A model generated the notes under the pieces. The model worked only from the letters and a program-made list of their open reading frames with translations. It searched no databases and was not told the origin of the DNA. DNA of 32,000 bases, from contig CP126532.1 of NCBI GenBank assembly GCA_030167145.1, positions 2,880,001 through 2,912,000 of the forward strand, in the 5' to 3' direction. Within the stretch, counting starts at the first letter, position 1, and each line of letters begins with the position of its first letter. Both the position numbers and the translations under genes were made by a program. This DNA is from Ktedonobacterales bacterium. Lineage in GTDB: Bacteria > Chloroflexota > Ktedonobacteria > Ktedonobacterales > JADMIN01. This document shows, in pieces, positions 1-32,000 of the stretch.

Positions 1-723
1 GTGTATCATCTGCTCGAACGGTTCCTCTCGACGCAGAGCGTGGGCAACCTGCCCAATGTGCAGGTGCGGGCGAACACGCAGCAGCGGCTGCTGCCATGGT
101 TCGGGGCATCCTCCTCAGCCGACCAGCTTGGCAACAGCTATGGGCCGTATGCGGCGCTGCTCTCCGCGAGCAACACGTGGACTATCGTAGACACGGGGCA
201 GGTGACGCTGCCGCCCTATAGCCAGGGGGCGATGACGGACCCGACACAAACGTATCTCGTGCCGCATCCGCAGTGGCAAGATCTGACGGCGGGCGGGGCC
301 ATGTGTAGCGCGAGCTGGTGCGCGCTGCTGCCGATAGATGGGTCGCTCATCGTCGGCGTGGTGAACAATCCGAGCAATGCGGCTTCGGCGCTCTCGAACA
401 CCTGGCTGTGGACGTATTTCGATGGGCTGCTGGTGAACCGGGCGGCAGCGCAAGATGCGCCAGGGTGGCTCTACTCACTCGAAGCGGTAGCGACGCCGAA
501 TGCGGCGCATGCGGGTGGTGGGCCAGGGACACAGGGGACGGGGAATGTGAACGTGAACAGTGGGGCCGATCCGTATCTCATCCTTGACCCGACGAGTGCG
601 CTTCCTCAAACGGGGCAAGCAGGAGTCAATCAACTGGTGGCCTATGTGGCAGATCAGGCGGGTGCGGTGCTGGGATTCGCGGGTGAGGTGAGCTATAGTC
701 CGTTGTACCTGTGGCCTCGGTAG
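1..723 (+). CDS. hypothetical protein, C-terminal part (5' end outside window)
   Basis: Frame is open from the window edge to TAG at 721-723. Gly/Ala/Asn/Gln-rich sequence with no motif I recognise. Product unknown. Confidence 0.5.
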   Translation: MYHLLERFLSTQSVGNLPNVQVRANTQQRLLPWFGASSSADQLGNSYGPYAALLSASNTWTIVDTGQVTLPPYSQGAMTDPTQTYLVPHPQWQDLTAGGAMCSASWCALLPIDGSLIVGVVNNPSNAASALSNTWLWTYFDGLLVNRAAAQDAPGWLYSLEAVATPNAAHAGGGPGTQGTGNVNVNSGADPYLILDPTSALPQTGQAGVNQLVAYVADQAGAVLGFAGEVSYSPLYLWPR

Positions 724-730
724 TGTGAGG

Positions 731-800
731 TAAGCCAAGGTAAGCCAAGGTAAGCCAAGGTAAGCCAAGGTAAGCCAAGGTAAGCCAAGGTAAGCCAAGG
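731..800. repeat. perfect tandem repeat, 7 x 10 bp (TAAGCCAAGG)
   Basis: Read directly: seven identical head-to-tail copies starting 8 nt after the stop of the 1-723 ORF, followed by a partial TAA. The minus-strand ORFs across it (LTLAYLGLPW...) are just repeat translation. Confidence 0.97.
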
Positions 801-1037
801 TAAATGACTGAGGGAGAAGGGAGGACGGAAGATGAGCGAGGGACGGCGAAACCCTGGTGGAGGAGACATATCGAGACATCGCCAGACATGCTCGTACGGT
901 GTTGTGCGCTGTGGTACACTAGCGCCATATCAACGAGACAGTTGCGCTCTGGATCTTCGCGAGGTGACTTGAATTCACCGTGAGACAGCCTCTGGATCAG
1001 CAGTGTGGAGGTCCACGTTCGAGCAGGAGTAAACGTC

Positions 1038-1214
1038 ATGCGCACGACTTATCGCGGCATTCGCGAACTGGTTCGCCTTTTCGCGGTTATCGCTGTCCTG
1101 GCTGTCGGAATTGTTAGCGTGGGGCTTGTGCCGACGCGCCATGCGATGGCCAGCCACGGTGGACCGAACACCCAGTTGGCTATTGAATGCCCCTCGGGCT
1201 TGAGTCACTGCTGA
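1038..1214 (+). CDS. small secreted peptide precursor (58 aa) ending in Cys-x6-Cys-stop; family member C
   Basis: AGGAG lies 8 nt upstream of ATG 1038. The peptide has a basic N-region (MRTTYRGIRELVR), a hydrophobic core (LFAVIAVLAVGIVSVGLV), then P-TRHAMA (A-x-A-like site) and the tail SHGGPNTQLAIECPSGLSHC*. The architecture and C-terminal C-x6-C match the peptides at 22459-22668 and 24253-24510. Confidence 0.5.
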   Translation: MRTTYRGIRELVRLFAVIAVLAVGIVSVGLVPTRHAMASHGGPNTQLAIECPSGLSHC

Positions 1215-1388
1215 GCTACCTCTACCTGCTGGATATTGGGTTCGAGGAGGCGGACTGGCACACGCTGCTCAGCAATCTGAATGCTGTCGCGCCGCCGACT
1301 GGATCTGGCGCCGCCGGGCGGCGAATGCTCGATCCGCGACATTGTGCGCATGTGGGCCACGCCAAGCTGAATGATGAGGCGCCCGCAG

Positions 1389-2480
1389 TCAATCCATAGC
1401 GGCGCTTGCCAGGAGCGCGCGGACCTGCTGATCTACCTCGGCGATGAGTTGCGCGGCCCCAGCGGTTCCGGCGAGATGACCGGCCTGACCGGACCAGAGG
1501 GCGAGATACTCCTGGCGGCCTTGCTGGCTGGCAGCACGGCGGATCTCGCGGGTGAGGGCGTGCTGGATGGGATACGGGAGGATGTCATCCGCAGGCGTGG
1601 CGAGCGCCTGGCTGAGCTGGTTGGGGATGCCGCGCGCCCATTTGCCGGAGATGCCGCGAATCAGCGTGGTGCTATCGTCGCCGCCGCGCAGGATCGCCTC
1701 TTTTTGCGCGGCAGGCGCGCCGCTCTCCGCGCGAGTGAGGAAGGCGGTGCCCATCTGGACGCCCGCCGCGCCAAGGGCGAGCGCGGCCACGACCCCGCGC
1801 CCATCCATGATGCCGCCCGCCGCGATGACTGGCACACTGACGCGGTCTACGATCTGCGGCACGAGCGCGATAGTGCCGATGAGCGCGCTTTCGGCGGGTC
1901 CAAGGAAGGTGGCGCGGTGTCCGCCCGCTTCGCTGCCCTGGGCCACGATCAGGTCCACGTCGGCATCTGCGAGTTGTTGCGCCTCGCGCACCGTAGTCGC
2001 CGTGCCGATCAGCGTCACGCCGCGCTCTTTGAAGCGTTCTAACATGTCGCGGGGCGGGATGCCGAAGACGAAGCTGAAGATGGGCACGCCTTCATCGAGG
2101 ACCACGGCTATCTGGTCGGCAAAGTCTTCCGCGTAGCTCTGCGGGGCAGGCACGTCAGGCGGGAGGCCAACTGCTGCGCGATAGGGGCGCAGGCGCGCGG
2201 CCATGCGCGCAATGGCGGCGGGGTCGGAGGTAGGGGATTCGGGGGCAAAGAGATTGACGGCGAAGGGGCGCTTCGTCTGCGCGCGGATCGCGCGAATGGA
2301 GGCGCGCAGGGCATCAGGCGAGAGATAGCCTGCGCCAAGGCTGCCCAGCCCGCCAGCGTTGGCGACGGCGGTGACGAGTTCGGGGTTCGCCGCCGCGCCC
2401 GCCATCGGCGCCTGAATCAGCGGGTAGGTGATGCCGAGGCGGTCGGTGACCAGCGTGCGGGGCCAGATGAGTTTGCTCAC
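1389..2480 (-). CDS. nitronate monooxygenase (NMO / 2-nitropropane dioxygenase family, FMN-dependent)
   Basis: Motifs YPLIQAPMAGAA, GGLGSLGAG and AQGSEAGGH are typical of the NMO family. GGAGG lies 5 nt upstream of in-frame GTG 2480 (VSKLIWPR...). The longest ORF extends to ATG 2552 without an SD. Confidence 0.85.
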   Translation of the reverse strand: MSKLIWPRTLVTDRLGITYPLIQAPMAGAAANPELVTAVANAGGLGSLGAGYLSPDALRASIRAIRAQTKRPFAVNLFAPESPTSDPAAIARMAARLRPYRAAVGLPPDVPAPQSYAEDFADQIAVVLDEGVPIFSFVFGIPPRDMLERFKERGVTLIGTATTVREAQQLADADVDLIVAQGSEAGGHRATFLGPAESALIGTIALVPQIVDRVSVPVIAAGGIMDGRGVVAALALGAAGVQMGTAFLTRAESGAPAAQKEAILRGGDDSTTLIRGISGKWARGIPNQLSQALATPADDILPYPIQHALTREIRRAASQQGRQEYLALWSGQAGHLAGTAGAAQLIAEVDQQVRALLASAAMD

Positions 2481-2555
2481 CAGATACCTCCTCTCTCTTG
2501 CAGACGGTACGGTGGCGCTGGCAGCGTGGTCAAGAGGTCTGAGCGATGCCATTGG

Positions 2556-3398
2556 TCAGCGCATGGGGAGCGGTCGCCGTCCCCAGCCCGCCATCACGAG
2601 CGCTTCCATCCAGACGAAGTCTGGTTTTTGCATCAGGTCGAGGGTGCGCGCCATCTCATCCGCTGTCAATAGATTCGCGGCGATGATGCTATCGCTCACC
2701 TGTGCGGCGGTCAGGCGCCAGACTTCGGCTTCGGGCGAACCGCCCTGCACCATAAAGACACGGCCCTCCGCGCCAAGATCGGTGAGTCCGGCGGCGCGTA
2801 GCTCGCCATAGAGCCAGCGCCCAGCGTTGGCGTCGCCGCCCGCCTGAAGGCACAGCGTCTGGAAGGCGGTGGTCCAGCGGGAGAAGAGCGCGGCGTCGGC
2901 GGGAGCGGCGGCAGGGTCGGGCAGCCAGGAGGAGGAGTCGGTGCTTTCGATGAGCAGCCAACCGCCGGGGCGCAGTGCGGGGACAAGGCGGCGCAGCGCG
3001 GCGAGACGGTCGGGGAGATGTTCCAGCACGAAGCGGGCGTGGATGAGATGGAAGGTGTCGGGAGGTAGCGGATCGGCGAGCAGGTCATGCCGCTGAACGG
3101 TGAGGTTGGAGTAGGTAGTGGTGAGGGGGGCAAGAAAGCGCGTGTCGAGATCGGTGGCCAGGATATGGCCCGCTGGGCCGATGCGCTCGCAGAGCCAGGC
3201 GGCGATGGAGCCGCCACCAGCGCCGACTTCGAGGCAGCGCCAGCCGGAATCGCGGTCGGGGTGGGTGTCGGGGCTGAGGTCGAGGGCGGCGAAGCGGGCA
3301 TCAAGCTGGCGGATGGTGCCCGGATCGAACCAGCTTTCGAGGCCGGAGAGGCGGCGGCGCTGCTCGTGCCAGGCATTGTCGAGGAGATAGGTGGTCAT
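2556..3398 (-). CDS. class I SAM-dependent methyltransferase
   Basis: Motif I is CLEVGAGGGSIAAWL, followed by an acidic loop (ILATDLD) and HARFVLEHL. The start is uncertain: ATG 3398 (MTTYLLD...) or ATG 3437. Confidence 0.8.
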   Translation of the reverse strand: MTTYLLDNAWHEQRRRLSGLESWFDPGTIRQLDARFAALDLSPDTHPDRDSGWRCLEVGAGGGSIAAWLCERIGPAGHILATDLDTRFLAPLTTTYSNLTVQRHDLLADPLPPDTFHLIHARFVLEHLPDRLAALRRLVPALRPGGWLLIESTDSSSWLPDPAAAPADAALFSRWTTAFQTLCLQAGGDANAGRWLYGELRAAGLTDLGAEGRVFMVQGGSPEAEVWRLTAAQVSDSIIAANLLTADEMARTLDLMQKPDFVWMEALVMAGWGRRPLPMR

Positions 3399-3481
3399 AG
3401 GTGGTGAGACCTCGTGATGTGAGTGCGAGCGCGTCATATCTCTATGCTACATGTGGTCTGCAAGGTAGCTGGAAGAAGCAG

Positions 3482-3937
3482 TCAACGTGCGTTGGATACA
3501 AGGTGGATGAGGGCTTTGCAGTCATGGGCGGCGTCGAGGCAGGTGATGGCGGCGACGATGATGGTGACGGCGCGCGTAGTGCGTGGTAGGTGCGGATAGT
3601 GGCTGAACGTGTTGTAGAGGATGGCGAGCAAGGCGGCGAGCTTGACGATGGTGACGGCACGGAAGCCGAAGCGCGACCAGAGGCCGGACATGAGCGGATT
3701 CGCCTCGTAGGCAGCGCCACCAAAGAAGTGGATGGCGGCGTATGTCGTGCCGATGGCGAGCAGCGATGCGACGATGAAGGCCAGGAGGGCGGCGCGCATG
3801 ATAGGATCGTGCAGAGCGGCGGTGATGCCGCATGTGGGCGCGGGTGTGGTTGGCATGGTGGGAACAGGAGTGGATTTTGTAGCGGTTACGGTTGGAGTGG
3901 AAGTTGGGGCGGGCGCATTGGATGGGCTGGGAGCCAT
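3482..3937 (-). CDS. small membrane protein, DUF5658-like (G-x-x-E-x-NP motif) with Pro/Thr-rich N-terminus
   Basis: AAGGA lies 7 nt upstream of ATG 3937. There are three hydrophobic spans, and FFGGAAYEANPLM resembles the E-x-NP signature I associate with DUF5658. The family call is from memory only. Confidence 0.5.
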   Translation of the reverse strand: MAPSPSNAPAPTSTPTVTATKSTPVPTMPTTPAPTCGITAALHDPIMRAALLAFIVASLLAIGTTYAAIHFFGGAAYEANPLMSGLWSRFGFRAVTIVKLAALLAILYNTFSHYPHLPRTTRAVTIIVAAITCLDAAHDCKALIHLVSNAR

Positions 3938-4066
3938 GGCGGTGTCCTTTCGTGTGGTGAGAGCGCGATTCCTGAACGGCGTGATGCTGTATTCAAGCTC
4001 ACACTGATTACGGGAATAGTATAGAATGTTTGTTCAATAAGTGCAAGGGGGGAGCGAAGGAGCGGC

Positions 4067-4112
4067 CTCGGCCATACATGGCCGGAGCGCAGACGAAGGG
4101 GCATGAATGCCA
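4067..4112. repeat. dispersed intergenic element copy (CTCGGCCATACATGGCCGGAGCGCAG ... CATGAATGCCA)
   Basis: Near-identical to the units at 10743-10845. The core GGCCAT-AC-ATGGCC is palindromic. It lies between two minus-strand membrane-protein genes. Confidence 0.8.
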
Positions 4113-4332
4113 GGGAAATCCCGGACAGGGGATACAACGTATAGCGAGCGGAGTGATGGGGAGTTCTCGGCCTAAAGGCTGCGGCTAATCGCGTGCGGAA
4201 GGTGCGGCGTGGGGCGGACATGTGTGCTGTGCAGAGGAGATGAGCCACCAGTGTTCATGCTGGCAGTTTGCTATATCGCGCGTGTCGCCCAGCGGGGAAT
4301 CGCGCTGTGCGCAGGCCGCTCAGCTTGTGGCG

Positions 4333-4680
4333 TTAGCTTGTCGCTGGCTGACGCTGTGCGCGGGCCATCAGCGCTAGCCCCGCCGCGACGAGCAGGAAGA
4401 CAGCCGGGATGAGCGCCCACCAGCCGATAGCGAAGAAGAAGCCGATGGTGCAGAGGATGAGCAGCACCGCGCCAACCTCTGGCATGACCATGACGAGGAT
4501 GGCGCCAACGCACGCTACGATGGCCACCAACGTCCCAATGAAGAGATGTCCACCGTTGTTGGTGATGCCCGTGATCTGCCCAACGGCGCGCACTGAGGAA
4601 TTGAGGATGTTGATGATGAAGCCGACGACGCCTCCGACAAGCCCGGAGATCAGCGCGAGAACGCGCAGTGTGACTCTCAT
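4333..4680 (-). CDS. small integral membrane protein (115 aa), unknown function
   Basis: AAGGA lies 7 nt upstream of ATG 4680. The protein is almost entirely hydrophobic, with about 4 predicted spans. Confidence 0.6.
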   Translation of the reverse strand: MRVTLRVLALISGLVGGVVGFIINILNSSVRAVGQITGITNNGGHLFIGTLVAIVACVGAILVMVMPEVGAVLLILCTIGFFFAIGWWALIPAVFLLVAAGLALMARAQRQPATS

Positions 4681-4925
4681 GGCCGGTTCCTTCTTGTTGT
4701 GATGTGCGCTTGGCGCGAACCTGGACCGCGTTCTGGCCGCGGATGCCTAGCATAGGGAGCACAGTAGCGGCGTGACATCGTGTTCCATCGTGTCGAAGGC
4801 CGCACCAAGCCTATATGGGAAAACAATATGCGGCAGGGGACGTGCAAGATTAAGACCATGATCGGGTATGCTGGTTCGGGGTAGCGCGCCGTAGCAACAT
4901 GTGGAATGCGCGCATAGACGGGCTG

Positions 4926-4934
4926 TGCTACAAT
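4926..4934 (+). promoter_or_regulatory. candidate extended -10 promoter (TGC-TACAAT) for the TIR gene
   Basis: TGcTACAAT lies about 95 nt upstream of ATG 5030. No good -35 element. Pattern match only. Confidence 0.3.
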
Positions 4935-5029
4935 GCCCGCACGATACCTGCGCAGCGCGCGATACACGTGGAGAGCGAGTGGGCGTGTTGCGCGAGAGCC
5001 ACGAGAGATGCGATGGAGGGTAGCGCCAG

Positions 5030-6346
5030 ATGAGCCAGTTGCGGGTGTTCATCAGCCATGCTAAGGAGAATACGGCGTTTGCCGAGTGGCTGGCCAGCGA
5101 TCTGCGCCGCGCGGGGGCGGATGTGTGGCTCGACGCCAGCCATCTCGTAGGCCCGGGCGACTTTCTCGACAGGATCAACCGGGCGCTCAGCAATCGCGAT
5201 ATCCTCGTTCTCGTGCTCTCGCCCGCCGCGCTCGCGTCCAAATGGGTACCCGACGAGATGCATGCCGCCATCCTGCGCTACAAGGATGGCTTCATGGGTG
5301 CGCCGCTCGTCGTGGTGGCGCAGTCTGTCCCGCTGCAAGACATTCCTCCGCTCTGGGCCGTCTACAATCGCATTGACATCCCCAGGGACTATCGCGGTGA
5401 TTATCAAGCATCTCTGCCAAGTGTATTGAAAGCGCTGAGTCTGAAACTTTCTCTTCCGCAACCGTACAAACCTGCGACACTCACGCCCGCAACGGAGACT
5501 CCTTCGATTCCTGCTCCTTCACCGTCGGCCGCCGCGTCTGCTTCCGCGCCGCAGAGGCAGGCTGCCCCACCAGCATCGTCACCTGCACTGCCGATAGCTC
5601 CTCCTGCTCCCGCGCCGCAGAGGCAGGCAACCCCAGCACCTCGTCCGAATCCTACTTCTGCGCCCTCGCCCGCCCCGCAGGTGGCTCCGTCACCGTGGGC
5701 CTCTGCGCAACCGGCGCGGAGAGATTTGCCACTCAAACGCTCTGCTTCTGTGCCGGTCCCTGCCGGGCCGGTGGTGTCGCGGCGCAAATTGTTGATAACG
5801 ACCGGAGCCGTAGCGGCGAGCTTGACAACCGCTGGGGGAGTGGCGTTGTGGATTCACTCCCGCAGTTCTGGCCAGCAGCATTGGCGTGTCAAGACAGGTG
5901 GACCTGTGATTTCCTCGCCAGTGGTGGCGAACAACGTAGTCTATGTCGGTTCGGAAGATGGCTCCCTCTACGCGGTGGATGCGAGTGCGGGCAAGCCGCG
6001 CTGGCGCTTCCCGACCGGCAATAAGGTGGTGTCCTCGCCAGTGGTGGCGAACGGCGTGGTGTATGTCGGCTCAGGTGACGATTATCTCTACGCGGTGGAT
6101 GCGAGTGCGGGCACGCTACGCTGGAGGTTCCCGACGGGTGGCGAGGTGGATTCGTCACCAACAGTGGCGGACGGAGTGGTCTATGTCGGCTCAAGAGACT
6201 ACTCCCTCTACGCGGTGGACGCGAGTGCGGGCACGCAACGCTGGAACTTTCAAACGGTCGGACCTGTGCTCTCGAAACCTGTGGTGGCGAACGGAGTGGT
6301 GTATGTCGGCTCAGATGATGGCTACCTCTATGCGGTGAATGTCTGA
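5030..6346 (+). CDS. TIR domain / Pro-rich linker / single TM / 4-blade PQQ-like beta-propeller fusion protein
   Basis: GGAGGG lies 9 nt upstream of the ATG. The N-terminus (VFISHAKENTAFAEWLASDL...ILVLVLSPAALASKWVPDEM) shows a TIR pattern including the S-x-W-x-x-x-E glutamate (E76). Residues ~140-250 are Pro/Ala/Ser-rich with APQRQA twice. SRRKLLITTGAVAASLTTAGGVALWI is a hydrophobic span. Four 40-aa repeats follow (VVANxVVYVGSxDxxLYAVDASAGxxRWxF). Confidence 0.85.
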   Translation: MSQLRVFISHAKENTAFAEWLASDLRRAGADVWLDASHLVGPGDFLDRINRALSNRDILVLVLSPAALASKWVPDEMHAAILRYKDGFMGAPLVVVAQSVPLQDIPPLWAVYNRIDIPRDYRGDYQASLPSVLKALSLKLSLPQPYKPATLTPATETPSIPAPSPSAAASASAPQRQAAPPASSPALPIAPPAPAPQRQATPAPRPNPTSAPSPAPQVAPSPWASAQPARRDLPLKRSASVPVPAGPVVSRRKLLITTGAVAASLTTAGGVALWIHSRSSGQQHWRVKTGGPVISSPVVANNVVYVGSEDGSLYAVDASAGKPRWRFPTGNKVVSSPVVANGVVYVGSGDDYLYAVDASAGTLRWRFPTGGEVDSSPTVADGVVYVGSRDYSLYAVDASAGTQRWNFQTVGPVLSKPVVANGVVYVGSDDGYLYAVNV

Positions 6347-6426
6347 GCGCCATTCGCCACGTATGCGCTGCGGGTCGTCGTTCCACCGTTGGCGAGAGAT
6401 TGAGAGCGCGAAGGATGGCCGGAGGA

Positions 6427-6445
6427 GGGCGCACGCCGTGCGCCC
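6427..6445. terminator. GC hairpin between convergent genes (GGGCGCAC-gcc-GTGCGCCC)
   Basis: Perfect 8-bp stem with a 3-nt loop, 80 nt after the TIR-PQQ stop and 60 nt after the toxin gene end. No U-tract on either strand. Confidence 0.35.
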
Positions 6446-6506
6446 CTACGGGTGGCAGGTGGCTAGCGGATGTGCTGGCGCGGGATTGGGATGAAGACGG
6501 TGTGGA

Positions 6507-6782
6507 CTACAGGCGAGGGGCAAGTTTGTTGTAGTCCTCGTGGGTGCCGATCCAAAACCAGGTGACGGTGTCGCCGTCCAAAATGCCGATTGCACGGTAG
6601 TGCTCGCCTGCGCGAGCCGAATAGATCGAAGGATCACGTTTGCCTATCGGCTTGAATTGCAAGCTCGGATGTCGTGGGTTCTGCTTGAACAATTGATAAT
6701 CAGCGCGGGCCTGGCGTTGCGCTCGTTTGGGCAGCGCATCAAAGAGCGTCCGAAAACGTTTAGTGCGCTGTGAATGGAACAT
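6507..6782 (-). CDS. type II toxin, RelE/ParE superfamily
   Basis: 91 aa. YRAIGILDGDTVTWFWIGTHEDYNKL is the typical C-terminal pattern of RelE/ParE-fold toxins. The ATG overlaps the upstream antitoxin stop (TAATG). Confidence 0.75.
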   Translation of the reverse strand: MFHSQRTKRFRTLFDALPKRAQRQARADYQLFKQNPRHPSLQFKPIGKRDPSIYSARAGEHYRAIGILDGDTVTWFWIGTHEDYNKLAPRL

Positions 6783-7000
6783 TATTCCCAGCCGCCGTCT
6801 TCCACGTCGCCAAGCGCAATGTCGGCGCGGGCTTCGGCGGCGAGGCGTTCGAGGGTCTCCTGGCCCTGGGGGCTGCTAACAATGGCATCCCACTCTTGCT
6901 CATCCAGCCACGCCTCGATTTGCGCGGCCAGGTGACGTTGCGCGTCTTCGGAAAGCTGCTGCTGCGCCTGCTCAAATACCTGGCGCAATTCGTCTACCAT
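6782..7000 (-). CDS. cognate antitoxin (72 aa, acidic, helical), family not recognised
   Basis: GGGGAG lies about 9 nt upstream of ATG 7000 (MVDELRQVFEQAQ...). The stop overlaps the toxin start by 1 nt. Position and size fit an antitoxin. The longest ORF to 7078 lacks an SD. Confidence 0.6.
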   Translation of the reverse strand: MVDELRQVFEQAQQQLSEDAQRHLAAQIEAWLDEQEWDAIVSSPQGQETLERLAAEARADIALGDVEDGGWE

Positions 7001-7084
7001 TGCATGATCTCCCCAGGTTGTACGCGCCTCACCGCACGATACATATATGCCCGTCTCCTTCACCCATGAGTATAGCATACTGGA

Positions 7085-7948
7085 TTAGCGGATGTGCTGG
7101 CGCATGAAGGTGAGGACGATGCGGTCCAGGCGCAGGTCGTTGGGGTCGTGCAGCAGCCGCTCTTCGAGGTTTTCGCGGGCACCGTAGCGTTCGAGTGCGG
7201 CGTAGGTGGCGGCGTCATACGCGCCAGTGAGGGGGCCGGAGTAGTCGCCGGAGCGGGTGAGGAGTTGCTGTAGCTCGGTCGCCAGCGCCGCGTCAATGGG
7301 CAGGTAGTCGTCGGAGGTGGGTTTGAGGAAGTAGAGTTCGAAGAGGTCTACCAGCCGGGCGAGTTCGGCGATGGGTTGGGGATGGTCATCCACGCGCAGA
7401 TCGAGTAGCCGGTCGTTGAAGCCGCCGTAGCCGCCCTTCGCGCGCACGACGAGCAGCGCCGCCGATTGCTGGCCGCGACTATCGCCGCCTGCGCGCTGGC
7501 CCGCCGCGAGCGCGGCGACGAGCCGATGCCAGAGCGGACCAGTGGCGGACTGGAAAGTTTCGGCGAGCGCGGCAACGGTCTCCGCGCCGACGAGGATGTT
7601 GCCCTGTGCGGCGAAGTTTGGCCCGGCGATGCCGCCCGCCCAGGGATAGCAGCCGGGACCGGTGTAGGTGGCGGAGCGGCCCTGTGTATCTACGATGCCC
7701 ACCTGGCGCTGGCTGGGGTCGGCGTCGGCGCTGGTGAGCCGCGCGAGCGCCTCTTCGGCGGATGCGCCATTGGCGAGCAGGTTCAGCCCATCGGGACCGT
7801 AGGCGGTGTTGGCCCAGGATTGCGTGGCGATGGCGCCCGCGCCCGCGCGTGCCCAGGGCACCACCGCGCCGACGGCGAGAAACTTCGACTGCACGGCGAT
7901 GCCCAGGTCGCCGGTGGCGGGGTCGCGGCCAACGATAGAGAAGGTCAT
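7085..7948 (-). CDS. DUF1028 family (Ntn-hydrolase-like) protein with C-terminal putative peptidoglycan-binding domain
   Basis: AGGAGG lies 8 nt upstream of ATG 7948. MTFSIVGRDPATGDLGIAVQSKFLAVGAVVPWA is the characteristic DUF1028 N-terminus. The 54-codon upstream extension to 8110 is Arg-rich junk. Confidence 0.85.
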   Translation of the reverse strand: MTFSIVGRDPATGDLGIAVQSKFLAVGAVVPWARAGAGAIATQSWANTAYGPDGLNLLANGASAEEALARLTSADADPSQRQVGIVDTQGRSATYTGPGCYPWAGGIAGPNFAAQGNILVGAETVAALAETFQSATGPLWHRLVAALAAGQRAGGDSRGQQSAALLVVRAKGGYGGFNDRLLDLRVDDHPQPIAELARLVDLFELYFLKPTSDDYLPIDAALATELQQLLTRSGDYSGPLTGAYDAATYAALERYGARENLEERLLHDPNDLRLDRIVLTFMRQHIR

Positions 7949-8134
7949 GTGCGGGTTCCTCCTGTAATAGCGGGCGGTTAAAATCGCGCGACGAGAGAGC
8001 GGGCGGTTGAAACCGCGCCTGGATGGCCCCTGGCCACGAAACCCGCCGTCGCGGGTTGGGGAGAGAGGCGCCAGCGATACAAGGCGGGCAGACAGGAATG
8101 TCCGCCCCACCTGGACGCCAGCGGTACAAGGTGG

Positions 8135-8980
8135 CTATGGATGGCGGGCGAAGAAGTCGCGGACGGCGGAGAAGTACATGTCGGGCTGCTCGACGTAGGT
8201 CATGTGGCCTGCGTCGGGGAGGATGACCAGTTCGCTGGCACGGATGCCAGCGGCGAGGTCGCGAGCGGCGCGTGGGGTGCAGGTGCGGTCGTGGTCGCCG
8301 GTGAGGATCAGCGTGGGTTTGGTCACGTCGCCGAGGCGGTCTTCGTACTCCATGGCGTAGGCGTTGGCGGAGAAGTAGGCCAGCACTTCGGGAGCGTAGA
8401 CGATGCGATCTTCGTCGGCCATGTAGCGGCGATAGGCGTCGCTTTCGGTGGTGGCGAAGTGGAAGGGCATCTGCAAGCGCATGATTTCGGCGAAGTCGTC
8501 TTGCGTCTTGGCATGCGGCTCCAGATCCCACGAGCGCGTCACCTGCTCGCGCAGAGCTACTGGTTCGAAGGTGGCGAGGTTTTCTTCGACCTCTTTGCCG
8601 GTCTTGGTGAAGCTGGCGGTGCCGCTGGAGATGACGTAGTGCGAGGCGTTGCCCTGTTCTACTGCATGCACCACAGAGACCATCGCGCCGAAGGAGTGGC
8701 CGAGCAGCGCGTAGCGGCTGAAGCCGAGCGCGGCGGCGAGTTGCGTCACATCCTGGGCGAAGCGGCTGAGGCTGAGCGTGCTGGGGTCCACGCGCTCAGA
8801 ACGTCCCTGGCCACGCTGATCCACATAGATCAGGTAGAACTGATCGCTGAGCGTGTCGAGCCAGGGGTGCATCTCGGTGTGATCGAGGCCGGGGCCGCCG
8901 TGCAGGATGATGAGCGGATGGTTTTGCGGTGAGCCGACGGGCAGATAGAAGATACGCGCGCCATCAATCGTGACATCCAC
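8135..8980 (-). CDS. alpha/beta hydrolase (proline iminopeptidase-like)
   Basis: GGGAGGTG lies just upstream of GTG 8980. Carries an HGGPG oxyanion motif, the nucleophile elbow GHSFG, and a late D/H (ILPDAGHM). Confidence 0.85.
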   Translation of the reverse strand: MDVTIDGARIFYLPVGSPQNHPLIILHGGPGLDHTEMHPWLDTLSDQFYLIYVDQRGQGRSERVDPSTLSLSRFAQDVTQLAAALGFSRYALLGHSFGAMVSVVHAVEQGNASHYVISSGTASFTKTGKEVEENLATFEPVALREQVTRSWDLEPHAKTQDDFAEIMRLQMPFHFATTESDAYRRYMADEDRIVYAPEVLAYFSANAYAMEYEDRLGDVTKPTLILTGDHDRTCTPRAARDLAAGIRASELVILPDAGHMTYVEQPDMYFSAVRDFFARHP

Positions 8981-9083
8981 AAGCCACCTCCCGATGTGTT
9001 GAGGACAGCGTTCGCCAGGGACCTGGTAGCGCTACCATACCATACGCGCGGTGGTGACGCCAGTTTAGCGCGAGGCGGGCAAA

Positions 9084-9103
9084 GGGCGAGGCGGGCCTCG
9101 CCC
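9084..9103 (-). terminator. GC hairpin downstream of the RNA methyltransferase gene (GGGCGAGG-cggg-CCTCGCCC)
   Basis: Perfect 8-bp stem 30 nt after the stop at 9135. Only a short TTT follows on the minus strand. Confidence 0.35.
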
Positions 9104-9134
9104 CTACAGACGCCGGGGGTTTGGGCAATGCTGG

Positions 9135-10658
9135 TTAGCGGAGCCGGTCGCAGACGGCGACGCATTCGATATGCGAGGTGAAGGGGAACATGTCCACCGG
9201 CTGCACGCTGGTGAGCCGGTAGCCGCTGTTGCAGATGATCTGGAGGTCGCGGGCGAGGGTGGAAGGGTCGCAGGAGACGTAGACCAGGCTGCGCGGGGCA
9301 AGCTGGGCGATCTCGCTGAGTGCGCGCGGATGGCAGCCCGCACGCGGCGGGTCCACCAGGGCGATGTCTACGCGCTCGTTCTGGCGGCGCAACGTGCCCA
9401 GCACACGCTCTAGCACGCCTTCGGTCACGGTGACGTTGGCGACGTTGTTGAGCGCGGCGCTGGCGCGGGCATCGGTGACGGCGCTGGGCTGCGATTCGAT
9501 GGCGTGGACGTGGGTGACATGGTCGGCAAGGAACATCGAGAAGAGGCCGACGCCGCTGTAGCCATCCAGCGCCCAATCAGTCGGACGCGGGCGCAGCGCG
9601 GCGAGCGCCTGCTCCACCAGCACGGGGGTCTGGGCGGCGTTCACCTGAAAGAACGAGCCAGCGGAGATGCGGAAGGTGCGGTCGTGGACGTGCTCGTAGA
9701 CGAAATCCTGCCCGATGACGACACGCCCGCGTCCGCCGGGCAGCCCCAGAATGACGACGCCGACGAGATCGGGCACCGCGGCCAGAATCGCTTCGCCCAG
9801 GGCGTGCGGACCGCCGCCCGCGTCTATGGCGCTGCCGGGGCGCGCCTCGATGGCGAGCAGGCCAGCGGGCTGGGGCGGCTCGTGCCCTGGTGGCGGGGTG
9901 TAGCGGGTGGTGTCCACGGCGTCTGGCTCTGGCGCGGCGACGGCCACGCGCAGGGTGAAGCGTTCGGCGTAGTCGCTGGCCGCTTCACCCCAGTTGGCGC
10001 GTATCCAGGCGCGCACGTTCTGATAGAGCGTATCCAGCGCCGGATGGACGATGGGGCAGTCGGGCATATCGAGCACGTCGTGGCTGCCCGCGCGGCGGAA
10101 GCCGATGGCGCCGTCGTCGCCGATGGCGAACTGCGCGACGGTGCGATAGCGCCAGGGGTCCGCGCCCGGCGGCATGCCGATGGTGTTGCGGACAGGCGGA
10201 TTGGTGAAGCGGCCAACGCGGGTGAGCAACTGGCGCACGATGCGGGTCTTCCAGGAGAGCTGGGCGAAGTATGCCAGATGTTGCCACTGGAAGCCACCGG
10301 ATTCGGTCAGATCGGGGTAGCGCGGCGGCACACGGTCGGGTGAGGCGCGCAGCACTTCGACGAGGGTGGCGCGGGCATAATTGCTGCGTTCGCGGGTCAG
10401 CCGGGCCGTCACCAGTTCGCCGGGGAGGCCGCCGGGCACGAAGACCGCGCGGCCCTGATAGCGCCCAACCGCGTCGCCGCCATAGGCCAGGTCGTTCAGC
10501 TCCAGCTCGATCAGCGGGCCGAACTCATCGGCATCGGGCCGCGCGCCTGCGTCGGGGCTATCGGCTCCCGGAAGCTCATCCTTAAAAGGATCGGTCTCTA
10601 GAGACTGTGACGTCATGCTGAGGAACCCGTTTCCGCGAAAATCGCACGTGACAGACAC
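9135..10658 (-). CDS. TRAM-domain class I SAM-dependent RNA (uracil-5-)-methyltransferase, RlmD/RumA-like
   Basis: TRAM-like N-domain (GDAVGRYQGRAVFVPGGLPGELVTARL) and C-terminal signature VYVSCDPSTLARDL...VDMFPFTSHIECV. The start is uncertain: GTG 10658 or ATG 10616. Confidence 0.85.
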   Translation of the reverse strand: MSVTCDFRGNGFLSMTSQSLETDPFKDELPGADSPDAGARPDADEFGPLIELELNDLAYGGDAVGRYQGRAVFVPGGLPGELVTARLTRERSNYARATLVEVLRASPDRVPPRYPDLTESGGFQWQHLAYFAQLSWKTRIVRQLLTRVGRFTNPPVRNTIGMPPGADPWRYRTVAQFAIGDDGAIGFRRAGSHDVLDMPDCPIVHPALDTLYQNVRAWIRANWGEAASDYAERFTLRVAVAAPEPDAVDTTRYTPPPGHEPPQPAGLLAIEARPGSAIDAGGGPHALGEAILAAVPDLVGVVILGLPGGRGRVVIGQDFVYEHVHDRTFRISAGSFFQVNAAQTPVLVEQALAALRPRPTDWALDGYSGVGLFSMFLADHVTHVHAIESQPSAVTDARASAALNNVANVTVTEGVLERVLGTLRRQNERVDIALVDPPRAGCHPRALSEIAQLAPRSLVYVSCDPSTLARDLQIICNSGYRLTSVQPVDMFPFTSHIECVAVCDRLR

Positions 10659-10742
10659 TTATCCACCCGGCACGCCAGCCGAAAGCACCATCCTGAGCAG
10701 GGCCGCGTACCGCCATTGTAGCATATTGGAATGCCGTGCGCT

Positions 10743-10845
10743 CTCGGCCATGAATGGCTGGAACACAGCGGCGCGGGTGTGCCCACCTCGGCCACAAATG
10801 GCCGGAGCACAGGTGACATGTGCAAACTCTCGGCCATGAATGCCA
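10743..10845. repeat. cluster of 2.6 copies of the dispersed element (CTCGGCCAnnnATGGCyGGArCACAG)
   Basis: Copies at 10743-10768 and 10787-10812, with a partial at 10829-10845. They match 4067-4112, including the trailing CATGAATGCCA. The cluster is intergenic. Confidence 0.8.
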
Positions 10846-10883
10846 ATCGCGGGTGAAGGGAAGTGGTGTGGCGGGGGAATGGA

Positions 10884-12065
10884 TCAGCCCCAGGAGCGCT
10901 GGAGTTCGCGGTGGCGCGTGCGGCGGCTGGAGAGCAGGGCGAGCAGCGATGCGCCGAGGCCGAGGCAGGCCATGGCGACGGTGACGACGCCGCCAACACA
11001 GGGGACGGCTTTGACTAGCTCGATCAGCATGACGCCTAGCATAGTGGCGACGATTGGCGCGCCGCGGCCTGCCGTTTCTCTGCCGCCGAGCAGACGCCCG
11101 CCGATCCAGAGGCCGGAGGCGATGGTGCCGACCACCGAGGCGACGTAGAGTCCCGCGACGAGCAGCAGCGCCAGGGGGATGCCGAGGCACGTGATGAAAA
11201 GCAGCGCCGCCAGCAGCGCGCCCACAAGCCAGGCGAGCGCGCCCAGCAGCACATTGAATGGGAAGGTATGGGACACCGCGCGCTCGACCTGCCGCAACTG
11301 GCGGGGATAGAATGCCGCCAGCGCCGCGCCAACGAGTCCCCAGAAGAGCAGATGGCCCCAGGGGAACGAGAATGGGCCGGTGAAGCCGAGCCAGCGCAGT
11401 GGCTCGACATTGGTGAGACCCAGGCCATCTTCAACGGGACCGGAGATATGGGTCTGGGCGTCGCGATGGACCGCGCCGCCGATGACCTGCACGCCACCGT
11501 AGACCGCAGCGCCGTAGCGCAGGGTCACATCGCCATGCAGAACGGTCACATTGCCATTGACGCGGCCCGAAATAGTGACGTTGCCATCGGCGATGGTGAC
11601 GCTGCCATTGACCGCGCCGTTGATGGTGGCGTTTGCGCCGAAGACGGTGACGCTACCACAGATCCACTCGTCCTGACTCACCAACACATCTTTGCCGAAT
11701 GCCGTCCGGCTGCCATCTGAGCAGGTAGTTGGGGTAGCGGGCGCGCCAAGCGCGGTGGTGGGGGAAGGTGGCGATGCGGTGGTGGCAGAGGATGCGGTGG
11801 GAACGGAGAATGTTGGCGGTGTGAGCGGAGCGAGCGCGCGGCCAAACCATGCCGCAGTGAGGGAGCCAGCGGAGCCAGGGAGCAGGCCAGCCGCGAACGA
11901 AAGCGCCAGCACCAGCGCGGCCATGCTCACCAGCGAGAGCCATTCGCTACGCGCTGTATCGTGGGTGGGGTGTGCGGATACGGGTGGCGCGGGATGACGT
12001 CCACCGGACGCCCCGACGGCATCGGTGGGGTGTGGGTGCGGCGGTGGGCACGTGTGGACGGGCAT
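10884..12065 (-). CDS. membrane protein with extracytoplasmic bactofilin-like beta-helical repeat region and C-terminal multi-TM domain
   Basis: Pro/His-rich N-terminus, one TM span and a Pro/Thr/Ser linker. A repeat region follows (VTVFGANATINGAVNGSVTIADGNVTISGRVNGNVTVLHGDVTL), then about 4-5 hydrophobic spans. Starts 7 nt after the anti-sigma stop. Confidence 0.65.
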   Translation of the reverse strand: MPVHTCPPPHPHPTDAVGASGGRHPAPPVSAHPTHDTARSEWLSLVSMAALVLALSFAAGLLPGSAGSLTAAWFGRALAPLTPPTFSVPTASSATTASPPSPTTALGAPATPTTCSDGSRTAFGKDVLVSQDEWICGSVTVFGANATINGAVNGSVTIADGNVTISGRVNGNVTVLHGDVTLRYGAAVYGGVQVIGGAVHRDAQTHISGPVEDGLGLTNVEPLRWLGFTGPFSFPWGHLLFWGLVGAALAAFYPRQLRQVERAVSHTFPFNVLLGALAWLVGALLAALLFITCLGIPLALLLVAGLYVASVVGTIASGLWIGGRLLGGRETAGRGAPIVATMLGVMLIELVKAVPCVGGVVTVAMACLGLGASLLALLSSRRTRHRELQRSWG

Positions 12066-12072
12066 AGGGATC

Positions 12073-12771
12073 TCAGGCCTCGCGAGTCAGGTCCGTAGAG
12101 GGGCGGGCGACGCGCAGCCAGTAGACCAACGCAGCGCCTGGAATCGCGGCGAGAGCAACCATGAAGCCTTCGTTGGAAGCGGCAGCGCCAAGCATGGCGA
12201 GCAGGTCACGGATCAGCCCCAGCAGCGCGACGGCGGACGCAATGAATGTGCCGAGCAGCAGCAAGACACTGTTAGGCGCGAGCAGCGTGAACAGGAAGCC
12301 GGAGATCAGCGCGAAGACGATGGAGACGGCGAGCGTGGCGAGCGCGACAGGCGCGCCACGGCGGATGTGCCGGTGTGTGGGGATGCGCGCGGAAATGATG
12401 GTGGCCTGCCGTTGGGCGATGCGCGCCATGACGGCGGTGGTGAAGAGATCGGGAGTGGGCACGGCGCTAGAGTGAAGGGTGATGCCGGTTTCGCGGAGCC
12501 AGGCTTCTTCGCGGCGGCGCTCGGCGTGCCAGGGCGAGAGCGCCGGGGAGGCCATAGGTGATGAGGGCGATGAGGGCGATGAGGAGCGGATGAGGAAGCG
12601 GGATGAGGAGAACAGCCGGGCTGGCCGCCGCGAATTGAACGAACGCGCATGTGTCAGCGCGATGTAAGCGGCGGCGATGCCAGCCAGCAGATCGGGGTGT
12701 CTAGTGGTTCTCCTCACGCTGGCTGCCTCCGTTTTCCAGGCGGCGGCGCGCATCGGCGGCGCGGGCCTCAA
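12073..12771 (-). CDS. putative anti-sigma factor (single/multi-TM), start uncertain
   Basis: Lies immediately downstream of the ECF sigma gene. Has a cytoplasmic segment (DLFTTAVMARIAQRQ) followed by hydrophobic spans. No zf-HC2 Cys pair. ATG 12771 or 12753 would overlap the sigma gene by 50-70 nt; the next ATG is 12555. Confidence 0.5.
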   Translation of the reverse strand: MRPAPPMRAAAWKTEAASVRRTTRHPDLLAGIAAAYIALTHARSFNSRRPARLFSSSRFLIRSSSPSSPSSPMASPALSPWHAERRREEAWLRETGITLHSSAVPTPDLFTTAVMARIAQRQATIISARIPTHRHIRRGAPVALATLAVSIVFALISGFLFTLLAPNSVLLLLGTFIASAVALLGLIRDLLAMLGAAASNEGFMVALAAIPGAALVYWLRVARPSTDLTREA

Positions 12772-13432
12772 AACGCTCTGGGTCTATGCCTTTGGCCTTG
12801 ATGGTGCGCCCAACCAGTTCGCGGGCGCGGTGCAGCCGCGCCTTGACCAGCGCGGGCGTCAGGTGCAGAGCTTCGGCGATCTCTTCGTAGGAGAGGTCGT
12901 GCCAGTAGCGCAGCACCAGCACGGCGCGATACTTCGGCGGCAACACGCTGAGAATCTGCTGCATCTCATCGGAGGCTTCAGCGGCCAGCGCGGAATCTTC
13001 GGGGCCGAGGCTGAGATCGGCGATCCATTCGAGGAAGGGCACGTTCTCCAGCGGGAGCGCCAGGAACCGGCGGCGGCGCAACTGATCTATCGCCAGATGC
13101 GAGGTGATAGAAAGCAGCCACGTGCTGAAGCGGTGGCTGTCTTTGTAGGTGTGCAGTTGCGTGTAGGCGCGGACGAACGCTTCCTGCGCCACATCCTCAG
13201 CCTCGGTTGGGTTGCTGAGCATGCGGTAGGCGACGTTGAAGACCGAGTCTTTGTACTTCTCGACGATTTGCGTATACGCTTGCTGATCGCCGGCCAGTGT
13301 CCGGCGGACGAGCGTAACGTCTTCTTGCATTTCCACGGTGCGAATCGCACTGGCCCCTTCGGTGGTGCGTTGTGCCTCAGACGCGGCGCCCGCGGAATGA
13401 CCAATGCTCAGAGCGGCTCCACTCGTTCCCAC
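12701..13432 (-). CDS. ECF-type sigma-70 family RNA polymerase sigma factor
   Basis: Region 2 (DVAQEAFVRAY...STWLLSITSHLAIDQLRRRR) and region 4 (LSYEEIAEALHLTPALVKARLHRAR) are present. AAGGAGG lies 6 nt upstream of in-frame GTG 13432. Alternative starts are ATG 13474 and ATG 13330. Confidence 0.85.
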   Translation of the reverse strand: MGTSGAALSIGHSAGAASEAQRTTEGASAIRTVEMQEDVTLVRRTLAGDQQAYTQIVEKYKDSVFNVAYRMLSNPTEAEDVAQEAFVRAYTQLHTYKDSHRFSTWLLSITSHLAIDQLRRRRFLALPLENVPFLEWIADLSLGPEDSALAAEASDEMQQILSVLPPKYRAVLVLRYWHDLSYEEIAEALHLTPALVKARLHRARELVGRTIKAKGIDPERFEARAADARRRLENGGSQREENH

Positions 13433-13577
13433 CCTGTGCCTCCTTCTCACGTCGAGACTGGACATCTCCGGCAATTGAGCCGCTCAGGGTTGTGGCCTGA
13501 GCGCCGGATACTGCCACCCTCGCGTCAGGAGCGTTTGGTCACTAAGGAGTACCTCGTGAGGTTGCGCTCCCACCCTG

Positions 13578-13605
13578 TATACGCGAATGGGATGATGAGG
13601 TTGCA
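13578..13605 (-). promoter_or_regulatory. candidate ECF-type promoter TGCAAC-N16-CGTATA
   Basis: On the minus strand, TGCAAC (13605-13600), a 16-nt spacer, then CGTATA (13583-13578), about 100-140 nt upstream of the sigma gene. Resembles the AAC/CGT architecture of autoregulated ECF promoters. A second GCAACCTCA lies 39 nt downstream. Confidence 0.4.
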
Positions 13606-13805
13606 ACATCACCCCAGACTCTCTGGAAAAATACCACCGGGATATTGAGCTTTGATGAGAATCTTACGTCAGCCCCACGGCCTGTGACTGTGGCGTAGTT
13701 CACGATTTGCACCTGTCTTTTGGCCGAGGGCAATGGCGGAAAACGTCCGACACGACGCTGTGTATCTCTGGCGCGACAGCAAACAGCGTGCCAATATGCA
13801 CGCAC

Positions 13806-13870
13806 GCCATGGATGCGCCATGGATGCGCCATGGATGCGCCATGGATGCGCCATGGATGCGCCATGGATA
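13806..13870. repeat. perfect tandem repeat, 5.9 x 11 bp (GCCATGGATGC)
   Basis: Read directly. It lies between the CDF transporter stop (13895) and the sigma operon promoter region. ORFs across it (MAHPWRIHGAS...) are repeat translation. Confidence 0.97.
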
Positions 13871-13894
13871 GGACGCGCGACGGTGCGGAGATTT

Positions 13895-14917
13895 TCAGCC
13901 GTGGGGGTGATGATGCTCGTCGTGGTCGTGTGGATCACCGCCCGGTTCGTCGTGTGGTTCGTGAGTCCAGGCGTGGGGGTCGGTTCCATCGGGCAAGCCA
14001 GAGGGGTCTACGTGGATGTCTACCATGGCCGCGCCAGGGATGTGGGCGAGCACTTCCTGGCGCACGCGCTCGGCGATGGCATGCGCGTCGGCGAGGGAGA
14101 GTGAGCCATCCGCGCTGATATTCAGAGCGATGTAGAGTTGACGGCCTGCCCAGCGGGCGCGGACATCTTCGATGCCCGCGACGCCCGGCACTGCGGCTGC
14201 CTGCGCGCGGACCTTGGCGATGATGTCGGGGTCAACGGCGTCGAGCAGGCGCGCGAAAATATGGCCGCCGACATCTACTAGAATGTAGAGGATGGCGACG
14301 GAGATCAGCAGGCCCGCGATGGGGTCGGCTTCCGGCACGCCCAGCCCCGCCAGCGCGAGGCCAGCGGCGGCGGCGAGCGAGGTCAGCCCGTCGGCGCGCG
14401 AATGCTGGCCGTCGGCGGCCAGCGCGGCGCTATGCAGTTTGCGGCCCATGCGCATCTTATATTCGGCGAGCGCCTCGTTGCCCACGAAGCCGATCAGCGC
14501 GGCGAGGATGCCCAGGCCGATGCGCGACGGCTGGGCGTGAGTGATGAGCCGTTGATAGGACTCGTAGGCGGCGATGAGACCGCTGGCGGTGATGACGAGC
14601 GCGATGAACGCGCCCGCGAGGTCTTCGGTGCGGTGGAAGCCGTAGGTGAAGCGCTGGGTGGCGGGGCGGCGCGCCAGCAGGAACGCGACCCAGATGGCGG
14701 CGGTGGTGAAGACATCGCCGAGATTGTGCAGCGCGTCGGAGAGCAGGCCCGCGCTCTGGCTGAGCGAGAAGACGAGCAGCTCAATCGCGGCGACCACGAA
14801 CATGCCAGCGGTGGCGATGGCGACGACGCGTAACGCTTCGCTGCTGCCCACGCCCGCGAGATGCTCATTGGGGGCATGGCTGTGGCCGTGGCTATGGTGC
14901 TGCTGTGCTGAGGTCAT
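13895..14917 (-). CDS. cation diffusion facilitator (CDF) family divalent-metal efflux transporter
   Basis: TM2 HNLGD and TM5 HSRAD metal-site motifs, six hydrophobic spans, and a C-terminal cytoplasmic domain. Both termini are His-rich (HHSHGHSH; DPHDHDEHHHPHG). Confidence 0.9.
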   Translation of the reverse strand: MTSAQQHHSHGHSHAPNEHLAGVGSSEALRVVAIATAGMFVVAAIELLVFSLSQSAGLLSDALHNLGDVFTTAAIWVAFLLARRPATQRFTYGFHRTEDLAGAFIALVITASGLIAAYESYQRLITHAQPSRIGLGILAALIGFVGNEALAEYKMRMGRKLHSAALAADGQHSRADGLTSLAAAAGLALAGLGVPEADPIAGLLISVAILYILVDVGGHIFARLLDAVDPDIIAKVRAQAAAVPGVAGIEDVRARWAGRQLYIALNISADGSLSLADAHAIAERVRQEVLAHIPGAAMVDIHVDPSGLPDGTDPHAWTHEPHDEPGGDPHDHDEHHHPHG

Positions 14918-15037
14918 GACAGGCGCCTGCTATTTTCAAACCGTGCGGGTGAGTACACACCGTAGGTCGGTACTGATCTGAAACCAGTATAGCAGACGTG
15001 AGGGCGAGGCGGCAGCCTGGGAAGAAGCGGCGCGTTG

Positions 15038-15322
15038 TCAGTATTGCTTGCTTTCCGCCACTTCGACGATCCAGGCGCGTGGGTTATCCATGATCGTGCC
15101 CTGGACACGACTCCACACGCCGCGCATCGCGACGAGGAAGGATTCGGCTGCGTCGCGGGTGTCGAAATCGAGGTCAATCATGACGAAGTTAGCGTCGTCT
15201 ACCGGCCGCAGAATCTGGTAGCGCCGCACGCCCGACTGTTCGCGGCCAACGGGGTCGCTGTCGAAGGCTTGCTTCCAGCCGTCGTAGCTGGGCACGGGAT
15301 GTTCGATGCGCACGGTGGGCAT
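15038..15322 (-). CDS. small conserved-looking hypothetical protein (94 aa)
   Basis: GGAG lies about 9 nt upstream of ATG 15322. Balanced soluble composition. Possibly a dimeric alpha/beta-barrel-type fold, but I cannot support a family call. Confidence 0.55.
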   Translation of the reverse strand: MPTVRIEHPVPSYDGWKQAFDSDPVGREQSGVRRYQILRPVDDANFVMIDLDFDTRDAAESFLVAMRGVWSRVQGTIMDNPRAWIVEVAESKQY

Positions 15323-15568
15323 ACTGGCTGCTCCTCTCTGTGATGCGTCGCGGCGCTATAGCTCACGTGTGTGATGGCCACGTTGCGAGAGAACGGGTAC
15401 GCACTGGCGAGGTTCGCGTGTTGTGCGCGTTCTCGTGCTGGTATTGGGGCAGCGTGGTCCTCAAGAAGTCAATAGGAGGGCTGGCCAGGCGCGCATCTTT
15501 CGGTAGTTTTGCGGTGCGTACCGCGCTGGCGGTACGGATTTGCCTGGATGGCCGTCTGCCATGATGCT

Positions 15569-15841
15569 TTAGACGCGCGCGGCGCCACGTCCGCCGGTGA
15601 AGGCGCGCACGATGAGCAGCAAGACGACCGCGCCGACAAAGGAGACGATGACGCTCCAGATGTTGATGCCGGTGACGCCCGATCCACCGAAGAGCGAGAC
15701 GATGATACCGCCGATGACGCCGCCGATGATGCCGACGACGATGTCGCCGCCGAGGCCGAGGCCACCACCGCGAATCAGCCTGCTGGCGAGCCAGCCTCCG
15801 AGCGCGCCGACGATAATCCAGGTGACGATCAAGCCGAGCAT
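15569..15841 (-). CDS. GlsB/YeaQ/YmgE family stress-response membrane protein (transglycosylase-associated)
   Basis: AGGAGG lies 8 nt upstream of ATG 15841. The 90-aa Gly-rich protein has three TM spans (MLGLIVTWIIVGALGGWLAS...GIIGGVIGG...). The longer ORF to 16234 is an Arg-rich extension without an SD. Confidence 0.85.
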   Translation of the reverse strand: MLGLIVTWIIVGALGGWLASRLIRGGGLGLGGDIVVGIIGGVIGGIIVSLFGGSGVTGINIWSVIVSFVGAVVLLLIVRAFTGGRGAARV

Positions 15842-15980
15842 GGGGATCTCCTCCTTTGGGCAGCGTGTGGTCCTTCGCGCGCCCCAGCGCTCCGTTGCCA
15901 GGGCAGATATGCATAGCACGCGTGCAGTTTGTGTGCCACGCGCGGCCTGCCACGTCTTGGTCGCGTCTATTGGTTGTGTG

Positions 15981-16009
15981 TTGCCGATTGCCATCGGGTC
16001 TGCTAGACT
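15981..16009 (+). promoter_or_regulatory. candidate sigma-70 promoter TTGCCG-17-TAGACT for the MFS gene
   Basis: Pattern match about 50 nt upstream of ATG 16061. Confidence 0.3.
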
Positions 16010-16060
16010 GCGCGCAACGTAACGCGGCGAGGCGCATGCCCGGCGATTGGAGACCCTCTG

Positions 16061-17518
16061 ATGAGCGACGAAACCAGCAATGCGAGCGGCTTCGACTTTG
16101 GCGAGATCACCGGCAGCGTGGGCGAGTCGCCAGGGGTTGGTGGACTGGGGCCTGGGTTTGAGGGCGGCGGGACAGCGGTTCCGGCGGTCCCGCTGGCGGG
16201 CGAGCATCCGGCTGGTGTGGCGGAGCAGGCGCATGTCTCGTTTCGCACGGCGGCGCTGTATTCCAGCGGCAACTTCAGCGCGGGCATGTGGTACGCGCTC
16301 AACAATTTCATTCTGCCGCTGTTTCTTGGCCCGCTGAAGATGGCGCCGATCTTGATTGGCCTGCTCTCCAGCACCCGCTCAGCCGAAGGCGCGGTGTTGC
16401 AGCCGATTATCGGCGCGTGGAGCGACCGCCTCTGGACGCCGCGCTTCGGTCGCCGCCGCATCTTCATCGTGCGATTCGTCCCGATCTGCGCCTTCTTCGT
16501 GATTCTCACGCCGTTCGTTCCGGCACTGTCGAGCAGCGGTCCACTGGCCGCCCTGCAGCGTGCGCTTGGTATGGATCACACCTTCTTCGTGCTGGCGCTG
16601 GTGGCGCTCGCAATCTTCCTCTTCACGCTGACGTTTAACATCATGTACGACCCGTATCAGGCGCTGCTGGCGGACATCACGCCGGAAGCCCGGCGCGGGT
16701 GGGTCAACGGCATCTTTCAGATGTTCGGCGCGGGCGGGCAATCCTTCATTCTGGTCGTCGGCGCGGCGAGCTTGCTGGATGTCAACGGGTTGTTCGTCTT
16801 CTGCGGGATCGCGCTGGTGCTCTGCTTTATTCCTACGGTGCTAGGGGTGCGCGAGCCGCGTGTGCTGCCAGGGGCGAAGGCGTCGCACCGCTACACCGTG
16901 CGCGATTATTGGAACGGCATTCGGGCTGATCCGCAGATTCAATTGTACTTTGCCAACCAGGCGTTTCTGTGGTTTGGCATCAATGCGATCACGCCATTCC
17001 TGACACTCTTCGCCGAGAAAGAGGCGCACTTTTCCGCAGCGGCGGCGCTGTCGCTCAGCTTCATCTTGTTGCTCAGCAGCGCGGTATTCGTCTGGCCGTT
17101 CGGCTTCCTGGGCGACCGCATCGGCCTCAAGCAGGTGTTCATCCTGGGGATGATCTGCATGGCGGGCGCGGCCATCGCGGGGACAATCACGCATGCGATC
17201 ACGCCGCTGTATATCATCGTGTTCGTGGCGGGCATCGGCAACGCGGCGCAGACGGCCAGCTCGTTCCCGCTGATGACGCGGCTCGTGCCAGCGGACCAGA
17301 TGGGCCTCTATACGGGCATCGAAAGCACTGTCACTTCTGTCGCCGCGCCAGTTTCAGCGTTCATCGCTGGTTTGTTCATCCAAACGATGGGCTACTCGGC
17401 GATGTTTCCGTTCGTGGCAGTGATGTTCCTGGCGTCACTGGTGCCGCTGGGGCTGCTGCGGGTCGAGAAGTCGCGCGTGCAGCAGGCGTTGCGCGCCGCG
17501 CATGGCCAGACGGCGTGA
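16061..17518 (+). CDS. MFS transporter (SLC45/GPH-like)
   Basis: About 12 hydrophobic spans and a loop 2-3 motif SDRLWTPRFGRRRIFI (D-x-x-x-x-x-GRRR). GGAG lies 9 nt upstream of the ATG. Confidence 0.85.
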   Translation: MSDETSNASGFDFGEITGSVGESPGVGGLGPGFEGGGTAVPAVPLAGEHPAGVAEQAHVSFRTAALYSSGNFSAGMWYALNNFILPLFLGPLKMAPILIGLLSSTRSAEGAVLQPIIGAWSDRLWTPRFGRRRIFIVRFVPICAFFVILTPFVPALSSSGPLAALQRALGMDHTFFVLALVALAIFLFTLTFNIMYDPYQALLADITPEARRGWVNGIFQMFGAGGQSFILVVGAASLLDVNGLFVFCGIALVLCFIPTVLGVREPRVLPGAKASHRYTVRDYWNGIRADPQIQLYFANQAFLWFGINAITPFLTLFAEKEAHFSAAAALSLSFILLLSSAVFVWPFGFLGDRIGLKQVFILGMICMAGAAIAGTITHAITPLYIIVFVAGIGNAAQTASSFPLMTRLVPADQMGLYTGIESTVTSVAAPVSAFIAGLFIQTMGYSAMFPFVAVMFLASLVPLGLLRVEKSRVQQALRAAHGQTA

Positions 17519-17570
17519 CCATGCCAGAGTTGGGCGCATTCGCTCGGTGGTTGGTGTCATGATCGCGCGA

Positions 17571-18410
17571 TTAGCGCGGGCCGACAAGGGTGTGGCGGAT
17601 GAGCATGAGGCGGGTGAGTGGACCGAGGCCGCCAGGAACGGGGGTGAGCGCGCCCGCAACCTCGCGCACGCCGTCTTCGGCCACATCGCCAACCATGCGG
17701 CCGTCTACCGCGTTCATGCCAGCGTCGAGCACAACTGCGCCCGGCTTGACCATGTCGGCGGTGACATAGGCGGGGCGTCCGACGCTGGTGAAAAGGATGT
17801 CGGCCTGGCGAGTGACACTGGCGAGGTCTATAGTGCGCGAGTGGCAGAATGTGACGGTGGCGTTCTCGCGCAGAAAGAGCAGCCCCGCTGGCTTGCCGCC
17901 GACGTTGCTGCGGCCAATGATGACGACGTTCTGCCCCTGGATGGGTATCTGCGCGGCGTGGAGCAGTTCTAGCGCGGCATCGGCGGTGCTGGGCACGTAG
18001 CTAGGAAAACCAAGCATCAGCCGTCCGGCGTTGCGTGGGCCGAGACCGTCTACGTCTTTCTCCGGCGCAAGCACTTCGGTGACGACGCGCTGACGGATAT
18101 GGCCAGGCAGCGGCAGCAGCAGCACGACGCCGTCCACATCGCCACGCGCCCCCAGCACGGCCAGCTCAGTGCGCAGCACGGTTTCGGCGATATCGGCTGG
18201 GTAGCGGCGCAACGCACAGCCCAGGCCGATGCGCTCGCAGGATTGCGCCACCTGCGCGGCGTAGAGCGTGGCGGTGGGGTCGTCGCCGGAGGCGATCAGT
18301 GTCAGGTGGGCGCGACGTCCACGCTCGTGAGCGATGCGCGCCGCTTCGGCGGTGAGCGTGGCGCGCAGGGCGGCGGCCAGTTCGCGGCCATCCAGCATTG
18401 TCGCGCTCAT
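17571..18410 (-). CDS. folD: bifunctional methylenetetrahydrofolate dehydrogenase / methenyltetrahydrofolate cyclohydrolase
   Basis: MLDGRELA start, EKDVDGL, IIGRSNVGGKP, CHSRT and TPVPGGLGPLT motifs. The GGAG is 7 nt from ATG 18410 but only 1 nt from ATG 18416. Confidence 0.9.
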   Translation of the reverse strand: MSATMLDGRELAAALRATLTAEAARIAHERGRRAHLTLIASGDDPTATLYAAQVAQSCERIGLGCALRRYPADIAETVLRTELAVLGARGDVDGVVLLLPLPGHIRQRVVTEVLAPEKDVDGLGPRNAGRLMLGFPSYVPSTADAALELLHAAQIPIQGQNVVIIGRSNVGGKPAGLLFLRENATVTFCHSRTIDLASVTRQADILFTSVGRPAYVTADMVKPGAVVLDAGMNAVDGRMVGDVAEDGVREVAGALTPVPGGLGPLTRLMLIRHTLVGPR

Positions 18411-18723
18411 AGGCATGCTCCTACTTTTTCGACTCCACGTGCGTTTGTTCTGTGCTCAACGCCGTCACATAAGGATGGTATGGTTCATCATCCCAGGAAT
18501 GCGGCCACCGCGTCAAGGAAACGCTGACTCTCGCGCAGCAGAAAGAACATATAGCCATGGCACAGGCGCACAGAACAGCGAATGCGCCAGGGTAAAAAGG
18601 GTGCAAAGGCGCAAAAAGGTCCATATGCCGCATATCGAACTGGCCCTGGACGGGATGGCCGCGCTGGCCTATAGTTCGGAGCGTTGAGGGCGTGGCGTCG
18701 CGGTGACCAGAGGAGGCGCGTGG

Positions 18724-19521
18724 GTGATCCGGCTGATTTTGATTGACGTGGATGGCACGCTGGTGGGTAGGAATGGTGTGCATCCAGCCACCTGGGAGGC
18801 CTTAGAGCAGGCGCGTCAACGGGGCGTGCATCTTGGACTCTGCACGGGTCGCCCTGGATGTGGGCGCGCCCTCGCACACGCGCGCCGGGTGGCTCCCGCT
18901 GGCTTGCACATCTTCCATGGTGGTGCGGTGGTGTCGCTCCCTGGCCAGCCCGCCGCCTATTGCAGCATGCTGCCCCGCGACGCCTTTCATGCGCTGGTGG
19001 CCGTCTCGCGGCGCGAAGGACAGCCCCTGGAAGCCTACACCGAACGCGGCTACTTTCTCGAATGGGAGACGGCGCTGATCCGTGTTCACGCGCGGCATCT
19101 GGAGATGGAGCCGGAGGTCTGTGATCTGCTCGAAATCGCGACGCCCGTGGTGCGCGCGCAGTGGGTGGTTGACGAACAGGACTGGCCGCACTTTCGCGCG
19201 CTCACCGCGCTGGCGGGGGAGATTGAGATACAGCCCGCCACCGCGCCATGGTCGCCGGGGACGGTCTTCGCGAATTTGACGCGCGTGGGGGCGTCGAAGT
19301 CGAGCGCGCTGCGCTGGCTCGCGGGGCATTACGGGCTGGAGGTGAGTGAGGTGGCGATGATTGGCGATGCCGAGAACGACCTGGATGCGATGGAGGCTGC
19401 CGGATTGGGCATTGCGATGGGCAACGCCTCCGCAGCGGTGAAAGAGCGGGCGCGGCTGGTGGTGGGCGACGTGGACGCAGGTGGACTGGCCGAGGCGATT
19501 GGCCGTGCGCTGGCATGGTGA
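18724..19521 (+). CDS. Cof-type HAD-IIB family hydrolase
   Basis: AGAGGAGG lies 7 nt upstream of GTG 18724. Motif I is LIDVDGTL and motif IV is GDAENDLDAMEAAGLGIAMGNA. Confidence 0.85.
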   Translation: MIRLILIDVDGTLVGRNGVHPATWEALEQARQRGVHLGLCTGRPGCGRALAHARRVAPAGLHIFHGGAVVSLPGQPAAYCSMLPRDAFHALVAVSRREGQPLEAYTERGYFLEWETALIRVHARHLEMEPEVCDLLEIATPVVRAQWVVDEQDWPHFRALTALAGEIEIQPATAPWSPGTVFANLTRVGASKSSALRWLAGHYGLEVSEVAMIGDAENDLDAMEAAGLGIAMGNASAAVKERARLVVGDVDAGGLAEAIGRALAW

Positions 19522-19682
19522 ACGGCATGGCGCGGGTAGGATGGGGCCAGAGAGTCCGGTCGTGGGTGCGCGCGGGCGGGAGCGATGATATACTACGGCG
19601 TATCCATATGGTGAAAGGCCGCGCGGAAGATAGTGGCGGCAGAGAGCAAGTAGATTTTTCAGTATGACGGAGGAATCAGGCC

Positions 19683-20942
19683 ATGGTAGTCTGTTCTCAC
19701 TGCGGACGGGAAGCGCGCGACGATAATCGCTTCTGCCAGTTCTGCGGCGAGCTACTCGATAGCACGCGCTCGAACGGATATGTCGCGCCTGAGCCAGCGT
19801 TCTCCACGTCCCCACCCGCTGCGCCGCCGGACAGCGGCGAGACCAACGAAATGCCCGCCATCAACGCAGCCGTTGTGCCGCCGGTGGCGGTGGCGACCGT
19901 CAGCGGCCCCGCGTCGCAGGCGCAGGCGCTGAGCCGGTTGTTGGTGCGCAAGGCATCGAGCGAAGGCGGCGAGGAGCGCGAGTACATCCTCGCGCACAAT
20001 GACATCGCCATCGGGCGCTCGCCGTCGTGCGATATCGTGCTCGAAGGTGACGAACTGGCGTCGCGTCGCCATGCGCTGATTCGTGTCAAGAATGGCGGCT
20101 ACACCGTCGTTGACCTGGGTAGCATCAACGGCACATATGTGAATGGCTACGAGATTCGTGAGGAGAAGCCGCTGAAAGAGGGCGACCGCATCGCGGTGGG
20201 CAGCCACGAGATTACCTTTGCCGTCGGCGCGGCGGGGCCGAATGCTTCGGTCGCGGGCGAGCGGCTCAGTGGCTCGTATCCGGCGGTGGCGGCCAGCGTG
20301 GCGAACGGCGCGGATGCCATTGACCAGGACGATAGCAGTGAAACTGCAGAGATTCCGGCGGTGCATCCTCCGGTGCGCCTGACGAGCGGCCCCATCGTCG
20401 CTGTCGGTGCGGCGGCGGAGGCGGGCGAGACGGAACAGCCCAGCGACGTGGCGGAGGCGCAGGCCGACGATGGCGCGGGCGATGGCACGGTGACTGATAT
20501 GCCATCGGCTGCGGCGTCCGCAGTGGCGCGTGCGGAGAAGGAGACGGCGCCGCTGAGCGCCGCCAGCGCCGAAGAACTGGAGGCGCTGAGCACGCAAATC
20601 TCGAATATCGCCGGTGTGCTGGCGCGCAAGGCCGACGAGGAGGCGCGCATCGCGACGCGCTATCGTGAGGCGCTGGTCGAACTGCGCGCGCAGGTGGAGC
20701 GGTTGATACGCCGCCAGGAAGAAGATGCAGCCGCGCCCGACGCGCCAGCGGCGCAGAACACCGAACTGGCCGAGATTGCGCGGCAGGCGGCGGAGAATCC
20801 ACGCCACCTGGATTACCTGACCAGCCTGGCGACGCACGGCCAGGAGATCGCCGCAGCGCTGGAGGCGCCCGCGCAGCCCGCTGGTGTGCCGGTGGATGAC
20901 CTGCGCGAGTTGCTAGAGCGTATCGCCGACGTACTGGGCTAG
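19683..20942 (+). CDS. zinc-ribbon + FHA domain protein with acidic/coiled-coil C-terminus
   Basis: N-terminal CSHCG...CQFCG zinc ribbon. FHA signature is IGRSPSCDIVL...SRRHALI...DLGSINGTYVNG. The C-terminal half is Ala/Glu-rich. Confidence 0.85.
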   Translation: MVVCSHCGREARDDNRFCQFCGELLDSTRSNGYVAPEPAFSTSPPAAPPDSGETNEMPAINAAVVPPVAVATVSGPASQAQALSRLLVRKASSEGGEEREYILAHNDIAIGRSPSCDIVLEGDELASRRHALIRVKNGGYTVVDLGSINGTYVNGYEIREEKPLKEGDRIAVGSHEITFAVGAAGPNASVAGERLSGSYPAVAASVANGADAIDQDDSSETAEIPAVHPPVRLTSGPIVAVGAAAEAGETEQPSDVAEAQADDGAGDGTVTDMPSAAASAVARAEKETAPLSAASAEELEALSTQISNIAGVLARKADEEARIATRYREALVELRAQVERLIRRQEEDAAAPDAPAAQNTELAEIARQAAENPRHLDYLTSLATHGQEIAAALEAPAQPAGVPVDDLRELLERIADVLG

Positions 20943-20959
20943 AGCAGGCGAAGGATCTC

Positions 20960-22384
20960 ATGGCAGAGCAACGCGACTTCGACGTGATCGTGATCGGCGC
21001 GGGGCTGGGCGGCTTGCTGTCAGCGGCGCAATTTCTGCGCCGGGGGCAGCGCGTGGTGGTGGTGGAACGGCTGGCGCATCCGGGCGGGCGCTTCACGGCG
21101 AAGACATTTCAGGGAGCGCAGGTCAGCACGGGCGCGGTGCATATGCTGCCCTTCGGCACCAATGGCGAACTGGCGGGGATGCTGCGTGCGCTGGGCATGC
21201 CGCACCGGATTCATGATTCCGAGGTGTTCGCGTCGTTTCATGTGCGCGGCAAGCAGTATGTCTGCCAGTCGCTGGCGCAGTTGCTGGGGGTGCTGGGTCC
21301 GCGCCAGTTCGGGGAACTGGTGCGGCTGGGTGGGCCGATCTTCCTGGGCAAGCCAACGCCGGAAGAGCGGACGATGTCCTTCGCGGCGTGGCTGGAGCGG
21401 CGCATGTCGCGGGCGCGCTCGCCGGAACTCTACGCCTACTTCGAGCGACTGGCGCATTTCGCGTTGAGCGTGGATCTGACCGACATCACCTATCCAGAGG
21501 TCTGCGAGATCACCAAGAATATGCTGCGCTACGGGCCGCCGGGGATCGTGGATGGCGGCTGCGCGGCGCTGACGGGGGAACTGGAGCGGCGCGTGACCGA
21601 GGGCGGTGGCGAGCTGCGGCTGCTGCATGACGTGCTGGCTATCGAGCACGACGGCGCGGCGGTGCGCGGGGTGCGCGTGCGCGACAAGCAATCGGGTGAC
21701 GAGACGTTGCTCTGCGCGCCGCTGGTGATCAGTAACATTGGCCCGCAGATGACCAAGACGCTGACCGGGATGAGCGCGCCTGCGGATGCGCCCACGGTGG
21801 CGATATCGGATGGTGGGGTGGGACACAGGCGCCACGAGGCGAGCGGGCTGAAGGTGCATTTGCTGAGCGATGTTTCGATTATTCCGCACAAGGGCATCAT
21901 GTATTGCCTGGATACCGAGCGCATCGCGGGGATCGTGCAGCCGAGCAACAGCGACCGCAGGCTGGCGCCGCCAGGGAAGCACTTGCTGATTACGCACCAG
22001 ATTCTGCGTAGCGACGATATGAACGCCGAACGCGAGGCGGCGCGGGCGGACCTGCGGCGGCTCTTCGGCGAGGCGTTCGGCACGAAGATTCGGATTTTGA
22101 CGATGAGCCAGTATCGCGGCGAGTGGCCGGTGAACCGCGTCGCGCAGGGCGAGGATGTGACACCTGGCACCGATCTGGCAGGGCTGTATCTGGTGGGCGA
22201 CGCGGTGAAGCCGTCGGGTTATCTGATGGTGGAGGGGGTGGCGCAGAGCGTCAACTCGCTGCTGGACCTGCTCGACGGCCCGCAGGCTGGCTCCGCGCGC
22301 CCGGCGCATACGCCGCGCAAGCCGCCCCGCGCCCGCGCGCTTCACTGGCTGGTGCGCCCGCCCACGCCGCACGCGGGGGCGTGA
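20960..22384 (+). CDS. FAD-dependent oxidoreductase (phytoene desaturase/amine oxidase-like)
   Basis: N-terminal Rossmann motif DVIVIGAGLGGLLSAAQF...VVVVERLAHPGGR and C-terminal LYLVGDAV. Starts 17 nt after the FHA gene. Confidence 0.85.
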   Translation: MAEQRDFDVIVIGAGLGGLLSAAQFLRRGQRVVVVERLAHPGGRFTAKTFQGAQVSTGAVHMLPFGTNGELAGMLRALGMPHRIHDSEVFASFHVRGKQYVCQSLAQLLGVLGPRQFGELVRLGGPIFLGKPTPEERTMSFAAWLERRMSRARSPELYAYFERLAHFALSVDLTDITYPEVCEITKNMLRYGPPGIVDGGCAALTGELERRVTEGGGELRLLHDVLAIEHDGAAVRGVRVRDKQSGDETLLCAPLVISNIGPQMTKTLTGMSAPADAPTVAISDGGVGHRRHEASGLKVHLLSDVSIIPHKGIMYCLDTERIAGIVQPSNSDRRLAPPGKHLLITHQILRSDDMNAEREAARADLRRLFGEAFGTKIRILTMSQYRGEWPVNRVAQGEDVTPGTDLAGLYLVGDAVKPSGYLMVEGVAQSVNSLLDLLDGPQAGSARPAHTPRKPPRARALHWLVRPPTPHAGA

Positions 22385-22458
22385 GAAACTGAGGCAAAAC
22401 AAGGGCCAGCCAACTGGCTGACCCCTGGGATAGTTGTGATGCACGATCCACTACGAAA

Positions 22459-22668
22459 TCAGCATGGAAGGGGAACGCCGCTGCAATTGGAAGTTGGCGG
22501 GTGAATCATCGCCACCGGCGCGGCGCTGTGCTGGCTGGCGTAGCCTGCATGTGCCACAGCGGACGGCAGGAATTGCCCGGCGGCCAGCAGCGCCGCGAAG
22601 ATGCCGGCGAGCATCATACCCTTTGCCCAACGAGTCGCATGGCGAGGAAGCGCGTGAAATAACCGCAT
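22459..22668 (-). CDS. small secreted peptide precursor (69 aa) ending in Cys-x6-Cys-stop; family member A
   Basis: AGGAGG lies 7 nt upstream of ATG 22668. Basic N-region, hydrophobic core MMLAGIFAALLAAGQFL, P-SAVAHA, and tail GYASQHSAAPVAMIHPPTSNCSGVPLPC*. I verified the translation codon by codon at the 3' end. Confidence 0.6.
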   Translation of the reverse strand: MRLFHALPRHATRWAKGMMLAGIFAALLAAGQFLPSAVAHAGYASQHSAAPVAMIHPPTSNCSGVPLPC

Positions 22669-22743
22669 GTGTTCGCCTCCTGTCGGCGTGAACTGAACCG
22701 ATGATGAGATATCCGAACAGTCAGGGGTATCAAGCTGACTCGA

Positions 22744-22772
22744 AGGATAGCAAACGATAATACAAAAGTCAA
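22744..22772 (-). promoter_or_regulatory. candidate sigma-70 promoter TTGACT-17-TATCCT for peptide A
   Basis: On the minus strand, TTGACT (22772-22767), a 17-nt spacer, then TATCCT (22749-22744), about 75 nt upstream of ATG 22668 in an AT-rich spacer. Confidence 0.4.
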
Positions 22773-22817
22773 GAGAACTGTTTCAAGATAGCAGAAAGAT
22801 AGGGTCATTTGCTGACG

Positions 22818-22833
22818 GCAATGTGCAAATTGC
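22818..22833. promoter_or_regulatory. 16-bp imperfect palindrome GCAATGTGCAAATTGC (candidate operator, box 1)
   Basis: 14 of 16 positions are symmetric. It overlaps a second inverted repeat, CATTTGC-TGACG-GCAATG (22806-22823). It lies about 45 nt upstream of the peptide A -35 element and 20 nt after the TPR stop. 13 of 16 positions are identical to box 2 at 24625-24640. Confidence 0.35.
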
Positions 22834-22853
22834 TGCAATTCTGCGCTGTATAC

Positions 22854-24074
22854 CTAAAGAAAGAGTTCTTGAAGAAGCCAAAGCCGATGTCTTGGCCGTC
22901 GCGCAAGAACAATCAAATCGCTATCGAAAGCCGACTGCGCTGCATATGCCAGATTTAACTTGGCCAAGTCAACCTGTCCACGAAGCTCGTACTCTATACC
23001 CAAGGAGGTATAGGCTTGAGTAATAATTGCCGTATCCTTGTGAACTTCTGCCCAGTAGATTACATTGACAATGGCGTCAAAACGCTGCCTTTCGGGACGT
23101 AGTAGTTGACTACCTCTAATGGCCGAAAGCTGTGCGAGATAGACACCAGGTTCATCTTTCGCGGAGTTGGCGAGCTCAATCGCTTTCCGTTGATAGTTAA
23201 GAGCGCGCTCAATTCTGCGCTCGCGTTCGGAACCCAATGGCAGTTGCTCACCTAAGCTAAGAATTGCCTCAACAGCAGTAGTCTGTGCGCGATTGGCGAA
23301 AAGAGAGGATTCCAAAGACGCAAAAGTAAGCGCAGCTTGAGTGGCATAATCGTCTGCCTCCTGGTAGTGGCCAGAATAGAGGAGTAGAAGCGCCAGATAC
23401 CATTTGACGCGAGTACTCGCCTCCAAGGGATTTGAGATAAACGATGTCAGCGTGCTAGCTTCTATCAGATGTTTACGTGCTGATTCCGCAAGATCCAAGT
23501 AGATTTCCGCCCCACTGGCATGAACGAGGAGTTGAAATTTGAAATCAGGTTTGACAAAGCCCGACAAGTCGAATGCATGAAGGCCATCTTGAAAGTCCTG
23601 AACCGCATGCCGTAGCCGTAAATCCGCTCGATAGACCAGTCCTCGCTGTTCATACAATCGCGCTAAGATTTCTTGCTCGCCTGGCATGTGTCTAGCAGCC
23701 TCAATTGCTGTGTTGAGCACAGGGAGTGCATCCAAATAGTGCCGACGCAAAACCTGAGCAGAAGAGTAGATCAATGCAAATCGAATGAATTGTCGACGAG
23801 ACGAGATTCTTTGCCGCCCATTCGAGTTTGGAGGCTCTACATAGGCTCTGATGAGCTGAACTACATGCCGTAGCTTTGCCTTGCTCGAAACCCCTGTATA
23901 TAGTGTGCTCTCTCGCAATAGATCGAAGCCGCGAGCGATGGTATCCTTCCTCTTTGGGACAAAGCCTGGCTCGGACATCCAATTGGGGTGATAATGCAAT
24001 TCAGCGGGATAGCGAATTGCCAAATTGGCAGAAATGCCGGATGAATCAAGAGGAGAACCGCTAGATGGAAACAT
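22854..24074 (-). CDS. TPR-like all-helical repeat protein (406 aa), unknown function
   Basis: AGGAGA lies 6 nt upstream of ATG 24074. Recurrent TPR-like helical pairs (ILARLYEQRGLVYRADLRLRHAVQDFQDGL; WYLALLLLYSGHYQEADDYATQAAL; AYTSLGIEYELRGQVDLAKLNLAYA). No Walker A motif and no obvious HTH. GC is much lower than the flanks. The longest ORF reaches 24191, which would lie upstream of the putative -10. Confidence 0.65.
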   Translation of the reverse strand: MFPSSGSPLDSSGISANLAIRYPAELHYHPNWMSEPGFVPKRKDTIARGFDLLRESTLYTGVSSKAKLRHVVQLIRAYVEPPNSNGRQRISSRRQFIRFALIYSSAQVLRRHYLDALPVLNTAIEAARHMPGEQEILARLYEQRGLVYRADLRLRHAVQDFQDGLHAFDLSGFVKPDFKFQLLVHASGAEIYLDLAESARKHLIEASTLTSFISNPLEASTRVKWYLALLLLYSGHYQEADDYATQAALTFASLESSLFANRAQTTAVEAILSLGEQLPLGSERERRIERALNYQRKAIELANSAKDEPGVYLAQLSAIRGSQLLRPERQRFDAIVNVIYWAEVHKDTAIITQAYTSLGIEYELRGQVDLAKLNLAYAAQSAFDSDLIVLARRPRHRLWLLQELFL

Positions 24075-24164
24075 ATTGGCTCTCCTGATGTCAGTCCACA
24101 AACCTTCATCACCCATAGGAATCGTGCATGACCAGTATACTACAAAAAGGAAAAGTGAATGCCG

Positions 24165-24170
24165 ATTATA
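24165..24170 (-). promoter_or_regulatory. perfect -10 hexamer TATAAT (minus strand) upstream of the TPR gene
   Basis: Plus-strand ATTATA at 24165-24170 reads TATAAT on the minus strand, about 90 nt upstream of ATG 24074. No convincing -35 element. Confidence 0.3.
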
Positions 24171-24252
24171 TGATATCATCAGCAGGGCCACAGATCACTG
24201 TATGTAAGCAGTTGACCCTGCCGACGGCCTCGTGTCTACGACGGCAAATTAA

Positions 24253-24510
24253 CTAACAAGTGGTAAGCAGTCCGCCACACTCGCCATCCCGGTGAATAGT
24301 GGCCATGGTGGCATGGGCAGGTGAAATCGCTGAGTGGCCGGCTGGCGCTGCGGCGCTGGCGGGGAGGAACTGCGCCACCGCGAGGAAGGCGGTGAACGCT
24401 GCTACGGAGACGGCCTGACGGACGACACGGGTGAACCACGGGGTGCGCGCTGGGTCACGTGGGGCTTGCCGTGGTGCGGGTGAGTTGGTTATGCTGTCGT
24501 TTGTGTTCAT
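24253..24510 (-). CDS. small secreted peptide precursor (85 aa from ATG 24510) ending in Cys-x6-Cys-stop; family member B
   Basis: Basic segment RTPWFTRVVRQ, hydrophobic core AVSVAAFTAFLAVAQFL, P-ASAAAPA, and tail GHSAISPAHATMATIHRDGECGGLLTTC*. Shares QFLP, the I-H dipeptide and the terminal C-x6-C with peptide A. The start is uncertain (ATG 24510, 24564 or 24606; only weak SDs). Confidence 0.5.
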   Translation of the reverse strand: MNTNDSITNSPAPRQAPRDPARTPWFTRVVRQAVSVAAFTAFLAVAQFLPASAAAPAGHSAISPAHATMATIHRDGECGGLLTTC

Positions 24511-24624
24511 TGTGGTGGGTGCTCCAGGCGTCGGACGACGCCGGCTGTGAACAAGTAGAGCCATTTTTGCCGCCCCAACAGGCGGCGAATCACGCGATGA
24601 ACTCATGCAAAAGTCTGGTCGCTC

Positions 24625-24640
24625 GCAAGCTGCAACTTGC
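24625..24640. promoter_or_regulatory. 16-bp imperfect palindrome GCAAGCTGCAACTTGC (candidate operator, box 2)
   Basis: 14 of 16 positions are symmetric, with the same GCAA-N-N-TGCA-N-N-TTGC design as box 1. It lies about 115 nt upstream of ATG 24510 of peptide B. Confidence 0.35.
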
Positions 24641-25288
24641 TTCGATCAGGCTTTTGTTTGTCATTAGGTCGGCATAGCATCCACCCCCCCTTCCACTCAG
24701 TTTGCCGCTCTGGCGTCCGAGATGGCTCTCGCGCCACGTGCCGTCCGCCTCCCGATCCCTGCTATCGGTGATAGTGGGTTCACACACATGCACCCGCTAT
24801 CTGGTCGGTGAGTGCGCCGCCGAGCCGGGAAACGTCCGCTCATTCGCAGCACCGCCTGTCCGCAAGTGCAGACAGCAGCATAAAAGGAAAAATGCTAGTA
24901 CATATATAGCACTATTCACTGCGTTCATGTCAAGAGCGAGAAGTGTTCCACCGCATCATCACACTATATAAGAGGATATATCTGGTCAAGTTTCGTTGTA
25001 ACAATCGAATTGCGCAACCCAAACGTATTGTCATATACGCGATACATACTGAGATATGATACTATCATCCAGGCGAGGACGCGCGGACACGAACGAGCTG
25101 GATTTTTGGCATACTGAGGCACGGAGCAGGCCGTTGCCGCAGCGCTACTGGCTTCGCAATGTGAGTTCGATGCAGGCACTGAGCGCGTATGTAGAGGCAG
25201 GCGAGTTTCGCGCCAGATGACTGGTTGCGGGCGCTGGGATGCAAAGCGTTACGATTGTCACACCTGCACAGCGCGCCGACGTGGATGC

Positions 25289-25615
25289 TCAACCAGCAGT
25301 GAGCCGCGCGCGTGTGACACATAACGCCGCGCGCTCATCCGCACTCAGGAACGGCAGACGGTCATCAGTGATCTCTACAATATCCAGCAGCCAGATGATG
25401 ATATCGGCGGCGTGCTCGATCGCGCGCCAATGTCCAACTTCTAGATGCGCTCGCTGGGCATAGGCGTTGGTCAGCGCGCGCGTAAAGGTATCTAGCCAGA
25501 TGAGCGTATATGCAGGATCGCCACGTTTTAGGTGGAGGAGACTCAGTTCGACTTCGCGCGCCAACTCGTCTGGCACATTCTCGACGAACGTGATGATCTC
25601 CGCGGGTGCTCTCAT
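25289..25615 (-). CDS. hypothetical protein (108 aa), no recognisable family
   Basis: AGGAG lies 6 nt upstream of ATG 25615. Balanced helical-looking composition (LAREVELSLLHLKRGDPAYTLIWLDTFTRALTNAYAQRAHL). Intermediate GC. Confidence 0.5.
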   Translation of the reverse strand: MRAPAEIITFVENVPDELAREVELSLLHLKRGDPAYTLIWLDTFTRALTNAYAQRAHLEVGHWRAIEHAADIIIWLLDIVEITDDRLPFLSADERAALCVTRARLTAG

Positions 25616-25887
25616 ACATTGCTCCTATCCCCCAACCCGCCGACTGGCATCAGGGTTCGCCCGTGTCTGAGTGGCGCATAGTGGCGCGTGCCCACTTCGT
25701 ATGTTGGCCTAACGTCATGTGATGATGAATTGTCACTTTCACTGCTAACTCTGCACAATCCCTTGCGTCGCTATCATATCACATGGAGAATGTCAATACA
25801 TATACCGAATACTCGTACTTGTGCGCGCACTTTCTTGCACCAGGTGGCGGCCCTCTGGCATCGCCACCGACCCGCCAGGTAGCGATA

Positions 25888-25932
25888 TGTCGCGGCTCTC
25901 TGTCGCGGCTCTCTGTCGCGGCTCTCTGTCGC
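25888..25932. repeat. perfect tandem repeat, 3.5 x 13 bp (TGTCGCGGCTCTC)
   Basis: Read directly. Lies in the 650-bp AT-rich spacer between the divergent 108-aa and HTH genes. Confidence 0.95.
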
Positions 25933-26150
25933 CGTCAGACCAGAGATTGCCGCCGTGCTGTGTGCTGGTTGGCCACATAATACCAGAAAATGCATGATAA
26001 AATACCGGGACCGTAGCTCTTTGGCGTCGAATGGCAGTGGGGCGACAATGACGCAACATTCGCTGATTTCAAGGGGTGTTTCCGCATCTTAGCGCACGAC
26101 CGCGCCTAGAGATGATAGGATATATTTCCTAATTGCGTCGTGGAATGGTC

Positions 26151-26198
26151 TTGACAATACTAGGACAATCAGGTATGCTTGGCAAAGCACGTTGCCAA
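26151..26198 (+). promoter_or_regulatory. sigma-70 promoter TTGACA-17-TATGCT with overlapping 20-bp palindromic operator TTGGCAA-N6-TTGCCAA
   Basis: Consensus -35 at 26151-26156 and -10 at 26174-26179. A perfect 7-bp inverted repeat (26179-26185 and 26192-26198) spans the -10 edge and the predicted TSS. It lies about 90 nt upstream of ATG 26268. Confidence 0.5.
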
Positions 26199-26267
26199 TT
26201 TGTGGAACAATTTTTCTATGGAACGTACCCTTATTGTGTACTGCTATTGTGGAAGGGATGATGCGAT

Positions 26268-26741
26268 ATGGTCTCGCCTACTAGCGGACGCCGTGGCGGC
26301 GGTAAGACCTATACGCTCAAAGAAGCCGGGCAGCATCTTGGCATAGATCAGAAAACGCTGCGCCGCAAAATGGATCTGCTCGGTCTCTCGCCAAAGCCTA
26401 GTGATGAAGATAAACGCGCCCTATTGCTCACATTGGACCAGGTGGATCTCCTGGCCAGTCATTTGCGTCGCATGCCAAGCGGGAACGTGTCCGCATTGCA
26501 AGAGATGGCGCTTCAGATCGTGATGGATCGCGAACGCGAGTGGCGGATGCGCAGCGAAGATCTGCAGCGCCATGAGCGCGATTTAATGGCCGAAATCGAG
26601 CAATTGCGGCGCGAGGTGCAGGCATTGCGAGCTGTGCGTAAGCCGTCTACCACGTCCGCTGAGATCGCTGTTGAGAAACACGCGCCCACGCAGGCCAAGG
26701 GCGACGTTGCCCATGCCTCGGATATGCCAGGTGAGAATTGA
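26268..26741 (+). CDS. helix-turn-helix DNA-binding protein with C-terminal coiled coil (157 aa)
   Basis: YTLKEAGQHLGIDQKTLRRKMDLLGL is an excisionase/MerR-like HTH pattern. A heptad-like segment follows (DLQRHERDLMAEIEQLRREVQALRAV). Confidence 0.65.
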   Translation: MVSPTSGRRGGGKTYTLKEAGQHLGIDQKTLRRKMDLLGLSPKPSDEDKRALLLTLDQVDLLASHLRRMPSGNVSALQEMALQIVMDREREWRMRSEDLQRHERDLMAEIEQLRREVQALRAVRKPSTTSAEIAVEKHAPTQAKGDVAHASDMPGEN

Positions 26742-26860
26742 CGCGACGGCGGATCGGCGCATAGACTGCTGACATTGGCCGCCAGAAGTCAGCCTCGTCG
26801 CTACGCAGCGCGTCTATGGGGACAGGCCATGGCGAGCCAGCAGGGGCAGGATCATAGCAT

Positions 26861-27790
26861 ATGGCGCCACCCGACACCTTTGATACCCGCACGCTGCGCG
26901 CGTTGCGCTCCGCCGACGCGCCATCGGTGCGGCGTATCCTCGATACCTCCGAATATACGCATGTGCGCTTCAATCCTGAAGAAGTGCCCACCTTGCTCGG
27001 CACGCTGCCCGCCTTTGGGGTGGCCAGCGCGCCGTCTGGGCGGCTGGCGCGCGTGACCACAGGTTCGCTGCGCGCGTTTCTCCTATTGAACTGGCTGGTG
27101 GCTCCGTCGGCCTGGATCGGCGGTTTCGGCGTTACATGGAGCGAAGGCGCGCGCTACGCTGAGTATCTGCGCGCGCTGCTGCCGCCGCTGGCGCGCGCCG
27201 CTGCCGCACGTGGAGCGACCCATCTGTATTATTCAGGTGGGAATGCGGAAAGCGATTGGCTGCGCGCCCCGCTTGAGGCGTGTGGATTCGGGCTGGTGAC
27301 GCTGCTGCGCTCCTATGATAAGGACGACACGGCGCTGCCCAACACGACTGGCGCGAACGAGCGGGTGCGCGTGCGCCCATTTACTCCTGCCGATATAGAA
27401 GGTGTGCTGGCGGTGGAGCAGCAGTGCTTCGACCAGCTCTGGCGTCACGATGCCGCTAGTTTTCTCGATGTCGCGGCGTCGTATCCGTACTTTGTGGTGG
27501 CGGAAGATGACCAGGGCATCGCCGGTTATCAATTCAACACGCTGGATGCGACGACGGGCTATCTGGTGCGCATCGCCGTCCACCCGCGCGCGGCGGGCCA
27601 GGGCATCGGCGCGCGGCTGATGACGGAGGCGATTGCCTACTTTCGTCAGGAGCGGGTCTGGCGCATCCTGCTGAATACCGAGGAGCGCAACACCCGCGCG
27701 CGGGCGCTCTACGAACGCTTCGGCTTTCATCTCGTCGAGCCGCGCGGCTTTGTGCTGGGCGGTGCTATTGCACAGCTTGCTGCGCTGTAG
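26861..27790 (+). CDS. GNAT family N-acetyltransferase (two-domain, RimI-like C-terminal half)
   Basis: Acetyl-CoA motif A is RIAVHPRAAGQGIGARLMTEAI, followed by NTRARALYERFGF. Confidence 0.8.
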   Translation: MAPPDTFDTRTLRALRSADAPSVRRILDTSEYTHVRFNPEEVPTLLGTLPAFGVASAPSGRLARVTTGSLRAFLLLNWLVAPSAWIGGFGVTWSEGARYAEYLRALLPPLARAAAARGATHLYYSGGNAESDWLRAPLEACGFGLVTLLRSYDKDDTALPNTTGANERVRVRPFTPADIEGVLAVEQQCFDQLWRHDAASFLDVAASYPYFVVAEDDQGIAGYQFNTLDATTGYLVRIAVHPRAAGQGIGARLMTEAIAYFRQERVWRILLNTEERNTRARALYERFGFHLVEPRGFVLGGAIAQLAAL

Positions 27791-27945
27791 ACGTTGAGAT
27801 TTTTGGCATGCGGGATGCTTGGGCCAAATTGTCCGTTGCCGGGTGTGGATTTTCGTGATACCATAGAAGCTCACACCTCATTTTCTCGGACCATTCTCTA
27901 CCGTTCGTGTATCGTGGACGGAATCCTCTCACTCGTAACTCTCCA

Positions 27946-27967
27946 GTAGTGCGGAAGTAGTGCGGAA
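27946..27967. repeat. perfect tandem duplication 2 x 11 bp (GTAGTGCGGAA) upstream of dnaA
   Basis: Read directly. It ends 52 nt before GTG 28019. Confidence 0.9.
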
Positions 27968-28018
27968 CCGGCGGTGTAGGTGGTTGTCATTCGGGACGTG
28001 GCATAGGGGAGGCGGCTG

Positions 28019-29587
28019 GTGGAAGCCCAACAGGTTTGGCTGGCGGCGCTAGAGCGCGTGCGTCGCCGCATCTCACCGGGGGCGTATACAGCCTGGTTTA
28101 GCGGCACGCTGGGGCTTGCGCTTGAGCAGCGTATGCTTTCCGTCGCCGTACCCTCCACCTTTGCCAGCGAACACCTGCGTCAGCGCTTCGGCGAACTGGC
28201 GCGTATCGCTGTGAGCGAGGTGCTGGGCCTGAGCGCCGAGATTCGCTTCGTGGTGCGTGAGGTGACGGGTCCGAAGAACCAGACAACCAAGCAAACGTCA
28301 GCTAATGCCACCAGTGTCCGTAAACGTCGGGGCACGCGTGGCTCCAGCGTCACGCGTGTCGCGCTGGCCCGCCCGCCGCGCGTGGCTCCAGCGCCACTGC
28401 CGCCAGCGGCACAGATGCCGCTACTCTCGGCAGTCGAGCCGGTGGCGCCGGTGAAGTCGGTCTCGCACGTATCGTCCGCACCACCAGATGAGATGGTCGC
28501 CACACCTGATATGCTCGCGCGTGTACTGCCCGCATCACCCCAGCTCGCACGCGACGCTGTCCTCAGCAGGCCACGCGAGACCGCGACACGCTATCTCTTC
28601 GAGACATTCATCGTGGGCACGACGAACCGTCTGGCTTACGCGGCGGCGCAAGAAGTGGCGCAGAACCCCGGCGAACGTTACAATCCACTGCTGATTTACG
28701 GGGGTGTGGGTCTGGGCAAAACCCACCTACTGCATGCTATCGGCCATCTGACGCATCAGCGTGGCCTGAGCGTGGCCTATGTGACGGCGGAACAGTTTAC
28801 CAACGAGATTATTGAGGCGATCCGCCTGCGCGCGACCGATGCCTTCCGGGCACGCTACCGCGAGGTGGATGTGCTGCTGGTGGACGATATTCAGTTCATC
28901 GCGGGCAAAGAGTCTACGGAAGAAGAGTTCTTCCACACGTTCAACGCGCTGCACGAAGCCAACAAGCAGATTGTGCTGAGCAGCGACCGCGTGCCCCAGG
29001 CGATGCGCCAGTTGCATGATCGCCTACGTTCGCGCTTCGAGTGGGGTTTGATCGCCGATATTCAGCCGCCCGACTATGAGCACCGGCTGGCGATTCTGCG
29101 CGCGAAAGCGGCGACGCTGCCCACGCCACTGACCGATGAGACGCTGGCCAGCCTGGCGCGCCCCGAACACGAGAGCATCCGCGCGCTCGAAGGCGCGCTC
29201 ACTCGCGCGATGGCCTACGCGCGCATGCTGGAGCAGCCACTGACACCACGCCTGGTGGCCGACGCGCTGGCGCCACTGGCCGACAGCAGCAGCACGCGCC
29301 CGGTTGAGCCAGCGCAGGTGCTCGCGGCGGTCGCCGAACACTACCACTTCACCGTGGCGGAGCTTCAGAGTAAATCGCGCGAGCGCGCCATCGCCCGCGC
29401 CCGCCAGATCGCTATGTACCTGCTGCGCGAAGAGACCCCTACGTCGCTGGCGCAGATCGGCCAGCAGCTTGGTGGCCGCGACCACACCACCGTGATGCAT
29501 GGCTGCGCCCACATCGCGCAGGCGCTCGCCCAGGATGACACGCTGCGCCGCGAGATCGGCGCAATCCGCGCCGCCCTGCACGGCTAG
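28019..29587 (+). CDS. dnaA: chromosomal replication initiator protein DnaA
   Basis: GGGGAGG lies upstream of GTG 28019. Contains FETFIVGTTNRLAYAAA, Walker A GGVGLGKTHLL, Walker B LLVDDIQF, sensor/box VII SSDR, and the domain IV signature DHTTVMH. Confidence 0.95.
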   Translation: MEAQQVWLAALERVRRRISPGAYTAWFSGTLGLALEQRMLSVAVPSTFASEHLRQRFGELARIAVSEVLGLSAEIRFVVREVTGPKNQTTKQTSANATSVRKRRGTRGSSVTRVALARPPRVAPAPLPPAAQMPLLSAVEPVAPVKSVSHVSSAPPDEMVATPDMLARVLPASPQLARDAVLSRPRETATRYLFETFIVGTTNRLAYAAAQEVAQNPGERYNPLLIYGGVGLGKTHLLHAIGHLTHQRGLSVAYVTAEQFTNEIIEAIRLRATDAFRARYREVDVLLVDDIQFIAGKESTEEEFFHTFNALHEANKQIVLSSDRVPQAMRQLHDRLRSRFEWGLIADIQPPDYEHRLAILRAKAATLPTPLTDETLASLARPEHESIRALEGALTRAMAYARMLEQPLTPRLVADALAPLADSSSTRPVEPAQVLAAVAEHYHFTVAELQSKSRERAIARARQIAMYLLREETPTSLAQIGQQLGGRDHTTVMHGCAHIAQALAQDDTLRREIGAIRAALHG

Positions 29588-29693
29588 CCCACGCCGCTAG
29601 CCCGCCCCGCTGTCCGCGCGCATGATACACTGCATCGTAGAGGCGCCGATCTCCATCTACCGGAGCACCGGCCAGCAACCCAGGGGGCACACC

Positions 29694-30251
29694 ATGTCCG
29701 CCGTACCGAAGCAACATCTACTCACCGCCGAGCAATTCGCTGCGCTACCACGCGAGGGATTGAGGTTGGAGTTGATTCGAGGAGAGATGCTCGCCATGCC
29801 ACCAGCTTTTGGAGGTCACGGAAAAACGTCTATGCGTCTTGGCGTGGTGTTGGGCCAGTATGTCATAGCGCATTCACTCGGTGAGGTCTATGCCGCCGAA
29901 ACGGGCTTCTTAGTTGCCCGTAATCCCGATACCGTGCGCGCGCCTGATGTCGCATTCATCCAAACGAATCGTGTACCACCCAGGGAGATGGATAACGAAT
30001 GGGTTCCCGTGATCCCTGATTTGGTGGCGGAGGTGGTATCGAACGGCGACCGGAGCAAGGATGTGGCCGAGAAGGTGCAGATGTGGCTGGAAGTGGGCGT
30101 GCGGCTGGTGCTGGTCGCGCGCCCGCCAGAGCGCGTCATCGAGGTGCATCGCCCAAACGAGCCAGTGCTGACACTGCACGACGGTGACACGCTGGAAGGC
30201 TATGCTATTTTGCCCAGCTTTGCTGCTCCTGTCGCCAGCTTCTTCGGCTAG
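29694..30251 (+). CDS. Uma2 family (DUF820, PD-(D/E)xK) endonuclease
   Basis: Contains ELIRGEMLAMPP, APDVAFI and PDLVAEVVS...K motifs characteristic of Uma2. ATG 29694 is preceded by GGGGG. The ORF extends to 29622. Confidence 0.85.
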   Translation: MSAVPKQHLLTAEQFAALPREGLRLELIRGEMLAMPPAFGGHGKTSMRLGVVLGQYVIAHSLGEVYAAETGFLVARNPDTVRAPDVAFIQTNRVPPREMDNEWVPVIPDLVAEVVSNGDRSKDVAEKVQMWLEVGVRLVLVARPPERVIEVHRPNEPVLTLHDGDTLEGYAILPSFAAPVASFFG

Positions 30252-30377
30252 CTGGCCACCGCGAACATGTCCCCTCCTATGCCGCACCCATGCCTGTAGC
30301 CCTCGCTCGCGGCAGACCTCATGTGGCCACGCGCCCAACCTGGACGGTAACACGGGCGTACATATAGCACACTGCGG

Positions 30378-30406
30378 TTGACGGCATGCGCTATGGCATG
30401 TAAAAT
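30378..30406 (+). promoter_or_regulatory. candidate sigma-70 promoter TTGACG-17-TAAAAT
   Basis: Good match to both hexamers with a 17-nt spacer, about 90 nt upstream of ATG 30499. Confidence 0.45.
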
Positions 30407-30498
30407 GCTTCGTGTTGCGATATATATGGCGCGCGTGGCTTCGCGGACGGCGTGTATTGGCTGATACGGGCTGATGCGGAAGAAGGCGGAGGAGTACG

Positions 30499-31158
30499 AT
30501 GGCATCCCAGCGCACCGACCACCCATCCAAACGAGACGCCGGGGCAGTCGCCGCGCCACACCGCCGCTACTCCCTGACCCGCGACGTGGTTCGCGGCGCG
30601 GTCTGGGGCGACTTCGCCCTTGACAAAAAACTGCCCGGCACGCTGACGCAGATCATCCTCGGCTATGTGCCCGTGCTTGGCACGCTTGGCGCGTTGCGCG
30701 ATGCCTTCGCCGACTGGCGCACCCGCGATCCGCTGGGTGTGGCGCTGAACCTGCTCGCCGTCTTTCCCATCGCGGGTGGCATCCCCAAGACCATCGAGGT
30801 GCTGCATAGCGCGCACCGGCTACACCACTCGCTTACCCATCCGCAGCCACAATCGGTTCCCGCCACGCACTGGGGCGACCGGGCAATAGGCTGCGTGCTC
30901 TCGCTGATTTTGCCAGTGGCGGGGCTGCTCTACGGGCTGGGTGTGCAGCGGATGACGGCGGCGCTGCGCGCGAACGACGGCGCCATTGCCGCGTTTACGC
31001 TGCCAGGAAACGTTCTGCCGTGGGCGCCATGGATCTTGCTTGTCATCGGATTCTTCCTCGGCGTGGTTCTCAGTGTGCGCTCGCACTCCTGGCTGGGCCT
31101 CTTCTTCCTGCCGGCGGCGCTTGTGTTGGGATTCACGCTGCTCGCGGCAGTGGCCTAG
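30499..31158 (+). CDS. membrane protein, unknown function (219 aa)
   Basis: GGAGGAG lies upstream of the ATG. A soluble basic N-terminus is followed by about 4-5 hydrophobic spans. The segment GYVPVLGTLGALRDAFADWRTRD vaguely recalls pre-toxin TG-type motifs; that is not a supported call. Confidence 0.55.
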   Translation: MASQRTDHPSKRDAGAVAAPHRRYSLTRDVVRGAVWGDFALDKKLPGTLTQIILGYVPVLGTLGALRDAFADWRTRDPLGVALNLLAVFPIAGGIPKTIEVLHSAHRLHHSLTHPQPQSVPATHWGDRAIGCVLSLILPVAGLLYGLGVQRMTAALRANDGAIAAFTLPGNVLPWAPWILLVIGFFLGVVLSVRSHSWLGLFFLPAALVLGFTLLAAVA

Positions 31159-31705
31159 CGCTAGCATGTGGGCATGAGACGTATCCACAAGGCGTATCGG
31201 GAAGGAATGTCGCGGGGCGAGTGTGTTTCCACCGCATGCGGGCTTGCAGTATTTCCAACCGATGGGTGCGAACGAGGGCATAGATTGTGCAAGCATTTGG
31301 CCGCGATAGTTCTTCCTTCTCGTGGGGCTATTTTCGTATACGAGGCGTGTGCTCCTCTCCCTGGATTTTTGGCGTGCGTTCCGTTCCCCTTGTTCCGTTC
31401 CTTCATCCTATCTATACGGCAGAGAGTGCGTTTTCGTAGATTGCTCGCTGGAGCCTGCCGCTGGCGCTGGTATGGCGCGAAAGCCAGATGGCAAGCCAGA
31501 GAACACGCCTGTTCTTATCGCGGCATTCCCGTGTCATCATGTCGTGGGCCGAACCTCCTGTTTGCGCGACGTAGCCTTCTCGAGAGCATACATGAGACGC
31601 CTGGACGGCGTTCGCTAGAGATAGCGGGCAAACATCGCAGGGCGTCTGCTCGGCTGTGCCGCGTCAGGATGCGATAGGGCGCGCTTCCACTCGCACCTGG
31701 CAGCA

Positions 31706-31730
31706 CCCGAAGGGAGCGTTCGGGGTTTTT
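31706..31730 (+). terminator. intrinsic-terminator-like hairpin CCCGAA-gggagcg-TTCGGG + G + TTTTT
   Basis: A 6-bp GC-rich stem is followed by a T5 run, 38 nt upstream of the response regulator ATG. A second hairpin, GGGGGA-aggc-TCCCCC, follows immediately. Confidence 0.45.
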
Positions 31731-31768
31731 GGTGGGGGAAGGCTCCCCCGCGCGAAGGGAAACCGTTG

Positions 31769-32000
31769 ATGGCGATTCGCGTGCTGATTGTGGACGACCA
31801 TAGCGTGGTGCGTGAAGGGCTGCGCATGTTCATTGCCCGCGACCCGGACCTGGAGGTGGTGGGGGAGGCGGCGGGCGGGGCCGAAGCAATTCAGCAAGCC
31901 AGACTCTTGCGGCCCAATGTGGTGGTCATGGATCTGCTCATGCCCGCCCCAGATGGGATAGCCGCGACCCGGACGATTCGTAGCGAGTTGCCGGAGACCG
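31769..32000 (+). CDS. NarL/FixJ-type response regulator, N-terminal receiver domain (3' end outside window)
   Basis: My own translation: MAIRVLIVDDHSVVREGLRMFIARDPDLEVVGEAAGGAEAIQQARLLRPNVVVMDLLMPAPDGIAATRTIR. The acidic pocket DD and the phospho-acceptor D in VVMDLLMP are present. The ORF is absent from the supplied track because it has no stop within the window. Confidence 0.85.
   Translation, partial: MAIRVLIVDDHSVVREGLRMFIARDPDLEVVGEAAGGAEAIQQARLLRPNVVVMDLLMPAPDGIAATRTIRSELPET

Follow-up and report, generated by a model that had tools for sequence, protein, structure and literature searches.

A shortened allele of a receptor-like TIR–anchor–propeller family, with four PQQ-type blades, in a Ktedonobacterales genome

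Gene organisation and neighbourhood

The window analysed here is a stretch of 32,000 nt from a Ktedonobacterales metagenome-assembled genome (contig CP126532.1). Its plus strand carries a gene (nt 5030–6346) that specifies, in order, a TIR_2 domain, a linker rich in Pro, Ala and Ser, an SRRKLL motif with a 22-aa span, and four PQQ blades. The features of this gene (the query) and of its downstream neighbours are as follows.

nt 5015–5020, plus strand: Shine-Dalgarno-like GGAGGG, read off the sequence, 9 nt 5' of the ATG
nt 5030–6346, plus strand: ORF of 438 aa plus stop, with ATG start; identical to P0001, Ktedonobacterales MAG OJF49_002769
nt 5039–5434, plus strand: TIR domain (residues ~4–135), flavodoxin-like alternating strand/helix fold (Pfam, PDB TIR matches, AF2)
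nt 5255–5257, plus strand: codon of E76, putative catalytic Glu of W72-x-x-x-E76 (alignment to AbTir, PdTIR and BtpA)
nt 5435–5776, plus strand: low-complexity linker rich in Pro, Ala and Ser (residues ~136–249), predicted to be disordered (composition, AF2, homologue variability)
nt 5777–5854, plus strand: SRRKLL and a weakly hydrophobic, Gly/Ala/Thr-rich span of 22 aa (residues 250–275), then basic HSR; a candidate signal-anchor of Tat type, internal to the chain
nt 5879–5899, plus strand: N-terminal 'velcro' strand HWRVKTG (residues 284–290), expected to fill in the last blade when a ring closes (AF2 models)
nt 5885–6004, plus strand: blade unit 1 (residues 286–325; blade HMM, TRF period of 120 nt, pLDDT 94–98)
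nt 6005–6124, plus strand: blade unit 2 (residues 326–365; blade HMM, TRF, AF2)
nt 6125–6244, plus strand: blade unit 3 (residues 366–405; blade HMM, TRF, AF2)
nt 6245–6343, plus strand: blade unit 4, of three strands only (residues 406–438), with the native C-terminus ...GYLYAVNV (blade HMM, homologue ends)
nt 6507–6782, minus strand: ParE-like toxin gene, convergent neighbour (Pfam ParE_like PF24732, 38.5 bits, cut-off 24.4, E = 1.1e-9)
nt 6782–7078, minus strand: putative antitoxin ORF, upstream of the ParE-like gene and overlapping it by 1 nt; 72 aa in the source annotation

A toxin–antitoxin pair next to the gene had been taken as a weak hint of a defence neighbourhood. The ParE-like toxin gene does adjoin the query, but the surroundings do not bear out the rest. 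PADLOC, run on 12 neighbouring proteins, returned only a generic methyltransferase similarity to mad2 and no system partners, and its TIR modules (ThsB weakly, SAVED_TIR, Aga_TIR) matched just the TIR part of the query (residues 5–82). Profile searches gave no family match for the antitoxin ORF. The pair is not syntenic in relatives and shows no sign of a functional link to the TIR gene. On the 5' side lies a divergent gene for a polytopic protein with no NCBIfam or Pfam match. The query scored 17.6 bits with the ThsB_TIR model of Thoeris (cut-off 21.2) and no ThsA-like gene was found within ±10 kb; for CBASS, Pycsar and SPARTA, the neighbours are unrelated and include no SAVED, cyclase or Argonaute-APAZ component. 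The two-gene EACC1-caspase system (PMC7159879) is not represented either, as the query has no caspase domain and its upstream gene is divergent and polytopic. No defence island surrounds the gene, and conserved synteny is absent.

TIR domain

The N-terminal domain matches Pfam TIR_2 (PF13676) over residues 6–118 with E = 3e-21 (76.6 bits, cut-off 28), in agreement with the original prediction, and AF2 models most of it at a pLDDT of ~85–90 (68–72 at residues 31–50). The catalytic residue proposed at the same time is also in place. The motif SKWVPDEM is present, and in alignments its E76 falls on the W-x-x-x-E glutamate of PdTIR (3h16), AbTir (7uxr/8g83) and BtpA/TcpB (4lzp/4lqc), with W72 and E76 matching the WTEYE, WPARE and WPQKE motifs of the AbTir, BtpA and PdTIR set. 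E76 is invariant in both family alignments (A1 and A2), and the query retains all 45 invariant TIR positions. Judged by these residues, the domain is apparently an active NAD-cleaving enzyme. TIR NADases require self-association, and their activation generally takes higher-order assemblies, more than dimers.

Linker and candidate signal-anchor

The linker, predicted to be Pro-rich and about 110 aa long, comes to ~115 aa, with 32 Pro, 27 Ala and 17 Ser in residues 126–248. Its sequence and length differ among homologues, and the AF2 pLDDT is below 50 over most of residues 142–279. The SRRKLL motif that follows (residues 250–255) is internal rather than N-terminal and leads into the hydrophobic span (residues 254–275), which is flanked by five K/R on its N side and three on its C side. 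The span is marginally hydrophobic (KD19 maximum 1.5; summed Hessa dGapp of about +2.0 kcal/mol), and AF2 predicts no helix there. The motif [ST]RRxLLI is conserved among relatives. The TIGR01409 Tat model gives the query 12.0 bits, under its cut-off of 16.7, and four of nine family anchors 17.6–21.4; Pfam TAT_signal (PF10518) gave only sub-threshold matches on the anchors and was less informative than NCBIfam. The Tat-like motif and 22-residue span of the original prediction are both present, but in the query both the 'TM span' and the 'Tat signal' are likenesses in sequence that stay under the formal thresholds, and it is only at family level that a membrane-anchored, Tat-type topology finds support. 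There is precedent for anchors that are internal, Tat-dependent and moderately hydrophobic (PMC3471235, PMC5449189).

It is improbable that the protein is wholly cytoplasmic, its Gly/Ala/Thr-rich segment being no membrane span and its propeller an intracellular interaction or sensor module like those of TIR-WD40, TIR-TPR and AfsK-type kinase-PQQ proteins. The marginal hydrophobicity, the lack of an AF2 helix and the sub-threshold Tat and TM profiles would fit such a protein. The same is true of the wider PQQ homologues with an N-terminal domain, in which a hydrophobic span precedes the propeller in 38 of 103 and is absent in 65, so that PQQ propellers are not intrinsically extracytoplasmic. 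However, a hydrophobic span occupies the matching position in all TIR-PQQ relatives and is strong in several of them (KD 2.3–2.9), and the TIGR01409 cut-off is passed by the four anchors mentioned above. The reversed order (signal peptide–PQQ–TM–TIR) also exists among homologues, and places the two domains on opposite sides of the membrane.

Family and blade number

Searching with the TIR domain alone gave just seven matches by a word-indexed method, and relatives were then gathered by exhaustive search. On the sequences collected, the family is small and uncharacterised, is centred on Ktedonobacteria and other Chloroflexota, and its members are built as TIR–linker–anchor–variable C-terminal domain. 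Among 23 close representatives of the TIR subfamily that exceed 250 aa, about 20 show a strongly hydrophobic span 150–270 aa in, and their C-termini beyond it vary; the domains found behind a similar anchor include FGE-sulfatase, DUF929, polytopic domains and others of no named family. This variety, together with the reversed forms, fits the earlier idea that a propeller was captured behind a TIR-plus-linker module. A literature search returned nothing specific on bacterial TIR with a PQQ beta-propeller, nor on TIR in Ktedonobacter. Conflict systems of multicellular bacteria are described in which variable sensors (FGS, propellers) are fused to TIR or kinase effectors (PMC8195603, PMC7159879).

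A blade HMM found exactly four units of the 40-aa type in the query (residues 286–325, 326–365, 366–405 and 406–438), the number originally proposed, and all four keep their structural motifs. The region matches Pfam PQQ_2 (E = 4e-41) and Beta-prop_ACSF4 (150.5 bits, cut-off 133), and TRF reports 3.5 copies of a 120 nt period. Scores with the PQQ-dependent dehydrogenase models were low (TIGR03075, 56 bits against 480; TIGR03074, 31 against 833). Four blades do not make a closed 8-blade ring in one chain, and the four-blade state is not a family trait, as 113 of 119 PQQ homologues have 7–8 blades and the query is the sole four-blade member found. Seven to eight blades are also present in the TIR-PQQ relatives P0006, P0007, P0011, P0015, P0017, P0029, P0039 and L003; the lone exception among fully blade-counted, intact TIR-PQQ relatives is P0142, with one blade. 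No sign of selection on the four-blade state was seen in this single member, an observation that counts against the explanation preferred below.

The query is a derived, shortened allele of its family. Because the native velcro strand and the native C-terminus are both kept, the missing four blades were lost in frame; loss, or failure to regain them, probably came about through recombination between repeats. Mapping of the deletion junction by positional orthology of blades gave no clean signal, only blade 4 having its best matches among terminal blades. The blades of the query and of L011 are of one homogeneous type (identity 0.69–0.75 within a protein and 0.68 between the two). A genome scan yielded seven loci, with no orthologous 8-blade locus in shared synteny and no common neighbours among them, and the first metagenome scan found no near-identical alleles. 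Two other origins were considered and rejected. A premature stop or frameshift is ruled out by the C-terminus, which is the family's native end (homologues end in ...YAINA, ...YALNA or ...YALTA), and no blade-like sequence occurs downstream or in any other part of the window. An insertion of the toxin–antitoxin module that truncated the gene is likewise discounted, since no blade remnant lies past the pair.

That the true gene has eight blades, collapsed by the assembler, deserves hardly any credence. The source is a metagenome-assembled genome and tandem 120 nt repeats are a recognised hazard, but the blades are only 66–78% identical in DNA and have no long identical stretches, which makes collapse unlikely. 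An identical 438-aa gene with the same flanks is found on a second, separately assembled contig (Logan contig L002), and the gene sits on a contig of 5.07 Mb.

Structural models

As anticipated in the original prediction, the propeller does not close as a monomer. AF2 returned an open half-ring (blade pLDDT 94–98) with its velcro strand unpaired, which matches the designed proteins Cake4 (6tjd) and Bagel4 (8pra) with an RMSD of 1.1 Å and TM of 0.94, and superposes on half of 8-blade propellers (TMt ~0.48 to 8-blade structures). That two copies can close is also borne out in silico. A head-to-tail double copy was modelled as a closed 8-blade ring (pLDDT 92.5, pTM 0.89, TM 0.94–0.95 to Cake8) in which the velcro segments become strands (E6–12 and E169–174); this tandem fusion stands in for a dimer and is no genuine multimer prediction, and AF2 has a bias to closed 8-blade rings. 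Dimerisation is thus physically plausible, given the open half-ring and the closure of the double copy, and on these models the propeller could close only by pairing with a second copy. A 1–3 velcro has been described for the designed Cake propeller, truncated Cake, Ika and Pizza designs self-assemble to full rings, and those designed fragments of two, three or four blades that express assemble spontaneously, without ligand.

The last point bears on the switch originally proposed, in which half-propellers are monomeric at rest and a ligand or envelope stress pairs them outside the cell, assembling the TIR domains inside and turning on the NADase. The in silico geometry of half-ring and closure would allow it, as would the self-association that TIR NADases need and the topology logic common to the reversed SP-PQQ-TM-TIR proteins. 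Nevertheless, an open half-ring exposes two blade–blade interfaces as well as the unpaired velcro, and an isolated half-ring of this kind more probably points to an obligate dimer or to decay of the allele. Tat export, if used, implies prior folding, and pairing would therefore precede export. A pair of TIR domains would moreover fall short of the higher-order assemblies generally needed, and 8-blade relatives cannot use such a switch, which would therefore be a novelty of one allele. For these reasons, and with damage evident in relatives, the ligand-driven switch is very doubtful; constitutive pairing is likelier, and this may be no more than a decaying allele.

Decay of the allele would mean that the in-frame loss of four blades killed the sensor and left a misfolded or inert protein, a pseudogene in the making with an intact frame. 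The four-blade state is a singleton among the 119 PQQ homologues and all TIR-PQQ relatives, the anchor of the query is the least hydrophobic in the family (19-residue KD window 1.5, against 1.7–2.9), and damage is frequent: a transposase-like gene (IS insertion) interrupts blade 4 of L011, the genes of L006, L008 and L009 are frameshifted or truncated, and P0142, with its one blade left, has HR in place of the RR motif. Some of this may be apparent only, since errors in long-read sequencing could account for the MFD frameshifts. The ORF of the query is intact and has a good Shine-Dalgarno sequence, none of the 45 invariant TIR positions has changed, and the four blades keep both their motifs and their high pLDDT. 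Closure by dimerisation is geometrically feasible, with experimental precedent in the designed four-blade fragments. On balance, decay to an inert protein is somewhat unlikely.

Proposed mechanism

The explanation tentatively preferred, at a little under an even chance, is that the query is a shortened allele of a receptor-like TIR–anchor–propeller family and that its product folds, if at all, as a constitutive homodimer. The family layout would be that of a single-pass, receptor-like protein, with a cytoplasmic N-terminal TIR domain carrying an intact Glu, a disordered Pro-rich tether, a weak signal-anchor of the twin-arginine type, and a C-terminal sensor that in the PQQ branch is normally an 8-blade BamB/PQQ-like beta-propeller. 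With blades of this geometry, four are too few to close a ring. Should the protein fold at all, its most likely form would be a constitutive two-fold homodimer, in which the N-terminal strand of each chain completes the last blade of its partner to give an 8-blade ring with two TIR tethers. On the model of TIR NADases that are activated by oligomerisation, a multivalent extracytoplasmic ligand bound to the propeller could then cluster receptors, bring about TIR self-association and trigger cleavage of NAD+.

A stronger form of this explanation would make the query a natural, functional half-propeller receptor, in which two chains exchange velcro strands reciprocally, are exported pre-folded by Tat through an internal, uncleaved signal-anchor, and act as a 'Toll-like' surface sensor that clusters TIR NADases. 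This is unlikely.

Significance

To our knowledge, it is intracellular cues that set off the bacterial TIR systems characterised so far (Thoeris, CBASS, SPARTA, Cat1). The family described here places a catalytically intact TIR domain behind an anchor and a variable sensor that would face outwards (PQQ propeller, FGE-sulfatase/FGS, DUF929 and others). If this is correct, TIR signalling from outside to inside, on the principle of Toll-like receptors, would be present in prokaryotes too, namely in filamentous multicellular Chloroflexota, and an internal Tat-like signal located after a soluble domain would widen the spectrum of recognised Tat substrates. Oligomerising fragments are the presumed evolutionary source of propellers. 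The closest PDB matches of the query ectodomain are designed fragments, with no natural half-propeller among them; should it prove to be a half-propeller receptor, it would be the first extracellular-sensing bacterial TIR system and a present-day intermediate in the evolution of propellers through oligomerisation. The ectodomain offers a small, easily expressed test case for half-propeller assembly, and even if the allele is decaying, the locus is a clean case of blade-number change via in-frame repeat recombination.

Comparison with known systems

The bacterial TIR NADases (AbTir, PdTIR and BtpA/TcpB, as well as ThsB, TIR-SAVED and the TIR-APAZ of SPARTA) share with the query the TIR_2 fold and the W-x-x-x-E motif, and the self-association typical of them would be expected here. 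Unlike those systems, the query has no ThsA, SAVED, Argonaute or cyclase nearby and is tethered to a putative anchor and a propeller; they sense cytoplasmic cues, whereas sensing by the query is proposed to occur outside.

The propeller is closely related (50–60% blade identity) to those of PknD-type kinase-TM-propeller proteins, AfsK-like kinase-PQQ proteins, and the caspase-PQQ and CHAT-PQQ proteins of actinobacteria and Chloroflexota. In these, as in the query, the propeller is C-terminal to a cytoplasmic enzyme, often after a TM span, and the pairing of an effector with a variable sensor (PMC7159879) is common to all. The query differs from the receptor kinases and caspases in its TIR output, in having four blades rather than eight and in lacking an EACC1-type upstream gene.

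Internal-Tat proteins, either dual Sec/Tat (the actinobacterial Rieske protein Sco2149) or of the families of Tooke et al. 2017, have a twin-arginine motif before a moderately hydrophobic final span, then basic residues and a globular domain that is likely folded before export, an arrangement the query resembles. In the present family, however, what precedes the Tat-like signal is a soluble cytoplasmic domain with its linker, not Sec-inserted helices, and there is no cofactor.

Among designed proteins, Cake4 (6tjd), Bagel4 (8pra, 8prs), Ika4 (6g6q) and the Pizza2/3 series are comparable to the four-blade PQQ-type chain of ~160 aa in the query, which is 44–46% identical to Cake4/Bagel4 and has the same blade register and 1–3 velcro. 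Truncated designs assemble to 8- or 9-blade rings, and natural oligomeric propellers offer a further comparison. The query, in contrast, is natural, its inter-blade identity is 61–78% rather than 100%, it is tethered to an anchor and an enzyme, and its dimer is a prediction.

Animal Toll-like receptors join an ectodomain built of repeats, across one membrane span, to a cytoplasmic TIR domain whose assembly depends on proximity driven by the ectodomain, much as is proposed for the query. The likeness is one of function, with homology limited to the TIR domain, as the query has a propeller and not LRRs, carries its TIR at the N-terminus (type II) and retains the enzymatic Glu. The domain order of Toll-like receptors is itself found in the relatives P0061, P0100 and P0120.

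The TIR-PQQ gene and its surroundings

The open reading frame of the original prediction is present exactly as described, and a GGAGGG Shine-Dalgarno sequence lies 9 nt before its ATG.

5030..6346, + strand: TIR-PQQ ORF, 438 aa, ATG start

Its product (the query) is identical to hypothetical protein OJF49_002769 of a Ktedonobacterales MAG (5.07-Mb contig), and the gene occurs again, identical and in the same gene neighbourhood, on a separately assembled Logan contig (L002; L-numbers denote contigs with related genes, P-numbers homologous proteins). The following genes were called nearby.

within ±10 kb: NMO/IMPDH-like oxidoreductase, methyltransferase, DUF5658, small polytopic protein
within ±10 kb: convergent ParE-like/antitoxin pair, DUF1028-PG_binding, hydrolase, tRNA methyltransferase
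within ±10 kb: ECF sigma factor and neighbours
4333..4680, - strand: polytopic membrane protein, 115 aa, divergent, 350 nt upstream of the TIR gene

The 4333..4680 product matched no Pfam, NCBIfam or PADLOC family and is not conserved beside relatives of the TIR gene. PADLOC matches to the query were limited to its TIR module, those to its neighbours did not go beyond generic methyltransferase similarity, and none of the neighbours was found beside relatives. The ParE-like pair, taken earlier as a hint of a defence neighbourhood, is real, but PADLOC and synteny give no support to a defence island. Two features lie further downstream.

28019..29587, + strand: full-length DnaA gene (Bac_DnaA E = 2.5e-69, plus DnaA_N and DnaA_C)
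~22850..26750: low-GC stretch (GC 0.49–0.57 versus about 0.65)

The GC skew of the window is positive to about 28 kb and then flat or reversed; together with DnaA, this makes it probable that the chromosomal replication origin region falls inside the window. The low-GC stretch carries ORFs of 445, 117 and 108 aa that match no Pfam family, as well as one whose 157-aa product weakly resembles Phage_Nu1 (PF07471, E = 0.0039); the stretch may be an islet gained by horizontal transfer, or else AT-rich DNA beside the origin.

TIR domain and membrane topology

The N-terminal domain matches Pfam TIR_2 above cut-off (E = 3e-21, residues 6–118), bearing out its earlier identification. In phmmer searches against PDB sequences, residues 2–88 align with PdTIR (3h16), AbTir (7uxr, 7uwg, 8g83) and BtpA/TcpB (4lzp, 4lqc), and W72 and E76 coincide with the W-x-x-x-E motif that holds the catalytic glutamate of these NADases. 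The TIR assignment and the proposed catalytic position of E76 are therefore both upheld. E76 and 44 further positions are invariant in an eight-sequence family alignment (A1) and a nine-sequence TIR alignment (A2), and the AF2 model shows strands alternating with helices (pLDDT about 85–90; 68–72 at residues 31–50). Judged by these alignments, the domain is a putative NADase that retains the catalytic-motif glutamate.

The predicted Pro-rich linker (residues 126–248; 32 Pro, 27 Ala, 17 Ser) and SRRKLL motif (residues 250–255, followed by LLITTGAVAASLTTAGGVALWI) were both found. The proposed hydrophobic anchor exists as a span, but it is marginal (Kyte–Doolittle hydrophobicity 1.5 over 19 residues; summed Hessa scale about +2.0 kcal/mol) and AF2 places no helix over it. 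It is flanked by five K/R on the N side and three on the C side. Relatives carry a span at the matching position, Gly/Ala-rich and equally marginal in P0006, P0015 and P0017, and strongly hydrophobic in P0007, P0011, P0039 and L003. A [ST]RRxLLIGxG motif is kept across the closest relatives, and TIGR01409 (NCBIfam twin-arginine signal) exceeds its 16.7-bit cut-off in four of nine family anchors (P0006, 17.6; P0015, 17.6; P0183, 18.9; L006, 21.4). The Tat-like motif noted earlier is thus present in the query but scores below this cut-off (12.0 bits; L011, 13.9), and Pfam TAT_signal gave only sub-threshold matches to the anchors. Tat-dependent anchors that are internal and moderately hydrophobic, with basic residues after them, are known from dual Sec/Tat families, the actinobacterial Rieske proteins among them (PMC3471235, PMC5449189); in those proteins the anchor comes after Sec-inserted helices, whereas the candidate anchor of the query follows a soluble domain. 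Among the wider PQQ homologues, 103 have an N-terminal domain, and a hydrophobic segment precedes the propeller in only 38 of these, which speaks against a general rule. Topology is the weakest link for the query itself: an internal TIR domain and external propeller, possibly via Tat, would hold for the family, and the query allele may or may not conform. A fully cytoplasmic protein, with which the marginal span would be compatible, is improbable given the anchors of its relatives.

Blade number and propeller geometry

Pfam PQQ_2 (E = 4e-41) and Beta-prop_ACSF4 both match the query above cut-offs, Tandem Repeats Finder returned a 120-nt period in 3.5 copies, and a blade HMM found exactly four units, the number counted originally.

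residues 286–325, 326–365, 366–405, 406–438, + strand: blade units 1–4

Assembler collapse of longer repeats is unlikely because blade-to-blade DNA identity is only 66–78%, too low for merging, and an assembly artefact is a very remote explanation of the four blades. Of the 119 other proteins in the full-length search, 91 have eight blades and 22 have seven; four were seen in the query only. Seven relatives retrieved with an N-terminal TIR (P0006, P0007, P0011, P0015, P0017, P0029, P0039) have 7–8, as does L003, which comes from another Ktedonobacterales MAG. The four-blade state is a derived singleton, unusual and of uncertain functionality.

The query ends in ...GSDDGYLYAVNV and a stop, resembling native ends of 8-blade proteins (...GYLYAINA, ...GSVYALNA, ...DHVYALTA); its propeller opens with a W-R-x-x-T-G strand, as theirs do, and blade remnants were absent from the 160 nt downstream and from the rest of the window. 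These features indicate that the number of repeats changed internally and in frame. Nonsense or frameshift truncation was rejected on the C-terminus and the lack of downstream remnants, and a cut by the neighbouring toxin–antitoxin module on their absence elsewhere in the window. Blade 4 is closest to the terminal blade of P0006, and in P0017 its scores against the first blade and the last are about equal; blades 1–3 show no positional orthology. Blades of the query and L011, its closest relative by anchor and blade sequence, are of one homogeneous type (identity 0.69–0.75 within each protein, 0.68 between them). The change may have been a simple deletion or turnover with re-amplification.

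In the full-length AF2 model the blades are confident (pLDDT 94–98) and the N-terminal velcro strand (residues 284–290), which would complete the last blade of a ring, is unpaired. The top Foldseek PDB matches were the designed four-blade v13Bagel4 (8pra), Cake4 (6tjd) and nvBagel4 (8prs) (44–46% identity, RMSD 1.1 Å, target TM 0.89–0.94), and the 160 blade residues also fit half of Cake8, Bagel8, 3hxj, YxaL and BamB (1.2–1.7 Å, target TM 0.40–0.51). The modelled monomer thus corresponds to one open half of a ring with 8-fold symmetry rather than to a closed 4-blade propeller, in line with the original prediction. As a dimer surrogate, two copies of residues 277–438 were fused head-to-tail and folded without an alignment. 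The model formed both velcro strands (mean pLDDT 92.5, pTM 0.89) and superposed on Cake8 (6tjg; TM 0.94/0.95, RMSD 1.3 Å), the fusion being a mere stand-in for multimer prediction and AF2 being biased to closed 8-blade rings. The PQQ-type propeller 3HXJ was the starting point for the design of Cake, which uses a 1–3 velcro, and truncated Cake, like Ika2/4 and Pizza2/3, forms complete rings (PMC7734218, bioRxiv 10.1101/2021.04.12.439409). With the tandem model, this makes closure by dimerisation physically credible.

The main rival is that the allele is simply decaying. In L011 (gene ~211..1245) the fourth blade is broken by what looks like an IS insertion, a gene whose winged-HTH domains (HTH_33, HTH_29, HTH_32) are of transposase type. 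Copies in L006, L008 and L009 (MFD Chloroflexia MAGs) are frameshifted or truncated, with blades running on in another frame in L006; the copies are pseudogenes or else carry indel errors from long reads, sequencing error being possible in MFD MAGs. P0142 (L010, 424..1317; contig of 1.9 kb) is encoded by a complete gene of the TIR–linker–anchor type and has just one PQQ blade; its C-terminus is of native type (…GYIYALEA) and its motif is SHRNLL, HR replacing RR. In this family member the blade number is reduced still further than in the query. Decay is possible, and ranks ahead of ligand-switched, cytoplasmic and artefactual explanations, all less likely.

Proposed mode of action

The most likely reading, though a tentative one, makes the query a receptor-like TIR enzyme. 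Its shortened sensor, provided that it folds, would be a constitutive two-fold dimer. Two chains would pair constitutively and restore the 8-blade ring of the family, the propeller would bind something multivalent outside the cell, and the TIR domains, on tethers of roughly 115 aa, would then cluster in higher order to give an output. The original prediction, confirmed as an observation, is only partly supported as an interpretation: its switch, in which ligand drives the pairing of half-propellers, is doubtful. Obligate pairing is preferred because the half-ring leaves two blade interfaces exposed and one edge strand unpaired, because designed fragments that express assemble spontaneously, and because Tat export would need prior folding.

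Related proteins and comparison with known systems

An exhaustive HMMER search with residues 1–144 returned 726 cluster representatives at E < 1e-10, 26 of them at E < 1e-30. About 20 of the 23 close representatives above 250 aa in length show a 19-mer of high hydrophobicity (Kyte–Doolittle ≥ 1.8, most above 2.0) 150–270 residues in, after which the C-terminal regions differ: 8-blade PQQ propellers (P0006, P0007, P0015, P0017, P0029, P0147 and others), FGE-sulfatase/FGS (P0133), DUF929 (P0175), polytopic membrane regions (P0149, L005) and domains without a Pfam match. P0133, P0175 and L005 point to a modular TIR–anchor–sensor family, and more distant soil-metagenome relatives repeat the TIR–TM–variable domain layout. 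Eight giant proteins (P0131, P0150, P0157, P0159, P0161, P0162, P0168, P0171; 1400–2200 aa) each contain 5–7 separate stretches that match the TIR domain of the query, a tandem multi-TIR architecture. Literature searches found nothing combining 'TIR domain', PQQ, beta-propeller and bacteria, or, among papers on bacterial TIR proteins, pairing 'TIR domain' with Ktedonobacter, and the family appears uncharacterised.

Three prokaryotic metagenome proteins (P0061, P0100, P0120) have the reverse order: a signal peptide comes first, then 7–8 PQQ blades and a TM span, and the TIR is C-terminal. This arrangement places propeller and TIR on opposite membrane sides independently of the N-terminal-TIR family and matches the domain order of Toll-like receptors. 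Propellers of the query type (50–60% blade identity) are also found on Ser/Thr kinases, EACC1-type caspases and CHAT domains in actinobacteria and Chloroflexota. The TIR–anchor family shares its effector plus variable sensor logic with conflict systems that Kaur et al. described in multicellular bacteria, where FGS domains and propellers are among the sensors joined to TIR or kinase modules (PMC7159879, PMC8195603). The query is a variation on three known kinds: the TIR effector with a repeat sensor, the receptor-type enzyme–TM–propeller protein and the fragment propeller.

Follow-up and report, generated by a model that had tools for sequence, protein, structure and literature searches.

Peptide quorum sensing through cytoplasmic TPR receptors has been treated as a speciality of the Firmicutes, and the tools that detect such systems have been used only there (PMC10075063). 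The RRNPP signature comprises five criteria for a propeptide and its receptor, namely a small propeptide, a receptor of 250-500 aa, adjacency of the two genes, TPR content and Sec export (Bernard et al. 2023, PMC10075063). In the Rap-Phr systems of Bacillus, phages and plasmids, and in the NprR-NprX, PlcR-PapR, PlcRa-PapRa and AimR-AimP systems, the gene for a TPR receptor adjoins that for a pro-peptide. An N-terminal HTH is present in all RRNPP subfamilies except Rap, and one Rap pair, RapI-PhrI, which PMC9765709 also mentions, controls ImmA/ImmR in ICEBs1.

Here, we describe a locus with this layout from the Ktedonobacteria, a group of filamentous, multicellular spore formers that are rich in natural products and little understood. 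The window, that is the whole stretch of 32,000 nucleotides that was analysed, comes from a Ktedonobacterales MAG (soil Chloroflexi), and the other loci of named origin are also from Ktedonobacterales. No earlier account came to light in literature searches that covered RRNPP in Chloroflexi, quorum sensing in Ktedonobacter and TPR anti-sigma factors. We judge the chances to be about even that the cassette is a Rap/Phr-like peptide and receptor signalling system of a previously undescribed Ktedonobacterales family. The window contains the following features:

22400-22427, minus strand: intrinsic-terminator-like hairpin with a 12-bp stem, 8 G-C pairs and a T-rich tail, found by scan
22459-22668, minus strand: pepA, ORF for the downstream pro-peptide, 69 aa (52 aa in the JGI version)
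22676-22681, minus strand: Shine-Dalgarno sequence AGGAGG, 7 nt 5' of the pepA ATG, read from the sequence
22744-22772, minus strand: sigma-70-like promoter TTGACT-17-TATCCT with TG 5' of the -10, in the TPR-pepA spacer; a consensus match only
22757-22786, minus strand: overlapping alternative promoter TTGAAA-18-TATTAT, from the promoter scan
22854-24074, minus strand: ORF for the TPR protein, 406 aa, the putative peptide receptor, read from the sequence
24082-24086, minus strand: AGGAG, 7 nt 5' of the TPR-gene ATG, read from the sequence
24253-24510, minus strand: pepB, ORF for the upstream pro-peptide, 85 aa, with its ATG at 24510, read from the sequence
1038-1214, plus strand: pepC, an orphan third paralog, 58 aa, MRTTYRG...ECPSGLSHC-stop (NCBI OJF49_002764)

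The initial annotation had proposed three minus-strand ORFs in the order pepB, TPR gene, pepA, with a strong Shine-Dalgarno sequence before pepA and a promoter belonging to pepA itself. All three ORFs lie at the coordinates claimed for them and the AGGAGG was found with its 7-nt gap; the scan recovered the promoter at 22772-22744, as a match to the consensus only. Three promoter-like sites were observed against 1.4 expected, so these sites are weak when taken alone. Longer pepB reading frames could start at 24564 or 24606, and the terminator-like hairpin, 32 nt 3' of the pepA stop, lies at the end of the cassette. The TPR stop and the pepA start are 185 bp apart, and 178 bp separate the pepB stop from the TPR start; both spacers fall inside the RRNPP reference range (-50 to 191 bp). 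Adjacency is one of three RRNPP features (of the five) seen outright here, the others being the small propeptide (69 aa and 85 aa, within the 10-100 aa range) and the receptor length (406 aa in the window; 300-430 aa in 110 of 135 family members). TPR content appears in the fold and not at the HMM threshold, and Sec export was assessed by proxy measures. GC3 is 0.46 in the TPR gene and 0.67 in pepB, against 0.74-0.84 in neighbouring genes.

In the pepB product a basic N-region precedes the hydrophobic core AVSVAAFTAFLAVAQFLP, which is followed by an APA site and a tail that ends in ECGGLLTTC-stop. In pepA the basic N-region is MRLFHALPRHATRWAKG and the core is MMLAGIFAALLAAGQFLP; an AHA site follows, and the tail ends in NCSGVPLPC-stop, near the family consensus. 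The two peptides are 38% identical over 60 aa (E = 1e-5 as a single comparison), and the shared QFLP and C-x6-C-stop ends reported for them are indeed there. Counting also bears out that the predicted cuts after AHA and APA would leave tails of 28 aa with Cys at positions 21 and 28.

Is this peptide design kept elsewhere, and does it go with TPR genes? Both points had been named as tests of the idea, and both held in a comparison of 15 cassettes from 14 independent loci. In 14 of the 15 cassettes the TPR gene adjoins a same-strand small ORF whose product runs from a basic N-region through a hydrophobic core to a C-terminal C-x6-C, the second Cys being the exact C-terminus in 12 of these ORFs; the only candidate peptide in L018 is convergent. 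The family peptides are 48-85 aa long, with the motif consensus C-S-G-[IV]-P-[LV]-P-C. Among stop-to-stop segments from 108 kb (the window and related loci), C-x6-C-stop ends occur in 11 of 146 on the TPR strand and <=700 nt from a TPR gene, compared to 7 of 1881 elsewhere (Fisher p = 4e-9), and two of those seven are true family peptides, namely pepC and L005 6438-6641, which the proximity rule missed. Only the two Cys positions are invariant in the peptide alignment, while the linker and N-region vary freely. Motif Ser codons are both AGY and TCN and motif Pro codons are of all four kinds, and this synonymous turnover shows selection at the amino-acid level; the motif is kept although the TPR partners are only ~27-48% identical. 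Moreover, the loop differs between close relatives (CPALPIAC, CTALPFPC, CTALPLPC).

N-regions are net positive in 13 of 15 peptides and the tails carry almost no net charge; scores of the hydrophobic windows range from 1.9 to 3.6. A-x-A-type sites are found in pepA, pepB, pepC, L004, L015 and L016, and several peptides have hydrophobic cores of 20-27 aa, long enough for membrane anchors rather than cleaved signals. As with pepB, the peptide gene lies upstream of the TPR gene in L001, L005 (the second of two cassettes <5 kb apart), L010, L015, L016, L017 and L019.

A word-indexed search had returned only the query, so that the TPR protein and pepA looked like orphans, and a narrow-alignment locus search gave two loci, one from a genome and one from a metagenome. 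Orphan status was rejected when a full HMMER scan gave 136 relatives of the 406-aa protein at E <= 1e-3, mostly of ~380 aa. The cassette is part of a whole family of ~136 members with variable output domains, beyond the view from a single window. The AF2 model (pLDDT 91.3, pTM 0.90) is a TPR superhelix of 19 helices, which opens with two short helices at the N-terminus, continues with ~7 TPR pairs and is closed by a capping helix; AF2 without an alignment gave a pLDDT of 46 and an unusable model. The window protein matches no HTH family in Pfam at E <= 0.1, in agreement with the absence of a recognisable HTH first noted, and this is compatible only with a Rap-type architecture. No membrane segment or signal peptide was predicted in 135 members, anti-sigma fusions included, and the receptor is by this prediction cytoplasmic; as the anti-sigma fusions, too, lack a membrane segment, the idea that their TPR is extracytoplasmic was rejected.

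The best TPR HMM for the window protein is TPR_12 at E = 0.04, short of the E < 1e-5 and > 65% coverage used in the RRNPP signature, and RRNPP_detector in its default mode would miss the window cassette for this reason. TPR_12 is matched at E <= 0.001 by 21 of 37 relatives (best 1.7e-12), and none of 37 members matches the RRNPP-specific Pfam models RapH_N and RNPP. In Foldseek searches of the PDB, the best bacterial matches are a pheromone-bound phage Rap, RapJ, pLS20 Rap, NprR and RapF, nearly full-length at TMq 0.48-0.61. The structures of RapJ (4gyo), phi3T Rap (8rsv) and pLS20 Rap (6t46) align over ~380-396 columns at TMq 0.54-0.61, and NprR (5dbk) reaches 0.56. The best match overall, by Foldseek and by profile, is eukaryotic LGN/Pins (E about 1e-7), above Rap, and the family profile finds Rap at E 5e-7 to 3e-5 over ~100-aa stretches only, below LGN, KLC and designed TPRs. 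LGN/Pins has a superhelical TPR that coils around extended peptides bound in the inner groove, and the likeness is to peptide-binding TPR superhelices in general, with no evolutionary or functional link implied. RRNPP membership by homology is thus not supported, as the similarity is generic to TPRs and LGN scores above Rap. The structural expectation of the initial annotation stood in part: the superhelix is confidently predicted and its best bacterial matches are Rap and NprR, but AimR and PlcR, like PrgX, are absent among the best 50 PDB matches. As modelled, the fold appears able to hold a peptide, its structural matches being peptide-binding TPR superhelices. Nine of 13 conserved polar residues lie in A helices, eight of them in A4-A7. 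No member is more divergent than the window receptor (~27% identity), which lacks 5 of the 13 positions, and given its foreign-looking codon usage (GC3 0.46) it may no longer match its flanking peptides.

Across the 14 loci, the only recurrently linked genes are the TPR gene itself, ECF sigma genes and XRE-like genes. Some relatives carry N-terminal extensions that match zf-HC2 or, weakly, M78 (E 0.002-0.006). P0081 and P0096 have an H-x3-C-x2-C anti-sigma domain, and in the fusion loci that were examined, P0081 among them, an ECF sigma gene lies immediately 5', either overlapping by 4 nt or separated by 3 nt; the P0081 gene is directly 3' of a sigma gene that passes the Sigma70_r2 cut-off. 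An HTH_31-like (XRE-like) gene lies upstream of the M78 forms, and the peptide gene lies downstream of the 800-aa relatives. The HEXXH motif of the M78 type is degenerate (RELAH or RELAR), which makes proteolysis by the ImmA-like domain doubtful. The window TPR protein has no zinc anti-sigma domain, and no sigma gene lies nearby. The variety of domains suggests that the TPR part serves as a module for ligand sensing, to which different outputs are joined.

How close, then, is the cassette to Rap-Phr? Both have a cytoplasmic all-helical receptor of ~380-400 aa, built of short N-terminal helices and ~7 TPRs with no DNA-binding domain, next to a same-strand pro-peptide gene whose product has an export signal (predicted here) and an informative extreme C-terminus. 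Shared, too, are a promoter-like site for the peptide gene and several paralogous pairs per genome. However, sequence homology to Rap is not specific and covers partial TPR stretches only, the host belongs to the Chloroflexota and not the Bacillota, and the signal would be an 8-residue Cys-x6-Cys peptide, likely a disulfide loop, instead of a linear 5-6-mer. The peptide gene here is upstream, downstream or, as in the window, on both sides, and some receptors carry a fused anti-sigma or ImmA-like domain. A Cys-containing RRNPP signal is on record in PapRa7 (CSIPYEY; PMC3519770). NprR-, PlcR- and AimR-type receptors carry an HTH that is absent here, and no phage context was seen. The 800-aa relatives, which join an ImmA/IrrE-like domain to a TPR between XRE-like and peptide genes, recall ICEBs1, where ImmR, ImmA and RapI with PhrI supply the same three functions, but here the M78 match is weak, the HEXXH degenerate and mobile-element context lacking, and the window protein has no such domain.

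ECF42 sigma factors carry TPR extensions, and the soluble ZAS factors known so far respond directly to redox stress in the cytoplasm. P0081 and P0096 are likewise zinc anti-sigma proteins that lack a membrane segment, with the TPR as a regulatory extension. Unlike in ECF42, this extension is on the anti-sigma and not the sigma factor, and it is paired with a dedicated peptide gene whose product is predicted to be exported; the window cassette has neither a sigma nor an anti-sigma part. From the Chloroflexi, ECF271 is an ECF/ZAS group of unknown mechanism (PMC8999054).

The gene order, its conservation, the co-occurrence of the genes, the TPR fold, the cytoplasmic location and the domain fusions are established. 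The mechanism that we propose begins with pro-peptides in which a variable linker joins an N-terminal export signal to a conserved C-terminal octapeptide, Cys-x6-Cys-COOH, which would be the signal. Once exported, the peptide would be trimmed, probably closed into a disulfide loop, and then taken back into the cell. There it would bind to the concave side of the TPR, where helix parity suggests that the conserved polar residues cluster, and so switch the output of the receptor in a direction that we can only infer. The stand-alone receptor of the window would act on a partner by protein-protein contact, as Rap proteins do. Some paralogs join the TPR to a zinc anti-sigma domain and are encoded directly after an ECF sigma gene, and others join it to a degenerate ImmA/IrrE-like domain and follow an XRE-like gene, so that peptide sensing would gate a sigma factor or a repressor. 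Points against the mechanism are the lack of a linked peptide permease at the cassettes, the convergent candidate in L018 and the absence of a receptor gene beside pepC.

Combining these points gives a first Rap/Phr-style receptor family outside the Bacillota, with a Cys-x6-Cys octapeptide signal that is probably disulfide-cyclised, ECF sigma wiring through soluble anti-sigma-TPR paralogs (an output that no RRNPP system is known to have) and a convergent origin from generic TPR proteins; we hold this fuller reading tentatively, at somewhat less than an even chance. The RRNPP-like layout outside the Firmicutes that had been proposed is upheld in the TPR/pro-peptide pairing, conservation, co-occurrence and fold, and given up as to homology and the arbitrium analogy. 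If the signalling model is right, the design either is older or was convergently reinvented, and the Ktedonobacteria gain a candidate cell-cell signalling system. ECF sigma factors, in turn, would have a new form of control, in which a genetically encoded peptide from outside the cell gates a soluble anti-sigma. The short Cys-x6-Cys motif is easily synthesised, which makes the hypothesis directly testable, and it would be a simple search pattern for further systems.

Other readings of the same genes deserve attention. Perhaps the small protein stays in the membrane as a single-pass protein (N-in, C-out) whose Cys-x6-Cys senses redox or metal, with the cytoplasmic TPR or anti-sigma-TPR docked on it as a two-piece membrane anti-sigma. 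The B. subtilis SigM and SigY operons do encode small membrane partners, and the order sigma, anti-sigma, small gene would fit, as would the lack of a membrane segment in the anti-sigma fusions, the Cys pair as the only invariant feature, and cores of membrane-spanning length that lack a clean A-x-A (e.g., L005, L006, L011). It is difficult to see, however, why the N-region facing the TPR would then be unconserved and as short as three residues (L016: MTR-) while the conserved part lies across the membrane from the receptor, and the signals of L015, L016, pepA and pepB are of the classic cleavable kind, with A-L-A or A-P-A sites; we consider this arrangement unlikely. A motif at a free C-terminus could also be read before export, in the compartment that the TPR shares with the nascent peptide, much as the Hop TPR recognises EEVD-COOH by a carboxylate clamp. 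The TPR would then report secretion load, or the pro-peptide would act as a titratable anti-anti-sigma, with no cell-cell signalling and no need for the import system that is not linked to the cassettes. This leaves unexplained the universal export signal, the two Cys and the loop diversification among close relatives, which is typical of secreted pherotypes, and we think it improbable.

The locus might instead serve to make the peptide itself, as a secreted effector with a disulfide loop (bacteriocin-like, surface-active or developmental), for which the TPR protein is a chaperone, immunity or maturation partner or a regulator of expression. Class IIa bacteriocins such as pediocin have C-terminal disulfide loops, ECF sigma operons are usually autoregulated, so that a co-transcribed peptide would belong to the regulon, and pepC is an orphan that has no receptor. 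Yet no transporter, exporter, immunity membrane protein or modifying enzyme is conserved across the 14 loci, the predicted mature tails are near neutral and not cationic as in class II bacteriocins, and the N-region is a hydrophobic export-signal type rather than the leader of a RiPP such as a lanthipeptide or sactipeptide. One-to-one adjacency is strict also for stand-alone TPRs that lack a sigma gene, and fusion to anti-sigma or ImmA-like domains points to sensing, not chaperoning. The bacteriocin and TPR-immunity alternative of the initial annotation is weakened, since what the relatives are connected to are regulators of the ECF sigma/anti-sigma and XRE types and not transporters or immunity genes, and we regard a product role as rather unlikely. 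Finally, spurious ORFs abound in high-GC genomes, and NCBI annotates pepC and apparently not pepA, so the small ORFs might be mis-called, untranslated and alike by coincidence. The adjacency statistic above, the motif kept through synonymous turnover across divergent partners, the strong Shine-Dalgarno sequence with the terminator, and independent gene callers that also predict the small genes in six loci (L005, L006, L008, L010, L011, L012) make this very improbable; chance is effectively refuted by the comparative data.

The searches showed no tie to phages or plasmids. Relatives of the TPR family were absent from phage, plasmid and viral collections, and a search for the locus in viral contigs found none; a phage or ICE context for the cassette was rejected, and the arbitrium analogy found no support either here or in the best 50 structural matches. 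The view of the TPR gene as a mobile insert, with the peptide genes as its direct repeats or scars, was also rejected, as there is no DNA-level repeat and the pairing recurs elsewhere. The low-GC, gene-poor stretch upstream of the cassette, at 24.6-26.3 kb, was considered as an oriC beside dnaA and rejected, having no DnaA-box cluster and no Rfam match. A linkage through HTH_17 genes near the window cassette and L001 was also dropped, the alignment covering only a 21-residue HTH (E = 0.001).

The third peptide mentioned in the initial annotation is pepC, which ends in ECPSGLSHC-stop. Its neighbour is not a TPR gene; instead it adjoins a nitronate-monooxygenase-like gene. An ortholog of pepC from another sample, P0160, is 86% identical.

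The window belongs to a Ktedonobacterales MAG. Its minus strand carries a 406-aa ORF flanked by two small pro-peptide genes, and a third pro-peptide gene of the same design lies near the start of the window on the plus strand:

24253-24510, minus strand: pepB, 85 aa, first in the minus-strand order
22854-24074, minus strand: 406-aa ORF, the TPR protein (annotated OJF49_002788), between pepB and pepA
22459-22668, minus strand: pepA, 69 aa, last in the minus-strand order
1038-1214, plus strand: pepC, ending ECPSGLSHC-stop (NCBI annotation OJF49_002764)

As read from the sequence, a Shine-Dalgarno AGGAGG stands 7 nt ahead of the pepA ATG and AGGAG 7 nt ahead of that of the 406-aa gene. The spacer upstream of pepA holds a promoter-type site (TTGACT-17-TATCCT), and a terminator with a 12-bp stem lies 32 nt downstream of pepA. 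The hydrophobic cores of pepA and pepB both end in QFLP, and hypothetical cuts after AHA and APA would yield tails of 28 aa whose Cys residues occupy positions 21 and 28. The ORFs, ribosome-binding and promoter-type sites, QFLP ends and tails described in the initial annotation are all present in the window. The two peptides share 38% identity across 60 aa (E = 1e-5 as a single comparison), and no shared DNA-level repeat was found between their genes. pepC is an orphan with no adjacent TPR gene, its neighbour being an unrelated nitronate-monooxygenase-like gene; its ortholog from another sample, P0160, is 86% identical.

A word-indexed search with the 406-aa protein returned the self-match alone. 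When 1.8 billion cluster representatives were scanned in full with HMMER, 136 relatives were recovered at E <= 1e-3, 34 of them at E <= 1e-10, which rules out the idea that the protein is an orphan. Most of the family (110 of 135 members) is 300-430 aa long, and some sources annotate its members simply as "TPR repeat protein". Pfam TPR models match many relatives but gave no significant hit with the window protein (best E = 0.04).

The DNA around 13 relatives, together with a second cassette in one of these loci (L005), was scanned for small ORFs, making 15 cassettes with the window. In 14 of the 15, a same-strand small ORF adjoins the TPR gene, and its product runs from a basic N-region through a hydrophobic core and a variable linker to a C-terminal Cys-x6-Cys (with one C-x7-C variant, in L005). 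The locus L018 offers only a convergent candidate peptide, and the window is the sole locus seen with peptides flanking the TPR gene on both sides.

C-terminal motifs of the peptides adjoining TPR genes, by locus
Window: CSGVPLPC, CGGLLTTC
L001: CAGVGLPC
L004: CDAMPFPC
L005: CSGISLPC; second cassette, C-x7-C variant CGGGTGGHC
L006: CSGLMLPC
L008: CPALPIAC
L010: CSSIPLPC, then 6 further residues
L011: CSSVPVPC
L012: CSGIPVPC
L015: CSAQPIPC
L016: CGGILMPC
L017: CAGSLIAC
L019: CPGAGSPC, then 1 further residue

C-x6-C-stop segments numbered 11 of 146 near TPR genes versus 7 of 1881 in the remaining DNA (Fisher p = 4e-9). Two of the seven background segments are themselves family peptides (pepC, and L005 6438-6641, which falls outside the proximity rule), and the other five have no hydrophobic core. 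The co-occurrence on which the initial annotation had staked its idea is thereby borne out, and it is scarcely credible that the pairing of peptide and TPR genes is due to chance. The small ORFs are also kept in relatives, as that annotation needed them to be. The two Cys are the only invariant residues of the peptide alignment; the Ser of the motif draws on AGY as well as TCN codons and the Pro on its full set of four, and therefore conservation acts on the protein rather than on DNA or RNA. Close relatives of the L008 peptide retain both Cys and vary in the loop between them (CPALPIAC, CTALPFPC, CTALPLPC). Several of the small peptide genes had already been predicted by independent gene callers.

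A confident AlphaFold model of the 406-aa protein, built on a 135-sequence alignment (pLDDT 91.3, pTM 0.90), opens with two N-terminal helices, continues as about seven helix pairs and is closed by a capping helix. The A helices of TPR proteins face the inner groove. The conserved polar residues of the family, which include Q95, W225, R232, R262, D273, R320, R323, T356 and E361 (family consensus, window numbering), lie in A helices in 9 of 13 cases, mostly in repeats 4-7, with helix parity checked against Pfam TPR hits. Judged by that parity they would line the groove, a pattern that fits a ligand-sensing TPR domain.

The top Foldseek PDB match of the model is the eukaryotic LGN/Pins (E about 1e-7), followed by pheromone-bound phage phi3T Rap, RapJ, pLS20 Rap, NprR and RapF in near full-length alignments (TMq 0.48-0.61). 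Thus, of the receptors singled out for a fold comparison in the initial annotation, Rap and NprR were matched, while PlcR and AimR, like PrgX, are not among the best 50 PDB matches. When the family profile was run against PDB sequences, generic TPRs led, and Rap proteins matched over partial stretches (E 5e-7 to 3e-5). The published RRNPP signature has five criteria, and RRNPP_detector uses a TPR HMM threshold (PMC10075063). Three of the five are seen outright: a small propeptide, a receptor of 250-500 aa and direct adjacency. Sec export was judged by proxy features (charge and hydrophobic windows), and TPR content is seen in the fold, the window protein scoring below the RRNPP_detector threshold (PMC10075063). 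Membership of RRNPP by descent was rejected: the window cassette shows no specific homology, has no HTH and belongs to another phylum. For these reasons it is filed as a cassette that "works like Rap/Phr", not one that "is a Rap", so that the RRNPP reading survives in layout and not in ancestry. A search of phage, plasmid and viral collections found no family relatives, which leaves the proposed arbitrium (AimR-AimP) analogy without support. No earlier description of the peptide-TPR family was found in the literature searched.

Where would peptide and receptor meet? Thirteen of the 15 peptides combine a net positive N-region with a near-neutral tail, and their hydrophobic windows are strong, a topology that fits Sec signals (with putative cleavage) or N-in/C-out anchors. 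None of 135 receptors has a membrane or signal segment, all of their hydrophobic windows falling within TPR helices or the family's conserved N-terminal region. The conserved end of the peptide would therefore lie across the membrane from the receptor, unless it is re-imported, as the logic of RRNPP systems has it.

On the best reading, to which we give an even chance, a Cys-x6-Cys signal would arise from the C-terminus of the exported pro-peptide, return into the cell and bind the cytoplasmic TPR receptor so as to gate an output; the window receptor would act on some partner, and its paralogs would gate ECF sigma factors or XRE-type regulators. Perhaps the peptide is instead never released: as an N-in/C-out anchor, it would be the sensor subunit in the membrane onto which the TPR protein docks. 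This is unlikely, considering that the cytoplasmic N-regions are unconserved and sometimes comprise only 3 residues. More doubtful is the view that the peptide is an effector for which the TPR protein is a chaperone, an immunity factor or a regulator: transporter, immunity and modification genes are absent and the peptide tails are neutral, which also weakens the bacteriocin/immunity alternative of the initial annotation. Sensing of the precursor before export would place both partners on the same side of the membrane, and is quite improbable.

The outputs envisaged for uptake and receptor binding come from the N-terminal extensions found in 12 relatives. Two of these (P0081 and P0096) carry a zinc anti-sigma (zf-HC2) domain without a membrane segment, and the P0081 gene shares 4 nt with the end of an ECF-type sigma gene whose product passes the Sigma70_r2 cut-off. 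Such fusions resemble soluble ZAS anti-sigma factors, for some Chloroflexi groups of which the signal is not known (PMC8999054). Another helical N-domain of ~60 aa is common to five relatives, one of which sits behind a sigma gene. Three more (P0003, P0008 and P0013) match ImmA/IrrE (M78) weakly over the N-terminal ~150 aa and have RELAH or RELAR in place of HEXXH, so this domain may be a non-catalytic pseudo-peptidase. Both fetched loci of this type (L005 and L006) show a 240-aa gene upstream; the L006 copy, with which the L005 copy shares 32% identity, matches an XRE-type HTH weakly. L005 has two family cassettes back to back:

1107-2659, minus strand: C-x7-C peptide gene, then 385-aa TPR gene
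3236-6641, plus strand: XRE-like 240-aa gene, M78-like-TPR 798-aa gene, C-x6-C peptide gene

In every N-terminally extended cassette among the fetched loci, the peptide gene is downstream of the TPR gene. A ligand-sensing domain would be expected to show just this pattern, one conserved TPR module that keeps its own peptide gene while its regulatory heads differ. In L016, a Peptidase_C14 (caspase-like) gene and an unannotated 231-aa gene (97-1191, minus strand) lie divergently upstream of the peptide-TPR cassette.

The window receptor is a family outlier, with ~27% identity to members that share 40-48% among themselves, and 5 of the 13 conserved polar positions are absent from it. Its gene has a GC3 of 0.46, versus 0.74-0.84 for housekeeping neighbours and 0.67-0.69 for the pepA and pepB genes, and thus looks compositionally foreign, whereas the flanking peptide genes do not. 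The receptor may be recently acquired or fast-evolving, and it could be a replacement or have arrived by horizontal transfer from a relative of lower GC. A Zn-ribbon/FHA and amine-oxidase gene pair adjoining the window cassette (window 19683-22384) is syntenic with 5446-7846 of L008, from a related genome (32% and 72% identity). Because the L008 cassette lies on the other side of this pair and in reversed orientation, the comparison suggests that cassettes move or turn over locally.

The window has several further features, with dnaA 4 kb from the 406-aa gene:

5030-6346, plus strand: 438-aa protein, N-terminal TIR domain and PQQ/BamB-like beta-propeller
25289-25615, minus strand: 108-aa ORF, no family match
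25888-25932: 13-nt tandem repeat TGTCGCGGCTCTC, ~3.5 copies
26268-26741, plus strand: 157-aa protein, weak N-terminal HTH_17/excisionase-type helix-turn-helix, coiled-coil-like tail

Upstream of pepB, 24511-26267 is a stretch of ~1.7 kb of lower GC (0.52-0.55) in which the 108-aa ORF is the sole modest one; neither a DnaA-box cluster nor an Rfam match was found there. A 148-aa HTH_17 protein near the L001 cassette aligns with the 157-aa protein over the 21-residue HTH only. The architecture of the TIR/beta-propeller protein recalls that of proteins in defence or signalling. Within 28019-31677, what comes after dnaA is a gene for a putative endonuclease of the Uma2 family (29622-30251) together with short ORFs, and no ORF of dnaN size. 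The cumulative GC skew levels off around 29 kb of the window.
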